Assembly (NCBI GenBank): GCA_047519465.1
Contig: JAPVTA010000227.1
Span: 5,687-69,686, forward strand
From: Thermodesulfobacteriota bacterium
GTDB taxonomy: Bacteria > Desulfobacterota > BSN033 > UBA1163
Direction of reading: 5' to 3'
Length of the DNA stretch: 64,000 nucleotides
Under the pieces are notes generated by a model. It worked only from the letters and a program-made list of their open reading frames with translations, was not told where the DNA came from and did no database searches. Made by a program: the position numbers and the translations under genes. Below are positions 1-64,000 of the stretch, piece by piece; the stretch's first letter is position 1; every line of letters starts with the position of its first letter.

Positions 1-179
1 ATTCCAAATAAACTCCAAATGCCAAGTTCAAGTCACCAAGACGATTTCATCACAGGTTTCCATTTGGAATTTTGGGCGTTGGAGCCTATTTGGGATTTGT
101 TGCTTGGTGTTTGGTGCTTGGACTAACATGGGAAATGTTTTGTTGTTAATTTGGTAACGATTTAACTTCTGATAAATCA

Positions 180-971
180 ATGAAGCACCCAATTATCACT
201 CTCCTCACCGATTTTGGTACAAAAGACCATTATGTGGCTTCGATGAAGGGGGTGATTTTAAATATCAATCCTCAGTGTCTCCTTATCGATATTACACACC
301 AGGTGAATCCACAAGACATTGAGGAAGGAGCCTTCATACTGGCCAATGCTTACTCTTATTTCCCAAACGGGACGATCCATCTTTCTGTGGTGGACCCCGG
401 GGTAGGGGGAACCAGAAAGCCTATTCTTCTTGTGACTCAAAACTATTTTTTTGTGGGTCCTGACAATGGGCTCTTCACGCTCGCGGCACAAAGGGAGAAG
501 GTGAAACAGGTGGTGGTTCTCACCAAAAAGAAATATTTTCTTCAAAAAGTCAGCAGGACATTTCATGGAAGAGACGTTTTTGCTCCGGTGGCTGCCCATC
601 TCTCGCTCGGTATCAAGCCCAAGACTTTTGGACACGAAATTAGCTCCTTGAAAGAGCTTGGGTTTCAAAAGCCCGTTGTCAAAGAAGGGAGATTATTTGG
701 GGAGATTCTCCATATCGATGCCTTCGGCAACGTAATCAGCAATATTGACGAGAAGGGACTTTTTCGGTTTGTTCAAGATCGCCCCTTCGTCATCCGGGGG
801 GGGAGGAAATCTATCCATGGCCTTAGGGGAGGATATTGGGAAGGAAAAGAAGGGGAGCTAATTGCCCTTTTGGGGAGTGGTGGCTTGCTCGAAATCTCTG
901 CGAGAGAAGGGAATGCTCAAAAGATACTGAGGGCAAAAAGAGGAGATCCGCTTATAATAAGCACCGAATAA
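180..971 (+). CDS. S-adenosyl-L-methionine hydroxide adenosyltransferase family protein (DUF62; fluorinase/chlorinase-like fold)
   Basis: N-terminus 'ITLLTDFGTKDHYVASMKGVI' and C-terminal 'HIDAFGNVISNI' are characteristic of the DUF62/SAM hydrolase family; length 263 aa fits. Confidence 0.7.
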   Translation: MKHPIITLLTDFGTKDHYVASMKGVILNINPQCLLIDITHQVNPQDIEEGAFILANAYSYFPNGTIHLSVVDPGVGGTRKPILLVTQNYFFVGPDNGLFTLAAQREKVKQVVVLTKKKYFLQKVSRTFHGRDVFAPVAAHLSLGIKPKTFGHEISSLKELGFQKPVVKEGRLFGEILHIDAFGNVISNIDEKGLFRFVQDRPFVIRGGRKSIHGLRGGYWEGKEGELIALLGSGGLLEISAREGNAQKILRAKRGDPLIISTE

Positions 972-1017
972 CAGACCCTGTACCTAATATAATGTGTGAA
1001 AAATCCCTTTGCATTGA

Positions 1018-1090
1018 TTGTCATTCCGGGCTTGACCCGGAATCCAGGGAAGGACTGGATTCCTGCTTCCGCAGGAATGACCGCAACAAG
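1018..1090. repeat. Palindromic intergenic repeat, copy A (GTCATTCCGGGCTTGACCCGGAATCC ... GGAATGAC)
   Basis: Nested inverted repeats: inner ATTCCGGG/CCCGGAAT, outer GTCATTCC/GGAATGAC. A 26-bp core is nearly identical to the copy at 5978-6045. Confidence 0.55.
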
Positions 1091-1150
1091 AACAATTGAG
1101 GAATGAATGGGTGAGGGGTCTGAGAAAACAAGAGGGGGATAGGGTGCGCC

Positions 1151-2293
1151 ATGGTATCGAATAAGGCCCAGGAGATTCCTCCGTTCATTGTGATGGATGT
1201 TCTGGAGAAGGCTCAAGAACTGGAGAGAAATGGGGATCATATTATTCATCTGGAAGTGGGGGAGCCGGATTTCGATACTCCGGAATGTGTCAGTGAGGCT
1301 TGTTACCGTGCGATCTGCGAGGGAAAGACCCACTACACGCACAGCCTGGGCTTGGTCGAGTTGAGGGAGGCAATTGCAGAGGATTACTGGAAAGGATATC
1401 ACGTGAAGGTGTCGCCCGAACAAATCGTTGTGACCTCAGGGACCTCTCCGGCCATGCTCCTTCTTTTTTCTGCCCTGTTAGAACCCGGCGACGAGGTGAT
1501 CCTCTCCAACCCTTATTATCCATGTTATCCCAATATCATCCGGTTTGTTGACGGATCTCCGGTGTTCGTCGAGGTGCTGGAAGAAGAGGGCTTCCAGTAT
1601 CTTCCTGAGATGATCGAGGCAAAGATGAGCCCGAAGGTAAAAGGGATTATGATCAATTCACCCTCTAACCCCACTGGAAACGTGATGTCTGCAGGAAGGA
1701 TGAAAGAGATGGCTAAGTTTTCCCCCTTCATCATCTCCGACGAAATTTATCATGGGCTGGTGTATGAAGGAGAGGTTCATACGATTCTTGAATTCACGGA
1801 TCGCGCTTTTGTGATCAACGGGTTTTCAAAACTCTATGCCATGACTGGATGGAGACTGGGGTATGTCATTGCGCCGAAAGAATTCGTACGACCGATGCAA
1901 AAGATCCAACAGAATCTTTTCATCTCTGCCAGTTCCTTTGTCCAATGGGGCGCCTTGGCGGGTCTGAAGAAAGCTGGAGAAGATGTTCAAAGAATGAGAG
2001 ATACCTATGACCAGCGACGCCGTTTTTTGATTCCGAGGCTCAGGGAATTGGGATTTGGGATTACGGTCGAGCCTACCGGAGCTTTTTATACGTTGGCAAA
2101 TGCAAGCAGATTTTCTAACGATTCTTATCGACTCGCCTTTGACATTCTGAAAGAGGCAAAGGTCGGCGTGGCGCCCGGCATCGACTTCGGAACGAATGCA
2201 GAAGGATATATCCGATTTTCCTACGCCAATTCTCTGGAAAATATCAGAGAGGGAATGAACAGGCTGGAAAAATATCTGGAACGCTATAAGTAA
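1151..2293 (+). CDS. Pyridoxal-phosphate-dependent aminotransferase, class I/II (aspartate aminotransferase-like)
   Basis: 'HLEVGEPDFDTPE', 'SNPYYPCYP', 'NSPSNPTG' and 'FSKLYAMTGWRLGY' (PLP-lysine region) are typical of fold-type I aminotransferases; 380 aa. Confidence 0.8.
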   Translation: MVSNKAQEIPPFIVMDVLEKAQELERNGDHIIHLEVGEPDFDTPECVSEACYRAICEGKTHYTHSLGLVELREAIAEDYWKGYHVKVSPEQIVVTSGTSPAMLLLFSALLEPGDEVILSNPYYPCYPNIIRFVDGSPVFVEVLEEEGFQYLPEMIEAKMSPKVKGIMINSPSNPTGNVMSAGRMKEMAKFSPFIISDEIYHGLVYEGEVHTILEFTDRAFVINGFSKLYAMTGWRLGYVIAPKEFVRPMQKIQQNLFISASSFVQWGALAGLKKAGEDVQRMRDTYDQRRRFLIPRLRELGFGITVEPTGAFYTLANASRFSNDSYRLAFDILKEAKVGVAPGIDFGTNAEGYIRFSYANSLENIREGMNRLEKYLERYK

Positions 2294-2447
2294 TCAGGGA
2301 ACTATAGATGACGGTAAACCAGGCCAACCTCAAAACAGCTGCTGTGGCTTAAGGTCCACAAGGCCGCACCAGGGTGCATTTGAAGATGTAACTTAGGCCT
2401 TGACCCTCCATTTGCCAAATTTTGAAGTTACTCTTGTTGTAGGTTGC

Positions 2448-2760
2448 GACAGCGAGGCGTCATTGCCAACGAAGCCGTGCACCGCCCTGAACCAGAACGT
2501 TCGGGGCACCGCATGGTGTTCAGGGCGAAGTAAAGCCTTGTCCCGAGCGAAGCGGGGAACTCATGAAATTGCAGCGGGCTATGCCCTCGCAACGACGCCG
2601 TCGGATTGCGACGTCCCCCGCGTCAAGTGCGGGGCCTCGCAATGACGACTAATAAAAGGCATTTTATTTTCTTACAACTCCGTAGGGCGTGGTCCCCCTG
2701 CCTACCGGCAGGCAGGCGATCACGCCGGCCAGATGGTGCGTTCGGGGAACGCACCCTACA
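2448..2760. repeat. Composite structured repeat region between convergent genes (GCGTCATTGC...GCAATGACG and GTAGGGCG...CGCACCCTAC inverted repeats)
   Basis: Imperfect inverted repeats read directly in sequence. No convincing ORF; the 81-aa ORF here is Ala/Arg-rich low complexity. Confidence 0.3.
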
Positions 2761-2805
2761 GTATATGTAAAATTATTTATTGCGTTTGTATTAGGTTTCT
2801 TTACG

Positions 2806-3546
2806 CTATGCTCTGCGCAGCACTTCATGTGAGAGGTGATGCGCTTTGCGCAACGGTTCAGGAAAACGAAACCCCTTGCAGCTCTCGAGGACGAGTTGGA
2901 TACTCGTCAAGAGATCGATCCGATGACCCGGAGAAACAAACAGAGGTCTTACCTTCTCTCGTGTTCTAAGAACCGCCCCCACTTTCTTCCCTTCCCAGTG
3001 AATCCATTCAAAACTTCCTCTTGAGGGGCCCGGAGAGATAAATTCATCTAACAAAGGGGTCTTGGCGCAGCCAATTGACGGAATGTCGAGCCATAAACCT
3101 ATGTGTGAGGCAAGCCCTATTCCTCTGGGATGGGCAATGCCTTGACCATCGAAAATAATGACATCAGGCTTGAATTTTAGCTTCGGAAAGACTTTGATCA
3201 GAATCGGGCCTTCTCGAAAACTAAGAAGGCTGGAGATATAGGGATAAGGGATTTTGTCATGAGCCGTGGCCGTATCGAGGATTTCCATATCCGGGAACGA
3301 AAGGACGACCATCGCACCGAAGAGGAGATTCTCATTTCTTGAATAGGCAACATCTCCTCCTCCGATGGTTCTCACCCCCTTAGAAATGATGCCCTCTGAG
3401 TATGTCGAAGGGTCGCAACGACCGGAATTTCTGACGGGGCGAACTCTTGAAAATGTATTCTTTAAGATAATCCGTTCTTTCAAAGCCTCCTGAATCTGAA
3501 TGGCTTCCTCCACACTGACGTCCCAGGAATGGAGCGGTTTCATCAT
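2806..3546 (-). CDS. nfi: Endonuclease V (deoxyinosine 3' endonuclease)
   Basis: 'GGDVAY', 'FDGQGIAHPRGIGLASHIGL' and 'FRFPEPLRKAH' align to E. coli Nfi ('[21 protein letters not shown]', 'YRLPEPTRWAD'). Confidence 0.85.
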   Translation of the reverse strand: MMKPLHSWDVSVEEAIQIQEALKERIILKNTFSRVRPVRNSGRCDPSTYSEGIISKGVRTIGGGDVAYSRNENLLFGAMVVLSFPDMEILDTATAHDKIPYPYISSLLSFREGPILIKVFPKLKFKPDVIIFDGQGIAHPRGIGLASHIGLWLDIPSIGCAKTPLLDEFISPGPSRGSFEWIHWEGKKVGAVLRTREKVRPLFVSPGHRIDLLTSIQLVLESCKGFRFPEPLRKAHHLSHEVLRRA

Positions 3547-3597
3547 CCGATGAAAAATCCCCGCACCCCCCCTTGACTAAAGGGGAGTCAAGGGGGG

Positions 3598-5355
3598 TTA
3601 CGGTGAGATTTTTTCTTTTTGACCTTTATTGACCTTCAGGATGCAGAGGGTTCGAATCGCTTTTCCGTCTTCTCCAAAACCCTTGAGGCCAGAAACCCCT
3701 TGGAAATTCTTTACCTGTCGGAGTTCTTCTTGCATTTGCGAGGGGGAGGAGACTGACTTTGACTGAAGAATTTCCTTAATGAATTTAGCTCCATCATAAC
3801 TCATGGCTTCGAGGGTCTCTGGATCCCGCTGGAAGGTTTTTCGAAATTCCTCCACAAAACGAGCCACCCAAGGGGAGGCGCTCTTTTCAAAAAATGCATC
3901 CACAAAGATTGATCCTTCGGCTCCCTTCCCGCCAATTGAGATCAGGCCTTGGCCATTCCATGAATTGGTGCCGAGAAAAATGGCTTTTACATCATAGTAA
4001 GCCATTTGGGAAAGGATCATGCCCACGCGATCGTGACTGTCAGGAATAAAGATTCCGTCTACGGAGAGAAGGGATTTGAACTCATCCTCTTTTTTTCTTT
4101 TTACGTCAGGTTTTTGGACCGTTTTGATCTTAAAGAACCCTTTGATCTCCTGACTGAAATCCGTCTGACCCTCTTGATAGACGACAGATCCTAAAACCTT
4201 TCCGCCGTTCCGGGTGATCTCTTCGTTAAACAGGTTCTTGAAATAGAGTCCGTAGGGGGAGTTGGGATAAAAGACGGCGAAGGTGCCAAGCTCAATATCC
4301 TTTATGGCAAACGTAACAAGCGTCCGGATCTGCTCCGAAGGGCTGAGGGAGTTCCGGAAAACGAAATCTTCTTTATTAGAAGCGGTATCCTTTTGAGAGA
4401 AGGTGAGAAGAGGGATTTTTAGTTGCTGGGCTCTTCTCGCTGCCTGGTCAGCTTCGGCACTGAGAAGAGGACCGATGATGGCAATCACTTTTTCTTTGTT
4501 GACCAACTCTTCGACGGCCTTCTCCGCCTCTGCCGGGCTCCCTTTCGAATCGTGTATGGCCAAGGAGACTAAGGGGTAATCCGATTCTTTTATGGCCGAT
4601 TGGATCCCCTGGAGGGCTCTTTCTCCAAAGGGACTATAAATCCCGCTTAGGGGGAGAATGACCCCGACTGTAAACTTAGAACGAATGGAAGGAAGGATCA
4701 CATCCAAAAGCTCCTTGGCTTGGGTCATGTAGTCCGTGGCACGGTATTCTTTTTGTAATTCCGTCAAATATCTTTTTGCGATGAGATCGTTCCCTTGGCG
4801 CTTAGCCATTTGGGCCAATCTTAATTTGGCGTACCCTCCCGCGTAGGTTCCGCGGTAGAGCGACTCAATGGACTTCAATTCTTCCTCAGAATTCGAGCTG
4901 TCCATAATGGTTCTTACCTTTTTCCTCAATTCTTCGTTCGCCTGACCGGGAATGAGAAGCCCCTTCCCATACCAATGAAGAGCGGTGAGCCGATCCTTTA
5001 GCTCGAGATAGTTGTCTCCCAGCAGGGTGAAGACCTGCACCATCCTGGTGGGGGAAAGGAAAGTCGTGAAAAGCTCGTTCAGAATACGAATAGCATCTTG
5101 GGGCCTTTTGAGTCGGGTGTAACAGATCCCCATCCTGAATTTGGCCTCGTTGAAGAGAGGGCTTTGAGGAAAATCGGTGGTCACGCTCTTAAAACGCCAC
5201 AGTGCTTTTTCCGTTTCTCCTTTCGAGAGAAAAATCTCTCCCTCCCTGAAGAGAGCCGAGTCGTCGGGCGGGGGCTGGGCAATAACGGGACGTTGCAGGA
5301 AGAGCGAAAGAAGGGACAGGAGGATGAGCGTCCATTCTCCGAACCTATGGGTCAT
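3598..5355 (-). CDS. Secreted TPR-repeat protein fused to a type-I periplasmic binding domain (Leu/Ile/Val-binding-like; LpoA-like architecture)
   Basis: Signal peptide 'MTHRFGEWTLILLSLLSLFLQRPVIAQP'. TPR-like helices sit in the N-terminal half. The C-terminal half has a LivK/Peripla_BP_6-like pattern ('VGVILPLSGIYSPFGE', 'IAIIGPLLSAEA'). Start chosen at an internal Met to avoid overlap with hpt. Confidence 0.55.
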   Translation of the reverse strand: MTHRFGEWTLILLSLLSLFLQRPVIAQPPPDDSALFREGEIFLSKGETEKALWRFKSVTTDFPQSPLFNEAKFRMGICYTRLKRPQDAIRILNELFTTFLSPTRMVQVFTLLGDNYLELKDRLTALHWYGKGLLIPGQANEELRKKVRTIMDSSNSEEELKSIESLYRGTYAGGYAKLRLAQMAKRQGNDLIAKRYLTELQKEYRATDYMTQAKELLDVILPSIRSKFTVGVILPLSGIYSPFGERALQGIQSAIKESDYPLVSLAIHDSKGSPAEAEKAVEELVNKEKVIAIIGPLLSAEADQAARRAQQLKIPLLTFSQKDTASNKEDFVFRNSLSPSEQIRTLVTFAIKDIELGTFAVFYPNSPYGLYFKNLFNEEITRNGGKVLGSVVYQEGQTDFSQEIKGFFKIKTVQKPDVKRKKEDEFKSLLSVDGIFIPDSHDRVGMILSQMAYYDVKAIFLGTNSWNGQGLISIGGKGAEGSIFVDAFFEKSASPWVARFVEEFRKTFQRDPETLEAMSYDGAKFIKEILQSKSVSSPSQMQEELRQVKNFQGVSGLKGFGEDGKAIRTLCILKVNKGQKEKISP

Positions 5356-5890
5356 TGATGGTGCTGACATAATAGATTTCGGGTAAGTGGCGATAGTTTT
5401 CATTGAAATCGATCCCGTAACCGACGACGAAGACGTCATCTACCTCGACTCCCAGATAATCCGCTTCCATCCCAACTTCTCGACGCCCCTTCTTGTCTAA
5501 AAGGGCACATATCTTTACAGAAAGGGGGTTGGAGAGGATGAGCCGATCTTTCAAAAACTGGAGGGTATGACCGCTATCAATGATATCTTCGATGATTAGG
5601 ACATCCTTGCCTTCAACGGAGAGCTCAATATCTTTTGTGATCTCAATATTACCGGAAGTCTTCATTCCGGATCCATAACTGGCCAATCTAACAAAGTCAA
5701 TTTTGGCCGGGATCTTGAGGCGACGGACCAGGTCGGAAAGAAACATGAATGCCCCCTTTAGGATACAGACAAGCACCAATTCTTTCCCTTTATAATCGTC
5801 GGAGATTCGATCTGCCAGACCCTGAACAATGGAAGCGATCTGTTCCTGAGAGAGCAACGGATTAAGATGATATTTTCCCATGGGCTTCAC
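5345..5890 (-). CDS. hpt: Hypoxanthine-guanine phosphoribosyltransferase
   Basis: PRPP-binding motif 'VLIIEDIIDSGHTL' and 'LVLVCILKGAFMFLSDL'; 181 aa. Confidence 0.85.
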   Translation of the reverse strand: MKPMGKYHLNPLLSQEQIASIVQGLADRISDDYKGKELVLVCILKGAFMFLSDLVRRLKIPAKIDFVRLASYGSGMKTSGNIEITKDIELSVEGKDVLIIEDIIDSGHTLQFLKDRLILSNPLSVKICALLDKKGRREVGMEADYLGVEVDDVFVVGYGIDFNENYRHLPEIYYVSTINDP

Positions 5891-5977
5891 GCCTTGCTTA
5901 GAAAAACGCGCCCATCACGCCAGACTGCATATAAGTCCCTAGTGGAGTGATTGAGAAATTACTTTACGGAGACCGTC

Positions 5978-6045
5978 ATTCCGGACTTGATCCGGAATCC
6001 GGTCTTTGCAACATAGAGGAATGACAACCCTCATTATTATTATAA
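5978..6045. repeat. Palindromic intergenic repeat, copy B (GTCATTCCGGACTTGATCCGGAATCC ... GGAATGAC)
   Basis: Same family as 1018-1090: 24 of 26 core positions identical, with the same outer GTCATTCC/GGAATGAC inverted ends. Confidence 0.55.
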
Positions 6046-6119
6046 AGAAGTGTTTGATTCACCACAGTAGCCTTATGTCGAGAAGGGGGAGCGATCTTAA
6101 GGCCCGCCCTTCCAAAGGG

Positions 6120-6230
6120 GTTCACCCCGTTAGAAATCCCAGTCGCTGTGACTCTTCGACATCTTTCAGGGCCTTGAGCGCCGTTCAAGGCGTCGGAACC
6201 GAAGAGGACATCATTTCTAACGGGGTTCAC
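6120..6230. repeat. 18-bp perfect inverted repeat (GTTCACCCCGTTAGAAAT / ATTTCTAACGGGGTTCAC) flanking a 75-bp spacer; MITE- or structured-RNA-like
   Basis: Arms at 6120-6137 and 6213-6230 are exact reverse complements. The element lies between hpt and the MBL hydrolase gene. Confidence 0.5.
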
Positions 6231-6883
6231 AGCGCGTGTTCTAAGACCACCGTCTCCGGCCGCTGAGGAAGGGTCCCCTTGTCAAGAACGGCTTCATTAG
6301 CCTTAAGCTTCCTTGTGTTCGCTTTCCCCTTGAGAAAGTCTTCCACCGGTGCAATGGGAAATCCGCATTTCTCAGTCTTAAAGTGCATGGGGATGACGAC
6401 TTTAGGCTTTATCTGTTCGGCGACACGCGTCGCTTCTTTCGGGTCAATCGTGAAATACCCACCCACGGGGATCAGTAGAACGTCAACCACGCCGATCTCA
6501 GCTAATTCCTTGTCATTCAGGATATGGCCGAGGTCTCCGAGGTGACAAACCTGAATGTCATCCACCTTGAAGGTGAAGACGGTGTTGGGGCCTCGTTCAC
6601 TTCCCTTGGAAGGGTCGTGATAAGTTGCAATGCCTTTAATCGGAACTCCTTTTACTGTTTTGGGACCGCTTCCCTTAACAACCTGGGGCGTCCCGGGAAG
6701 ATCTTTGGTATAATTGTGATCGGCGTGATCATGGGTAATTAGGACGAAATCTGCCTGGTCTTTAATTTTTCCATAAGAAAGTTGGCCGCCGAAGGCCCCG
6801 GATTCGTAAGGATCGATAATGAATTTAGTGCCTTGATCGGATGTGATTAAAAAAGCCGCGTGTCCATACCATTTAATCTTCAT
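6227..6883 (-). CDS. Metallo-beta-lactamase-fold metal-dependent hydrolase (UPF0173-like)
   Basis: 'LITHDHADHN' (HxHxDH zinc motif) and 'MKIKWYGHAAFLI' N-terminus. Confidence 0.7.
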   Translation of the reverse strand: MKIKWYGHAAFLITSDQGTKFIIDPYESGAFGGQLSYGKIKDQADFVLITHDHADHNYTKDLPGTPQVVKGSGPKTVKGVPIKGIATYHDPSKGSERGPNTVFTFKVDDIQVCHLGDLGHILNDKELAEIGVVDVLLIPVGGYFTIDPKEATRVAEQIKPKVVIPMHFKTEKCGFPIAPVEDFLKGKANTRKLKANEAVLDKGTLPQRPETVVLEHAL

Positions 6884-6999
6884 GTTAAGCCTCCTACAAT
6901 ACTAAAGTATTCTTAGTATAATCGAAGGGAGAAAGAAGTCAACCCTTCAACTCCCCAGCAATTCTCAGCTCCAAATTCATAACTCATAACTTATTACTC

Positions 7000-7308
7000 T
7001 TAACTCTTTCTTCTTAACTTTTCCTCGACCGCCCTCCTTTTCCCTTTTAGAGTGCCCTTTTTATCTCTTCGGTCATCGATCTTTAAAGTGGTGAGGACCC
7101 GGAGGGCTCCCTTTTTAAAAGGCGTTTGGTGCATTTTGAAGGCGATTTTGAATAAGTCTTTGAGATCTCCCTCGATGTTTGTCCCCATTGATGAAAGCTC
7201 GTAACGAACTCTTTCCTTTTTCAGAACACGAATACAGTCTGCCACATAAGCACTGAGGCTCGTTTCACCCGTGCCAATGGGCACGACACTGATTTGTAAA
7301 ATTGCCAT
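7000..7308 (-). CDS. MTH1187/YkoF-family protein (DUF77, thiamine/ligand-binding ferredoxin-like fold)
   Basis: 'MAILQISVVPIGTGETSLSAYVADCI' matches the YkoF/MTH1187 family signature. Start set at the internal Met preceded by the ORF extension. Confidence 0.6.
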   Translation of the reverse strand: MAILQISVVPIGTGETSLSAYVADCIRVLKKERVRYELSSMGTNIEGDLKDLFKIAFKMHQTPFKKGALRVLTTLKIDDRRDKKGTLKGKRRAVEEKLRRKS

Positions 7309-7539
7309 AATTTTGCCCCTTTCGCGAAACTCAAAATTTCTGTCTCCGGCTGCCCTCGACAAGCAGGTCAATTTAATTTTTTTGAGCCCCTAATTAGCAT
7401 GTTTAAAAAACTATCATCAACTTAAGGTGTTGTCAACGGTATTGGCCGAGAGCTTCACAATAAAAATATTTTTATTTCGTACAGAATGAGGTATAATGAC
7501 CCCGAGGCAGCTATGAGACAGCCACAAGAGATTTCAGGG

Positions 7540-8241
7540 ATGATCGCCTTTTCTGCGGGACTTCTCTCCTTCGTTTCGCCTTGCGTCCTCCCCCTGGTTC
7601 CCTCTTATATCACCTACATCACGGGGGTTTCCTTCAAGGACCTTACGGATACCGAAGCCCGGTCGAGGCTGAGATGGGCTGCTCTTTTCCATTCCTTCTT
7701 CTTCATCATCGGATTTTCAACGATCTTTATCCTGATGGGCACCTCGGCCTCCTATCTCGGCCAATTATTTGCTCAGTATCAATACTGGATTATGAAAGGA
7801 GGGGGGGTACTGATCATCCTCCTGGGTATCCATTTTACAGGAATCATCAGTATTCCTTTTCTGCAGATTGAGAAAAGATTTGAGGTGAGGAGGAAGCCTT
7901 TGGGCTATGCAGGTTCCTTTCTCGTGGGAGTGGTTTTCGCAGCCGGGTGGACGCCCTGTATCGGACCGATCCTCTCGACGATCCTCATCTATGCGAGCAC
8001 GTCAAAAAGCGTGACGACGGGAGTTCTGCTGCTCACTTACTATTCGATAGGCCTGGGAATTCCATTTCTTCTCTCCTCCCTGGCATTCAATTCATTCCTC
8101 TCTGCCTTCGATAAAATAAAACGATACATGAGAGTCATCAGCGTTGCGAGCGGCCTTTTCCTGGTTGGCATCGGGATTCTCTTCCTGACCGATACGTTTA
8201 AAGAGATCAATTCCTACCTGAATGCGCTCACTAATCCCTAG
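7540..8241 (+). CDS. ccdA: Cytochrome c-type biogenesis / thiol-disulfide transmembrane protein CcdA (DsbD core)
   Basis: 'FSAGLLSFVSPCVLPLVPSYI' and second Cys motif 'AAGWTPCIGPIL'; multi-pass membrane protein. The ORF-track start at 7486 overlaps a TATAAT box (7491-7496), so the downstream Met with GGGA RBS was preferred. Confidence 0.75.
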   Translation: MIAFSAGLLSFVSPCVLPLVPSYITYITGVSFKDLTDTEARSRLRWAALFHSFFFIIGFSTIFILMGTSASYLGQLFAQYQYWIMKGGGVLIILLGIHFTGIISIPFLQIEKRFEVRRKPLGYAGSFLVGVVFAAGWTPCIGPILSTILIYASTSKSVTTGVLLLTYYSIGLGIPFLLSSLAFNSFLSAFDKIKRYMRVISVASGLFLVGIGILFLTDTFKEINSYLNALTNP

Positions 8242-8299
8242 TCAAACTAGAAATCCGAATATCGGGCGAAGCGTTCGTCTCGGACAAATCTGAAAAAAA

Positions 8300-8460
8300 A
8301 TTTGGTGGTTATCGGGATATCAGGTTATCAGGTAGTGGATATCAGGACATCCGGGCATCAGGGTTAAGAATTTTTTGTCTCCTGTCCTGCTCTCCTGATC
8401 CTTGGTATCCTGCATCCTGATTTCCTGGTACCCTGATGACCTCCACGTGCATTTCGGATT
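8300..8460. repeat. Long imperfect hairpin built from ATCAGG repeats (left arm) and CCTGAT repeats (right arm); probable bidirectional terminator between convergent ccdA and lptG
   Basis: Left arm 'GGATATCAGGTTATCAGGTAGTGGATATCAGGACATCCGGGCATCAGGG'. Right arm 'CCTGATCCTTGGTATCCTGCATCCTGATTTCCTGGTACCCTGATGACC'. Confidence 0.4.
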
Positions 8461-8470
8461 TTCCCGGATA

Positions 8471-9565
8471 TCATTGTCTAATGCTCAACAACGTTAGAAT
8501 TCCAGCCAGCCCAAAAAGGACCGTAGGGATCCAACAAGCAAGAAAAGGGGAGAGAACCCCCGATTTTCCGAAGGAAACAAAGACATAAAAAATGACGCCG
8601 TAGGCAAAGCCGATCATCACGCTGCTCCCTATACTCAAGGCTACCCCGCCGGACCGGCTGGTTTTCAACGCAAAGGGGATACCGATCAGGACCATGATCA
8701 GGTTTAAGAGAGGCGTAGAAAGCTTGGAATAAAGATCAACAAGATATCGGGTTGCATCGTAGCCTGAGGCTTGGATCTTCTGGATGTAGGTCCAGAGTTC
8801 TCCATAACTCATCTCTTCGGAGTTTCGGCCGATTCTTCGCAAGGACTCCCAGTCCTCCCCCAAATTGAATTCCGTTTTGTCAAAAGGAGTCACCTGGGTG
8901 GAGCCGTCCTCTCGAAACTCGCGTATGGTTCCGTCATAGAACCACCATCCGCCTTTCACCCATTTGACCTGGGGGGCATCAACGCGTTTGACACATCGAA
9001 AGTGGTCATCAAATTCATAAAGGGTGAAACCGCTCAGGACCTTGCTGTATGGGTCGAGCAGTTGGATGTTCAAGATGCGGTTCTCGCTGCGATACCATAT
9101 TTTATAATTCTTAAAAAAAATGGCCGGCTTTTCTTTTCGAACCCGAACATCCAGGAGATATCGGGTTTTTTGGTAGGTGACAGGAACGAGGTATTCGTTC
9201 CCCAGGAAGGAAAAGAAACTGATGATCAGAGCAATGATAAGTAATGGGAACGTAATCCGGTAAAGGCTGACGCCCCCTGCTTTCATGGCTGTGATCTCAC
9301 TATTTCGGGAGAAGCTGCTGAGAGTGAGAAGGGTCGCCAGTAGGATCGCGTAAGGAAGGGTCCATTGGAAAATGACCTCCGGGATCTTGTATAGGAGATA
9401 GACAAAGATCAAGTGGAATGGAGCGTTATACTGGCTGAAGAGGTTCATTTTTTGGAAAAACAGAACGACGACATAAATGAGGACCAGGCTGCTCAGACTC
9501 AAGCCAAATATCTTCAGAAACTCGCGGACGACATAGCGATGGAGTGTCCTATAATGATCAAACAT
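8471..9565 (-). CDS. lptG: LPS export ABC permease, YjgP/YjgQ family (LptG-like)
   Basis: Six-TM YjgP/YjgQ topology with a periplasmic beta-jellyroll insert. Second of two tandem paralogues; assignment of LptF vs LptG is by gene order only. Confidence 0.65.
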   Translation of the reverse strand: MFDHYRTLHRYVVREFLKIFGLSLSSLVLIYVVVLFFQKMNLFSQYNAPFHLIFVYLLYKIPEVIFQWTLPYAILLATLLTLSSFSRNSEITAMKAGGVSLYRITFPLLIIALIISFFSFLGNEYLVPVTYQKTRYLLDVRVRKEKPAIFFKNYKIWYRSENRILNIQLLDPYSKVLSGFTLYEFDDHFRCVKRVDAPQVKWVKGGWWFYDGTIREFREDGSTQVTPFDKTEFNLGEDWESLRRIGRNSEEMSYGELWTYIQKIQASGYDATRYLVDLYSKLSTPLLNLIMVLIGIPFALKTSRSGGVALSIGSSVMIGFAYGVIFYVFVSFGKSGVLSPFLACWIPTVLFGLAGILTLLSIRQ

Positions 9566-10739
9566 CGTTAGAAAACTTTCTCCATTTTTTCTGCAACAAA
9601 TCGAGCCCTTCGATCACCCAAACAGCCGGCCTGAAGGGCGACTCATTCGCCGCCTTGATCAGGAGGTAGATACCCAGCCCCCCGAATATAAACGTAGGGG
9701 ACCAACCTGCCAGGAGCGCGGGCACCGCCCTTCTGACAGCGAGCATTTCGAAGGCAATGAGGGAAATATAGTAAGCCAACAAGATGAGAATACTGAAAAC
9801 AAACCCATACGACCTTCCGGAACGCCGGGGTTGAATTCCCAGTGGTACTCCAATGAGACCGAAAACGATACAAGCAAAGGGAATGGCACGCCGTTTGTGG
9901 AGTTCCACCTCTTGAGTAGTAGTATCCTCCCCTTGCGCCTTCATCTTTTCTATCTTTTTCTTAATCTCATCGATCGACATCTCATGTTCCTTAAACTTCC
10001 TTTCAATGTCAGCGATGTTCTTCCCAAATTCGATTTTTAGATCGTAGGCGTCAAATTGCATCCATTGATACGCCTTTGTCCGGGGTTCAAACCGATGGAT
10101 ATTTCCGTTGAGCAGCTTCAATACCACTCCTTGGGACGAGGGATTAGTGATGAGAAAACCTTCTTGAGCAAAGATGGTATTGACGTTCTCCTTGTCTCTT
10201 TCATCGTAAATTAAAATGCCCTCCATTTTTTTCCCTTGAATGGGAACTTTGTCCACATAGACCACGAGGCCCTTGAAACTATCGTTGAAAATGCGCTCCT
10301 TGACTTCAACGTCCGGCTTAGATTGTGCGATAAACGAGAGCGTCGATACGAAGCCACGGTTGCCCCATGGGAGGCCATAAAAGACCAAAAAACTCGTAAT
10401 AAGATAGGCACTAACGGAAAAAATCGCGATCGGCATATAGAGTTGATAGAGACTTATTCCGGAAGCTTTGAAGGCAGTGACTTCGCTATCTCCTGACAGC
10501 CGGCCAAGGGTGAGGAGGATTCCGAGAAGGACGGCTGTGGGGATAGTGAAGGTGAGAAAAGAAGGCGAGATGAACAGGAGGAGCTTTAGGATGACCGTGA
10601 CATTTCCACCCCTATTGATAATCAATTCGATCAGCTTGAAGATCTTATCCATCAGGAGGATAATCGTGAAGGTCATCAGGCCTATGAAAAAAATGGGGAG
10701 AATTTCCTTCCAGACGTAAAGATAAAGGGTTTTTTTCAT
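9558..10739 (-). CDS. lptF: LPS export ABC permease, YjgP/YjgQ family (LptF-like)
   Basis: 'MKKTLYLYVWKEILPIFFIGLMTFTIILL' is a typical LptF/G N-terminus. Overlaps the downstream paralogue by 8 nt. Confidence 0.65.
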   Translation of the reverse strand: MKKTLYLYVWKEILPIFFIGLMTFTIILLMDKIFKLIELIINRGGNVTVILKLLLFISPSFLTFTIPTAVLLGILLTLGRLSGDSEVTAFKASGISLYQLYMPIAIFSVSAYLITSFLVFYGLPWGNRGFVSTLSFIAQSKPDVEVKERIFNDSFKGLVVYVDKVPIQGKKMEGILIYDERDKENVNTIFAQEGFLITNPSSQGVVLKLLNGNIHRFEPRTKAYQWMQFDAYDLKIEFGKNIADIERKFKEHEMSIDEIKKKIEKMKAQGEDTTTQEVELHKRRAIPFACIVFGLIGVPLGIQPRRSGRSYGFVFSILILLAYYISLIAFEMLAVRRAVPALLAGWSPTFIFGGLGIYLLIKAANESPFRPAVWVIEGLDLLQKKWRKFSNDV

Positions 10740-10885
10740 AGAAATTTTGTCACGCGGCACACTTGCTTGCTGGCAGAAAGGACGCGACCATGTTTTCATG
10801 TATTCTACGGGACGGATGGTAGGTTGTCAAGGAAGGTATTGAAAAGCTTGACAAATTATCGTGAATGGATTAGAAATGATTAGAT

Positions 10886-10946
<61 letters not shown>

Positions 10947-10962
<16 letters not shown>

Positions 10963-12071
10963 AACACATCAAGGGGTTGCGAACCGGCAGCCCCTTTCTC
11001 ATTTCCGGAACTGTCCAAAAAGTGTCCATCCCAGAAGGAAAGAAAGGCCGAACCGTCGCTTCGCGTCAGATTTGGAATGAATTTCGCGTACCGCTTAAAG
11101 AGCATCTCCGTCGAAGCGTGCCCCATCATCTGAGCCACCCAGTTCGGATTCTCACCCGATGAAAGCATGAGCGTTGCAAAAGTGTGACGGATCTGATACA
11201 TCGTCCGATCTCTCAGGCCGGCTTTCTTCAAGGTAGGGTACCACACCCTGTTTCTCAGGTTGTCGTTGTCCAAAGGTGTGGCGTTCTTTGTCACGAAGAC
11301 ATATTCTCCCAAAAAGAAGGTCTTTGCCTTTTGATCGAGAAGGACTTTTTTGACGGGAGGAAGCATGTCGATCTCCCGGTAGCTCGACTCGGTCTTGGGG
11401 CTTGATTCGATCCCGTGGACACGGCCTTCGCGGACGCTGATCTTTCCTAAGATGAGGTCGACGTTTTTCCACTTAAGGGCGATCAACTCGTTGGGTCTCA
11501 TTCCAGTTAGAAAAGCTGTGACAAAGTAGTTGAAAGAGTCGCGGTCAACCTTCCTGAGGAACCTCTTGACCTCGTCAAAACTGAGCGGGAAGATCTCCGG
11601 CTTGGGCTCCTTGAGCCTCTTGACGAACTGACAGGGGTTCTCCTTGATTTCCTTTCTCCGGTAGGCCGTTTTGAAGAGGGTTTTGAGAGGAACCATGATG
11701 TTGTTGATCCGTTTGGGGCTGAGATGGCCAAGGGTTGAAATAAAGCGCTCGATGTCTGCCTCCATGATCCTTGAGAGAACCATCTCGCCGAAGTAGGGAT
11801 TGAGGTAACTTCTGAAGATAGAGAGATCATCCCGCAGGCTAGAAGATTTCACACGAAGCTTTCTCTGTTTGAGCCACTCCTCGGCGTGATCCTTGAACCG
11901 GATCTTTCTTTCTTCGAAGATTCCGAGAAACTCGCCCTTGGCCTTCTTGACCTCAAGATCTTTCAAGACCAGAAAAGCAAGCTCCTTCGAGGGGCCGACC
12001 TTTTTTCGTCGCCTCTTTCCGTTGATCCGAAGATCGATAAACCAGTGTCTTCCGTGTTTGAAGATTCCCAT
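10947..12071 (-). CDS. int: Tyrosine site-specific integrase (phage integrase family)
   Basis: Catalytic region 'IRHTFATLMLSSGENPNWVAQMMGHASTEMLFKRYAKF' (HxxR ... Y); N-terminal arm-binding/SAM-like domain. The 3' end overlaps the tRNA/att core. Confidence 0.85.
11012..11030 (+). promoter_or_regulatory. 19-bp motif TGTCCAAAAAGTGTCCATC (candidate recombinase/Xis arm-type site), left copy
   Basis: 18 of 19 bases identical to 33547-33565 (TGTCCATAAAGTGTCCATC), in the same orientation, each just inside an island end. Confidence 0.35.
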
Positions 12072-12189
12072 CTTGGGCTCCTTTCAGCCCGGTGGACTGA
12101 AAGGACACCAGATAGATTCCACCCCGTATTCTCTTGTCAAAGAACAATGATTAAGAATACGGGTACCAGGAATCCATCTGAAAGTCAAG

Positions 12190-12414
12190 TTACAAATTGG
12201 CGGACGGCTTTCTACTTGGACGTCCTTCAAAGGAGAATCGCTTTAACCACGCTTCGATTGATGAGGGTCGAAAGCGAATGCAGCGACCCAGCTTTAGAAA
12301 TGGGATGCGCCGCTCGTGGACCCACTTTCTTATGGTCGATTTCTTGACTCCGATAAGATCGCTTAATCCAGGGACGTTGAGAAGTTTTTCTGCTGGTGAT
12401 GGTTCAGTTTTCAT
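12190..12414 (-). CDS. AlpA/excisionase-family HTH DNA-binding protein
   Basis: 74 aa with 'LIGVKKSTIRKWVHERRIPFLKLGRCIRF' (AlpA/Xis-type winged HTH), directly upstream of and co-directional with int. Confidence 0.7.
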   Translation of the reverse strand: MKTEPSPAEKLLNVPGLSDLIGVKKSTIRKWVHERRIPFLKLGRCIRFRPSSIEAWLKRFSFEGRPSRKPSANL

Positions 12415-12494
12415 CTTGACTCCCTCGGTTTCTTTGATTATGTAAGATCATACTCCTGGGGGATAATTTTTGGGAAGGAGAGTAGGAAGCTAGG

Positions 12495-13364
12495 ATGGCA
12501 AAAAACTATGGGGAGAAAATGGCTATTTCCGGTGGGCTTATTGTGACAGAAGAGAGGTCGGTGGAAACACTCTTATCTCTGGGAGAGGAAGCTTTCCTTA
12601 TTAGACTGACCATGTCTCCTTATCTCTTTGAGTTTGAGAAAGTCAAAGAAAGGGTGAAAGAGATCAGCGACGACTGGAAAAGGAGGATTGAATTAAAGAA
12701 ATCGAGGAAAAGTTCCTGGGAAAACGTCTTATACCTTGTTCATTTGTTTCCACGGTCATTGGATCTTCGTGAATTTGGCTGGCTCAAGGAGAAGTATTTC
12801 AACATTCTGATGAGAAGACAATGGGACAGTGAATTGGATAAATCTTACTGGGAGACTCTCGAAAAGGTAAGGAAAGATTTTACCCCTACTAAGCCCAAGA
12901 CTCCAGAGAAGAAACTGTTGATAGCAAGAAAGTTCGAATATTACCATAATGCGTGGGGGAGGGGAGAAATATCCAAGAGATCCAGAGAGCTTTTGGAACT
13001 TTATCATTCCTCTGGTACGGAAGAAGAGATTCTGAAGACTCAGTTTTTAAGGAAAATAAAGATTTCACGGGAAATTATGGAGCGGGAATTGGGGAGACTG
13101 GATAGGATATGTGGTGAAGAGATTAGAGATGAGCAGGATTACCTATTCCTGCCGATAATCATCCAAAATGAACTAAGTCTTATCGAAGATAAGAGTGAGA
13201 GGGAACAAGGCCAAAAATTCTGGATCAAGATATGGAAGCCGATATCCAAGAAAGCAGGCAAGCTTAAGCCAGCCTTCATTATGGAGGTGGTCAAGGAGAC
13301 AGGGCTGAGCGAGGAAACAATAAGAAAACTACTTAGAAAAGCAAAGAAAGAACCGATATACTGA
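12495..13364 (+). CDS. Hypothetical Lys/Glu-rich protein with C-terminal HTH-like segment (possible island regulator/replication initiator)
   Basis: No recognisable catalytic motif. C-terminus 'ETGLSEETIRKLLRKAKK' resembles a DNA-binding helix-turn-helix. Followed by an iteron-like/AT-rich region. Confidence 0.35.
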   Translation: MAKNYGEKMAISGGLIVTEERSVETLLSLGEEAFLIRLTMSPYLFEFEKVKERVKEISDDWKRRIELKKSRKSSWENVLYLVHLFPRSLDLREFGWLKEKYFNILMRRQWDSELDKSYWETLEKVRKDFTPTKPKTPEKKLLIARKFEYYHNAWGRGEISKRSRELLELYHSSGTEEEILKTQFLRKIKISREIMERELGRLDRICGEEIRDEQDYLFLPIIIQNELSLIEDKSEREQGQKFWIKIWKPISKKAGKLKPAFIMEVVKETGLSEETIRKLLRKAKKEPIY

Positions 13365-13962
13365 TCAAAACAATGGATGCGTTTGAGTGTTTCCTGTGAC
13401 TTTTGATCCTCGGATATTAGCCAAAACATGTAAAAGGGTCTTCTCCCGTTTCTTTTTCTCTCGGGTAAGTATGATGTTCATCTAATCATTTAATCAAATG
13501 TATGGAGAGGTGGTTGAAAAGATGGAAAATTGAAGAAAATGCATGGAGAAATGAGAAGATTTCCTTGATTCTTCTTATGGATGTATTCAAGATCATCATT
13601 AGAATCTTCTAAATCCTTTAAACAGAATGTCAAGGGTCCTTCTCTTCATAAAGACAAGGCTTCTTAAGGGCATGGTAAGACCCTTTAAAAGATATGGAAC
13701 CTTCAAAGGCCATTTGACAACCTTTCAAGAAGGGATTGAATGGTTTTCTTGACCCCCAAGACCATGTTTTTTCATCACCTTACTTTAAGAAGGTGAAGGT
13801 TACCTCAATACATGCTCCATATTAAGTCCACATGTGTACATGTAAACATCAATGAGTGGTGGAATAAGCAAAAGATTGTCCTCGGTGTTCTTTAGAGATA
13901 TGCCTAATCCCCCGTAAGCACAGCCTCAGGCAAAGGCTTAAGTAAAAGCAAGAGCTTAAACA

Positions 13963-14033
13963 AGCCCTTGAGAAGTCCTTGAAAAGCTCTTGAGAAATCC
14001 TTGAAAAGTCTTTGAGAAGCCCTTAAGAACCTT
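13963..14033. repeat. About six tandem 11-12-bp repeats (consensus CTTGARAAGYC)
   Basis: 'CCCTTGAGAAGT CCTTGAAAAGCT CTTGAGAAATC CTTGAAAAGTC TTTGAGAAGCC CTTAAGAACC' read directly. Lies inside a ~900-bp AT-rich non-coding region. Confidence 0.5.
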
Positions 14034-14109
14034 TTAAAGAGTATTTGTTATCGATTGAATCAAGAGAACTGATTAATCCTCATGACAATCCAAGCAATCT
14101 CCTCATAAA

Positions 14110-14138
14110 TCCACAATAAAATGTTACTTTATTGTGGA
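14110..14138. promoter_or_regulatory. Perfect 11-bp-stem palindrome TCCACAATAAA-ATGTTAC-TTTATTGTGGA
   Basis: Exact inverted repeat with a 7-nt loop, 160 bp upstream of the helicase gene. No clear T-tract, so it is more operator-like than terminator-like. Confidence 0.45.
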
Positions 14139-14299
14139 TTTGAGCTTGCTTTCTATTGATAGAAGCCTTCTCCACCATTTTGCCTAAGAAATGGGCAGAT
14201 TTAACTTTCTAAAATTAATCGAAAAATACAAAGGTAATTGTAAAAGAAGTGACACCGGTTTAGAATTTTATATCTCCTTTAACAAGAAAAAGGTAAAAA

Positions 14300-16465
14300 A
14301 TGTCCGTCATTCACGGTCTTCTCGAAAAGATTTCTTTCCGTAACGAAGAAAATGACTTTGTGGTGGCAAAACTTCGAGAAAAAGAGAAGAAGGATCTGAC
14401 CACCATTGTCGGTAATCTTTCCGGCATCAACCCCGGTGAATCCCTTAAACTGACAGGTCAATGGATACACAATAAGAGATTCGGTGAGCAATTCCAGGTC
14501 GAGAGCTTCGAAGTCACGGTACCGGCTACCCTCTATGGGATTCAGAAATATCTTGCCTCCGGATTGATTCAAGGCATTGGCCCGATCATGTCAGAGAGGA
14601 TTGTCGAAAAGTTCGGGCTTCATACCTTGCAGGTGATCGAAAAGAAACCTGAAAGGCTATCCGAGGTGGAAGGCATCGGTCCTAAACGGATCTCCATGAT
14701 CAGAAAAGCCTGGGTGGAGCAGAAAGAGATCAAAGAGATCATGATCTTTCTGCAGGGCCATGGAGTAGGCGCTGCCTATTCTGCCAAGATCTACAAACAA
14801 TACGGAGATCAGTCGATTGAAATGGTCAAAGAGAATCCTTATCGTTTAGCCAACGACATATACGGGATTGGTTTCGTCACTGCAGACAAGATCGCTCAGA
14901 ATCTTGGAATCGATCGCAATTCCCTGATCCGGGCCAAGGTAGGTCTCACCTATGTCCTGAATCGGCTGACCGAAGATGGCCATGTTTATTATCCCGAAAC
15001 TCGATTGATTCACAAGGCAAGGGAGATCCTCCATGTGGATGAAGAAATCATCCTCCTGACCGTAAAGGAGCTATGCAAAGAGAAGGAGCTCTTTCTGGAA
15101 GACCTCGATCTTGAGGGTGATCTCAGGGCCGCCTATCTTGCCCCCTTCTATGTGGCAGAGACGGGGGTGGCTCAGAGATTAATCCATCTGAAGGAATCTC
15201 CTTCAAGCATCCGGCCCATCCATCCGGAAAAGGCGATCGAATGGGTGCAGCAGAGGCTGAACATCAAACTTGCCGAAAGACAGGAAGAGGCAATTCTTCT
15301 GGCCGCCACTTCAAAGGTGTTGATTATCACTGGCGGCCCTGGAACCGGAAAGACAACGATCATCACAGCCATATTAAGAATCTTCCAGCAATTAAAGCTG
15401 AAGATCCTTCTCGCCGCTCCAACGGGAAGGGCAGCCAAGAGAATGAATGAGGCCACGGGCTGGGAGGCAAAGACCATTCATCGCCTCCTCGAATACTCTC
15501 CCCATAAGGGTGATTTCAAGAAAGACCAGGAAGATCCTCTTGAGGCGGATGTGGTCATCATCGATGAGGCCTCCATGGTCGACACCCTCTTAATGTACCA
15601 TCTCCTGAAAGCCATTCCTTCCCATGCCCACCTGATCCTGGTAGGAGACGTCGATCAACTCCCATCGGTCGGTCCTGGAAATGTCCTGAAGGATATCATC
15701 CGATCAGAAAAGTTTACCGTAGTGAGGCTCTCCGAGATCTTTCGCCAGGCCCAGGAGAGTATGATCGTAGTCAACGCACACAAAGTCAATAAAGGTGAGA
15801 TCCCCGTTCTAAAGGAGATTGACCAACCCGAAAAAACCGACTTTCAATTCATCCAGGAAGAAGATCCGGAGAAGATCCTTCAAAATATCCTGGACCTCTG
15901 CAGCGAGAAGATACCCAGGCAATTCAAGTTTCATCCATTCAGGGAGATCCAGGTCCTGACACCCATGCACAAGGGAACCATTGGTGTCGCCAATCTCAAC
16001 ATCGAGTTACAGAAGAGACTGAACCCCGGTCAGCCGGGCATCACCCACGGAGCCTGGAATTTCAGATCAGGGGATAAGGTGATGCAGATCGTTAACAATT
16101 ATGATAAGGATGTCTTTAACGGGGATATCGGAAGGATCTCAAAGATCGATCCGGAGGAGAGAGAGGTAGTCATCGAATTCGATGGGAGACTGGTCCCTTA
16201 TGACTATTCTGATCTCGATGAAGTTGTGCTGGCCTATGCCATATCCGTCCATAAATCCCAGGGGAGCGAGTACCCGGTCGTGATTCTTCCGGTGGTCACC
16301 CAGCACTATATGCTTCTCCAGAGAAACCTGATCTACACGGGAATCACCCGAGCAAAGAAACTGGTCGTCCTGATCGGAACGAAGAAGGCCCTGGCCATCG
16401 CCATCGGGAATAACAAACCCCAACGAAGGTACACGCTTCTCTCAGAGAGGCTGGCCGCGTCATGA
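14300..16465 (+). CDS. RecD2-like SF1B ATP-dependent DNA helicase (RecD/TraA family) with N-terminal HhH domain
   Basis: Walker A 'GGPGTGKTT', 'LLAAPTGRAAKRM', Walker B 'VVIIDEASMVD', 'LVGDVDQLPSVGPGNVL', C-terminal 'YAISVHKSQGSEYPVVILP' and HhH 'GIGPKRISMI'; 721 aa. Confidence 0.85.
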   Translation: MSVIHGLLEKISFRNEENDFVVAKLREKEKKDLTTIVGNLSGINPGESLKLTGQWIHNKRFGEQFQVESFEVTVPATLYGIQKYLASGLIQGIGPIMSERIVEKFGLHTLQVIEKKPERLSEVEGIGPKRISMIRKAWVEQKEIKEIMIFLQGHGVGAAYSAKIYKQYGDQSIEMVKENPYRLANDIYGIGFVTADKIAQNLGIDRNSLIRAKVGLTYVLNRLTEDGHVYYPETRLIHKAREILHVDEEIILLTVKELCKEKELFLEDLDLEGDLRAAYLAPFYVAETGVAQRLIHLKESPSSIRPIHPEKAIEWVQQRLNIKLAERQEEAILLAATSKVLIITGGPGTGKTTIITAILRIFQQLKLKILLAAPTGRAAKRMNEATGWEAKTIHRLLEYSPHKGDFKKDQEDPLEADVVIIDEASMVDTLLMYHLLKAIPSHAHLILVGDVDQLPSVGPGNVLKDIIRSEKFTVVRLSEIFRQAQESMIVVNAHKVNKGEIPVLKEIDQPEKTDFQFIQEEDPEKILQNILDLCSEKIPRQFKFHPFREIQVLTPMHKGTIGVANLNIELQKRLNPGQPGITHGAWNFRSGDKVMQIVNNYDKDVFNGDIGRISKIDPEEREVVIEFDGRLVPYDYSDLDEVVLAYAISVHKSQGSEYPVVILPVVTQHYMLLQRNLIYTGITRAKKLVVLIGTKKALAIAIGNNKPQRRYTLLSERLAAS

Positions 16466-17370
16466 CTGAGCTGAAGAACGAATTCTCCTGGTCGAAATCC
16501 AGGGATGAGCTGTTTAAGACCTGCCCCAGGCAGTACTGGTTTGCCTATTATGGCTACTGGAACGGATGGCTTGAGAACGCTCCAGAGAGAAGCCGGCAGA
16601 TCTATGTTCTGAAGAACCTCAAGAACAGGCATATGTGGGTGGGGGAAAGGGTCCATGAATGCATTCAAAGATCCCTTAATAATATCCGAAGAGGGATCAA
16701 GGTCCTTTCAGTAGATGAAATTGTGTCCATTACTCTCGACCAAATGAGAGCGGAGTTTCGTTCTTCAAAGTCGAAGAATTATTGGAAGAATCCCAAATCG
16801 TGTGCCTTGTTTGAGCATGAATATGAGGTGGAAGTGAGTGATGAGGAATGGAAAGAGGCTGTGAGTAATGTGGAGACCTGTCTAAAAAATTTCTACGCCT
16901 CGGATATTTATGATGGTTTAAAGTCCCATCGTAAGGAGGGGTGGCTTGAAGTGGAAGAATTCTCTTCCTTTTATCTGGATCATATAAAAATCAATTTAGT
17001 CATCGACTGCGCCATAAAAGAGGGCGAGGGTGTCTATATCTACGATTGGAAGACAGGAAAAAGCCTCTCAGAAGACCTCTCCATCCAATTAGGCTGTTAT
17101 GCCCTTTACGCTATGGAGAAATGGAATCTTTCTCCTGAATCGCTGAGCATTATTGAATATAACCTCTCCATTGATAAGTCCAACTGGTTTTCAGTGAGCC
17201 AGGAAGAAATGAAAGGCATCAAGGGTTACATCAACGGAAGCATCAAAGACATGCAGTCCCTTCTCATCGATGCCTCGAATAATCTCCCCATGGAAGAAGA
17301 CCGGTTCAGTAAGATAGAAGATGAACACATCATCTCCAGATGTAACTATAAAAAAGTCTGCAGAAAATAA
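16462..17370 (+). CDS. PD-(D/E)XK nuclease, Cas4/RecB-like family
   Basis: 'VIDCAIKEGEGVYIYDWKTGK' (D..E..hhDhK core) and 'QLGCYALY' (RecB-family QxxxY motif). Cysteines near both termini ('TCPRQYW', 'CNYKKVC'). Start overlaps the helicase stop (ATGA). Confidence 0.65.
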   Translation: MTELKNEFSWSKSRDELFKTCPRQYWFAYYGYWNGWLENAPERSRQIYVLKNLKNRHMWVGERVHECIQRSLNNIRRGIKVLSVDEIVSITLDQMRAEFRSSKSKNYWKNPKSCALFEHEYEVEVSDEEWKEAVSNVETCLKNFYASDIYDGLKSHRKEGWLEVEEFSSFYLDHIKINLVIDCAIKEGEGVYIYDWKTGKSLSEDLSIQLGCYALYAMEKWNLSPESLSIIEYNLSIDKSNWFSVSQEEMKGIKGYINGSIKDMQSLLIDASNNLPMEEDRFSKIEDEHIISRCNYKKVCRK

Positions 17371-17549
17371 AACCCAATAGTCCTATCTACGGACGAATTC
17401 TCCGCGAAAGAATCCAATCCGTCATGTTTAGAACATTTTTGGTCAATGCTTGACCAGCCAAATTTCTCTGCCGATAAAAAACCTTTTAAATCAAAAGGTT
17501 ATAAACAGCCCCTTCTGGCACAACAAATGCTTGGTATTGTCAACATGAT

Positions 17550-18329
17550 CTATTTCTGATATAGTGAGGCAAAATCCGGTGGGGGATTCAGATATTGAAA
17601 ACTTGTCGGATGAAACCTCACCCATTGATCCTTGAAGATCTGGGCTGCTTTGAATCCAGCCGAAATCATGGCCTCTAAAGGGAGAAGGGTCTTAAGGAAA
17701 GCCGCAAAGGCTATCTTCCTCAGGGCATGGGAATCCCGTATCCTTTCCCAGACCTGATGCTCCTCTTCGGTATCAGAAAGGAGGTAACCCAGAAGAGCCA
17801 GTTGGCTGGAACCCAGTCCATTCTTGGCGAGCCAGAGTATGACATCTTGATCTTTGATGGCCACTGAGAGGAGGTAGACACATTGCTGGAGAAGAGGGAG
17901 ATCCAGGCTATGGAGACGTCCAACCTCTCGAAGTCTATTTGAGAAACGGAAGGTGTAGAACTCTGGAGCACCGTGATGAAGTGCGTGTCCGGTCTCATGG
18001 TGTATTACGGCTTGGACGATTCTCCCATCGACTCCCATCAATCTTTCTTGACAGATGTGGATCCTTGGATAGCCCATCCATGCATCATGGGTAGCCAAAA
18101 AGTCTGTTTCTTCTCCCGTAACAATGCCGAGATTTTTCTTTTCTCTCTGATAGAAGTCCTGATATTTCTCCATCGTTTTCCAGATCGATACGGACAGATA
18201 AGGAGGAGAAGAAGGTGTTTCCTCTATTTCCAGAACCTCGTTCACCCACGTCCTGACCTGGGTCAAGAAGCCCTCGTCTACCTCCTCGTGGGGTACCATT
18301 TGAATTTGTGTGCCCATTCGACAACTCAT
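17550..18329 (-). CDS. Hypothetical protein with HExxH-type motif ('VIHHETGHALHHG'); putative metal-dependent hydrolase
   Basis: His-rich HExxH-like segment; no other recognisable family signature. Confidence 0.35.
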   Translation of the reverse strand: MSCRMGTQIQMVPHEEVDEGFLTQVRTWVNEVLEIEETPSSPPYLSVSIWKTMEKYQDFYQREKKNLGIVTGEETDFLATHDAWMGYPRIHICQERLMGVDGRIVQAVIHHETGHALHHGAPEFYTFRFSNRLREVGRLHSLDLPLLQQCVYLLSVAIKDQDVILWLAKNGLGSSQLALLGYLLSDTEEEHQVWERIRDSHALRKIAFAAFLKTLLPLEAMISAGFKAAQIFKDQWVRFHPTSFQYLNPPPDFASLYQK

Positions 18330-18400
18330 CTCCTTTTATCCAGTCGGGGCACTTAAAGCTCTAAAAACCCATCAGGAGCCAAGCTGGTTGCCAACATCAC

Positions 18401-19534
18401 TCAATTGATATCATGATGCGCTATCCAGCTGTCGGCTTCCCTGTTTGTCCCCTCAAGCCAGAACCTCTCGATGGTCTCCCTTACCTCTGCAAACCTGCTC
18501 AGGCTCTTAACCACCGAATGAAGCGAATCTTTTTTCCGTAAAGGCGCGGATTTTTGTTCAATCAGCTCCCGTATTTTTTCGACGGCGTGTAATCCAATGG
18601 ACAGTCCCAGCTCTCGGAAGGCGAGACGGTAACCAGCAGGGAGCTTCAAAGAATTTTCTTTCGAAAAGGAATTTAAACCGATCAGGGAAGACTCCGATAA
18701 CGTCTCCAGCAGGCCGGTTTGTTCAAGATTTCCGCTGACAATCAATTGAGCCACCCTGCAGGCATCAAACAAAAGACCGCCGATACCGAGAGGGTCATCT
18801 GTGGCCCAGATGATTCCTTGGCAAATATTGGCCATGTCGAGAATCTCTGCACGGAGATCGTTCCCCATTGATTTTTTCGGGTCTTTTGCTGCAGTCGCCC
18901 GAAGTTCGTTGTAAGTAACAAATCCGTCGATGGGGTCATGTTGCCCCATGGACACCACGAGAGGACGGGAAAGGTCTATACTCATTTTCCAATACATACG
19001 CTTCGGACCACCGTAGGACGAAGCATAGATAAAGCTGGCATGGGCAGTTTTTGCAAGCTCTATCGCCCACGTATTGTACTTTAAATCGCCGGTGACGCCA
19101 CCTACACGGTTAAGAGCATGCATCCACTTTGTCAAATAATGGTAGTACTGCCCATCCCGATCCCACTCCAAACGTTCATCAAAAGGATCGCTGGGTCCAC
19201 GTTCTTGCAATTGCTTGCCTATCCTCAACCCCCCTTTGGTGGGATGTAGCCTGCCGTCCTCCTCATCGAGGCCGCTGATCCAGCCGGTCCGTGAGTCGTC
19301 TTTGCGGTGGTGGCCGAGTGTGTCGTGAACTTGATCAACGAGCTTCAGTGCCAGATCCTTGAATTCTTCGTCCCCGGTCTCCTGATAAAGGCCGAGAAAG
19401 TTGCAGACTGCGAATGCGTCGGTCCATAGGTAGCGCCGGGGTGCAGCGCTTGCTGGTGAGAGTCCGGTTTGTTTGGCAAATCGCTTCATGATTTCCCGGA
19501 CAGTGGGCTGAGATTCATTTTGTTTTACTGGCAT
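18401..19534 (-). CDS. Hypothetical protein (unknown function), probably co-transcribed with the HExxH protein
   Basis: Codon-consistent long ORF; GGAGG RBS precedes Met at 19534. No motif confidently recognised. Confidence 0.35.
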   Translation of the reverse strand: MPVKQNESQPTVREIMKRFAKQTGLSPASAAPRRYLWTDAFAVCNFLGLYQETGDEEFKDLALKLVDQVHDTLGHHRKDDSRTGWISGLDEEDGRLHPTKGGLRIGKQLQERGPSDPFDERLEWDRDGQYYHYLTKWMHALNRVGGVTGDLKYNTWAIELAKTAHASFIYASSYGGPKRMYWKMSIDLSRPLVVSMGQHDPIDGFVTYNELRATAAKDPKKSMGNDLRAEILDMANICQGIIWATDDPLGIGGLLFDACRVAQLIVSGNLEQTGLLETLSESSLIGLNSFSKENSLKLPAGYRLAFRELGLSIGLHAVEKIRELIEQKSAPLRKKDSLHSVVKSLSRFAEVRETIERFWLEGTNREADSWIAHHDIN

Positions 19535-20378
19535 AACGCTGGTGTACCTCCAAGCCTGTTGCCATAACGCAGTGAAGGTTGTAGTGCGGCACTCCGAGCC
19601 CCCGCGCAACCTCCCTAAAGCTTATCCCCAGGCAGGGACCACATCCCCGCTGAGGATTTAGAAGAAGCACCTGTTATTGTTCCGGGTCAAGTCGCCAAGC
19701 ATCATTATTAACCCATAACTACTTCAAAAAAAGGGAAGAATCAAGGAGAGAAATAGGGGATAAGGTGTTTTCTGATTTAAGCAAGCAGCGAAGGAAGCAG
19801 GGTTGATGCTTAGGGACAGTTACATCGTGGTTACACCGCCTCTAAAAGTAAAGGAAGGTCAACCATTTAAAGAGGCGCAGGGGATATCTAGTCCCTTGTA
19901 CTGCGCCAGACGACCCTCCGCTAACCTCTTCCTTCTTATAATCCAGAATCGAACAATTTTGAGAAGCATGCTTGCTAACAATTAACAATGAGCTTAAGAC
20001 TTCTGCTCTTTCGTCCCTTTTGATATGTCCTACATATCGTAACCTTCAAAGAGGTGCGTACAGTGGCAAGATATTGAGCCCTGCCCACTATTTCAGAGGC
20101 GCCCTTCCCAACGATTTACCTCGATGATTCGGAGTCTCAGATTCTATCCCCTGATTCCTTCTATGCTCACCCGGATTACCCGATGGATTCCTATGTGAAC
20201 TGATCTTTGGTGGATAAGGGGTTGGTTTGTCTGCAGGAAGGGGCAAAAAAACCTTTTTATCGACAAGTGAGTATGGATATCCTGTCTTGTGTCATACTAA
20301 TCCCGCTCCGAAATCTCTTTGTCCCGGTCCCCACAGGATGTCCTGAGAAAGCACCTAATATCTTGCGATTTCTTCTTC

Positions 20379-20474
20379 TTGACATACAACTCCCTTGTTT
20401 CTATAGTCGATCCATCCTGAAGCGGCTTCTTATCAGTTTTTTTCCTTGACATACAACGGGGGGGTTCCTATACT
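20379..20474 (+). promoter_or_regulatory. Two tandem near-consensus sigma70 promoters (TTGACA-17 bp-TATAGT and TTGACA-17 bp-TATACT)
   Basis: -35 at 20379-20384 with -10 at 20402-20407; -35 at 20446-20451 with -10 at 20469-20474. The second spacer contains a G7 run. They lie upstream of the lipoprotein gene. Confidence 0.5.
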
Positions 20475-20517
20475 AAAAACGCAATTAGTGACAAATTTTT
20501 TTAAGGAAGGGGATAAT

Positions 20518-21075
20518 ATGAAATTAAGGGTATCCTTTATTGTCGCATTTTTAATCGCCTGCCCCATCCTTCTCACATCTTGCGCGTCGGGGACGGCGTA
20601 TCAAAAGGCCGATGCGCCCGCAACGAAGGCGGTGATATACGTATACCGCCCATCGCGTTTGCTCGGCGCTGCCCTGTCATATTCGCTGTGGGATGTCACG
20701 AATGCGATCGTGACGAAGAAAGTCTCCATCGTACCCAACGATGCCTTCGGCTATAACCCGGCAAAAGATACGCGCATCGACCAATTCAGAGAAGGCATGA
20801 AGTACAGCAAAAAGCTCGCGCGGCTAGTCAACGGGAGTTATTACGCCTATACCGTAGACCCGGGTACCTACTACTTCATTGTGGAGAATACTTCTGGCAT
20901 CGGCAAAGGATGGGGGGTCACCGATGCGGTCACCAAAGTCGAGGCGGAGGCCGGCAAGCGGTATTTTTTCTACTCCTGGGTTGGAGGCGGCGGTCGGGCT
21001 TATATGGAGACCAGGACTGTGGAGAAGGGTGAAAAGGAGATAACCGGGTGCAAACTAGTAGTCGAAGAGAAATAA
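20518..21075 (+). CDS. Lipoprotein of unknown function
   Basis: 'MKLRVSFIVAFLIACPILLTSCASG' is a signal peptide plus lipobox (LLTSC). RBS GGAAGGGGA precedes the start. Confidence 0.55.
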   Translation: MKLRVSFIVAFLIACPILLTSCASGTAYQKADAPATKAVIYVYRPSRLLGAALSYSLWDVTNAIVTKKVSIVPNDAFGYNPAKDTRIDQFREGMKYSKKLARLVNGSYYAYTVDPGTYYFIVENTSGIGKGWGVTDAVTKVEAEAGKRYFFYSWVGGGGRAYMETRTVEKGEKEITGCKLVVEEK

Positions 21076-21764
21076 CCCGGAAACATCAAATAAATTCTTA
21101 TCCCTACGGTAATTGAATTCCTGAGGTCCTGGCGACCTTCGGCCCTGCTTCTTTTGGAACTTAGATTGTTCTTATCTGCTGTATCTCCGTCTGTTTCCCA
21201 ATTACGGAAAAGGTGTTGGTATAGATATCATTTATTGAATTGGGATGCACATTCGCACCAGTAATCGTCGACACCCAGAGTCACTCCAGGCTAACGATTT
21301 GTAGGTAACATTCTTTTCACTCACCGTTTTTTCAGACCCCCGTGTTACTTAACTGGGGGCTTGATTACTTCCTGAAACACTCAAAATCGAAGTTTGCCAT
21401 AGGATTGAAGATTACAATCAGATATCTTCAGTTGGGGTAATGTGCAGATAGTAGCAAGCCATATATGAATTTAAAAATTCGGGGTCCACCCCCAACATAT
21501 TGCGTCTCCTTAAAGCCCTGCGCTGGATTGTTGGCACTTGAGGCTCCCCAAATCCCTACCCAAAATTCCCCTTGACAATCCTCTCATTTTGAACTATTTT
21601 CTAGCCATCGTTTCCCTACAGTTCCTATTTGACCCAACAGCCTAACCTCTAATCTTCTGGAGGGTGTCATGTTAAGGATTCCCAGAAGATGCCAATGCGA
21701 TGATTCCAAGGGAGATTTGTTTTTTCCTGGAGCACTTCTCGTTTTTATGCCTAAGGAGAGGAAG

Positions 21765-22430
21765 ATGAAGAGACTTTTTTTCATGGTAGCGATCCTTTTA
21801 AGTTTTGTGATGATCAATACTACTGCTGAGGCACAGGGTATTTCTAAAGTCCTTCTCATTCCGCGGGAAGGTGAATCGAGTAACCTGGACGTTATGCTTA
21901 AGAAAGAAGTAGGGGTCATGACCGACTTGCTGCAGAAGGCAGGCTTCAAAGTAGTGGTGGCAAATGTTTCCGGTCAACCCATGGAAGGAATCATGAGAAC
22001 GCTTAAGCCCGATTTGAAGTTATCCGAGGTGAAGGTAGATGACTATGTGGGGGTTATACTACCATGCATGGCTGTCGGTCTGTTGCCTGGCCCACCGGTA
22101 TCCCCTGTCGCTGTTTCCATCGTTAAGCAAGCTGTAGAGAGAGGAAAACCAGTGGCGGCTCCGCTTGGTTCCGTTTACATCTTAGCTGAAGCCGGGGCTT
22201 TAAAGGGCAGGCGTTATGCCTTTGCGGATGATCCGCTTATTGAACTTCCCGGTATTAGGAAGAAGGATTTGAGATTTGAAGGAGCCATCTATAGCGGCTT
22301 GGGTGTTGTCCGGGATGGAAGAATCATCACTTCGGGAGTTTGCCCTGCGACGGAAGGATGGTTGGGAAGGCCGGATTGCACTCCTGAACTCACCAGGGCA
22401 TTTATCGCGGAGCTTGGCCGAAAAAAGTGA
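21765..22430 (+). CDS. Secreted DJ-1/PfpI-like (class I glutamine amidotransferase-like fold) protein
   Basis: Signal peptide 'MKRLFFMVAILLSFVMINTTAEAQG'; 'VGVILPCMAVGL' nucleophile-elbow-like segment. Weak assignment. Confidence 0.35.
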   Translation: MKRLFFMVAILLSFVMINTTAEAQGISKVLLIPREGESSNLDVMLKKEVGVMTDLLQKAGFKVVVANVSGQPMEGIMRTLKPDLKLSEVKVDDYVGVILPCMAVGLLPGPPVSPVAVSIVKQAVERGKPVAAPLGSVYILAEAGALKGRRYAFADDPLIELPGIRKKDLRFEGAIYSGLGVVRDGRIITSGVCPATEGWLGRPDCTPELTRAFIAELGRKK

Positions 22431-22491
22431 GAATCAAGAGCATCCAATCCAAACCAAGATTTTTTGAGACAATTATGTCCTCGTTCCCTTT

Positions 22492-24783
22492 ATGGAACAT
22501 TCAGGAGACGATCACATGACCCCAGAGGAATTTAAACGCAAGCTCACCGCCATTCTGAGTGCAGATGTCAAAGGTTACAGCCACCTCATGGGGGAAGATG
22601 AGGAAACCACTCTCCGGACGCTGAATGCCTACAGGGAGGTGATGGGGAGCCTCATCCAGCAACACCGGGGTCGAGTCGTCGACACTGCAGGAGATAGCGT
22701 ATTGGCGGAGTTTGCCAGCGTGGTGGATGCGGTTCAGTGCGCCGTGGAGATTCAGCAGGTGCTGAGGGCGAAGAACGCCGTGGTGCCTGAGAGCCGCAGG
22801 ATGGAGTTTCGGATCGGGATCAATCTTGGAGATGTGATTGAGGAGGGAGATACGATTTACGGAGATGGAGTGAACATTGCGGCCCGACTCGAAGGCTTGG
22901 CGGAGGCAGGCGGGATCTGCATCTCCGAGACTGCCTATCAACAGATTGAGAACAAGCTACCCCTCCGGTATGACTACCTTGGTGAGCACGAGGTGAAGAA
23001 CATTGCCAAGCCGGTGCGCGTTTACCGTGCGCGAATAGAGCCGGAGGCTGCTCCTTCCAAATTGGGTAAGGAGAAAAAGCCTGTCGGGAAACCGTTATCC
23101 AGGGCTGTGTTGGGTATAATAGCCATCGTTGTGATAGCCGGGGCAGTAATCCTTTATCAGTTTGTCCTCCGTTCCTCTCCATCTAAGACTGAGGTAGCCT
23201 CCAAGGAGAAGATGGCTTTCCCTTTGCCCGACAAACCCTCCATTGCCGTGCTTCCATTTGTAAACATGAGCGACGATGCCAAGCAGGAATATTTCAGCGA
23301 CGGAATTACTGAGGACCTGATAACGGACCTCTCCAAGGTCTCCGGTGTCGTGGTGATTGCTCGCAACTCGACCTTCACTTACAAGGGAAAGCCCGTAAAG
23401 GTCAAGCAGGTTGCTGAAGAGCTCGGCGTCCGTTACGTTCTCGAAGGGAGTGTACGCAGGGCCGGTGATGAAGTTCGCATCAATGCCCAGCTCGTCGATG
23501 CTCTGACCGGTCATCACCTATGGGCAGAACGATATGACGGCAAAATAGATAAGATTTTTTCCTTGCAGGATCAAATCACCAAGAAGATTGTTTCTGCCCT
23601 ATCGGTGAAGCTGATCGGGAGTGAAAAGGAACTGGTCGTCCAAAAGGGAACGAATAATGCGGCGGCTTACGATGAATTTCTGGGAGGATGGGGACACTAT
23701 CTCCGGTTCACCCCGGAGGATTTCTCGAAGGCAGTAATTTCCTTTAAAAAGGCCATCGAGCTGGACCCAAACTATGGGCGGGCTCATGCCGCTCTGGCTT
23801 TGGTTTACTGGACCGGTAGTACACAACCCGCATTGCTTCGGGGACTGGAGATCGTTTTCGAGGAGGCTCGTTTGCGGTCCCGTGAATACTTGCAGAAGGC
23901 TATGAAGCAGCCTACATCCATTGCTTACAATGTTTCCTCGCAGATGTATCTTTACGGCCGTCAGCATAAAGAGGCGATTTCCGAACTGGAACGGGCCCTC
24001 TCCATGGATCCCAATGATCTTTCCTGCATTCAATCCATGGGTTTGACCTTGAGCATGGCCGGCAGGCCGAAGGAGGCGATTGAATATATCAATAGAGGAA
24101 TGCGGTTAGACCCACAAAACCCTTCCAGATATTTAGCTCTACTCGGGATGGCCCATTTTTGCATGGGGGAATTACAGGAGGCTGCGAGTTTGAGCGAAAA
24201 GGCATTGCGACTGAATCCGGAAAATGTGGGAATGGGAGTCCAAGTTGCGGCATTCTACGGGCTTATGGGTCGTGACCAGGAAGCCCGTGAGACGCTTGCA
24301 AATGTCAGAAAAAAGTTGCGAATTTTTCCCCTGGATGTTCAAATGTGGAGCTATTACTTCAGGGACCGCGCAGTTGCAGATCGGTATGCGAAGGGCCTTC
24401 TCAAGGCAGGGGTGTCGGGCCAACCATCCGGATATTTACCCGCGTTCAAAGGAAACCAGCTTACCGGAGAAGAAATCAGGACTCTACTCTTCGGTTCGAC
24501 AATCACCGGAATTCGTTTTATTAGGGGTATCAATGGTACGCGGTGGTGGATTGATTGGAAAAAAAATGGAGAATGCATTTGGCATGGGGTAATTACTTCT
24601 GATTCTGATCGTGGAAACAGCCGGATTGAAGGCGATATGATCTGCACTCAGTATCAAAAGAACTGGTGGGGACTCGAAGGTTGTGCGACTGTTTTCAGAA
24701 ATCCCTCAGGCACGCCCGAAACTAAAGACGAGTATTTCTTTGCGCATGACATCGGATTTCAGACATTCTCGCCGGTGCACTGA
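22492..24783 (+). CDS. Class III adenylate/guanylate cyclase domain protein with transmembrane segment and C-terminal TPR repeats
   Basis: Cyclase homology domain 'LTAILSADVKGYSHLM ... GDSVLAEF ... RIGINLGDVIEEGDTIYGDGVNIAARLE'. TM helix 'VLGIIAIVVIAGAVILY'. TPR-like repeats in the C-terminal half. Confidence 0.8.
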   Translation: MEHSGDDHMTPEEFKRKLTAILSADVKGYSHLMGEDEETTLRTLNAYREVMGSLIQQHRGRVVDTAGDSVLAEFASVVDAVQCAVEIQQVLRAKNAVVPESRRMEFRIGINLGDVIEEGDTIYGDGVNIAARLEGLAEAGGICISETAYQQIENKLPLRYDYLGEHEVKNIAKPVRVYRARIEPEAAPSKLGKEKKPVGKPLSRAVLGIIAIVVIAGAVILYQFVLRSSPSKTEVASKEKMAFPLPDKPSIAVLPFVNMSDDAKQEYFSDGITEDLITDLSKVSGVVVIARNSTFTYKGKPVKVKQVAEELGVRYVLEGSVRRAGDEVRINAQLVDALTGHHLWAERYDGKIDKIFSLQDQITKKIVSALSVKLIGSEKELVVQKGTNNAAAYDEFLGGWGHYLRFTPEDFSKAVISFKKAIELDPNYGRAHAALALVYWTGSTQPALLRGLEIVFEEARLRSREYLQKAMKQPTSIAYNVSSQMYLYGRQHKEAISELERALSMDPNDLSCIQSMGLTLSMAGRPKEAIEYINRGMRLDPQNPSRYLALLGMAHFCMGELQEAASLSEKALRLNPENVGMGVQVAAFYGLMGRDQEARETLANVRKKLRIFPLDVQMWSYYFRDRAVADRYAKGLLKAGVSGQPSGYLPAFKGNQLTGEEIRTLLFGSTITGIRFIRGINGTRWWIDWKKNGECIWHGVITSDSDRGNSRIEGDMICTQYQKNWWGLEGCATVFRNPSGTPETKDEYFFAHDIGFQTFSPVH

Positions 24784-25424
24784 ATATATTAATAACCCGA
24801 ACATGGCTTATCTGGTTTGTTTCTCGGCTCCCTGATCAAGGCAGGATTGTGGTTCAGGTAATTTGGTAGAAGGTGGGTATATCTGGTGTAAATCTTCTGT
24901 TTTTAAACCGCCAAAAAAGGTTGGATTTGATTTTCATATATCTATGCGGCCTGATGATTTCTATCGGAAATCTTCGACTCTTTAAGCATGCCTTGATTGA
25001 AGAGTAGTAGGTGGAAGCGTTAGCCGAGAGGCGAGCCGGAACTCCCTTTTTTCGGAAGGCTCAATATCTGCTATACACCTTGCCTTTTTCAAAACCAGAA
25101 AAGCTATGATTTGAAGATCGAATAGAAACATTTCGGGGATATTTTGAGTAAGTTTGTATTGGCAAGCTATCAGGCCGTCAGAGGCCATGAAGATTAGATC
25201 AATTTGGTCTCCATAACTTTTCCCATACCTATTTTGGCGTCAGGGATGAGAAATGGAATCCGGGTTCTCCCTGAGGCTGTGGATTTTAAATTTCGGTTCG
25301 AAATTGTACATCCCTACTATAAATCAATAAGTTTTTCCCTTAAACTTCTTCAACGTGGATCTCATAAATTCACACCGAGCAGGCTCGCGAGCCGAAAGAA
25401 AATTTTCACAATTAAAAATTTTTC

Positions 25425-25461
25425 TTGACAAATTAGTTTACTTTTGGTAAACGAAGTTTAC
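25425..25461 (+). promoter_or_regulatory. Putative promoter (-35 TTGACA) overlapping palindromic operator GTTTAC-N5-GTAAAC plus a third GTTTAC half-site
   Basis: Read directly upstream of the XRE-cupin regulator start at 25467. Confidence 0.35.
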
Positions 25462-25466
25462 ACATC

Positions 25467-26021
25467 ATGGATGAGCTAAGAATCGGTAGAAAAATACGTC
25501 AGATTCGGCTTCAAAATAAGCTCACGCTCCTCGAGATTGCTCAAAAGACAGGTTTCACCAAAGGTTATCTTTCCTTGATTGAGCAGGGAAAGAAATCTCC
25601 CCCTATTGCCACACTGAGCAAAATTGCCAAGGCCATTCTTGTGGATATGGGGGCCTTTTTTGAACAGAAAAAGCCAGAAGATAGTATCCTAATAGTGAGG
25701 AAAGGGAAGAGGGAGGTTGTTGTCAGGGACGGGTCCATCTTTGGATACCAGTATGAGTCCATCGCTCCCACGAAAATGCGTAAGAAAATGGAACCTTTTA
25801 TCATTACCCTCCCATCTAAAAGCAAAGAGGAGAATCGATTTGATCATGAGGGAGAAGAGCTCTTTTATGTATTGGAGGGCAGGATTAATTTCTTCTACGG
25901 AGGTAAGAAATACTTTTTAGCGGAGGGAGATTGCATTTACTTCGATTCCAGTATTCCTCATCGGGGCGAGGGGGTTGGGAAAAAACCTGCAAGAGCTTTG
26001 GTCGTCATTTATACACCTTGA
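25467..26021 (+). CDS. XRE-family HTH transcriptional regulator with C-terminal cupin domain
   Basis: 'IRLQNKLTLLEIAQKTGFTKGYLSLIEQGKKSP' is an XRE HTH; C-terminal 'HEGEELFYVLEGRINFFYGGKKYFLAEGDCIYFDSSIPH' is a cupin. Confidence 0.75.
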   Translation: MDELRIGRKIRQIRLQNKLTLLEIAQKTGFTKGYLSLIEQGKKSPPIATLSKIAKAILVDMGAFFEQKKPEDSILIVRKGKREVVVRDGSIFGYQYESIAPTKMRKKMEPFIITLPSKSKEENRFDHEGEELFYVLEGRINFFYGGKKYFLAEGDCIYFDSSIPHRGEGVGKKPARALVVIYTP

Positions 26022-26073
26022 GAGACCTGTGTACGGAAATGGGAGAATCAACTTTAAAAAAGGAGGTGCAGTC

Positions 26074-27294
26074 ATGAAGAAAAAGGAGGTTGGATTTATT
26101 TTAGGGGTATGCGGGATAGGACTCATGTTGGTAGGGTTCATTTGCGGAGGGCCGGTCATGGCCCAAGATACCATCAAGATTGGAGCAGTGCTACCTCTCA
26201 GCAAAGCCGCCTTTGCTCAGGCTGGAGAGGAGCAGAGGCGGGGATTGCTAATGGCATTGGAGGAGATTAATCAGACAGGAGGCGTTCTGGGGAAAAAGTT
26301 GGAAGTGATTATCGAAGATGACACTGGAGAGCCCTCTGTCGGTATTGCCGCCGCAGAGAAACTCCTTACCCGGGATAAGGTTGTGGCGTTGATTGGAGGC
26401 TATTCCAGCACCATTACGTTCGCACAGCTCAACGCGATTCAACGGCTGGAGCCCTTCGTCGCATGGGTAGGGGCTTCCTCGACCAAGGTGGAGCACGAGT
26501 TCGGACCAAAGCGATGGTTTTTTCACTATCATCCATGGGATTATCATCGTCAATCGACCATCCGGGATTTTCTGCTCACAATTTCACCGAGGCCCAAGAC
26601 TGTTGCCGTAGCCTATGAGGACGGGATCTATGGTACGACTAGCCGTGACTATGTAGTGAAATATTTAAAGGAGAAGGGGTTCGAGATTGTCTTCGACGAA
26701 CGTTTCAAGAGCGGTTCCTCCGATTTTACGCCAATGCTCACCAAGATTAAGAAGGCCAATCCAGATGTCTTCTATTGGGTAGCTTATGCTGGCGATACCA
26801 CCCTGATCATGAAACAGGCAAAGGAGATTGATTTAAACCTCAAACTCTTTCTTTCGGTAGCAATCAATTTCCCGCAATACAAAGAATCCCTTGGGGCAAC
26901 TGGAGACTTTGTGGCGGGTGTTGATGTGTGGATTCCGGGTATGAAACTTCCGGAGACGATTAAGTGGATGGAGAAGTTCAAGAAGGCCTACCCAGGACGG
27001 ACCCCTGAGTATTGGGCCCCTCTTGCCTATACCAATTTGATGACCGTCGTGGATGCCATCAAGAGGGCAGGGTCGACAGAGAAGGGAAAACTAATCGCCG
27101 CAATGGAGAAAACCGACTATAACTCACCTTTGGGAAGAATGACCTTCAAAAAGAGCGAGGAAGGTGGGCTGCATCAGGCTATTGATGAACAGATCATTAC
27201 CCAATGGCAGGCGGGAGTTTCACAAGTGGTATATCCTGCCAATAAAGCGACTGGTAAATTGATCTATCCAACACCGAACTGGAAAAATCGCTAG
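26074..27294 (+). CDS. ABC transporter periplasmic substrate-binding protein (LivK/Peripla_BP_6 family)
   Basis: Signal peptide 'MKKKEVGFILGVCGIGLMLVGFICGGPVMA', 'IKIGAVLPLSKAAFAQAG' and 'VALIGGYSSTI'. Confidence 0.8.
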   Translation: MKKKEVGFILGVCGIGLMLVGFICGGPVMAQDTIKIGAVLPLSKAAFAQAGEEQRRGLLMALEEINQTGGVLGKKLEVIIEDDTGEPSVGIAAAEKLLTRDKVVALIGGYSSTITFAQLNAIQRLEPFVAWVGASSTKVEHEFGPKRWFFHYHPWDYHRQSTIRDFLLTISPRPKTVAVAYEDGIYGTTSRDYVVKYLKEKGFEIVFDERFKSGSSDFTPMLTKIKKANPDVFYWVAYAGDTTLIMKQAKEIDLNLKLFLSVAINFPQYKESLGATGDFVAGVDVWIPGMKLPETIKWMEKFKKAYPGRTPEYWAPLAYTNLMTVVDAIKRAGSTEKGKLIAAMEKTDYNSPLGRMTFKKSEEGGLHQAIDEQIITQWQAGVSQVVYPANKATGKLIYPTPNWKNR

Positions 27295-27384
27295 AAGGTT
27301 GCGCTCGTTGAATAAATTCTAACTCTACCTGATTCCCCCAACTGTTAGGGAGAATAACGGGTTAGGAACGGAAAAGAGTCTATT

Positions 27385-28263
27385 ATGGACTGGGCTAGTT
27401 TCTTTCAGAGCCTTGCGAATGGAATTCTGATCGCCGGACTTTATGCGGCAGTAACTTTGGGTTTAACACTTGTCCTTGGAGTTATGGGAATTGTCAATTT
27501 TGCCCATGGTGAACTGGTCATGCTGGGGGCCTATAGCACCTTTTGGTTATTTACCCTATTGCGAATTGATCCAATGCTGTCGATCGCCATGAGTGGCCTG
27601 ATCCTGTTCATCATTGGACTCCCGATCTACCGTTTCACCATCCGACCGATCCTGAAGGATCCTCCGCTCAATCAACTCCTCCTCACCCTTGGCATCTCCA
27701 TCTTTCTTCAGAACTTAGCAATGATCCTCTGGAAGACGGATTCGAGGTCAGTTATCACCTCCTATTCTGGTACGTCACTCCACCTCGAGATGGTTAACAT
27801 AGGGTTGACACGTTTGATCACTTTCTTGATTGCTGTGGTGTTAACGGTCTTCCTTGTCTTCTTTCTCTACAAGGCAAGGCCAGGAAGGGCGATGCGAGCG
27901 GTCAGTGAGAACAATACTGCTTCTTGGCTGATCGGCATTAATGTTCAAAAGACCTATCTTTTGGCTTTTGGGGTGGCCTCAGGTCTGGCGGGGGCCTCTG
28001 GTGCCCTGGTTAGTACTATCATGTATACTTTCCCAATGGTGGGTTTCAAATTAAGTCTGAAGGCCTTCTGTATCCTGATCCTTGGGGGATTAGGTAATAT
28101 TCCGGGCGCTTTATTTGGAAGCCTGATACTAGGGTTGACCGAATCTTTTGTTGGGACCTATGTTCCAGAAGGATCAGGATGGGCTGAAGGGATCTCTTTT
28201 ATGCTTATTATGATTATTCTCGTTATTAAACCTACTGGTCTGGCTGGAACTCGGCGGGAGTAG
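27385..28263 (+). CDS. Branched-chain-amino-acid-type ABC transporter permease (LivH-like)
   Basis: Multi-TM protein with a LivH-like pattern ('NFAHGELVMLGAY'). Confidence 0.8.
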   Translation: MDWASFFQSLANGILIAGLYAAVTLGLTLVLGVMGIVNFAHGELVMLGAYSTFWLFTLLRIDPMLSIAMSGLILFIIGLPIYRFTIRPILKDPPLNQLLLTLGISIFLQNLAMILWKTDSRSVITSYSGTSLHLEMVNIGLTRLITFLIAVVLTVFLVFFLYKARPGRAMRAVSENNTASWLIGINVQKTYLLAFGVASGLAGASGALVSTIMYTFPMVGFKLSLKAFCILILGGLGNIPGALFGSLILGLTESFVGTYVPEGSGWAEGISFMLIMIILVIKPTGLAGTRRE

Positions 28264-28268
28264 AAGGG

Positions 28269-29213
28269 ATGAACCGTCCATTCTCTTGGAAGACAGTTAT
28301 TCTTCTGATAGCCCTGGCCATTTTTCTGATCTTCTATCCCAAGCTGGTTGATTCCTATTTTCTCCACCTCACTGTAGCAGCCATCTTGGCGATGATTATG
28401 GCAAGCAGTTGGGATATTCTAGCAAGGACAGGACAGGTCTCGGTAGGTCAGGCCGGGCTTTTTGGGATAGGCGCTTATACAGCTGCCCTTCTGTACCAAT
28501 GGGTTCACATTCCCCCAGTGCTAGGGATGCTAGCTGGGGCAATCCTGGCTATGATCGTTGCTGTTTTCCTTGGATATCTTACCTTACGTCTCCGTGGGAT
28601 CTACTTCGCCATTACGACCATTGCGTTTGCCGAAGCCTTATCTGTGATCTGGCTAATGACCCCAGGGGTTACAGGAGGAGCGATGGGCGTTTCCACTCCT
28701 CCTCTTTTTAATGGCAATCGGGAGCACGCCTACTATCTCATTTTGCTTATCCTTGCTCTTGTTATTTTTACAGTCTGGTTGATTGAATCATCGAGGCTTA
28801 ATTTTGCTTTTACGGCGATTCGTGAGAATGAAGAGGTAGCCAATGTTATGGGCATCAATCCGACCCGGTATAAAGTTCTGGCCTTCATAATCAGCGCTTT
28901 TTTTACGGGATTTGCCGGAGGATTTTACAGTCACTATAACACCTACATCATTCCATACGAGGTATTTGGCCTGGGAATTTCTATCGCCTGTCTCGTCATA
29001 CCGATCTTTGGAGGTCTCTATACCATTGCTGGACCAATCATCGGTACAATCTTGATCAAGGCGATCGAAGAATATTTGAGGGTTACCTTTTCTTATGGAC
29101 ATCAAATTGCTTACGGTCTGATTCTGGTGGTGGTCGTATTATTTATGCCAGAAGGGGTGCTCGGACTTTGGAAGAAAAGGATTCTTCCGTTCTTTGGCCG
29201 TGTCCGGCAATAA
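28269..29213 (+). CDS. Branched-chain-amino-acid-type ABC transporter permease (LivM-like)
   Basis: Multi-TM protein with 'GQVSVGQAGLFGIGAYTAALL', typical of LivM. Confidence 0.8.
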   Translation: MNRPFSWKTVILLIALAIFLIFYPKLVDSYFLHLTVAAILAMIMASSWDILARTGQVSVGQAGLFGIGAYTAALLYQWVHIPPVLGMLAGAILAMIVAVFLGYLTLRLRGIYFAITTIAFAEALSVIWLMTPGVTGGAMGVSTPPLFNGNREHAYYLILLILALVIFTVWLIESSRLNFAFTAIRENEEVANVMGINPTRYKVLAFIISAFFTGFAGGFYSHYNTYIIPYEVFGLGISIACLVIPIFGGLYTIAGPIIGTILIKAIEEYLRVTFSYGHQIAYGLILVVVVLFMPEGVLGLWKKRILPFFGRVRQ

Positions 29214-29262
29214 CGGAAATAAGAGGAACTTTGTTGCTATTGAGAGGGAACGTTCGCGGACA

Positions 29263-30021
29263 ATGGAGAACATATCTTTACTTCAGGTAAAAAAGCTCAC
29301 CAAACATTTTGGTGGCCTTGCTGCAGTTCAGAATGTCAGTTTTGAGATTCGTCGTGGAGAGATTGTGAGCCTGATTGGCCCTAATGGTGCGGGCAAGACA
29401 ACAATCTTCAATCTTATCTCAGGGGTCTATGCCCCGGATTCGGGAGAAATTCTGCTCGACAATGAAAACCTTTTAGGCCGAAGGCCCTTTGAGGTCTGCC
29501 AGAAGGGAATCGGGCGAACTTTCCAAATTATGCAGCCCTTTCTACACATGACAGTTCTCGAAAATGTTATGACCAGTGGCTTATTCGGGAGAGTGCCGAA
29601 GATCTCTATGAGTCAAACAGAAGAGGAGAGCATAGAACTCTGCCTACTCGTGGGGTTGGGTGATAAACGAAAGGCCCTCCCAAGGAATCTTACCGTGGCA
29701 GACCAGAAGAGAATCGAAATTGCTCGGGCCCTTGCCGTCAAACCTAAACTCCTTTTGCTCGATGAAGTAATGTCCGGGCTTACTCCCATCGAAACTGGTG
29801 AGGCAATTAAGTTGGTTCGTCGACTGAGAGAAATTGGGACAACGATCTTTTTGATCGAACATGTGATGAAGGTCGTTATGGACATTTCGGATCGGGTCAT
29901 TGTCCTTCATCATGGAGAAAAGATTTCAGAGGGAACGTCTACAGAAGTGGTAAATGATCCAAAAGTAATCGAAGCCTATTTGGGAGAGCATGTAGATGAG
30001 TCAGGGGAGGCATCGTGCTAG
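29263..30021 (+). CDS. ABC transporter ATP-binding protein (LivG-like)
   Basis: Walker A 'GPNGAGKTT', signature 'LTVADQKRIEIARAL', Walker B 'LLLLDEVMSG'. Confidence 0.8.
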   Translation: MENISLLQVKKLTKHFGGLAAVQNVSFEIRRGEIVSLIGPNGAGKTTIFNLISGVYAPDSGEILLDNENLLGRRPFEVCQKGIGRTFQIMQPFLHMTVLENVMTSGLFGRVPKISMSQTEEESIELCLLVGLGDKRKALPRNLTVADQKRIEIARALAVKPKLLLLDEVMSGLTPIETGEAIKLVRRLREIGTTIFLIEHVMKVVMDISDRVIVLHHGEKISEGTSTEVVNDPKVIEAYLGEHVDESGEASC

Positions 30022-30722
30022 TTTTAGTAGAGATTGATGTCTATTATGGGAACATTCAAGCCCTATGGCAAGTGAGCCTAAGTGTAAAAGAGGGAGAAAT
30101 GATCGGGATTGTCGGATCGAATGGCGCCGGAAAATCGACGATCCTTCGAACAATCTCAGGGCTGATTACCCCCAAGAGAGGGAGTATTGAGTTCGACTCA
30201 AAACGGATTGACTCTCTTAGCCCCGACGAGATTGTCCGTCTTGGAATCTCCATGGTCCCTGAAGGGAGAGAGCTTTTCCCGAGAATGAGCGTCCTTGAAA
30301 ACCTTGAACTGGGGGCGGCTTATATCAATAGGGCCTACACTCAAACAAAGGAGTCTTTAGAGTGGGTCCATTCTCTTTTCCCTATTCTTCAGGAAAGATC
30401 GAAGCAACTTGCAGGAACCCTTAGTGGCGGGGAGCAACAGATGGTTGCTATTGGAAGGGCCCTGATGTCTCGACCTAAGATTCTTATGCTCGATGAACCA
30501 TCTTTAGGATTAGCCCCCCTTATGGTCACCGAAGTGTTTAAAACAACCGCCAAAGTCAGTCATGAGGGAGTAACGATCCTTTTGGTCGAGCAAAATGTAA
30601 GGCAGAGTCTAAAGATGGCACACCGTGCATATGTCCTTGAGAATGGTCGAGTCGTTATGGAAGGGATGGGAAGGGACCTGATGATCAATAAGCATGTGAA
30701 GGAAGCCTACTTAGGACTATAA
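30015..30722 (+). CDS. ABC transporter ATP-binding protein (LivF-like)
   Basis: 'GSNGAGKST', 'LSGGEQQMVAIGRAL' and 'ILMLDEPS'. Confidence 0.8.
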   Translation: MLVLVEIDVYYGNIQALWQVSLSVKEGEMIGIVGSNGAGKSTILRTISGLITPKRGSIEFDSKRIDSLSPDEIVRLGISMVPEGRELFPRMSVLENLELGAAYINRAYTQTKESLEWVHSLFPILQERSKQLAGTLSGGEQQMVAIGRALMSRPKILMLDEPSLGLAPLMVTEVFKTTAKVSHEGVTILLVEQNVRQSLKMAHRAYVLENGRVVMEGMGRDLMINKHVKEAYLGL

Positions 30723-30750
30723 TTCTTTTTATCTTTTGAGGAGGTTTGCA

Positions 30751-32019
30751 ATGGAGAAGACCAGTCGGATTTCGGGATTTCATAAAATGGGCTTGGATGA
30801 GAGGCTGAAGATCGTTCAAGCCTTCTCTGACTTAAAAGAAGAAGATCTCAAGATCTTGACGAAAGAGGGGGCTCTCAATTTTGAGACAGCCAACCGCATG
30901 ATTGAGAATGTAATCGGAACCATCCAGCTCCCGATCGGAATTGCCACAAATTTTCTAATCAACGGGAAGGAATACCTCATCCCAATGGCCATCGAGGAAC
31001 CTTCTGTTGTCGCTGCAGCAAGCAATGCTGCCAGATTCGCAAGAAGTGGTGGAGGATTTTTTGTGACGAATACTGGTCCTGTTATGATAGCACAGATTCA
31101 GTTGGTCCACATCCCCAGTGCCCATGCCACACGGATCGCCCTTTTTGAAAGGAAAGAGGAAATCTTGGAGGTGGCAAATGCTCAGGATCCAATGCTGGTC
31201 AACGTTGGAGGAGGTGCAAAAGATGTTGAGATCAGGGTCCTCGATACACCTCTTGGTGAAATGGTGATCATCCACCTAATCGTCGATACCCGGGATGCCA
31301 TGGGCGCCAATGCAGTCAACACCATGGCCGAGGCATTAGCTCCCTTCATTGAGGAATGGACAGGAGGAAGGGTCTATTTAAGAATCCTTTCCAACCTTGC
31401 GGATAGAAGGCTAGTCAGAGCTAGGACAAAGGTAACAAAAGAGGCTTTGGGTGGGGAGGATGCCGTTGACGGCATCGTTTATGCGCAGAGTTTTGCCGAG
31501 GCTGATCCGTACCGTGCAGCAACTCATAATAAAGGCATCATGAATGGAGTTATTGCGATTGTCATTGCTACTGGAAATGATACCCGCGCTATCGAGGCAG
31601 GAGCTCATACGTATGCCGCAAGGTCAGGTCAATATAGCCCACTGACGACCTGGGAGAAAGATGCTGATGGAAATCTTGTAGGAACCCTAGAACTTCCCAT
31701 GGCTGTGGGACTGGTCGGTGGGGCAACGAAGGTGAATCCAGTCTCACAAGTAGCAGTTAGGATACTCGGTGTGAAATCAGCTATAGAATTAGGAGAGATC
31801 GTTGGCGCAGTAGGACTGGCTCAAAACCTAGCAGCCCTAAGAGTTTTGGCTACTGAGGGGGTTCAAAGGGGGCATATGTCACTTCATGCTAAAAACATCG
31901 CTGCGATGGCCGGTGCAACAGGGACGCTCATTGATGAAGTGGCCAAAAGGCTAGTCGAAGAGAAAAAGGTCAGGGTGGATCGGGCCAAAGAGATTTTAAA
32001 AGAATCGAAGAAAGGTTAA
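30751..32019 (+). CDS. mvaA: Hydroxymethylglutaryl-CoA reductase, class II (NAD(P)-dependent; degradative MvaA-like)
   Basis: 'ENVIGTIQLPIGIATNFLINGKEYLIPMAIEEPSVVAA' and 'DTRDAMGAN' are class II HMGR signatures; ~423 aa. Confidence 0.8.
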   Translation: MEKTSRISGFHKMGLDERLKIVQAFSDLKEEDLKILTKEGALNFETANRMIENVIGTIQLPIGIATNFLINGKEYLIPMAIEEPSVVAAASNAARFARSGGGFFVTNTGPVMIAQIQLVHIPSAHATRIALFERKEEILEVANAQDPMLVNVGGGAKDVEIRVLDTPLGEMVIIHLIVDTRDAMGANAVNTMAEALAPFIEEWTGGRVYLRILSNLADRRLVRARTKVTKEALGGEDAVDGIVYAQSFAEADPYRAATHNKGIMNGVIAIVIATGNDTRAIEAGAHTYAARSGQYSPLTTWEKDADGNLVGTLELPMAVGLVGGATKVNPVSQVAVRILGVKSAIELGEIVGAVGLAQNLAALRVLATEGVQRGHMSLHAKNIAAMAGATGTLIDEVAKRLVEEKKVRVDRAKEILKESKKG

Positions 32020-32026
32020 GAAACAA

Positions 32027-32941
32027 ATGGACCTTCCCAAATCAGTCACTATCGTTGAAGTTGGCCCGCGTGACGGACTTCAAAACGAGGCCAATTTCGT
32101 GCCAACTGAGCATAAGATTGAGTTAATCAATCGTTTATCAGAAACTGGACTAAGACGCATTGAAATTACATCCTTTGTTCATCCCAAAGCGATCCCTCAG
32201 CTTCAGGATTCGGAGGAGATAGTAAAAAGAATTGAACGGAAACCCGGTATTATTTACTCTACCCTTGTTCCGAACGAGAAGGGTTTACAAAGAGCTTTAG
32301 CTGCTGAAGTTGAAGAGATTGCTCTCTTCGTTTCTGCGTCGGAGACGCACAATCAAAAAAATGTAAAAATGTCCATCAGCGACTCACTGAAAGGATTTCG
32401 AAATATCGCTGAAAAGGCACTTACTCACGGAATCCGGATGAGAGGATACGTCGTGACAGCTTTCGGGTGTCCTTATGAGGGGAGGATAAATCCTGAAAAG
32501 GTAGAGTCCATTGTAGATGAATATAGGACTTTAGGTGTTCATGAAATTGCATTAGGGGATACAACTGGAATGGCTAATCCCGTTCAGGTGAGTCGAATGG
32601 TGAGCAGAATTCTTCGGCGATTGGATGGAAAGACTAGCCTTGCCCTTCATTTTCATGATACTCGCGGTGCTGCCCTGGCAAATATTTTGTCAGCTCTCCA
32701 AGAGGGAGTTGTGATTTTTGATGGCTCCATCGGAGGTTTGGGTGGATGCCCTTATGCTCCAGGGGCCTCTGGGAATGTTGCAACAGAGGATCTGGTGAAC
32801 ATGTTAGAAGAAATGGGAATCGAAACAGGTATTGATCTCAACAGATTGATCGGTTGTGCTAGGTACGCCAGAACAATCATCCAAAAAGACCTTCCAAGTC
32901 ATCTCCTCAGCTCAGGAACAATTTGCTGGGAAGGGACTTAA
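32027..32941 (+). CDS. mvaB: Hydroxymethylglutaryl-CoA lyase
   Basis: 'VTIVEVGPRDGLQNE' is the N-terminal HMGL motif; later 'HFHDTRG' and 'GGLGGCPYA' are present. Confidence 0.8.
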   Translation: MDLPKSVTIVEVGPRDGLQNEANFVPTEHKIELINRLSETGLRRIEITSFVHPKAIPQLQDSEEIVKRIERKPGIIYSTLVPNEKGLQRALAAEVEEIALFVSASETHNQKNVKMSISDSLKGFRNIAEKALTHGIRMRGYVVTAFGCPYEGRINPEKVESIVDEYRTLGVHEIALGDTTGMANPVQVSRMVSRILRRLDGKTSLALHFHDTRGAALANILSALQEGVVIFDGSIGGLGGCPYAPGASGNVATEDLVNMLEEMGIETGIDLNRLIGCARYARTIIQKDLPSHLLSSGTICWEGT

Positions 32942-33546
32942 ATTTCCTTTCTTTCAGATTGTGGTCCTCCCTGTATTTAAGTTTTTCATTGTCACTAAAA
33001 AAGAAAGGGAATTTTTCTATCAGGGATTGACAATCCACAAGCGAGTGAAAGCGAAAACCGGAGGGGAAGAGGAGAAATCTATAGACTGCGAATTACGATA
33101 TCGAAGGAGTTTCGATATCTGCTATAAACACTCCTTTTTCGATACCTCAGGAAAGTTACGGTTGGGTATTCATATATTCAATGTAGACTAGATGAAAGAA
33201 AGCCGAAAATTTGCTTACTCTGGAAGCATCAGGCATGCTTTCGCTCTGATAATCCTAAACTGCTGAGCCTTGGAATATCTGAACATTGGTAGAGTATGCA
33301 TCAAAGTCTAATTTTCATTTTCCCTTTGTCCGAGGAATTTTCTTATGCATTACACTTAAACCGTTTCTTGAAGGATTCATTGATCAGGTTGGTTATAGAT
33401 CCAAAAAAGATCTGCTGGTCGCAAGAGGGAGTTTGGTCAGAAAGCTATTTATTCAAGTATAAGTGTACACGGTGCCTTAAGGACTGAATCAAAGAGTTGA
33501 TTCATGATTGATTTTCAGGGAAAGGAAGATTGGGGGATCTACCTGG

Positions 33547-33565
33547 TGTCCATAAAGTGTCCATC
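33547..33565 (+). promoter_or_regulatory. 19-bp motif TGTCCATAAAGTGTCCATC, right copy (pair with 11012-11030)
   Basis: See left copy; this one lies ~145 bp inside attR. Confidence 0.35.
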
Positions 33566-33707
33566 GGGCAGTAAAATTGGTATCTTTTGGTCACAAGTGA
33601 GTCACTTTTTTAAATCAATTGTTAAGGGGTTGTTTAATTGTGAAATCGACAGATTACCTTTGATTTTTGAGGCTTAGGCTCAGATTTCATGGAAGATCAG
33701 AGGAGCA

Positions 33708-33752
33708 CTCATAACCCGAAGGTCGCTAGTTCAAATCTAGCCCCCGCTACCA
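33708..33752 (+). repeat. attR: 45-bp direct repeat of the tRNA-fMet 3' half, from the anticodon loop to CCA
   Basis: Identical to 10918-10962. The next ~20 bp (A-CA-TCAAGGGGTTGCG) also resemble the sequence following the genuine tRNA. Confidence 0.8.
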
Positions 33753-33773
33753 AGCATTTCAAGGGGTTGCGCA

Positions 33774-34280
33774 TTATGCGTAACCCTTTTTTTTGGAACT
33801 GCTACTGCTTTTGCTACTGCCATTTTTTGCCACCTCCCTGGTCCGGGCAGGTAACGCCCCAGCAAGGAGGCTCGCCTGCTTCCGCAGAAACTCCTGGTCG
33901 TCCCCGAAAAGGTGACCGTAAACATCCAGAGTAAAAGCCACGGAAGAATGCCCCATTTGAAACTGGCTGCCCCAGACCGTGCGCCGCACAGACAACTGTC
34001 TTGTCGCGGGTTGAAAATCGGGCCACTGCAAGCCCCACAATTCACCGGCCCGTACCCCGGTCATGATCGCCGTCCGAAAAGCCGTCTGATAATGCTTCTC
34101 CGTATTGTCGACCAATTGACTTAATTCGGCCGGCGTTAGAATATCAATCTCATGGTGACGGTTCCTGGGCCGCTGCAATTCCGCAGCCGGATCTGTCTTG
34201 AGATAACCCCATCGCGTTGCCACCCGGAACATCATCTTGAGAAGTGCAATCTGGTTGATAGCCGTCTCGGGCGCGGCCAC
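33774..34280 (-). pseudogene. Integrase remnant (tyrosine recombinase C-terminal fragment with internal deletion)
   Basis: Contains 'AFRTAIMTGVRAGELWGLQWPDF' (start of the catalytic domain) joined almost directly to 'MGHSSVAFTLDVYGHLFG' (the terminal Tyr region). The HxxR-containing middle is missing. It occupies the same position relative to attR as int does to attL. Confidence 0.55.
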
Positions 34281-34472
34281 CTGCCTCGTCCGCTCCGAAG
34301 CGAACTCGACAAGCTCCGGGGTCGTAATATCGCTTAAAGGCTTGTTGCCGAATTTAGTCTCCAGAAAGCACCTGATGATGTTCTTGTAGCGGCTCTTTCA
34401 ACGAAAAACGCGGAGTGCTTTTCACTTGACAAATTTTTTTAAATTTAGTAATAGAAGAATGAGCGTTCATTC

Positions 34473-35114
34473 ATGAAACCACAGCTGGAAGAGCGAAAGG
34501 TTGAAACAGCGATTAGGGATGAGTCCCTTGTGAGAAAAAAAAGGGAGGAGATCATCCTAGCTGCCAGTAAAGTATTTACAGAAAAGGGATTCCATCAAGC
34601 GACGATCAGGGATATTTCCAAAGCTTCGGGTCTGGGTCCAGGGACAATCTACAATTATGTTGAGAAGAAAGAGGATATCCTATATCTCATTTATAATAAA
34701 CTGACGACGATGCTTACCAAAAGCCTCATGGAGACCATTGAAAATAATAATGATCCTTTAGAGCAATTGAGAGAAGCCTTAAAAAAAACAATTGAAATTG
34801 TATGGGATAATCAAGATTTGATCCTTTTAATGTATCAAGAGACAGCAGCCTTGGACAAAGAATCCATGTGCACTGTTCTTAGTCGAGAAAGCGATTATGT
34901 CACTCTAATGGAGAAGATCCTTGAGAAGGGGAGGAAAAAGGGGGTTATTCGAAACAAGAATACCCGAATTGCCGCTGATATAATCGTTTATCTTCTAGCA
35001 TTTGTTCCCTTGAGGAGATGGAATCTTAAAAAGAGATTCAATGAGAAGCAGATTAAATCTGGACTCGTCGACTTTATTCTAAAGGCTCTATGTATTCGTC
35101 CAAGAAAAAAGTAA
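34473..35114 (+). CDS. TetR/AcrR-family transcriptional regulator
   Basis: 'EEIILAASKVFTEKGFHQATIRDISKASGLGPGTIYNYVEKKEDILY' is a TetR HTH. Confidence 0.8.
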   Translation: MKPQLEERKVETAIRDESLVRKKREEIILAASKVFTEKGFHQATIRDISKASGLGPGTIYNYVEKKEDILYLIYNKLTTMLTKSLMETIENNNDPLEQLREALKKTIEIVWDNQDLILLMYQETAALDKESMCTVLSRESDYVTLMEKILEKGRKKGVIRNKNTRIAADIIVYLLAFVPLRRWNLKKRFNEKQIKSGLVDFILKALCIRPRKK

Positions 35115-35178
35115 GTCATTTTCCCACTGTTAAATTCTTATATTTCAAGAAATTGATCCTATTCATCAAGAGGATTAG

Positions 35179-36138
35179 GTGATGGTGGAGAATGAAATCC
35201 TGTTGAAGATGTTCTACTTAATGGTAGAGATTAGACGTGTTGAGGAACGCCTCCTCGATATTTTTGCTAAAGGAAAGATTCCTGGATTCATCCACGTGAG
35301 CATTGGCCAAGAGGCGATTCCGGTGGGGGTCTGTTCTTGCCTGAGGGAGGTTGATTATGTTTCAACCACCCACAGAGGACATGGACAGGCTTTGGCTAAG
35401 GGAATCGATCTAAAAAGGTTTATGGCAGAGATCTATGGCCGCCGAGATGGTTATTGCAAAGGAAAAGCGGGGTCTATGCATATTGCGTGCAAAGAGGTTG
35501 GCATCATCGGTTCAAACGGAATTGTTGGTGGTGGCATTCCGATTTCGTTGGGGACTGCGTTTGCGTCGATGTATAAGAACGAGGATAGGGTGACGGTCTG
35601 TTTCTTTGGAGATGGTGCAACAAATCAAGGAACTTTTCATGAATCCCTTAATTTAGCTGCCCTTTGGAATCTTCCAATAGTCTTCTGTTGTGAAAATAAC
35701 GGTTGGGCGGAATTTACTCCGCAGAAGGTCCACATGAAGATTGCAGATATTAGCAAGAGGGCCGAATCATACGGGATATTTGGCGCAATGGTGGATGGAG
35801 ATGACGTCATAAAAGTTCGAGAGGAAGCGCAGAAGGCTATTAACCAGGCTCGCAAGGGCAAAGGACCAACTTTGTTGGAATGTAAGACGCACCGCTGGTT
35901 CGGTCATTTCGCAGGAGATGCACAGAAATATCGATCTCCAAAGGAAATCGAAGAGGCACGACAATTCGATCCGATCCTTAAATTTCAGAAGTTTCTCTTT
36001 GACTCGAAATACCTTAATCCAAGAGGTGTTAAGGAGATTGAGGAACGGATCAAATCAGAGATCGATGAAGCTGTTGCTTTTGCTGAGAACAGCCCTATTC
36101 CAGGTTCTGAAATACTCTTAGAAGATGTCTATACATAG
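35179..36138 (+). CDS. 2-oxoacid (pyruvate/acetoin-type) dehydrogenase E1 component, alpha subunit (TPP-dependent)
   Basis: TPP-binding 'GDGATNQGTFHESLNLAALWNLPIVFCCENNGWA'. Confidence 0.8.
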   Translation: MMVENEILLKMFYLMVEIRRVEERLLDIFAKGKIPGFIHVSIGQEAIPVGVCSCLREVDYVSTTHRGHGQALAKGIDLKRFMAEIYGRRDGYCKGKAGSMHIACKEVGIIGSNGIVGGGIPISLGTAFASMYKNEDRVTVCFFGDGATNQGTFHESLNLAALWNLPIVFCCENNGWAEFTPQKVHMKIADISKRAESYGIFGAMVDGDDVIKVREEAQKAINQARKGKGPTLLECKTHRWFGHFAGDAQKYRSPKEIEEARQFDPILKFQKFLFDSKYLNPRGVKEIEERIKSEIDEAVAFAENSPIPGSEILLEDVYT

Positions 36139-36159
36139 GTTTCGAAAAGGAATTTAACA

Positions 36160-37131
36160 ATGAAAGAAATCCGATACATCAGGGCGATTACGGAGGCTCT
36201 GAGGGAGGAGATGGCAAGGGATGAGTCGGTCTTCATTATTGGCGAAGATGTGGGAGCGCCGGGCGGGTCTTTCAGCGCCACACGGGGACTATTAGAGGAA
36301 TTCGGCAGAGGACGAGTGAAGGATACGCCCATCAGTGAGTCGGCGATCGTTGGGCTTGCATCAGGGGCTGCAGCTCAGGGGCTTAGACCAGTTGTTGAGA
36401 TCATGTTCATGGATTTCTTAACGGTTTGTATGGATCAAATTGCGAATCAACTGGCCAAGATGAAGTATATGTTCGGAGGACAGTATCGGTTGCCAGTAGT
36501 CATTCGCACCCCTTGCGGAGGCGGCCTTAATGCAGGCCCTCAGCATTCTCAATGTCTCGAATCATGGTTCTGCCATATTCCAGGTTTAAAAGTCGTGATG
36601 CCCGCAACGCCCTATGATGTGAAGGGTTTGCTCAAGGCGGCAATAAGAGATGATAATCCTATCCTCTTTGTCGAAAATAAAGCCCTCTATGGGTCGACAG
36701 GGGAAGTGCCAGAGGAAGAATACGTTGTAGCGATAGGAAAGGCCGATGTGAAAAAGGAAGGTCGACATGTGAGTGTCATTGCTGTCTCTCGCATGGTCCC
36801 CCAATCTTTGGAAGCAGCACAGATTCTATTAAAGGAAGGGATTGATATAGAGGTCATTGATTTAAGGACAGTTAGTCCTTTAGACAAAGAAACTATATTT
36901 AGGTCAGTTGAGAAAACGTCGAAATTGGTGATTGCCCATGAAGCGGTGAAAGCATTTGGTATTGGGGCGGAGATCGCCGCGATGGTTTGTGAGGAAATGA
37001 TCGATTGTCTGGATGGACCCATCATCAGAGTAGGAGCCCCTTATACTCCAATTCCGTACAATCTGGAAGGAGCCTATCTCCCCAATTCGGGGGACGTGAT
37101 AACAGCTGTCAGGAAGGTACTCGAATACTGA
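36160..37131 (+). CDS. 2-oxoacid dehydrogenase E1 component, beta subunit
   Basis: 'ITEALREEMARDESVFIIGEDVG' with a transketolase-like pyrimidine-binding domain and C-terminal domain. Confidence 0.8.
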   Translation: MKEIRYIRAITEALREEMARDESVFIIGEDVGAPGGSFSATRGLLEEFGRGRVKDTPISESAIVGLASGAAAQGLRPVVEIMFMDFLTVCMDQIANQLAKMKYMFGGQYRLPVVIRTPCGGGLNAGPQHSQCLESWFCHIPGLKVVMPATPYDVKGLLKAAIRDDNPILFVENKALYGSTGEVPEEEYVVAIGKADVKKEGRHVSVIAVSRMVPQSLEAAQILLKEGIDIEVIDLRTVSPLDKETIFRSVEKTSKLVIAHEAVKAFGIGAEIAAMVCEEMIDCLDGPIIRVGAPYTPIPYNLEGAYLPNSGDVITAVRKVLEY

Positions 37132-37145
37132 AATCAGGAGTGAAG

Positions 37146-38195
37146 ATGAAGGCAGCGGTTTGGCACGGAAAGGGGGACATCAGGATCTTAGATGTTCCTG
37201 AACCTGCTGTAGACAAGGATCAAGTGAGGATTAGAGTTCGGTGGTGCGGCATCTGTGGCTCCGATGTTCATGAATACCGGGAAGGGCCGATGCTCATCTC
37301 CAAAAAACCTCATCCACTTACAGGAAAGAGCGGTCCTGTTATTTTGGGTCATGAATTCTCAGGTGATGTGGTCGAGGTTGGAAGGGAAGTGAAGAGGATT
37401 GGGGTTGGAGATAGAGTGACCATCAACTGCCTTATCTATTGTGGGACATGTGTCTATTGTAGACGCGGAGAGTATAACATGTGTCTAAGGCTTGCTACGG
37501 TTGGCCTTGCTTGGGATGGAGCCTTTTCTGAAACAGTGGTTGTTCCAGAGTATACGGTTCTCAAGATTCCCAATGAAGTCACTTATGAGATGGCAACATT
37601 TGCAGAACCTTTAGCCGTGGCTGTGCGGGCAGTGAGGAGGGCAAGATTAAAGTTTGGAGATACTGTAGGAGTAGTTGGTGCGGGGCCAATTGGACTTCTT
37701 GTGCTTCAAGCTGCTAAGGCAGCGGGCGCAAGTAAGGTCTTTGCGATCGAACCCATCGAGCGCCGAAGAAAACTGGCTCAACAATTAGGTGCGAATGAAG
37801 TTTTTGACCCGACGCAAGGTGACATAGGGAAAGAAATCGCAGAAAGGACAGAAGGGCTGAGGGCTGATATTGCATTTGAATGTGTGGGGAATCAAAGCGC
37901 CTTTGATACAGCAATTCGCATTACAGGTCGAAGAGCGATGATTGTTATGGTAGGGATGGCAATCAAACCTTTGGAGGTTCCGTTTTTGAGACTATGGGGC
38001 CATGAGAAGGAGATCACCACATGTACTGGATATGTTGACGAATATCCAACAGCCCTTGCTTTATTGGCAGACCGGAGGGTTATGGTCGAACCCATGATTA
38101 CTGGGAAGATCAAGTTGTCCGAATTGGTGGGAAAAGGGATACAGGAAATGATCCAACATCCTGAAAATCATGTGAAGATTCTTGTAGCACCGTAA
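37146..38195 (+). CDS. Zinc-dependent alcohol dehydrogenase (MDR family; butanediol/sorbitol dehydrogenase-like)
   Basis: 'CGICGSDVHEY', the structural-zinc motif 'CLIYCGTCVYCRRGEYNMC', and NAD fold 'VGVVGAGPIG'. Confidence 0.8.
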   Translation: MKAAVWHGKGDIRILDVPEPAVDKDQVRIRVRWCGICGSDVHEYREGPMLISKKPHPLTGKSGPVILGHEFSGDVVEVGREVKRIGVGDRVTINCLIYCGTCVYCRRGEYNMCLRLATVGLAWDGAFSETVVVPEYTVLKIPNEVTYEMATFAEPLAVAVRAVRRARLKFGDTVGVVGAGPIGLLVLQAAKAAGASKVFAIEPIERRRKLAQQLGANEVFDPTQGDIGKEIAERTEGLRADIAFECVGNQSAFDTAIRITGRRAMIVMVGMAIKPLEVPFLRLWGHEKEITTCTGYVDEYPTALALLADRRVMVEPMITGKIKLSELVGKGIQEMIQHPENHVKILVAP

Positions 38196-38210
38196 TGACG
38201 GGAGGGTAAA

Positions 38211-38981
38211 TTGAGTAGATTTTCGATCTTTGACCTTACAGGGAAGGTGGCCGTCGTTACAGGAGGATACCACGGCATCGGCAGGGCCCTCGCTGAAGGA
38301 CTTGCAGAGGCTGGAGCAGATATCGTCATCTGTGCGAGAAATTATGATCGATGTGTCAAGACTTGTGATGAAATTAAGAATATGGGAGTGAAAACCCTCC
38401 CTATCAAATGCGATATCCGGAAGGTCGATGAAGTAAAAAATCTTGTGGAACAAACCATTCAGAGAATGGGAAAGATAAACATACTAATAAATAATGCTGG
38501 TGTGGGAGGTAGTGAAAAGCCCATTATTGATATGTTGGATGAGGAATGGGATGACGTCATCAATATCGATCTGAAAGGAGCTTTCATCTGCTCGAGGGCG
38601 GTCGTGAAGGAGATGATCAAGCAAGGAGGAGGAAAGATTATCAATGTCGCCTCTATCATGGCATTCATCACAACCGCTAATATGTCGGCTTACTGTGCCA
38701 GTAAAGGTGGAATGGTCCAGCTGACAAAAGTGATGGCCCTGGAGTTTATCAAATATAACATTCAGGTAAATGCTCTATGTCCAGGCTATTTCCTTACTCC
38801 AATGAACCGCAGATTATTCGAATCGGAAACGGGAAAGAGGATCATTCAGAAGAATATTCCGATGGGAAGGATTGGGAAGTGCGAAGAACTGAGAGGCACG
38901 GCCATCTACCTTGCTTCCTCGGCTACCGATTTTATGACAGGGGCCTGCATTATCGTTGATGGAGGCCAAATCCTCTGGTAA
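38211..38981 (+). CDS. Short-chain dehydrogenase/reductase (SDR) family oxidoreductase
   Basis: 'GKVAVVTGGYHGIGRA' and 'YCASKGGMVQLTK' (YxxxK). Confidence 0.8.
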   Translation: MSRFSIFDLTGKVAVVTGGYHGIGRALAEGLAEAGADIVICARNYDRCVKTCDEIKNMGVKTLPIKCDIRKVDEVKNLVEQTIQRMGKINILINNAGVGGSEKPIIDMLDEEWDDVINIDLKGAFICSRAVVKEMIKQGGGKIINVASIMAFITTANMSAYCASKGGMVQLTKVMALEFIKYNIQVNALCPGYFLTPMNRRLFESETGKRIIQKNIPMGRIGKCEELRGTAIYLASSATDFMTGACIIVDGGQILW

Positions 38982-38995
38982 GGAAAATACATGAG

Positions 38996-39793
38996 ATGAG
39001 AGGGGGAGAAAGATTGAATTTGAACACGATTGTTCTGGAAAAAAAGGGAGAGATCGCACACCTTATCTTAAATCGCCCTGAGGTCTTCAATGCTATCAAC
39101 GAGCAGATGATCAACGATCTCAGGAAGGCCATTGAAACTTTCGGTGGAGATGAATCAATCCGAGTGGTCATCATAACAGGGGCCGGGAAGGCTTTTCAGG
39201 CAGGTGCAGATATCACAGAACTTAGCGGTATGAATCCCATCAAGATACTCGGCTGGAACCAGGGTATTGTCGAGAATTTTAATGCCCTTGAGAAGATTAG
39301 GCAGCCCGTCATTGCGGCGATCAACGGCTTCGCCCTTGGGGGGGGCTTGGAACTGGCTTTAGCTTGCACTTTGAGAGTTGCCTCAGAGAAAGCGAGAATG
39401 GGGTTTCCGGAGGTAAAGATTGGCATCATCCCGGGGGCAGGAGGAACCCAAAGGCTTCCCCGTCTGGTAGGGAAGGGAATTGCGGCGGAGATGATCTTGA
39501 CGGGAGAGATGATCGATGCCCAGACTGCTTATCGGATAGGTCTGGTCAATGAAGTCGTCCCCCATGAGGAACTGATAAAGGCCGCAGAGGAGTTGGCCCG
39601 TAAGATTATAGCCAACGGCCCTATAGCAGTTTCCATGGCCAAGGATGCCATTGAGGTCGGAGAGGAACTACCTCTTGATGCGGCGATCCAGTACGCTCAG
39701 AAAAATTGCATCACCTGTTTTGCCACAGAAGACATGAAGGAGGGAACCCGGGCCTTCGTTGAGAAACGACCTCCACGGTTTAGAGGAAGGTGA
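38996..39793 (+). CDS. Enoyl-CoA hydratase/isomerase (crotonase family)
   Basis: 'VVIITGAGKAFQAGADI' and 'AAINGFALGGGLELALACTLRVAS'. Confidence 0.8.
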   Translation: MRGGERLNLNTIVLEKKGEIAHLILNRPEVFNAINEQMINDLRKAIETFGGDESIRVVIITGAGKAFQAGADITELSGMNPIKILGWNQGIVENFNALEKIRQPVIAAINGFALGGGLELALACTLRVASEKARMGFPEVKIGIIPGAGGTQRLPRLVGKGIAAEMILTGEMIDAQTAYRIGLVNEVVPHEELIKAAEELARKIIANGPIAVSMAKDAIEVGEELPLDAAIQYAQKNCITCFATEDMKEGTRAFVEKRPPRFRGR

Positions 39794-40974
39794 TCATGGC
39801 AATCCAAATCTTAATGCCCAAAATTGGCCTCACGATGTCAGAAGGAAAAATTGTGGAGTGGATGAAGAAGGAAGGAGAATGGGTGGAAAAAGGGGAGGTT
39901 CTCTTCGTCTTCGAAACAGAAAAGGTTACCTTCGAGGTCGAAGCTCCCCAGTCTGGGTTTCTCGCTAAGATCCTTGTCCAAGTGGATGAGATTGTTCCCA
40001 TAGGGGCAGTGGTGGGTCTGCTTGCTGAAAAAGAGGGAGAAGAAGTAAAGATTACTACGGAGGGCCCTAAAGCTCTTCTTGAAAAGAGAACAGAGATGAC
40101 TGGTGAAATCACAAAACCCTCTCTCGAAAAAATTAGAACAACTCCATTGGCCAGAAAAATGGCCAAAGAAAGTGGACTGGATCTAAAAAAGCTTTGCGGA
40201 TCTGGGCTCGGAGGGAGGATTAGGAGAATAGATATAGAAAGGGCTATTCAAATGAAGGGCTCTGAGCCGGCAAAGAAAGTTGAAGCTGGGAAGCTGGTGA
40301 AGCTAACGGGTATGAGAAGGATCATCGCCCAGAAGATGTTGACCAGCAAAATAGAAACGGCTCAGACTTATATGTCCAACACAATCGATGCCACCGGAAT
40401 TTTGAAGGCTAGGGAGAAATTTCTTCCTGTCATAGAGAAAAAGACAGGGGCTCGCCTCACGATTACCGATCTTCTCATGAAGATTACGGTTTCGGCCATT
40501 TCCCTTCATCCCGTTATCAATACCCGATGGTCAGAGGAAGGAATCCTCTGGTTCGAGGCCATCCACATGGGGATGGCCATGGCCCTTGAGGAAGGTCTCG
40601 TCGTCCCCGTCATTTGGGACATAGAAAACAAATCCCTTTCCGATATTGTCCGGGTGAGAACGGAACTTGTGGAGAAGGGGAGGAAGGGGCTGTTAACCCC
40701 AGATGATATGAAGGGAAGCACCTTCACCCTTTCCTCATTGGGGATGTTCGGTATCGAGGAGTTTACTGCCATCATCAATCAGCCGGAAAGTGCCATTCTG
40801 GCTGTCGGGGCAATTTTAGATAAACCGGTTGCACGAAATCAGGAAGTCGTGATACGGCCGATGATGAATCTGACTTTAAGCTATGATCATCGGGTGATCG
40901 ATGGAGCGAAGGCCGCTCAGTTCATGAAAACTGTCAAAGAGATAATGGAAGATCCCATCTTAATTATTGCATGA
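39790..40974 (+). CDS. Dihydrolipoamide acyltransferase (E2 component), lipoyl domain plus catalytic domain
   Basis: Lipoyl-lysine context 'FVFETEKVTFEVEAP' and catalytic 'LSYDHRVIDGAKAAQF'. Confidence 0.8.
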   Translation: MIMAIQILMPKIGLTMSEGKIVEWMKKEGEWVEKGEVLFVFETEKVTFEVEAPQSGFLAKILVQVDEIVPIGAVVGLLAEKEGEEVKITTEGPKALLEKRTEMTGEITKPSLEKIRTTPLARKMAKESGLDLKKLCGSGLGGRIRRIDIERAIQMKGSEPAKKVEAGKLVKLTGMRRIIAQKMLTSKIETAQTYMSNTIDATGILKAREKFLPVIEKKTGARLTITDLLMKITVSAISLHPVINTRWSEEGILWFEAIHMGMAMALEEGLVVPVIWDIENKSLSDIVRVRTELVEKGRKGLLTPDDMKGSTFTLSSLGMFGIEEFTAIINQPESAILAVGAILDKPVARNQEVVIRPMMNLTLSYDHRVIDGAKAAQFMKTVKEIMEDPILIIA

Positions 40975-42362
40975 AGGAAAAAAGACGGATGAAAGAACGG
41001 GTCATCGTGATCGGCGGGGGAGTTGCTGGATACCCGGCAGCACTTCGAGCGGCCCGGTTAGGAGCGGATGTTACTCTTGTTGAGAAAGAGAAACTCGGAG
41101 GTGTTTGCCTTAATAAGGGATGCATCCCCACAAAGGTCTATCTCAGGACGACAGCGCTCTTTAAGGAAATGAAAAGGGCTTCACTTTTCGGAGTGAGCTC
41201 AGAGAAGGTGAGCATCGATTTCAATTCCTTATTAGCCAGGAAGAAGGCACTTGTCAATCGGCTGACCGAGGGTGTGGTTAGCCTTCTAAAAAGCAAGAGA
41301 GTGCAAACCGTCAACGGGACAGGCGAATTTGCGGATTCAAAAAATATGAAAATCCTGGAAACAGGAAATATCCTCTCCGGTGACAAATTTATTTTGGCAA
41401 CAGGTTCCGCTCCGGCCGAGCTTTTAATCCCTGGTTGTGAGAAGGTTCCCCTTCTAACGAGTGATGATCTTCTCGCTTTGGAATCCATCCCCAAGAGCCT
41501 GTTGATCATAGGAGGAGGATACATCGGTGTCGAACTGGGTCAATTTTTCCACCGGATGGGGGTGGAAGTCTCCATTGTGGAGATCCTTGATAGGATCATT
41601 CCCACAGAGGACGAAGAAATCAGCCGGGCATTGAAAGGTTTTCTTGAGAAGGAAGGGATCAGAATATTCGTTCAATCAAGAGTGGAGAAAATTGAGAAAG
41701 ATGGGGAATACAAAAAAGTGGCCTTTTCAACGCCCGAGGGGCAGAAGTCGATGAACGTCTACGAGGTTGCCCAGACCGTGGGCAGAAAGCCTTTTTTTTC
41801 TGGAATGGGAATCGAGAAGATCGGGCTGAAAGCCGAGAAGGGCGGGATCATTGTGAACGAGAGAATGGAAACGAATATTCCTCATATATTTGCAGCAGGG
41901 GACGTAATAGGGAAGATCATGCTTGCTCATGCAGCCATGGCTGAAGGGGAGTGTGCAGCTCGAAATGCCCTTGGATACCCATCTTCAATCTCCAAGGCTG
42001 TGCCGAGGTGCATCTACACATCACCCGAGGTAGCTGCTGCGGGTCTTACGGAAAAGGAGGCCTTTGAAAAAGAAGAGGTGCAGATCAGCCGTTTGCCCTT
42101 TCACGTCGTTGGCAAAGCGGCGCTCATGGAAGAACCGGAAGGGATGATAAAGATTGTATCAGGGAAGAAATACGGAGAGATTTTGGGCGTTCATATTATC
42201 GGTTCTCATGCGACGGAACTTATCTCAGAGGCGGTCTTGGCTATTGAGATGGAGGCCACCGTTGAAGAATTAGCCAACATCATTCACCCCCACCCCACCC
42301 TCTCCGAAGGGTTAGGGGAGGCTGCCAGGGTACTAACTGGAGGTGCCATCCATCTACCATGA
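40971..42362 (+). CDS. lpdA: Dihydrolipoyl dehydrogenase (E3 component)
   Basis: 'VIVIGGGVAGYPAA', redox disulfide 'GGVCLNKGCIPTK', and C-terminal 'HPHPTLSEGL'. Confidence 0.85.
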   Translation: MKEKRRMKERVIVIGGGVAGYPAALRAARLGADVTLVEKEKLGGVCLNKGCIPTKVYLRTTALFKEMKRASLFGVSSEKVSIDFNSLLARKKALVNRLTEGVVSLLKSKRVQTVNGTGEFADSKNMKILETGNILSGDKFILATGSAPAELLIPGCEKVPLLTSDDLLALESIPKSLLIIGGGYIGVELGQFFHRMGVEVSIVEILDRIIPTEDEEISRALKGFLEKEGIRIFVQSRVEKIEKDGEYKKVAFSTPEGQKSMNVYEVAQTVGRKPFFSGMGIEKIGLKAEKGGIIVNERMETNIPHIFAAGDVIGKIMLAHAAMAEGECAARNALGYPSSISKAVPRCIYTSPEVAAAGLTEKEAFEKEEVQISRLPFHVVGKAALMEEPEGMIKIVSGKKYGEILGVHIIGSHATELISEAVLAIEMEATVEELANIIHPHPTLSEGLGEAARVLTGGAIHLP

Positions 42363-42381
42363 GATGCAAGGAGGATTACCT

Positions 42382-43560
42382 ATGGATTTCGGATATACAG
42401 TGGAGGAGGAGAAGTTCAGGGAAAAGCTCTGCAAGTTCTTGGACAGGGAACTAACCGAAGAGATCGCAAGGCAGAACTGGGAAGACAAAGGTGTGGGGCC
42501 TGAGGGCCGCGAGTTTAGCCGTAAGCTGTGGGAAAACGGATTTTTGGGAATGAGTTGGCCAAAGGAATACGGCGGGCAAGGCTTACCCGGAACATACGAT
42601 TTCATTCTCCTCGATGAGTTGGGCAAACGATGGGGTGCTCACGTTCCTCTCGATGTGGGCTACACCATGGTGGGACGGACGATCCTGCATCATGGCAACG
42701 AGGAGATGAAGAGAGAGTTCCTACCAAGGATCGTCAGGGGTGAGATTGAGTTTAGCCTGGGCTATACGGAACCAGATGCGGGTTCTGATCTGGCGTCGAT
42801 GCGAATGGAGGCCGTGGAGGAGGGGGACGATTACGTTATAAACGGACAGAAAACCTTCAATACGGAGTCCCATTATGCCGAATATCACTGGCTGGCCGCA
42901 AGGACAGATCCCAGCCCGAAAATCCCCAAGTACAGGGGGATTAGCCTGTTCCTTGTAGATCAGAACAGTCCCGGGATCACGATCGACCCTTTGTGGACGA
43001 TGTCTGGAGAGAGGACGAACGAGGTTTTTTACGATCATGTCAGGGTTCCGAAAAAGAGAATAGTGGGGGAGAAGAACAAAGGGTTTTATTACATGATGGA
43101 GGCTTTGGATTATGAGCGGAACCATGTTTTTGTCCCCTCCCGCCTTCATCCGATCCTAAACGAGATGATCGAATATGTAAAAGAGACAACATTTGATGGC
43201 AAGCCTTTGTCCGAGGATTCTGTCGTTCGAGATAAGTTAGCCCAGGCTGCCATTGAGCTGGAGGTGGCCCAGGTGCTTGCTGATCGTTCAAGATGGCTGG
43301 AAAGCAATGAACTTCCTATGACTTATGAGCCAGAGGTCATCAAGATCGTAACCTCCGAGTTAGAACAGCGGTTGGTAAATATTGGAATGGGAATCTTGGG
43401 GCTTTACGGCCAGTTGGAGGAAGGGTCAAAATGGGTGCCCCTTCGGGGGAGGGTCGAATGGCATTTTCTTCACTCCTTTATGACAACGATAGGTGCTGGG
43501 ACGAGTGAGATCGGAAGGAATATCATTGCCCAGAGGGGATTAGGGTTGCCTCGAAGTTAG
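42382..43560 (+). CDS. Acyl-CoA dehydrogenase
   Basis: ACAD three-domain pattern with 'GYTEPDAGSDLASM' and a C-terminal 'GGxG' region. RBS AAGGAGG precedes Met at 42382. Confidence 0.8.
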   Translation: MDFGYTVEEEKFREKLCKFLDRELTEEIARQNWEDKGVGPEGREFSRKLWENGFLGMSWPKEYGGQGLPGTYDFILLDELGKRWGAHVPLDVGYTMVGRTILHHGNEEMKREFLPRIVRGEIEFSLGYTEPDAGSDLASMRMEAVEEGDDYVINGQKTFNTESHYAEYHWLAARTDPSPKIPKYRGISLFLVDQNSPGITIDPLWTMSGERTNEVFYDHVRVPKKRIVGEKNKGFYYMMEALDYERNHVFVPSRLHPILNEMIEYVKETTFDGKPLSEDSVVRDKLAQAAIELEVAQVLADRSRWLESNELPMTYEPEVIKIVTSELEQRLVNIGMGILGLYGQLEEGSKWVPLRGRVEWHFLHSFMTTIGAGTSEIGRNIIAQRGLGLPRS

Positions 43561-43580
43561 GCTGGTCTGCAAGGGGGATC

Positions 43581-44717
43581 ATGGACTTTAATCTCAGCGA
43601 AGAGCAGAAATTACTTAAGCAGTCTATACGAGATTTTCTAACGAAGGAGTGTCCAAGCACCTTTGTTAGGGAGATGGAAGAAGATGAGAAAGGTTATACC
43701 CAGGAGATGTGGCACAAGATGGCAGATTTGGGATGGATGGGATTACCCTTCCCTGAGAAGTATGGTGGCCATGGGGGAAATTTTCTGGATGTGGTCATCA
43801 TGATGGAAGAGATGGGGAGAGTTTGTCTCCCAGGCCCCTTTTTCTCTACCGTGGTCTTGGGAGGCTTTGCGCTTTTGGAGGCAGGCAATGAATTCCGAGC
43901 GGAGGAACTCTTGCCGAAGATCGCAAGGGGAGAGATGATTCTTACACTTGCCCTCTATGAACCGGCGATGACCAAGTATGATCCTTGTCTGATCACGGCG
44001 AAGGCTTTGCCAGAAGGGAACGATTATCTTCTCGAAGGCACCAAACTTTTTGTGCCTGATGCTCACGTTGCTAACCACATAATTTGTGTTACTACCAAAA
44101 ATGAGGATGCAGAATTGAAGAAAGGGATAACGCTCTTCCTTTGCGATGCTAAGGCTCCGAAAATTAAATTTACACAATTGAAAACAATAGCAGGGGATAA
44201 ACAATATGAAGTCGTTTTTAATAGGGTGAGGGTCGCAGAAAAGAATGTGTTAGGTAAAGTTGATGAAGGATGGCCCGTCCTGGAAAAAGTCCTTCAAAAG
44301 GCGGCTGTGGCCAAATGTGCTGAAATGGTTGGCGGTGCTCAACAGGTCCTCGACATGGCCCTCAGTTACACCAAAAAGAGGGTTCAGTTCAATAGATTGA
44401 TCGGGAGTTTTCAGGCAGTACAGCATCACTTTGCCAACATGTTAATAGATTTGGAAGGGGCCAAGTGGATTACTTATAAGACAGCGTGGAAACTAAACAA
44501 AGACATCCCTTGTAGAAAGGAAGTAGCAATAGCTAAAGCATGGGTGAGCGAAGCTTATAAACACATTATTTCTTTGGGGCATCAGATTTTTGGGGGCGTG
44601 GGTTACATCGTAGACCACGATATGACATTATATTCCAGACGAGCAAAAGCGGCTGAGATCGCCTTCGGTGACGCGGGCTTTCACAGGAAGATTGTTGCCC
44701 AGGAGATCGGTCTTTAG
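43581..44717 (+). CDS. Acyl-CoA dehydrogenase (second paralogue)
   Basis: 'WMGLPFPEKYGGHGG' and C-terminal 'IFGGVGYIVDHDMTLYSRRAK'. Confidence 0.75.
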   Translation: MDFNLSEEQKLLKQSIRDFLTKECPSTFVREMEEDEKGYTQEMWHKMADLGWMGLPFPEKYGGHGGNFLDVVIMMEEMGRVCLPGPFFSTVVLGGFALLEAGNEFRAEELLPKIARGEMILTLALYEPAMTKYDPCLITAKALPEGNDYLLEGTKLFVPDAHVANHIICVTTKNEDAELKKGITLFLCDAKAPKIKFTQLKTIAGDKQYEVVFNRVRVAEKNVLGKVDEGWPVLEKVLQKAAVAKCAEMVGGAQQVLDMALSYTKKRVQFNRLIGSFQAVQHHFANMLIDLEGAKWITYKTAWKLNKDIPCRKEVAIAKAWVSEAYKHIISLGHQIFGGVGYIVDHDMTLYSRRAKAAEIAFGDAGFHRKIVAQEIGL

Positions 44718-44735
44718 CGAAAGGAGGAAGTCGAG

Positions 44736-45251
44736 TTGGATGGAAAGGATTCAAAAGAAGAGATATTGAATTCCGTTGAAAAAATGGCAACAGAGTATGA
44801 GCAGACTTATAGGGGCTGTGCACGCAGCTCTCTCGCCGCTCTACAAAAACAGTTTTCCTTTGGAAACGACGAAACCCTAAAGGCATCTACGCCTCTGGCT
44901 GCCGGTATTGCATTTAAAGGGGAAGTCTGTGGGGGCCTGCTTGGAGGAATGATGGCTTTAGGGATCTTAACCGCAAGTCAAGACCTGGGTGATCCAAAGG
45001 CCATGGGAAAGGCAATGGCTACGGGGTATAAGCTGTATAATCGATTTGTCAAAGAAATGGGAACGGCTAATTGCTTTAAGATCCAAGAAATGAAATTGGG
45101 AAGACATTTCAATCTGGCCGACCCAAAAGAATATGAAGATTTCCAAAAGGCGGGGGGATACGTTCAATGCTCGAGGGTTGTAGGTCAAGCTGCAAGGTTG
45201 GCAGCTGAAATCATATTGGAATTGACGGAAAAAGAGACAAGAAAAGTATGA
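44736..45251 (+). CDS. C_GCAxxG_C_C-family protein (putative redox-active)
   Basis: 'YRGCARSSLAAL ... EVCGGLLGG ... NCF ... QCS' cysteine pattern as in the C_GCAxxG_C_C family. Confidence 0.5.
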   Translation: MDGKDSKEEILNSVEKMATEYEQTYRGCARSSLAALQKQFSFGNDETLKASTPLAAGIAFKGEVCGGLLGGMMALGILTASQDLGDPKAMGKAMATGYKLYNRFVKEMGTANCFKIQEMKLGRHFNLADPKEYEDFQKAGGYVQCSRVVGQAARLAAEIILELTEKETRKV

Positions 45252-45302
45252 GGGCCTGAGTATTTCCAGTTAAGAAAACTTTCTAGAAAAAAGGAGGAGC
45301 CG

Positions 45303-46664
45303 ATGAAAGAGACGGTTGCCGAATCCCTGGGGAAATTTGTTCAATCCCTCTCCTATGACAGATTACCAAAAGAGATCATCGAGAAAGCCAAGACTTGCAT
45401 GATCAATGGGATCGGGATTGGAATTTCCTGCTATGATATCGAATTTGCAAAGATCGCCCGGGAGACGATCAAGGAGGAGGAATCGGGAATGGCTAAGGCC
45501 AGATCTGCCACGGTTTTCTGTGACGGGTCGAGGGTTTCGGTAATGGGTGCAGCATTTGCGAATGCAAGCCTTTTCCATGGAAGGGCCCAAGAAGATACTT
45601 TGGGGAGTTCCCATACCGGGACAGTAATTACCCCTGCAACCTTAGCCATTGCCGAGAGACAAGGGAACTCGGGGAAGGAAGTGATCGAAGCCATTGTAGC
45701 AGGATATGAGGTCGTCGGTGCCTTCGATCGAGAGGTCTCTGCCTACACGACACCGAGAGGATTCAGGGCCAGCCCGGTTTTTGGAATTTTCGGGAGCGCT
45801 TCTGCGTCAAGCAGGCTATTGAAACTCTCTGAGGAGGAGACGATCCATGCGGTCGGCTTTGCGGCTGCCTTTGCAAGCGGAACGCTGGAATGCTTTGCCG
45901 CTGGGACAATGGAGTGGCGATTTGAAGTGGGAGTGGCTTCAAGAGAGGGAATTCTCGCTAGTCTTATTGCGAAGAACGGTGGAAAGGCAGCTCCGACAGC
46001 TATTGAAGGAAAGACCGGGTTTCTAAACGCCTTTGCCAATGGTACGGACATGGCTGATAGAATCCTAGTCCACCTTGGTCAGAAATGGGAGATTATGAAT
46101 GCGGGTTTTAAACCTTACCCAGTATGCGCTTTTAATCAAACACCGGTAATTGCCATGCTCGATCTCATGAAGGAACATAAGATCGACCCCGACAGGATTG
46201 ACCGGGTTCGAATCCAAGTAAACCCCTATGAGTATGCCTATGCGGGAATGAACTACCGGGGGCCTTTCAGCACGATAGGAGCCACGTTGATGTCCACCCC
46301 CTTCTGTCTTGCGGTGGCCTGTGTTGACAGAGAAGTGACATTGAAGGGAATTACTCAATTCACTCATCCTAAAATACTCGAATTGATTGAACGGATTGAA
46401 CATCTTCCAGATGAAAAGATCCCTCGGTTTTCCTGTATCGTTGAGGTGGAGATGAAGGGTGGGGAAAGGTTCGGCAAAGAGATGATCGTCCCGCCGGATT
46501 ACTACAATTTTGACATGGGGCAGGATATAGAGTTGATCAAGCGTGTAACGTCGGAAACCGGAGTCGATCAGTCCAAGGTTGATCGCATGATAGAACTGAT
46601 AAGGAATTTTGAAAAAGAGAAGAACGTTAAGAAATTGGTGGAAGTTCTGGCTCATTGCCCTTGA
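45303..46664 (+). CDS. MmgE/PrpD-family protein (2-methylcitrate dehydratase-like)
   Basis: ~450 aa with N-terminal 'LGKFVQSLSYDRLPKEIIEKAKTCMINGIGIG', typical of MmgE/PrpD. Confidence 0.65.
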   Translation: MKETVAESLGKFVQSLSYDRLPKEIIEKAKTCMINGIGIGISCYDIEFAKIARETIKEEESGMAKARSATVFCDGSRVSVMGAAFANASLFHGRAQEDTLGSSHTGTVITPATLAIAERQGNSGKEVIEAIVAGYEVVGAFDREVSAYTTPRGFRASPVFGIFGSASASSRLLKLSEEETIHAVGFAAAFASGTLECFAAGTMEWRFEVGVASREGILASLIAKNGGKAAPTAIEGKTGFLNAFANGTDMADRILVHLGQKWEIMNAGFKPYPVCAFNQTPVIAMLDLMKEHKIDPDRIDRVRIQVNPYEYAYAGMNYRGPFSTIGATLMSTPFCLAVACVDREVTLKGITQFTHPKILELIERIEHLPDEKIPRFSCIVEVEMKGGERFGKEMIVPPDYYNFDMGQDIELIKRVTSETGVDQSKVDRMIELIRNFEKEKNVKKLVEVLAHCP

Positions 46665-46790
46665 TGTCTTTACTCAGGGGAATATGTAAGAGGATTGCCT
46701 TTTCCTCAGGTTATTTTCATCTGGAGTTCAACGGCGCTACCGGCCGCAGGCGGACAGAGCGGGTCTTTCTGAAAGCGCTCCTTTCAAAGG

Positions 46791-47651
46791 GTGGGTAATA
46801 AGACCTCAAAAAAAGATGATATGTCATCTAAAACTCCTGTAAGCGGCGCAACTGTTCTAAGATTCGAAGATGTCACCCTGAACTTCGGCAAGATAACTGC
46901 CTTAAATCATGTAAGCTTTGAAATCAGGGAGGGCGAGATTCTCGCAATCATAGGGCCTAATGGGGCCGGTAAGACTTGCGCCCTGAATTGCATCAGTGGT
47001 CTTTATAAGCCTGAACACGGGGCAATCTATTTCAGCGGAGAGAAGATTTCAAAATCTGCACCTCACAAAGTGAGTAAGAAGGGAATCGCCAGGACTTTTC
47101 AGAATATCGCCCTCTATTCAGGAATGACGGTGGTAGATAACGTAATGTCCGGGAGGCACATCGTCTCCAAAGCCGGTCCTATCGCCTGTGCCTTTTACTT
47201 TGGCAAGGCTCTTCGAGAAGAAACCAGGGAGCGCCGTGAGGTGGAATATCTCATCGATTTTCTCGAGCTGGGGAGATGGAGAAAGGAGAAAGTGGGATCC
47301 CTGCCCTACGGCCTGCAGAAAAGGGTCGACCTTGCCAGGGCTCTTGCGATGGAGCCAAGGTTGCTCCTCCTGGACGAACCCATGGCTGGGATGAATGTTG
47401 AAGAGAAAGGGGACATCGTCCGGTTCATCCTTGATGTACACAGAGGACAGGGTCCTGTTTACTCCGAAAGTAAGATTTTGAGGGAAGGGGTAAAAAGCAT
47501 CGTCATGATCGAACATGATATGGGGATCATCATGGATATCGCCGACCGAGTGATCGTCCTCGACTTTGGGAGCAAGATTGCCGAAGGTCCCCCTAACGAT
47601 ATTAAGAGAGATCAGAGAGTGAGGGATGCCTATCTGGGTAAAGGGATATAA
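46791..47651 (+). CDS. ABC transporter ATP-binding protein (LivG-like; orphan position)
   Basis: 'GPNGAGKTC', 'LPYGLQKRVDLARAL' and 'LLLLDEPMAGM'. Confidence 0.8.
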   Translation: MGNKTSKKDDMSSKTPVSGATVLRFEDVTLNFGKITALNHVSFEIREGEILAIIGPNGAGKTCALNCISGLYKPEHGAIYFSGEKISKSAPHKVSKKGIARTFQNIALYSGMTVVDNVMSGRHIVSKAGPIACAFYFGKALREETRERREVEYLIDFLELGRWRKEKVGSLPYGLQKRVDLARALAMEPRLLLLDEPMAGMNVEEKGDIVRFILDVHRGQGPVYSESKILREGVKSIVMIEHDMGIIMDIADRVIVLDFGSKIAEGPPNDIKRDQRVRDAYLGKGI

Positions 47652-47671
47652 AGGGTAACATAGGTCCTCTC

Positions 47672-49462
47672 ATGTCGGGTAAGACTTGGCCCAAGATATT
47701 GCAGGATTGGTACCGTCAGCATGGCAGCAGCAGGGTGGCGATGCGGAACAAGGAATTTGGTGTTTGGAGGGAGTATACATGGAAAGAGTATTATGAGATG
47801 GTGAGACATCTGGGGTCAGGCCTGATGAAATTGGGTCTTCAACCATCGGACAAGGTCATGGTCATTGGATACAATGGACCCTATGCCTATTGGGCAATCC
47901 TCGGTGTAATGGCAAACCGGGGCGTTGTCACCATGCTTTCACCCGATGCCCCGCCCGCCGAGATGAAGAAGTTCTTGAATCATTCGGATTCGAGATTTGT
48001 CATTGTTGAGGATCAAGAGCAGGTGGAGAAGCTTCTTCACCTGAAGGGAGAACTCCCAAAATTAGAGAAGATTATCTATTGGAATTCCAAAGGGCTTTTG
48101 GACTGCCACCGACAGGATTTGTTCAGTTATCAGCAAGTCATCCAAAGGGGGAAGGAGTTTGAGGAAGACCATCTCGGATTGTTTGAGGAGTTCATCGAAG
48201 CATCCACCGAAGATGATATTGCGCTCTTAATCTATACATCCGGGACAGGAGCCTCGGCAAAGGGAGTATTGCTGACGCATCAAGCCGGGATCAGCAGTGC
48301 ACAGAAATGCATCGAGGCAGGATCCCTGGAGGAAAATTTCCAAATCTTCAGTCATATGCCGCTCGCGTGGTTTCCTGCCTTCATTCTGGAAATGGGAGTC
48401 CATTTGATGGGTGGAATGACCGTCAATTTTGCTGAGGGGCCCGACACCGTCTTAAATGACATACGGGAGATCGGTCCTCATTTCGTCATATTTACGCCTC
48501 GACAGTGGGAGGGGCTCATGAAGAGAGTACGCGTCAGGGTGAGCGATGCCGGTCTTTTGAAGCGCCTCTGTTACCGAATCTTTTTGCCCGTCGGTTACAT
48601 GATTTGTAACAGGCAGGGGGAGGTCGGGCTGGTTTGGAAGTTTTTTTATCTTTTCGCTTTCTTTCTTCTCTTTAGACCTTTGAAGAACAAGTTGGGACTC
48701 CTTCATCTGAAACTTTCCTTAACGGGGGGAGGACCGATCAGTACAGAAAGCTTCAGATTCTTGAATGCCTTAGGTTTAAATTTGAGACAAACCTACGGCA
48801 TGATGGAGATGAACCCTATCACCTGGCAGGCCGATGGAGACTTTCAGTTGGGAAGCGTTGGAAAACCGGTTCGTGGATCGGAGGTGATCTTATCGGGGCA
48901 AGGAGAGATTTTGGCCAAAGGCGACCATATGTTTCGAGGCTATTATAAAGATCCAGGGGGAACAGAGACGATCGCCAAGGAGGGTTGGATTCATACAGGA
49001 GATGCGGGGAAGATCGATCCGGATGGTCATCTCATCTATGAGGGCCGTTTATCGGACATGATCCAGACGGACCAGGGGGAAAAATTTTCCCCTGAACCGA
49101 TTGAGGGAAGGTTGAGGTACAACGACTTTATCAAAGATGCCTTGATCTTGCGGAAGGGTAGGGTGATCGCCCTCATCCAGATCGATTTCGAGACCGTAGG
49201 CAAGTGGGCAGAGGAGAACGATATTCCTTATATCACCTTCTCTGACCTGTCGCAGAAGCATCAGGTCTATAATCTGATCGGGAAGGCTATTCGTGAGGTA
49301 AACCGGACACTTCCTGAGGAGATGAAGATTGAGAAGTACTTCATCGTTGATAAAGAGTTCAGCGCGGAAGATTTGGAGCTCACTCATTCCGGGAAGTTGA
49401 GGAGAGGCTTCACCATCGAAAGGTATAGGTACCTTTGGGAAGAAAACACTTCTGACGGGTGA
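47672..49462 (+). CDS. AMP-dependent synthetase/ligase (long-chain acyl-CoA synthetase-like)
   Basis: 'LIYTSGTGASAKGVLLTH' (AMP-binding P-loop), 'TYGMMEMNP' and 'GWIHTGDAG'. Confidence 0.7.
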   Translation: MSGKTWPKILQDWYRQHGSSRVAMRNKEFGVWREYTWKEYYEMVRHLGSGLMKLGLQPSDKVMVIGYNGPYAYWAILGVMANRGVVTMLSPDAPPAEMKKFLNHSDSRFVIVEDQEQVEKLLHLKGELPKLEKIIYWNSKGLLDCHRQDLFSYQQVIQRGKEFEEDHLGLFEEFIEASTEDDIALLIYTSGTGASAKGVLLTHQAGISSAQKCIEAGSLEENFQIFSHMPLAWFPAFILEMGVHLMGGMTVNFAEGPDTVLNDIREIGPHFVIFTPRQWEGLMKRVRVRVSDAGLLKRLCYRIFLPVGYMICNRQGEVGLVWKFFYLFAFFLLFRPLKNKLGLLHLKLSLTGGGPISTESFRFLNALGLNLRQTYGMMEMNPITWQADGDFQLGSVGKPVRGSEVILSGQGEILAKGDHMFRGYYKDPGGTETIAKEGWIHTGDAGKIDPDGHLIYEGRLSDMIQTDQGEKFSPEPIEGRLRYNDFIKDALILRKGRVIALIQIDFETVGKWAEENDIPYITFSDLSQKHQVYNLIGKAIREVNRTLPEEMKIEKYFIVDKEFSAEDLELTHSGKLRRGFTIERYRYLWEENTSDG

Positions 49463-49599
49463 GGGAACTTGTCCTGTCCCATATAGCTACGTCGTGCAGC
49501 CCTTTGGGAGCGCAAAAGAGGGGGATGAGAGGGTCCACTACAACAGATCGAATACGGCTGCATCCTTTCGTCCTGTTCGGCAGGGTTTAAGAGGTCAAG

Positions 49600-50484
49600 A
49601 TGGGAACATTGTTCCATCTGGTTGCAAATGGCTTGGCAGTGGGTGGGGTTTACGCAGTCGTGGCCTTGGGTTTTGCGCTCATTTTCAAGGCAACAAAAGT
49701 GTTTAACTTTGCGGTGGGGGAGTTTATCTGCATCGGGGCCTTCATGGTTTGGAGCCTCATCGTTCAATTTCATCTTCCTTTTGGCGTAAGTGTCCTGATC
49801 GGCATTGCCGGCGCAGGCTTACTAGGATTGCTGTGCGAGCGCCTATTCGTGCGGCCCATGATCGGACAGCCCATCTTGTCCATTATCATCATGACACTGG
49901 CATTGTCGTTCTTTCTAAATGGGGTGGCCATCTTGGTGTGGGGCTCTGTCCCTGCGAGCTACCCAACCTATCTGCCGGGGGGGTCCTTAAAAATGGCCGG
50001 GGCAGCTATTGGAATCGATATTCTGTTCTGTTTTGCGGCCACTCTCGTCATCGGATGTGCTATCGCGCTCTATTTTGAGAAAGCGAAGGGGAGCATTCCG
50101 ATGAGGGCAGCGGCCGAGGATCACCAGGCCGCTCAAGCTGCTGGAATTAGGGTGAGCAAAATCTCAACCTTGGTTTGGACTGTGTCCGGCATCGTGTGTG
50201 GGGTGGGAGGCTTGTTTTTGGGAACCATCCGAGGGGTGGATATGTACCTTCCGGAATTCGGTCTGAAAGTTGTTCCGGCTGTTCTGATCGGAGGATTGGA
50301 ATCAATTCCCGGAGCCATCGCAGGAGGTCTGATCATAGGGGTTTTGGAAAAGATAGGGAGCGGATATATGAATCCGATTGTTGGCGGCGGAATCGAAACT
50401 GCTATCGCATACATTGTGATGATCATATTTTTGACCTTCAGGCCCTATGGCCTTTTTGGGCTGAGAAAGATAGAAAGATTATAA
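49600..50484 (+). CDS. ABC transporter permease (LivH-like)
   Basis: Multi-TM protein with 'NFAVGEFICIGAF'. Confidence 0.8.
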   Translation: MGTLFHLVANGLAVGGVYAVVALGFALIFKATKVFNFAVGEFICIGAFMVWSLIVQFHLPFGVSVLIGIAGAGLLGLLCERLFVRPMIGQPILSIIIMTLALSFFLNGVAILVWGSVPASYPTYLPGGSLKMAGAAIGIDILFCFAATLVIGCAIALYFEKAKGSIPMRAAAEDHQAAQAAGIRVSKISTLVWTVSGIVCGVGGLFLGTIRGVDMYLPEFGLKVVPAVLIGGLESIPGAIAGGLIIGVLEKIGSGYMNPIVGGGIETAIAYIVMIIFLTFRPYGLFGLRKIERL

Positions 50485-50527
50485 AATGCTTCCCTGCGGT
50501 GTTTACAATCGTAATTATCGTGAAGAT

Positions 50528-51532
50528 ATGGCGATCATACGCACTCGCTTCCACTGGAGTCTACTCATCGCAGCGATGGTCCTGCTCGCTGCCGCCCCCC
50601 TTTTTGGGACTTATTATTGGCTCACCTTGGTCATTTTTATATGCATTTTTATTATCAATACCCTTGGGCTCAATATCCTCCTTGGATATGCAGGCCAGAT
50701 CTCACTCGGACAATCCGCCTTTATGGGAGTGGGGGCCTACGTTTCTGCCCTTCTGACCGCAAAGGCGGGCATACCTTTCCTAGCTTCTCTCCCGCTCTCG
50801 GGGATCCTCAGCGGGGCAGTAGGGTTGATCTTCGGATTTCCCTCTGTCAGGGTAAAGGGATTCTACCTTGCCCTGGTAACCTTGGGGGCTCAATTCATTC
50901 TGGTTTACGTCATTGAGCATCTGGACATGACGGGTGGAACGAACGGAATGGTCTGCCCATTCGCTTCCATCGGGCCAGTCGTCTTCGATACCCCTTCCAA
51001 GATCTACTGGCTCACCGTAGCCGTTACTGTCATCATGATATTCTTAGCCAACAATCTGACGAGGACCAGAGTTGGAAGGGCATTGATTGCTGTAAGGGAT
51101 AATGATATTGCTGCGGAAGTACTGGGAGTCAACGTTTCCCATTATAAACTGCTTGCCTTCTTCATAGGCTGCTTCTATGCAGGAATCTCCGGATCCCTTT
51201 GGGCGCATTTTTTGACATCCATCCATCCTGACCAGTTCCCCCTGTCAAACTCTATCCTCTATCTGGGGGCAGTCATCATAGGGGGCATCGGGACTTTGTT
51301 CGGCGCCATCATGGGAGCAATCGTCATGAGAGGATTGGATGAAATCTTGCGTATTGCAATACCCGCACTGGCCGAAATCTTCCCTGCCTGGGGAGCGAAC
51401 ATTGCTCCTGCCTTGGGTCCGATGGTCTATGGGCTGGTAATCATTATCTTTCTGATTTTTGAACCAAGAGGACTCGTTCATGCATGGCAGCGACTTAAAT
51501 TATCCATACAGCTGTGGCCATTTCCATATTGA
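50528..51532 (+). CDS. ABC transporter permease (LivM-like)
   Basis: Multi-TM protein with 'GQISLGQSAFMGVGAYVSALL'. Confidence 0.8.
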   Translation: MAIIRTRFHWSLLIAAMVLLAAAPLFGTYYWLTLVIFICIFIINTLGLNILLGYAGQISLGQSAFMGVGAYVSALLTAKAGIPFLASLPLSGILSGAVGLIFGFPSVRVKGFYLALVTLGAQFILVYVIEHLDMTGGTNGMVCPFASIGPVVFDTPSKIYWLTVAVTVIMIFLANNLTRTRVGRALIAVRDNDIAAEVLGVNVSHYKLLAFFIGCFYAGISGSLWAHFLTSIHPDQFPLSNSILYLGAVIIGGIGTLFGAIMGAIVMRGLDEILRIAIPALAEIFPAWGANIAPALGPMVYGLVIIIFLIFEPRGLVHAWQRLKLSIQLWPFPY

Positions 51533-51622
51533 AAGGGGGGATGTGCCATGCGCCTTAATTATGATCCGGAAGGGGAACGATTCATTTGATTGGAAAAATC
51601 TCGGAGAAAGGAGCGAAAAGAG

Positions 51623-52909
51623 ATGAAGAGATCAAATTTCTTTCTGCTAATCGTCTTAGGGAGCATCGGAGGGTTGGCATTGGTCGTCTTAGGGAATGGC
51701 TTTTCCACCGCGGCACCCACTGATGAGGCGCACTGGGTGAAGATCGGGAACTCCCATGGGATGACGGGGGCTGTTTCTGTAGCCCACACGGCTTATATGG
51801 AGGCAATGATTTCCTATTTTAAGGATCTGAATGAAAGGGGAGGGATCGAGTTTACCAATCCCAAAACAGGAAAGGCGGAGAAAGCCAAGATCGATCATAT
51901 CTGGGCGGATGACGGCTATGTTGTCAGCAAGATCGTTGCGAACTACACAAGGATGAAGGGCGATGGCATCGTCTTCTTCATTAACGGAAGCGTTGGTGGC
52001 ACATTAGCATGCCTCGAGATGTCAAAGAGGGATAAGATCGCCCAGCTCCATGCGGGGAATATCAAGGCATTGATGTATCCAAAGCACAAGTGGGTCATTA
52101 CGCCAAGCGCCGCCTATACCGACAGTTTCGGTGCGGGAATCAACTGGATTGTGAAGGAGTGGGCCCCCAAGAATCTGCCGGCGGGGGGAAAACTCAAGTT
52201 AGGGATCATCACTTCTGATACAGCCTTCGGCAAAGCATTGCTCGAACCCAGCACGGAAGCTTATATGAAAGAGAACGGCGTAGAATATTTGGGGATGCTC
52301 TTTGCCGGGGTGGGGGATATTGACATGACCCCTCAGTTGAAAACGATGGTAGACAAAGGGGCAAACTGGATCGCCTGCAATCACACGGCTCCATTTGCGT
52401 CAAACCTGGCGAAATCCATCGGTCGCCTTGGGCTGCATGGTAAGATTCATCTCTTTCTCAACCAGGCCTGTTTTGACGATGTCTTTATCCAGCAGGCTGG
52501 GGAGTATGCGGAGGGGACAGTTGGCATCGGTTTTACAGGCCACATCCTCGATCCGAACGCCTTCAATGACAAAATGCGCGCGGTCATCAAACATTACTAT
52601 CCCAATACAAACGTCTTCTACCAGCACGGCCTTGGCATCGTCTATGCCAGATGTGTGGAAGCAGGAATCGCCACCGCCTTGAGAAAGTTCGGATATCCAC
52701 TCACCGGAGAGAACGTCGCGGATGCTTTTTCCAGCGCGGATGGGAAAGGGATCTGGAAGTCGCCCGGGGGATTGATCCCAGGGGATTTTGATGTGACCAG
52801 CAATCCAGAAGATGCAACGATGCTCCATGATGCAGCCCTTCTCGTCGCCGAGAAAGGAAGATTGAAAGTGATTAAATACGTCCATTGCCCGGGGTTGTCT
52901 TACAAATGA
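51623..52909 (+). CDS. ABC transporter substrate-binding protein (Peripla_BP_6-like)
   Basis: Signal peptide 'MKRSNFFLLIVLGSIGGLALVVLG'. The SBP-like body is a divergent member of the family. Confidence 0.65.
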   Translation: MKRSNFFLLIVLGSIGGLALVVLGNGFSTAAPTDEAHWVKIGNSHGMTGAVSVAHTAYMEAMISYFKDLNERGGIEFTNPKTGKAEKAKIDHIWADDGYVVSKIVANYTRMKGDGIVFFINGSVGGTLACLEMSKRDKIAQLHAGNIKALMYPKHKWVITPSAAYTDSFGAGINWIVKEWAPKNLPAGGKLKLGIITSDTAFGKALLEPSTEAYMKENGVEYLGMLFAGVGDIDMTPQLKTMVDKGANWIACNHTAPFASNLAKSIGRLGLHGKIHLFLNQACFDDVFIQQAGEYAEGTVGIGFTGHILDPNAFNDKMRAVIKHYYPNTNVFYQHGLGIVYARCVEAGIATALRKFGYPLTGENVADAFSSADGKGIWKSPGGLIPGDFDVTSNPEDATMLHDAALLVAEKGRLKVIKYVHCPGLSYK

Positions 52910-52971
52910 TCAGCTGGCCCAGGGTTGTGGCAAAAGAATCTGAGGCTGTGCAGCGATCATGAGAGGGGAGG

Positions 52972-53763
52972 ATGCTAAGCGTCAACAACATCGAGGTCAT
53001 CTACAGTAATGTGGTCCTTGTCTTAAGAGGAGTTTCACTGGAAGTCAAGGAGAAGAGCATCACCGCCCTTCTTGGTGCCAATGGGGCAGGGAAGTCCACG
53101 ACCCTCAAGGCTATTTCCGGGTTACTTCATACAGAGCTGGGCAGGGTCAGCAAAGGGCACATCTTGTTTAACGGGAAGAGAATCGAGAGGTTTGGTCCGG
53201 AGGATATTGCTGAGTCGGGAATTGTTCAAGTGATGGAGAGGCGAAGGGTGTTTGAGCATCTCACGGTCGAGGAAAATCTGATCGTTGGGGCTTCCCCTGT
53301 GAAGGGCAAGCATGACCTTAAGAAGGATATCGACGGCGCGTACACTTTTTTCCCAAGGCTCAAATACCTTCGGAGCCAAACGAGCGGTTACTTATCCGGC
53401 GGCGAACAGCAAATGTTGGTGATCGGCCGAGCCATCATGGCCCATCCCCAAGTACTTCTCCTTGACGAACCCTCACTCGGCCTCAGTCCTTTAATAACCA
53501 AGGAAATTTTCAGAGTGGTGAAAAGCATTAACCTTGAGGAAGGCACATCGATTCTATTAGTGGAGCAGAATGCATTGGCTGGGTTCTCTGTCGCAGATTA
53601 TGGCTACATAATGGAAAATGGCCGGATTGTGCTGAACGGGCCACCGGATTCATTGAGGAATAATGAGGAAGTGCGGGAGTTCTACCTGGGATATAGCAAG
53701 GCAGGCGAGCGGATGAGTTACCGGGATATGAAACATAGGAAGCGAATTCTTTGGAAGGGTTAG
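52972..53763 (+). CDS. ABC transporter ATP-binding protein (LivF-like)
   Basis: 'GANGAGKSTT', 'LSGGEQQMLVIGRAI' and 'LLLDEPSLG'. Confidence 0.8.
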   Translation: MLSVNNIEVIYSNVVLVLRGVSLEVKEKSITALLGANGAGKSTTLKAISGLLHTELGRVSKGHILFNGKRIERFGPEDIAESGIVQVMERRRVFEHLTVEENLIVGASPVKGKHDLKKDIDGAYTFFPRLKYLRSQTSGYLSGGEQQMLVIGRAIMAHPQVLLLDEPSLGLSPLITKEIFRVVKSINLEEGTSILLVEQNALAGFSVADYGYIMENGRIVLNGPPDSLRNNEEVREFYLGYSKAGERMSYRDMKHRKRILWKG

Positions 53764-53791
53764 AAAGGATGGGTTTAAGGAGGATGACGAG

Positions 53792-55324
53792 ATGAATTGG
53801 AGTTATGTACTTGAGAGGAATGTGGAGAGGTTTCCAGATAAAGAAGCCCTCATCTGCGGAGAAAGGAGACTTACTTACAGGATGGTTCAAAAGCGAGTTG
53901 ATGGCCTGGCAAAAGGGCTTCAAGGGCTGGGGATTAAAAAAGGCGACGTGGTGGCGATTCTGCTTTACAATTGCTCGGAGTATATCGAAATTACTTTTGC
54001 CGTCAACAAACTCGGGGGCACATGGCTTCCCCTGAATTATCGGCTGGCCGGTGCTGAGATGAGCTATATTCTCAACCATTCTGAAGCCAAATTACTCATT
54101 TCTGAAATGGAATTTTCGCCCATCATTGAGGGGATCCGGAAAGATATCCCCGGAGTGAGGAAATTTATCGGAGTCGGGAAAGAAGTCCCTCAAGGGTGGA
54201 TGAGTTATGATGCCGTTGTGAAAGAGAACGAGGGCGCTACAGTCCCCCATGCCCTTGTGGACCTGGATGACCTGCAGAGGCTTATGTATACGTCAGGAAC
54301 AACAGCCCATCCGAAAGGGGTAATGATTACATACGGCAACCTTTATTGGAAGAATATCGGGCATATTTTGATGTTCGATTTAAAACCAGAGGACAAGACC
54401 CTGGTTGCTGGTCCTTTGTACCATGTGGGGGGTATGGACCTGCCTGCCACGGGAACGCTCTATGCGGGAGGAAGCCTGGTCATCCTGAAGAGATTCGAAC
54501 CGGTCCTCGTGCTGGAGACAATTCAAACGGAGAAGATTACGAATACATGGTTCGCTCCGGCCATGGTCAATATCCTCTTTCAGGAGCCAACCTTTGACCA
54601 ATATGATGTCCGTTCCCTTCGGTTCATTATTGATGGGGGAGAGAAGATGCCTTTGCCACTGATCAATAAGATCAAAGAAAAATTTCCATCGACCTGGTTT
54701 GCCGATGCCTACGGGCTAACCGAGACGGTCTCGGGGGACACCTTTCTCTCTTGGGACAAGGTACTGGAAAAGATAGGGTCTGTGGGCAAACCGGTTGTGC
54801 AACTTCGTGTTCGGACGGTTGACGAACAAGGGAAAGATGTTGCTCCCGGCCAATTAGGCGAGATCGTTCTTCGGGGCCCCAAGGTTTTCAAAGGATATTG
54901 GAAGAATCCAGAAGCCACTGCAGAGGCGCTGAAGAATGGATGGTTCCATACCGGAGATATTGGGAAGCTTGACGAGGAAGGGTATCTTTACATTGAGGAC
55001 CGAAAGAAGGACATCATCATCAGCGGGGGCGAGAATATTGCATCCCTGGAAGTCGAGCGGGTGATCTACCAAATGCCGCAAGTCCTGGAGACGGCTGTGG
55101 TTGGCATCCCCCATCCCAAATGGCTGGAGGTTCCCAAAGCTTATGTCGTGCTGAAGAAAGGAGAGAGCCTCTCCGGTGAGGAGATCATCGCTCACTGTTC
55201 AACGAAGTTGGCAAAGTTTAAGGTCCCCAAGGAGATAGAGTTTACCGATAGTCTTCCTCGGAACCCTTCTGGGAAGGTTTTAAAAAGAGAACTTCGGGAC
55301 AGGCATAAAACAGGAAGGAAATAG
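53792..55324 (+). CDS. AMP-dependent acyl-CoA synthetase/ligase
   Basis: 'LMYTSGTTAHPKGVMITY', 'YGLTET' and 'GWFHTGDIGKLDEEGYLYIEDRKKD'. Confidence 0.8.
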   Translation: MNWSYVLERNVERFPDKEALICGERRLTYRMVQKRVDGLAKGLQGLGIKKGDVVAILLYNCSEYIEITFAVNKLGGTWLPLNYRLAGAEMSYILNHSEAKLLISEMEFSPIIEGIRKDIPGVRKFIGVGKEVPQGWMSYDAVVKENEGATVPHALVDLDDLQRLMYTSGTTAHPKGVMITYGNLYWKNIGHILMFDLKPEDKTLVAGPLYHVGGMDLPATGTLYAGGSLVILKRFEPVLVLETIQTEKITNTWFAPAMVNILFQEPTFDQYDVRSLRFIIDGGEKMPLPLINKIKEKFPSTWFADAYGLTETVSGDTFLSWDKVLEKIGSVGKPVVQLRVRTVDEQGKDVAPGQLGEIVLRGPKVFKGYWKNPEATAEALKNGWFHTGDIGKLDEEGYLYIEDRKKDIIISGGENIASLEVERVIYQMPQVLETAVVGIPHPKWLEVPKAYVVLKKGESLSGEEIIAHCSTKLAKFKVPKEIEFTDSLPRNPSGKVLKRELRDRHKTGRK

Positions 55325-55450
55325 GGTGGCAGGTATCAATTCGAATGATCAGGGTGCTTTATATAGCTGTGCAATAGGAATGTAAAAAGAGTCGGTCCTA
55401 AAGAACTATAAGAGAGGCTTCGCCGTAAGACACAGAATGGAGGTGGTTAT

Positions 55451-57388
55451 ATGGAATTTAAAAAGATGTTCGAGCCGGGAGAGATTGGGACGATGAAAGT
55501 GAAAAATAGAATTGCCCTTGCACCCATGGTCCGTAATTGGGCTACTGATGATGGGCTTGTTACTGACCGTCTCCTAAATAACTATGCAGCGATTGCGGCA
55601 GGAGGTGTGGGCATGATCATGCTTGAGGCCTGCTACGTTCAAGCCATTGGGAGAGGATTTCTTAACCAACTGGGGATTTACGATGACAAATGTGTCAAAG
55701 GATTAAAGAGCCTAGCTGATGTTGCGCACCGACATGGAGCGAAGCTCGGCGCACAAATATTTCACGCAGGGCGACAGACTGTTCCGGCGTTTTGCGGCGG
55801 ACAACCGGTGGCTCCATCTCCGAAACCATGTGGATTAATGAAGTTTATCGATCCGGGATATACCCCACGGGAACTGAGCACCGAGGAAGTGGGGAACCTA
55901 GCTAAGGCCTTTGCTGAAGGAGCTCGCCGGAATAAGGAAGCAGGTTTCGATTTTGTGGAGTTACACGGAGCCCATGGGTACATCATCAACCAATTCCTGT
56001 CCCCTTATACGAATCAACGCACGGATAAGTATGGTGGTGATTTTGCCGGCCGCATGCGTTTTGTTTTGGAAGTACTGGATAGGGTCCGTTCCAAGGTTGG
56101 TCGAGACTTTCCCGTCACGATACGGCTCAATGGAGACGATTTTATAGAAGGGGGCATGAGCATTGAATATACGCTGAAGGTTGTAAAGGACCTGGATAAG
56201 GCTGGAATCGATGGTTTCCATATCACCGGAGAGATATATGAATCTTTTCCTAAGGGGAAGATGATTTCCCCCATGTCCATCCAGCCTGCTCCTTTGGTGG
56301 GACTCGCAGCGGCAGTTAAACGGGTGACTTCAAAACCTGTCATTGCAGTGGCCAAGATCTACCGGCCCCAGCTCATCGAAGATGTGTTGGTCAAGAATCA
56401 AGCAGATTTCGTTGCCCTGGGCCGCTCTCTCCTATCGGATCCTGAACTGCCGAATAAAGTAATGAATGGGCGGATGGATGAAATCAACTACTGTATAACC
56501 TGTCAAGGATGTCAGGAGCGCCTTTTCTCTCAAACTGATGTCCAGTGCACAGTGAATCCGTGGTGCGGCCGTGAAAAGGAACTCGATATGAAGCTTGCTC
56601 CCAAAAGGAAGAGAGTGATCGTCGTGGGTGGGGGTCCGGCTGGGATGCAGGCTGCTTGGGTGGCAGCTAAGAGAGGACATGATGTGAGCCTCTACGAGAA
56701 GAACTATCATTTGGGAGGCCTGATGGAATTGGTTGTCATACCTCCCACCCGGGATGATTGGAATGTATTCTCTCGTTACCAAATGAGACAGGTGATCGAA
56801 AGCGGGGTAAACGTTAGGATCGGAAAAAATGTTACTAAGGAAATGATCCGCAGGGAGAAACCGGATGTGCTTGTTGTTGCAGCGGGTTCGTCTCCGGGCA
56901 GGCCGAACATACCCGGGTCAGATAATGTCAATGTCGTCGAGGCTCGAGATGTACTTCGGGGAAAGTCTAAATACAAAGGTCCGGTCATTGTGGTCGGAGG
57001 GGGATTGGTAGGGTGTGGGGTGGCCGAGTGGTTAGCGGAAAAAGGCGAGAAGATAAAGATTGTTGAAATGCGTGAGGATATTGCTCCAGATATGTTCTTG
57101 AATGAAAAAACGACAATGCTTGAGAGGTGGAAGAAACTCGATATTGAGATATTTACGAAGAAAAAGGTCACCTCCATTATGCTCAAAGGAGTGGTAGTAG
57201 AAGAAGATGGAAAAACCGAGGAGATCGTCGGCGAGACAGTTGTACTCGCTATAGGGGCACTGGCAAACCAGGAACTCATCGATCTCAAAGGTGAAGTACC
57301 CGAATTCTACGTGATCGGAGATTGTGCCGAGCCTCGGAAAATCATTAACGCAGTATATGAAGGGACAAGTGCAGGCTGCCAAATCTGA
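55451..57388 (+). CDS. NADH:flavin oxidoreductase (Old Yellow Enzyme family) fused to FAD/NAD(P)-binding domain; 2,4-dienoyl-CoA reductase-like
   Basis: OYE TIM-barrel N-terminus ('VKNRIALAPM', 'HGAHGYIINQFLSP'), 4Fe-4S Cys cluster 'CITCQGCQERLFSQTDVQCTVNPWC', and Rossmann 'VIVVGGGPAGMQAA'. Confidence 0.8.
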   Translation: MEFKKMFEPGEIGTMKVKNRIALAPMVRNWATDDGLVTDRLLNNYAAIAAGGVGMIMLEACYVQAIGRGFLNQLGIYDDKCVKGLKSLADVAHRHGAKLGAQIFHAGRQTVPAFCGGQPVAPSPKPCGLMKFIDPGYTPRELSTEEVGNLAKAFAEGARRNKEAGFDFVELHGAHGYIINQFLSPYTNQRTDKYGGDFAGRMRFVLEVLDRVRSKVGRDFPVTIRLNGDDFIEGGMSIEYTLKVVKDLDKAGIDGFHITGEIYESFPKGKMISPMSIQPAPLVGLAAAVKRVTSKPVIAVAKIYRPQLIEDVLVKNQADFVALGRSLLSDPELPNKVMNGRMDEINYCITCQGCQERLFSQTDVQCTVNPWCGREKELDMKLAPKRKRVIVVGGGPAGMQAAWVAAKRGHDVSLYEKNYHLGGLMELVVIPPTRDDWNVFSRYQMRQVIESGVNVRIGKNVTKEMIRREKPDVLVVAAGSSPGRPNIPGSDNVNVVEARDVLRGKSKYKGPVIVVGGGLVGCGVAEWLAEKGEKIKIVEMREDIAPDMFLNEKTTMLERWKKLDIEIFTKKKVTSIMLKGVVVEEDGKTEEIVGETVVLAIGALANQELIDLKGEVPEFYVIGDCAEPRKIINAVYEGTSAGCQI

Positions 57389-57526
57389 GGAAGTGAGCTA
57401 GAAGATTCATATATGATTTCGCTACTTGCTAGATGAAAAAATTGATCATTTTCGCCGGCTGGGAAAATAAAGGTTTAAAGAGAGAATCTCTGGAGAGGAG
57501 CAAGGCAAAAGTTCACGCTAAATGAA

Positions 57527-58252
57527 ATGGATAAAAGGTACGACACGCTTCTTCAGGTCATAGATCTGGAAGTGAGTTATCATAAGAGGCAGGTTATATT
57601 CGGGATCTCCTTCTTTTTGGAACAGGGAGAGGTTGTTGCCCTGGTGGGCCCGAATGGAGCAGGAAAAACAACCACCTTGAATACCATCCAAGGGCTCCTC
57701 CATCCTCAAAGGGGGAAGGTCTATTTTGATGGGAAGGATATCAGTCACAGGAAGGCTTCGGAGAATGTGAAGGATGGGGTTTCTCTCGTCCCCCAGGGGG
57801 GGAGGGTTTTCCCTGACCTTTCGGTTTTTGAGAATCTTCAGCTTGGGGGGTATCTTGTGGATCCATCGACTATGGATCGACAGGTTGAGTATGTTTACGA
57901 TCTCTTCCCAATCCTGAGGGGAAGAAGGTTCCAGAGGGCCAATTCCTTGAGCGGAGGTGAGCGCCAGATGTTAGCCATCGGAAGGGCCCTGATGCTTACT
58001 CCAAAACTCTTGCTCCTTGACGAACCCTCAGCAGGCCTGGCGCCGCTCTTAGTTAGAGAACTGATGAAGACAGTCTTGGAGATTAGACAGAGGATGGACA
58101 CAAGCGTTCTGATCGTTGAACAAAATGTCCGGGAAGCCTTCTCCGTTGCGCAGAAGGCCTATGTTTTGAGGGTGGGGAAGATCGTCCTCGAAGATCATCA
58201 TCCCGTTGCGCTCCTGGAGGATGAGAGATTGAGGAAAAGCTATCTCAGTTGA
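57527..58252 (+). CDS. ABC transporter ATP-binding protein (LivF-like)
   Basis: 'GPNGAGKTTT', 'LSGGERQMLAIGRAL' and 'LLLLDEPSAG'. Confidence 0.8.
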   Translation: MDKRYDTLLQVIDLEVSYHKRQVIFGISFFLEQGEVVALVGPNGAGKTTTLNTIQGLLHPQRGKVYFDGKDISHRKASENVKDGVSLVPQGGRVFPDLSVFENLQLGGYLVDPSTMDRQVEYVYDLFPILRGRRFQRANSLSGGERQMLAIGRALMLTPKLLLLDEPSAGLAPLLVRELMKTVLEIRQRMDTSVLIVEQNVREAFSVAQKAYVLRVGKIVLEDHHPVALLEDERLRKSYLS

Positions 58253-58372
58253 CGGGTGATTGAATCTTTTTTGGTCGGCCGAATCCGAAGAGGCAGGAGG
58301 TGATGAATAGAATTCGAGCAGGTCATCGAGCATCTATCAATTTCGGGCCAAGCCCGATGAAAGGAGGGAAAA

Positions 58373-59488
58373 ATGAAGCCGAACGTCAGGGTTGAAATTC
58401 TTCTGGTCCTTTTATCCATCTTTTGTTTCAATCTTTCCTATGGTGCAGAGGTTTACAAATTAGGCACGGTGGCCTGCCTCACCGGTGCCATTCCACAGCA
58501 CGGCGAATACACGCTCAGAGGGTTTGAATTAGCGTTGGAAGATATTGAAAAGAGCGGAATGATCAAAGACGGAAAGATCACGGTGGTTGCGGAGGATGGA
58601 CAAAATGTGCCAAGAGTAGCACTGGCGGCACTGACAAAATTGATCAATATCGACAAGGTTCAATATTTCGAGACGGTTGGATCGAGCGTGGTTCTTGCCC
58701 TTGCTCCGGTTGCCGCGGAGAACAAGGTCATTTTGATGAATACGGCTGCCACCCATCCCAAGATTAGAGAGGTCGGCAAACCCTACGTCTTCAGCCTCAT
58801 CCCGGGGACTGCTTCTGAAAGCAAAGCAGCGGCTCAGTTTGCTTATGCAGATCTCAAGACGAGGAATGCCTCTATTCTTTATGTGAACAACGAGTATGGA
58901 CATGGAGCAAGGGATATCTTCGAAGGGGTTTTTACCGACCTAGGCGGAAAGGTTGTGGGCAAGGAGATATACGATCTTGGGGCAACGGACTATCGAACGC
59001 AATTAACAAAGATTCGGGCACAGAATCCAGATATGATCTATTTCGGAGGCCATGCCAACGAGTGTGGCCGGGCCATCAAGCAGGGAAAGGAATTGGGTAT
59101 CAAAGCTTCATGGATCGGGACGGTGGCGACCAATGCACCGGAGACGGTAAAGATTGCAGGAGAAGCAGCAGAGGGCCTCTATGCCGTGGCCTTCCCCTAT
59201 GATCCCGTCGGCGGAACACCAAAAATGAAAGAGTTCGGGCAGCGATTTAAGACAAAGCATGGGGTAATCCCAACCATCTATTCTGCAAATTCGTATATCG
59301 CTGCGTTGCTCTTTGCTAGGGCGATTGAGAGGGGAGCGAAGACCGGACCGGAGATCTCCAAATTCCTGCTGACCATCAAGGATTGGGATACCATTATTGG
59401 GAGGATCAGCATCGATAAAGATGGCATGGTCGATCTGCCGTGCAGGTTCCTTGTCGTCAAAGGGGGTAATTTCATATCCCATAGATGA
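58373..59488 (+). CDS. ABC transporter substrate-binding protein (LivK/Peripla_BP_6 family)
   Basis: Signal peptide 'MKPNVRVEILLVLLSIFCFNLSYGA', 'YKLGTVACLTGAIPQHGE' and 'VQYFETVGSSV'. Confidence 0.75.
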   Translation: MKPNVRVEILLVLLSIFCFNLSYGAEVYKLGTVACLTGAIPQHGEYTLRGFELALEDIEKSGMIKDGKITVVAEDGQNVPRVALAALTKLINIDKVQYFETVGSSVVLALAPVAAENKVILMNTAATHPKIREVGKPYVFSLIPGTASESKAAAQFAYADLKTRNASILYVNNEYGHGARDIFEGVFTDLGGKVVGKEIYDLGATDYRTQLTKIRAQNPDMIYFGGHANECGRAIKQGKELGIKASWIGTVATNAPETVKIAGEAAEGLYAVAFPYDPVGGTPKMKEFGQRFKTKHGVIPTIYSANSYIAALLFARAIERGAKTGPEISKFLLTIKDWDTIIGRISIDKDGMVDLPCRFLVVKGGNFISHR

Positions 59489-59547
59489 AAGGCTGGTTTC
59501 GAGAGGTGGGATATCGGCGTAAAGGATAATTGGGAAGGAGCCCTCTC

Positions 59548-60417
59548 ATGCTATTCCTGCAATTGCTTTCAAATGGTATTATTGCAGGGAGTGTTTACGC
59601 CCTTCTCGGGTTGGGATTCGGGATTATTTATTCCACCACTCGAACCTTCCATTTTGCACACGGTGCGATTTACAGCATCGCCGGTTACCTCTCTTTCCAT
59701 TTCAATGTCCTCTGGCATCTCCCACTGAACCTGTCTGTCGGCCTTTCCATTCTTGCGGCTGTTATTTTGGGGATTGGGATTGAGGGGTTAGTCTACAGAC
59801 CCTTGCGGGGGGTGGGCGCCTCACCGATGGAGACTCTTTTGAGTTCTCTCGGTTTATTCATCCTGTTCCAAAACCTAATCATCATTCTGTGGCGAAGTGA
59901 TCCGAGAGTCTTGCCTATCAATGATGCAATCCGTAAGAGTGTTACCTTCGGGAACATCTGGATCACCTATCTGCAGTTGATCATTATTGGAACCAGCTTC
60001 CTTCTGTTGGGGCTCTTGCTGGCGTTCATCAAGAGGACGAAAGTCGGGAACGCCATCCGGGCACTCGAGAGTGACGCGGAGATGACGGAGATCGTTGGGA
60101 TCGACCCGGAGCGCATCCGTTTTTTGGCCTACGGCGTGGGATCCGGTCTTGCCGGCGTTTCTTCCATTTTAGCCACTGCAGATGTCGGGATTGATCCTAA
60201 TTCCGGCATCATGGCCCTGCTCATCGCGGTGATCGCGGTTATTGTCGGGGGGATTGGAAACTACTGGGGAACGGCTCTAGCCGGGATGCTTCTGGGTATT
60301 GCAGAAAACATAGGGATATGGAAGATCCCCTCGGAATGGAAATCTTCCATCGCATTTGCAATCTTGGTCATATTCATGCTGTTAAGGCCCACAGGCCTAT
60401 TCGCTAAAAAGACATAG
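59548..60417 (+). CDS. ABC transporter permease (LivH-like)
   Basis: Multi-TM protein with 'HFAHGAIYSIAGY'. Confidence 0.8.
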   Translation: MLFLQLLSNGIIAGSVYALLGLGFGIIYSTTRTFHFAHGAIYSIAGYLSFHFNVLWHLPLNLSVGLSILAAVILGIGIEGLVYRPLRGVGASPMETLLSSLGLFILFQNLIIILWRSDPRVLPINDAIRKSVTFGNIWITYLQLIIIGTSFLLLGLLLAFIKRTKVGNAIRALESDAEMTEIVGIDPERIRFLAYGVGSGLAGVSSILATADVGIDPNSGIMALLIAVIAVIVGGIGNYWGTALAGMLLGIAENIGIWKIPSEWKSSIAFAILVIFMLLRPTGLFAKKT

Positions 60418-60427
60418 GATCTCGTCA

Positions 60428-61300
60428 ATGGACTACATCTTCTACGTTCTCATCATGGTAGAGATTTATATCATTCTAGCGGTGTCATTGAATCTGCTTG
60501 TGGGCTATACGGGGCTTATCTCCATTGCCCATGCAGGGTTCATGGCCATCGGCGCTTATACGACAACGATCCTCCTTCTCCGATACGGTGTAAACTTTTT
60601 CATAACGATTCCTCTGGGGGTTGGCATTGCGGGGATAGTTAGTGGGCTTCTGGCCCTTCCTTCTCTGCGGGTGAAGGGAGAACATTATATCATTGCGTCT
60701 TTTGGACTTCAGATCATCCTTTATACGGTCCTTCTCAACTGGGTCTCGGTCACCAATGGCCCCTTTGGATTCTCAGGCATTCCGAAACCCAAACTCTTTG
60801 GTTATGTCTTTTTAAAATATGGCTCTTATCTAATTTTGACAGGCCTCGTTGCCCTCCTTTGCGTGTTTGTGGTTTGGCGAATCACCCGGTCTCGATTCGG
60901 TCTGATCCTCAAGTCGATCCGGGAGGATGAGATCGCGGCTTTGTCTTTGGGGAAGGATGTGAATCACTTTAAGGTCGTTGTCTTCACTGTGGGATCCTCC
61001 ATAGCAGCCGTTGCGGGAAGCCTTTACGCCTCGTTGATCAGCTTCATTGATCCATTCTGCTTTACCGTCCATGATTCCATCTTCATGCTCGCAGTGGTGA
61101 TCATCGGGGGAACGGGCAACATCTTTGGTTCGATGCTGGGGGCTTTCATCCTCATTAGTCTGCCGGAGTTCCTCAAGTTCTTGCAGGTATCGGAGGCGAT
61201 TGCAGCACCTTTGCGGCAGATGATCTACGGCGGTTTATTAGTCTTCTTCATGCGTTTCAGACCACAGGGGATCCTGCCCGAATACAGAAAAGGACCGTAG
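60428..61300 (+). CDS. ABC transporter permease (LivM-like)
   Basis: Multi-TM protein with 'GLISIAHAGFMAIGAYTTTIL'. Confidence 0.8.
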   Translation: MDYIFYVLIMVEIYIILAVSLNLLVGYTGLISIAHAGFMAIGAYTTTILLLRYGVNFFITIPLGVGIAGIVSGLLALPSLRVKGEHYIIASFGLQIILYTVLLNWVSVTNGPFGFSGIPKPKLFGYVFLKYGSYLILTGLVALLCVFVVWRITRSRFGLILKSIREDEIAALSLGKDVNHFKVVVFTVGSSIAAVAGSLYASLISFIDPFCFTVHDSIFMLAVVIIGGTGNIFGSMLGAFILISLPEFLKFLQVSEAIAAPLRQMIYGGLLVFFMRFRPQGILPEYRKGP

Positions 61301-61303
61301 GGA

Positions 61304-62068
61304 ATGGATAAAACTCGCTACTTTCAAGTTGCGGAGTTGAATAAGAGTTTCGGGGGGCTGACTGCCGTAAGAAATCTTTCTTTCGAAATCGAGAGCGGGA
61401 AGATTACCAGCCTGATCGGACCCAATGGTGCCGGGAAAACGACCACATTTAATCTGATATCGGGTTTCTTACAGCCAGATGGAGGGCGAATCTTCTTTAA
61501 GGATCGCGAGATCACAGGATTATCTCCCAATCAGGTTATCAAATTGGGGATTGCAAGGACCTTCCAGGATCTGAGGCTTTTCAACAAATTGTCCGTTTTC
61601 GAAAACGTGCTGTTAGGGTTCCAGGACCGTAAAGGTGAGAAACTTATCCATGCCATCTTTGGTGGAAGTGGATCAGGGGAGGAAGACAAGAAAGACAGAG
61701 AGAGCACTTTTCGCCTCCTCCGGTTAGTGGGAATCGATTCGAAGGCCAAAGAGCAAGCGGAGAATCTCTCCTATGGAGAGCAGAAGCTATTGACCATCGC
61801 GAGACTGCTGGCAACCGATGCGGAGCTCCTCATGCTCGATGAACCCTTTTCCGGAATTCCATTGGGAACGGCCGATAGGGTAATGATTTTTATTAGGGAC
61901 CTGGTAAGGCAGGGGAAGACCATCTTCATCATTGAACATAATATGGAAGCGGTCATGGGGATATCGGACCGCGTCATCGTCTTGAACTTCGGGGAGCTAA
62001 TCGCTTCAGGAACCCCTGAGCAGATCCAAGAGAACCAGGAGGTGATCAGGGTTTATTTGGGGATATAG
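61304..62068 (+). CDS. ABC transporter ATP-binding protein (LivG-like)
   Basis: 'GPNGAGKTTT', 'LSYGEQKLLTIARLL' and 'LLMLDEPFSG'. Confidence 0.8.
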   Translation: MDKTRYFQVAELNKSFGGLTAVRNLSFEIESGKITSLIGPNGAGKTTTFNLISGFLQPDGGRIFFKDREITGLSPNQVIKLGIARTFQDLRLFNKLSVFENVLLGFQDRKGEKLIHAIFGGSGSGEEDKKDRESTFRLLRLVGIDSKAKEQAENLSYGEQKLLTIARLLATDAELLMLDEPFSGIPLGTADRVMIFIRDLVRQGKTIFIIEHNMEAVMGISDRVIVLNFGELIASGTPEQIQENQEVIRVYLGI

Positions 62069-62230
62069 GAGAAGAAGGGGCCAAAGTTGCTCTTCGACTA
62101 TAAAAATGGTATGTTTCAAAAAAGCGATTTGTGCTAAGGGGCAGCGCAAGAGTCTCTACATTACAAAAGGTTCATGACATCTGTTTCGGAATTTTCATTC
62201 TGGTCCTGCGAAAGAGAAAAGGAGAAAGCC

Positions 62231-62603
62231 GTGCTTTCCCAAATCAAAAAAATCCTTGATGCGACAGATCTGAGTGAAAACTCGTCTTATGCCTTCTCAT
62301 ACGCTATTGATTTGGCGCAAAGTCCCGAGATGCGAAGATTGTGATCCTCCCCATGTCATCGAGCCGTTCCTGGTTTTGTGGAACATCGTTCTCGTCCCAA
62401 CAGGGCATGCTGTCGAGGAGATCTTGAATACAGCAGATAGGGAAAAGTGCGATATTATTGTCCTCGGAACTTACAGAAAAGGATTTTTGGCCCACACCTT
62501 TCTAGGGAGTATTGCGAGTTTGGTACTCTACCGGACCCGAAAACCGGTTCTTATCATACCCTTGCCATCCAAAAGAACTTCCGTTGAACCGGATGGAATT
62601 TGA
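62231..62603 (+). pseudogene. Universal stress protein (UspA family) disrupted by two closely spaced frameshifts
   Basis: GTG start with RBS AAAGGAGAAAG. Frame A gives 'VLSQIKKILDATDLSENSSYAFSYAIDLAQ' then a stop. A second frame gives 'SRDAKIVIL'. A third frame continues 'HVIEPF...TGHAVEEILNTADREKCDIIVLGTYRKGFLAHTFLGSIASLVL'. An extra 'CC' in 'CTCCCCATG' is one shift point. Confidence 0.5.
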
Positions 62604-62742
62604 AAGATCTATTTCGCTTTTTCAGGAGGCAAGGAAATTTTTTATTTGAGTTTTGATATATTTGATATTTTATATTATATAATATCATACTTGAGGTTCA
62701 ATTTCTTGATGGACGCCCTGGGTCAGCCTCAGGCTGAAGATT

Positions 62743-63399
62743 ATGGTGATATTAGGAACCCCCCTGGAAAAACAGTCCTTGCAAAAAATGGTTCGTGACC
62801 TCCTCCGCCAGGCATTATTGGAAGGGGAGATCAAACCTGGGGAAAAGATAAACATCCGTAAGCTGGCCGAAAAGCTCATGGTCAGCGCGATGCCTATACG
62901 AGAGGCACTCCGGGAACTCGAGGCAGAGGGTTTGATTTCTTTCCATTCCAATAAGCGTATCACAGCCAATCGGCTTTCCACGGGAGAACTTAACGATATT
63001 TATTCAATCCGAATTCCGTTGGAAAAGATTGCTTTGATGAGATGTTTTGACTTAGCGGATAAAGAGAGCTTAAAACACTTGGAAAAATTACACCAAGAAA
63101 TGACAAGACCTCATCTTATTGGAAAGGAATGGTTTAATCTTAACCGGGCATTTCATATGAAACTTCATGAGATGTCGGGGTCTCCACGTCTTTTTCAAAT
63201 CCTTCAAGCCCTATGGAACAGCACAGGGCCATACCTGAGAATCTTTTCTGACAATAAGAAAGCGGTAGCCCGTGCCAACCGAGAGCATGCATTAATACTC
63301 CAGACCCTGAGAAGAGGTGATCGGAACCGGGCAAAAGAAATCTTGGAAAAACATTTGCGGAATGGATTGAAGATAATGGAGGCAAGCCTGGAGGATTAG
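62743..63399 (+). CDS. GntR-family transcriptional regulator (FadR/FCD C-terminal domain)
   Basis: HTH 'INIRKLAEKLMVSAMPIREALRELEAEGLI' followed by an all-helical FCD-like domain. Confidence 0.8.
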   Translation: MVILGTPLEKQSLQKMVRDLLRQALLEGEIKPGEKINIRKLAEKLMVSAMPIREALRELEAEGLISFHSNKRITANRLSTGELNDIYSIRIPLEKIALMRCFDLADKESLKHLEKLHQEMTRPHLIGKEWFNLNRAFHMKLHEMSGSPRLFQILQALWNSTGPYLRIFSDNKKAVARANREHALILQTLRRGDRNRAKEILEKHLRNGLKIMEASLED

Positions 63400-63561
63400 G
63401 CCATATTTATGAGAGAAGAGGGGAGGTGAGGAACACGATTTAACTTTAGGAGGTTGGACAGGAGCTTTGCCGAGCAAGGGTTACCTTATCCCATTGGCGA
63501 TTGTCTCGAAAGTTGGTCACAAATGAAGCAATTTAAGTTGGTTGAAGGGAGGTAATTTACC

Positions 63562-64000
63562 ATGAAAGCAGAAGAATATGAAAGAACGGCAAAGGGAGCT
63601 TACGAAAAATACATTAATAAGAAGGTCCCCCCAAAGGATCGGCCGATCTATGAAGGTCCGCTGGGCGACACACCCATGGCCTTTGAGTATCCAGTCCTCG
63701 ATTGGGATAAGTATGCTTATCACAAGGGGTGTCAAACTCAGGCCGTTGATTGGGACGAGAACGTGAACTACGAGAGGATGAGAAATTACCGCCTTGGCCG
63801 TACCCGAGACCAATTAAAAGCATACGGAGTAGGGGCTATCCTCTCGCTGAATGAGTGGAATACACGTTATATCAGTGGAACATGGACCCCTCACTGGACG
63901 ACTCCTTCGTCCGGTTTGAGGTATTGCCTATTCGCAGGAAATGCCAAGGGTCCGATTATTTACGAAAATGCTGAGATTGGCTATCACACTCGACAGATGT
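63562..64000 (+). CDS. 5' part of an M24-family metallopeptidase / creatinase-N-domain protein (ectoine-hydrolase or Xaa-Pro-peptidase-like); truncated by the window end
   Basis: RBS GGGAGG precedes ATG at 63562. 'ERMRNYRLGRTRDQLKAYGVGAILSLNEWNTRYISG' resembles the creatinase-N region of M24 enzymes. Not in the ORF track because no stop codon falls inside the window. Confidence 0.4.
   Translation, partial: MKAEEYERTAKGAYEKYINKKVPPKDRPIYEGPLGDTPMAFEYPVLDWDKYAYHKGCQTQAVDWDENVNYERMRNYRLGRTRDQLKAYGVGAILSLNEWNTRYISGTWTPHWTTPSSGLRYCLFAGNAKGPIIYENAEIGYHTRQM

Follow-up and report, generated by a model that had tools for sequence, protein, structure and literature searches.

A putative mevalonate uptake and catabolism cassette in a tRNA-Met genomic island of a Thermodesulfobacteriota bacterium

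The mvaAB operon of Pseudomonas mevalonii encodes a NAD-type class II HMG-CoA reductase (HMGR; MvaA) and, directly after it in the same orientation, an HMG-CoA lyase (MvaB). The operon is under the control of the H-NS-like protein MvaT, and we know of no transporter gene that has been identified for it. The NADH-preferring HMGRs of Burkholderia cenocepacia, Delftia acidovorans and Ruegeria pomeroyi have been characterized mainly by kinetic and structural means, and class II HMGRs of the NAD type are marked by an Asp residue that opens the cofactor helix (PMC13488460, PMC12292504). In the Liv family of binding proteins, SAR11_0655 binds L-pyroglutamate (PMC11485210). HMGR and lyase are a known pair, but an importer and a regulator tied to this pair do not appear in the literature that we searched. 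Here, we describe a locus that combines all of these components within a 64-kb window, the whole stretch of DNA that was analysed. We propose that it is probably a self-contained, horizontally mobile operon through which mevalonate, or a very close primary-alcohol 3-hydroxy acid, is taken up with high affinity and catabolized.

Cassette organization and genomic island

The region at 25425-32941 consists of a promoter with a palindromic operator and eight genes that run from the regulator to the HMG-CoA lyase (Table 1). Pfam and NCBIfam profile searches of the open reading frames assign a family to all eight proteins, and each element that an earlier note on this DNA had described is recovered to the base. 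The LivG-like ATPase may alternatively start at the ATG at 29263, as its orthologs are called at 249-253 aa, and the HMGR is identical to P0001.

Table 1. Features of the island and the cassette, in window coordinates
Feature	Coordinates	Strand	Basis
tRNA-Met (CAT), island integration target	10886..10962	+	ARAGORN
attL, left 46-bp direct repeat, 3' part of tRNA-Met	10918..10963	+	repeat search and alignment
Island tyrosine integrase, 374 aa	10947..12071	-	Phage_integrase 2.4e-17, Phage_int_SAM_3
TTGACA, candidate -35 hexamer of the cassette promoter	25425..25430	+	read from sequence
Palindrome GTTTAC-N5-GTAAAC, proposed XRE-cupin binding site	25436..25452	.	5 nt past TTGACA
Third half-site GTTTAC	25456..25461	+	3 nt past the palindrome, 5 nt before the regulator ATG
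XRE-type HTH and cupin regulator, 184 aa	25467..26021	+	HTH_3 2.3e-11, Cupin_2 2e-17 (Pfam)
HAAT/Liv-family periplasmic binding protein, 406 aa	26074..27294	+	Peripla_BP_6 2.6e-62 (Pfam)
LivH-like ABC permease	27385..28263	+	BPD_transp_2 5.7e-39 (Pfam)
LivM-like ABC permease	28269..29213	+	BPD_transp_2 1.3e-38 (Pfam)
LivG-like ABC ATPase	29194..30021	+	ABC_tran and BCA_ABC_TP_C (Pfam); LivG model 220 bits (NCBIfam)
LivF-like ABC ATPase	30015..30722	+	ABC_tran 3.9e-35 (Pfam); LivF model 268 bits (NCBIfam)
Class II HMG-CoA reductase (HMGR), 422 aa	30751..32019	+	TIGR00532 498.5 bits, cut-off 260
HMG-CoA lyase, 304 aa	32027..32941	+	NF004283 422 bits, cut-off 246
attR, right 46-bp direct repeat, end of the 22.8-kb island	33708..33753	+	repeat search and alignment

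The cassette sits in a real 22.8-kb island at tRNA-Met, which confirms the mobile island and the horizontal acquisition that had been proposed for it. The integrase gene abuts tRNA-Met, and the 46-bp repeat is present in the window as two perfect copies (0 in 100 shuffles). Furthermore, a relative (L178) retains the empty site, in which tRNA-Met is directly followed by the equivalent of window positions 33708-33959. A second, degraded integrase lies directly to the right of attR, which suggests that this tRNA has been the target of more than one insertion in succession.

The eight genes are found in identical order in six distinct loci. Flanks were compared for this window, L085 and L091 and are unrelated, so that the genomic contexts of the cassette number at least three. 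Only the cassette has DNA homology to L085, L091, L094, L095 and L096; this homology starts at approximately 25270-25436 (25419-25424 in most) and ends at approximately 32865-33180. Regulator, five importer genes, HMGR and lyase constitute one conserved unit, in agreement with the module of the earlier note.

We inspected 12 distinct loci of the HMGR clade at an identity of at least 69%. A binding-protein-dependent importer is located beside HMGR in all 12 loci, as a Liv-type ABC system in seven and a TRAP DctPQM system in five, with an HMGL-like lyase in 10 of the 12 and an adjacent ortholog of the XRE-cupin regulator in nine. The Smithella locus has no adjacent lyase. In deeper relatives, TRAP replaces the ABC importer, and HMGR, the lyase and the same regulator family remain. 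Such an importer swap around constant enzymes is the pattern predicted by a substrate-uptake role, and the TRAP system in five loci points to the uptake of a carboxylate. In Azospirillum, Tistlia, Tropicimonas and a Saprospiraceae MAG, HMGR likewise has an orthologous TRAP system on its flank.

Enzymes, importer and regulator

The HMGR conserves E83, S85, R261, T264, H265, N266, K267, N271, D283 and H381 (P. mevalonii numbering) and is identical to the P. mevalonii enzyme throughout the entire DPYRAATHNKGIMNG stretch. Given that these residues and this stretch are unchanged, the protein has the substrate pocket of a genuine HMG-CoA/mevalonate enzyme. In structure-sequence matches, the HMGR scores 494 bits against P. 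mevalonii 1QAX and 483 bits against Delftia 6DIO, compared with 323 bits against the S. pneumoniae enzyme. The cofactor helix (DPMLVNV) carries the NAD-type residues to which the earlier note had drawn attention, with Asp at the D146 position and neither the Ser nor the Arg of the NADPH motif, and its positions 3 and 7 (Met and Val) do not fit the Dx(V/L)xxxL motif as published. The same Asp is found in nearly all archaeal relatives of the HMGR and therefore does not discriminate catabolic from biosynthetic use.

By its sequence, the partner enzyme is a bona fide, canonical HMG-CoA lyase with the catalytic motifs: it matches B. subtilis 1YDO with an E value of 1.2e-93, and the GPRDGLQNE, HFHDTRG and GGCPYAPG motifs are aligned. 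The pair had been likened to the degradative mvaAB genes of P. mevalonii. This likeness holds for the adjacency of HMGR and lyase and for the shared catalytic residues but does not extend to the phylogenetic position of HMGR, which is 56.5% identical to MvaA versus 64-67% to archaeal enzymes, its nearest in reference genomes and presumed to be biosynthetic. The HMGR clade, separate from that of MvaA, is monophyletic in 54 of 60 neighbor-joining bootstraps, which favor no single deep placement for it.

What kind of ligand does the importer recognize? The binding protein gene has a ribosome-binding site and encodes a signal peptide. Its product scores 113 bits against the NCBIfam LivJ/K model (cut-off 477) and is 20-22% identical to E. 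coli LivJ/LivK; the alignment to LivJ (20% identity) has Ser79, Thr102 and Tyr202 retained, Glu226 replaced by Val and Tyr18 replaced by Ala. Because the carboxylate contacts of LivJ are kept and the ammonium-binding Glu226 is substituted by Val, the residues support the earlier suggestion that this Liv-family protein may bind a non-amino-acid ligand. Its best solved relative is SAR11_0655 (PDB 8WCH; E 1.7e-33), and that of the TRAP binding protein in the relatives is a Thermus lactate binder, which has a hydroxy-monocarboxylate ligand.

The XRE-cupin regulator scores 71.6 bits against the PuuR model of NCBIfam, below the cut-off of 211, and its orthologs (48-71% identity) adjoin HMGR in Liv-type and TRAP-type clusters alike. 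The palindromic operator reported earlier in the promoter is confirmed as the sole match to GTTTAC-N5-GTAAAC in the window (0.03 expected). The half-sites are the same in the L091 and Smithella loci, with one base different in the L091 spacer, and both are changed symmetrically to GTTAAC-N5-GTTAAC in L085, L094, L095 and L096. The operator is thus conserved, and where one half-site differs, the other has changed with it in a symmetric, compensatory way. The position of the third half-site is occupied by GTT(T/C/A)AC in L085, L091, L094, L095, L096 and L002. The spacing between TTGACA and the palindrome is kept in L085, L095, L096, L091 and L002, and the sequence farther upstream is unrelated. 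A consensus promoter scan did not report the TTGACA promoter because its -10 element is weak.

Proposed pathway and alternative readings

The earlier proposal that the locus mediates the uptake and catabolism of mevalonate or a related hydroxy acid is supported by the conservation of the unit and by the importer swap; within this range, we infer mevalonate itself as the importer ligand from sequence and gene context. The periplasmic binding protein would first bind the acid, which would then be imported through the LivHMGF-like ABC system. HMGR would operate in the oxidative direction as a NAD-type class II enzyme (mevalonate + CoA + 2 NAD+ to HMG-CoA + 2 NADH), and the lyase would split HMG-CoA into acetyl-CoA and acetoacetate. 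The XRE-cupin protein would act as a ligand-sensing repressor on the palindrome, which would overlap the -10 element of the promoter that drives the regulator gene itself, and would keep the operon off until a pathway metabolite fills the cupin domain. To use acetoacetate, the host would require a CoA-transferase or synthetase gene at another locus, as no acetoacetate-activating gene is found in the 64-kb window. We infer the flux direction, repression rather than activation and the fate of acetoacetate. Anoxic habitats are not known to be rich in free mevalonate.

The cassette may instead handle a different hydroxy acid, with HMGR and the lyase acting on that acid or a derivative, although we consider this unlikely. 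The candidates are mevaldate, 3-hydroxy-3-methylglutarate, the acid formed when mevalonolactone is hydrolysed, and a different omega-hydroxy or 3-hydroxy acid. In L092 and L093, the transporter ortholog, whose binding protein is 86% identical and has the same predicted pocket residues, precedes a class-III-like, primary-alcohol-type Zn alcohol dehydrogenase in place of HMGR and lyase. The importer could therefore accept a wider range of ligands than mevalonate, or a different one. In other relatives, HMGR is linked to AtuA or AcnX-type dehydratase genes, which have no assigned substrate. However, every HMG-contacting residue of HMGR is as in the P. mevalonii enzyme, and the lyase is of the canonical type. 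For 3-hydroxy-3-methylglutarate, a CoA-transferase or ligase would be required, which the cassette does not contain, and HMGR would be superfluous.

Two further readings detach HMGR from the importer, and both are far less probable. HMG-CoA lyase is the terminal enzyme of leucine degradation, and the five transporter proteins are all members of the Liv/HAAT family, an annotation that they also carry in public sources; the importer would then be an ordinary branched-chain amino-acid system and the HMGR adjacency incidental or a redox valve. This is very improbable given the low LivJ/K score and Val226 of the binding protein, the lactate-binder-like TRAP systems that stand in for ABC in relatives, the mobility of the cassette as a whole, with flanks that are unrelated from locus to locus, and the lack in the cassette of isovaleryl-CoA dehydrogenase, methylcrotonyl-CoA carboxylase and methylglutaconyl-CoA hydratase. 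Slightly less credible still is a biosynthetic HMGR that supplies mevalonate for isoprenoids beside an unrelated importer and lyase, as the closeness to archaeal sequences might suggest and the bootstraps, with no single deep placement favored, would allow. Neither HMG-CoA synthase nor thiolase nor mevalonate kinase is found in the window, and none of the three is annotated beside HMGR in the clade loci with called genes listed. Moreover, a lyase that destroys the HMGR substrate begins 7 nt past the HMGR stop codon, importer, HMGR and lyase stay linked in 10 of the 12 loci despite altered importer family and gene order, and the clade is monophyletic in most bootstraps.

Comparison with known systems

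The island resembles other tRNA-targeting tyrosine-integrase islands in its terminal tRNA-Met, abutting integrase, perfect direct repeats and empty site in a relative, but no excisionase or transfer genes are identified in it and its base composition is not distinctive. The importer shares the five-component architecture, the protein families and Ser79, Thr102 and Tyr202 with E. coli LivJ/LivK-LivHMGF. It differs in a binding protein far below the equivalog cut-off, with Val and Ala at positions 226 and 18, and in its co-inheritance with HMGR and lyase rather than with amino-acid genes. SAR11_0655 provides a precedent for a Liv-family ligand other than a branched-chain amino acid (PMC11485210), although its similarity is distant and its ligand and genomic context are different.

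The HMGR is of the NAD(H) class II type with Asp first in the cofactor helix, like the NADH-preferring enzymes of B. cenocepacia, D. acidovorans and R. pomeroyi (PMC13488460, PMC12292504); the cited work on these enzymes is kinetic and structural, and for the window HMGR the gene context supplies a candidate pathway. Several alphaproteobacterial HMGRs adjoin an orthologous TRAP importer in our survey. The cassette matches P. mevalonii mvaAB in the order of a NAD-type HMGR and a same-strand lyase, in every catalytic and HMG-binding residue, and in the predicted chemistry from mevalonate via HMG-CoA to acetyl-CoA and acetoacetate. It departs from mvaAB in the 56.5% identity and separate clade of its HMGR, in its island-borne location in an anaerobic Thermodesulfobacteriota MAG, and in two additions, the ABC importer of five genes and the XRE-cupin regulator together with the operator.

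Cassette structure and genomic setting

The cassette comprises eight co-directional genes at 25467-32941 that were delineated by ORF listing and profile searches (see the table below). The intergenic spacing ranges from small overlaps to 90 nt and is thus compatible with a single transcript. The element coordinates proposed in the earlier note proved exact to the base in the ORF listing, profile searches and sequence reading, and its cassette limits coincide with the limits of DNA homology to other copies of the cassette. An identical copy is located on an NCBI MAG contig (GCA_047519545.1). Moreover, five further distinct loci (L085/L086, L091, L094, L095 and L096) have all eight genes in identical order and encode HMG-CoA reductases (HMGRs) that are 88-95% identical to that of the window. 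DNA homology of the window to these five loci starts at 25419-25436 (25270 for L091) and stops at 32865-32951 (33180 for L091). In the three loci examined, the flanks are unlike one another: the window copy is embedded in a tRNA-Met island, the L085 copy is bordered by TonB and FecCD genes at one end and by isocitrate-dehydrogenase-family and molybdopterin genes at the other, and the L091 copy, on a 1.28-Mb contig, is flanked on either side by IS3 copies. The cassette is inherited as a single unit. The host organism is an uncultured MAG, and the region yields no megablast match to E. coli genomes and plasmids.

Features of the cassette and its surroundings, in window positions unless a comparison locus is named
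Feature	Position	Evidence or remark
TPR-fused Peripla_BP_6 gene	3598-5439	lipoprotein-like
tRNA-Met	10886-10962	
attL, 46-bp direct repeat	10918-10963	last 46 bases of the tRNA region
Tyrosine integrase	10947-12071 (-)	intact; abuts tRNA-Met
RecD2-like helicase and Cas4-like PD-(D/E)XK nuclease	14300-17370	PADLOC typeIV_RecD, 288 bits; genes overlap
Cyclase-TPR protein	22492-24783	763 aa; N-terminal nucleotide cyclase domain, long TPR array
TTGACA hexamer	25425-25430	5 bases before the palindrome
GTTTAC-N5-GTAAAC palindrome	25436-25452	sole match in the window, 0.03 expected
Segment around the regulator start	25456-25469	ATG only ~14 nt past the candidate -10; no Shine-Dalgarno
XRE-HTH and cupin regulator	25467-26021	profile search
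Peripla_BP_6 binding protein	26074-27294	ATG at 26074 after AGGAGG ribosome-binding site; signal peptide present
Two BPD_transp_2 permeases, then LivG-like and LivF-like ATPases		profile searches
Class II HMGR	30751-32019	ATG 30751, stop ends 32019; TIGR00532 498.5 bits, cut-off 260
HMG-CoA lyase	32027-32941	ATG 32027; NF004283 422 bits, cut-off 246
attR, 46-bp direct repeat	33708-33753	perfect second copy of attL
Integrase remnant	33774-34280	degraded, truncated; immediately right of attR
Co-directional catabolic cluster, 23 kb	34473-57388	TetR, E1alpha/E1beta/E2/E3 2-oxoacid dehydrogenase, Zn-ADH, SDR, enoyl-CoA hydratase, two acyl-CoA dehydrogenases, MmgE/PrpD, two AMP-ligases, second Liv-type ABC system, OYE-type enoate reductase
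Third complete Liv-type ABC system	57527-62068	Val replaces LivJ Glu226 in its binding protein as well
L002 (Smithella) duplicated segment	4890-5050; 20440-20594	promoter/operator/leader of the binding-protein gene; second copy downstream of the regulator gene
L002 (Smithella) AcnX pair	16083-17768	after the second Liv-type ABC system beside HMGR
L087 AtuA and ferredoxin genes	8250-9925	directly upstream of HMGR, as in L118 and L119
L091 IS (DDE_3)	8295-9333	between operator and regulator gene
L091 IS200-like Y1 transposase	11270-11737	inside the operon, between binding-protein and permease genes
L092 transporter locus	10001-16329	transporter genes, then class-III/NDMA-type Zn alcohol dehydrogenase; no HMGR or lyase there
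L093 transporter locus	10001-16324	as L092

The setting of the window copy was compared with that of a relative (L178/L179) whose flanking core genes display 83-89% DNA identity. In the relative, LptF and a complete tRNA-Met are followed directly by the equivalent of window 33708-33959, and the intervening 22.8 kb is thus an insertion. The assignment of the cassette to a mobile island in the earlier note is therefore borne out by the tRNA gene, the adjacent integrase, the flanking direct repeats and the absence from a related genome. The island also encodes the RecD2-like helicase with its Cas4-like nuclease, which may form a defence or DNA-processing pair, the cyclase-TPR protein and hypothetical proteins. 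The cyclase-TPR gene lies just upstream of the cassette, and its product gives weak matches to Pycsar cyclases.

Past 33959, the window departs again from the relative, which suggests repeated insertions at tRNA-Met. At the position of the catabolic cluster, L178 has CHASE2, SH3 and M48 genes instead, and the region right of attR, with its integrase remnant, may thus be an older island. The 2-oxoacid dehydrogenase/acyl-CoA cluster was considered as part of the cassette pathway and rejected, since it is situated beyond attR and no other copy of the cassette has it.

Reductase and lyase

The window HMGR is a 422-residue protein, identical to the database protein P0001, and consists of a soluble HMG-CoA_red domain (PF00368, 3.9e-113) without a membrane domain. 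As class II we counted enzymes with a soluble catalytic domain of ~420-430 residues that exceed the cut-off of the class II model; with the class I model TIGR00533, the window HMGR scores 67 bits (cut-off 442). The best-scoring solved structures are NADH-type proteobacterial enzymes (P. mevalonii 1QAX, 494 bits; Delftia 6DIO, 483 bits), and the NADPH-type Gram-positive structures score well below (S. pneumoniae, 323 bits; E. faecalis, 312 bits). In MAFFT and HMMER alignments, the catalytic residues Glu83, Lys267, Asp283 and His381 and the HMG-binding residues Ser85, Arg261 and Asn271 (P. mevalonii numbering) are all identical, and Thr264, His265 and Asn266 are also unchanged in the alignment. 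Judged by these residues, the pocket is that of a genuine HMG-CoA/mevalonate enzyme. The lyase gene directly follows on the same strand, as in mvaAB. Its product aligns with B. subtilis HMG-CoA lyase 1YDO (E 1.2e-93) over the GPRDGLQNE, HFHDTRG and GGCPYAPG motifs, contains the catalytic Arg-Asp, His-x-His and Cys motifs and scores above the curated family cut-off.

Cofactor preference in HMGRs is read from a helix that follows Dx(V/L)xxxL in NADH enzymes and (H/Y)xSxxxR in NADPH enzymes (PMC13488460), and replacement of the first helix Asp by Lys in the Ruegeria HMGR raises NADPH activity 53.7-fold (PMC12292504). The window helix is D-P-M-L-V-N-V. Of the NAD-type residues sought in the earlier note, the decisive Asp is kept, and the Ser and Arg of the NADPH motif are absent, but positions 3 (Met for V/L) and 7 (Val for L) deviate conservatively from the published motif. 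We read the enzyme as a putative NAD(H)-type HMGR. The same Asp occurs in nearly all HMGR relatives, archaeal ones included, and is thus uninformative about catabolic versus biosynthetic use.

Among the matches listed, the window HMGR is 56.5% identical to P. mevalonii MvaA and 64-67% identical to archaeal enzymes; the matches listed from the GTDB and metagenome scans are mostly 55-67% relatives, and closer relatives were reached individually via exact-protein look-ups. A neighbour-joining tree places the window clade, recovered as monophyletic in 54 of 60 bootstraps, apart from the clade of P. mevalonii and Comamonadaceae HMGRs, so the parallel that the earlier note drew with mvaAB does not extend to membership in the MvaA clade. 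Clustering with biosynthetic HMGRs, which the earlier note regarded as evidence against catabolism, is neither clearly present nor clearly excluded: the enzyme forms its own clade and is nearest in identity to archaeal proteins, and its deeper placement is unsupported. The catabolic reading is carried by the gene context. An archaeal origin of the window HMGR is not claimed, because only 8 of 60 replicates recover the split that joins its clade to archaea and Firmicutes, and the deep branching is not settled.

Importer, ligand and operator

The strongest argument that the importer feeds HMGR comes from the replacement of one importer family by another. A binding-protein-dependent importer adjoins HMGR in all 12 distinct loci inspected in the window HMGR clade (seven Liv-type ABC, five TRAP), an HMGL-like lyase is present in 10 of the 12, and in nine an XRE-cupin regulator with 48-86% identity to that of the window is adjacent. 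Smithella sp. PtaU1.Bin162 (HMGR 81% identical) combines the orthologous Liv-type ABC system, without an adjacent lyase, with a second ABC system, AcnX-type dehydratase subunits and the regulator. At greater distances, TRAP systems occupy this place: L087 (79%) has AtuA, an AtuA-ferredoxin and DctPQM; L175 (72%) is ordered DctPQM-HMGR-lyase; L176 and L177 (70%) regulator-HMGR-lyase-DctPQM; and L089 (69%) regulator-HMGR-DctPQM-lyase. HMGR is also flanked by orthologous TRAP systems, whose DctP is 47-51% identical to the L089 protein, in Azospirillum, Tistlia, Tropicimonas (with a lyase in the cluster) and one Saprospiraceae MAG. TRAP systems mediate carboxylate uptake, and among solved structures the HMGR-linked DctP is closest to the Thermus lactate-binding protein 2ZZV (E 3e-61). 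Because the importer family is replaced around the same enzymes and regulator, the importer appears to supply HMGR, and its substrate appears to be a hydroxy-carboxylate.

In three loci from Firmicutes MAGs (L006, L011 and L068, at ~6-11 kb in each), HMGR likewise clusters with the genes for both subunits, large and small, of an AcnX-type dehydratase, for AtuA and for an AtuA-type ferredoxin. Such AcnX/AtuA-HMGR clusters may represent a second, lyase-independent anaerobic route for mevalonate-like acids.

The binding protein is consistent with such a substrate. The window transporter has all five components of the HAAT family (binding protein, two permeases and two ATPases), which is what a leucine reading would build on. 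However, the binding protein shares only 20-22% identity with E. coli LivJ and LivK and scores 113 bits with the LivJ/K model, whose cut-off is 477. In the alignment, Ser79, Thr102 and Tyr202 of LivJ, which we take to be carboxylate contacts, are kept, and Tyr18 is replaced by Ala. Glu226, which presumably holds the alpha-ammonium group, is replaced by Val in a gap-free, well-anchored stretch and is Val in all three orthologs examined there; the residue types at these numbers agree with the E. coli LivJ sequence. The best solved relative is SAR11_0655 (8WCH), an L-pyroglutamate binder. These predicted pocket residues fit a ligand that has a carboxylate but lacks an alpha-amino group. The genome is unusually rich in Liv-family binding proteins.

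We consider that the cassette probably mediates mevalonate uptake and catabolism, and we give little weight to a leucine or biosynthetic reading of it. A ligand that is a closely related hydroxy acid instead of mevalonate is unlikely. The loci L092 and L093 count against the mevalonate reading. Their binding protein is 86% identical to that of the window, with the same pocket residues and ABC genes, and the transporter is accompanied by an alcohol dehydrogenase (TIGR03989, 405 bits, below the cut-off of 440) in place of HMGR and lyase. Such an arrangement remains compatible with a ligand whose primary alcohol can be oxidised, but it leaves room for a different or broader ligand. A GTTCAC-N5-GTTTAC element beside a TTGACA is located upstream. 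As for the products of the mevalonate route, no acetoacetate-activating enzyme is encoded within the 64-kb window.

The candidate promoter is conserved with the cassette. The GTTTAC-N5-GTAAAC form of the palindrome occurs in the window, L091 and the Smithella loci (L002-L004), and L085/L086, L094, L095 and L096 have GTTAAC-N5-GTTAAC, in which both half-sites are changed symmetrically and the dyad symmetry is thus kept. The TTGACA (where the contig extends that far) and a third half-site, GTTTAC just before the regulator ATG in the window, stay in register across the loci, and the upstream DNA is not related. The Smithella binding-protein gene is directly preceded by this promoter and operator. 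A consensus promoter/terminator scan performed no better than on shuffles and did not pick up the TTGACA promoter. The regulator combines an N-terminal XRE HTH with a C-terminal cupin, as in PuuR-type proteins, and its PuuR score of 71.6 bits, below the cut-off of 211, indicates that it is not PuuR itself. The palindrome spans the spacer and -10 region of the candidate promoter, from where a dimeric regulator would block transcription; we infer repression rather than activation. The regulator itself may be translated from a nearly leaderless mRNA.

Significance and relation to known systems

Concrete, testable candidates for an importer, a sensor and an operator emerge from the cassette and its TRAP-based relatives. 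The cassette would bring the pathway into strict anaerobes that live in methanogenic communities, with archaea relying on the mevalonate pathway as neighbours. It also hints at what NADH-type HMGRs may do physiologically in bacteria that have them outside any obvious isoprenoid pathway. If the proposal is true, metabolic engineering of isoprenoids could draw on a natural mevalonate-responsive regulator with its operator and on a high-affinity importer. More tentatively, and with some doubt about the proposal as a whole, the Liv-type ABC system and its TRAP relatives could jointly be the first genetically defined bacterial mevalonate importers and the XRE-cupin protein a natural mevalonate-pathway-responsive repressor with a defined operator, in a mobile cassette that would enable syntrophic anaerobes to scavenge the mevalonate their archaeal partners release, via an HMGR lineage closer to archaeal than to classical degradative enzymes.

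Mevalonate breakdown by HMGR and lyase has been known for decades from one Pseudomonas strain. The uptake, sensing and spread of mevalonate use in bacteria are largely unaddressed in the searchable literature, outside which most subscription journals lie; this literature contains no bacterial mevalonate transporter gene and no HMGR linked to TRAP or ABC importers. The cassette would work like the HMGR-lyase pair of P. mevalonii mvaAB. However, it is not an ortholog set of mvaAB, given its separate HMGR clade, added importer, XRE-cupin regulator, anaerobic host and island carriage; in P. mevalonii, mvaAB is regulated by MvaT, where the cassette has the XRE-cupin protein. Likewise, its transporter belongs to the HAAT family by homology but departs from the Liv amino-acid system in both model score (113 bits versus 477) and the Glu226-to-Val change. 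The chemistry is old. What is new, and can be tested directly, is the set of importer, sensor and operator candidates, their distribution over different phyla with an ABC-to-TRAP swap, and the syntrophic-anaerobe setting.
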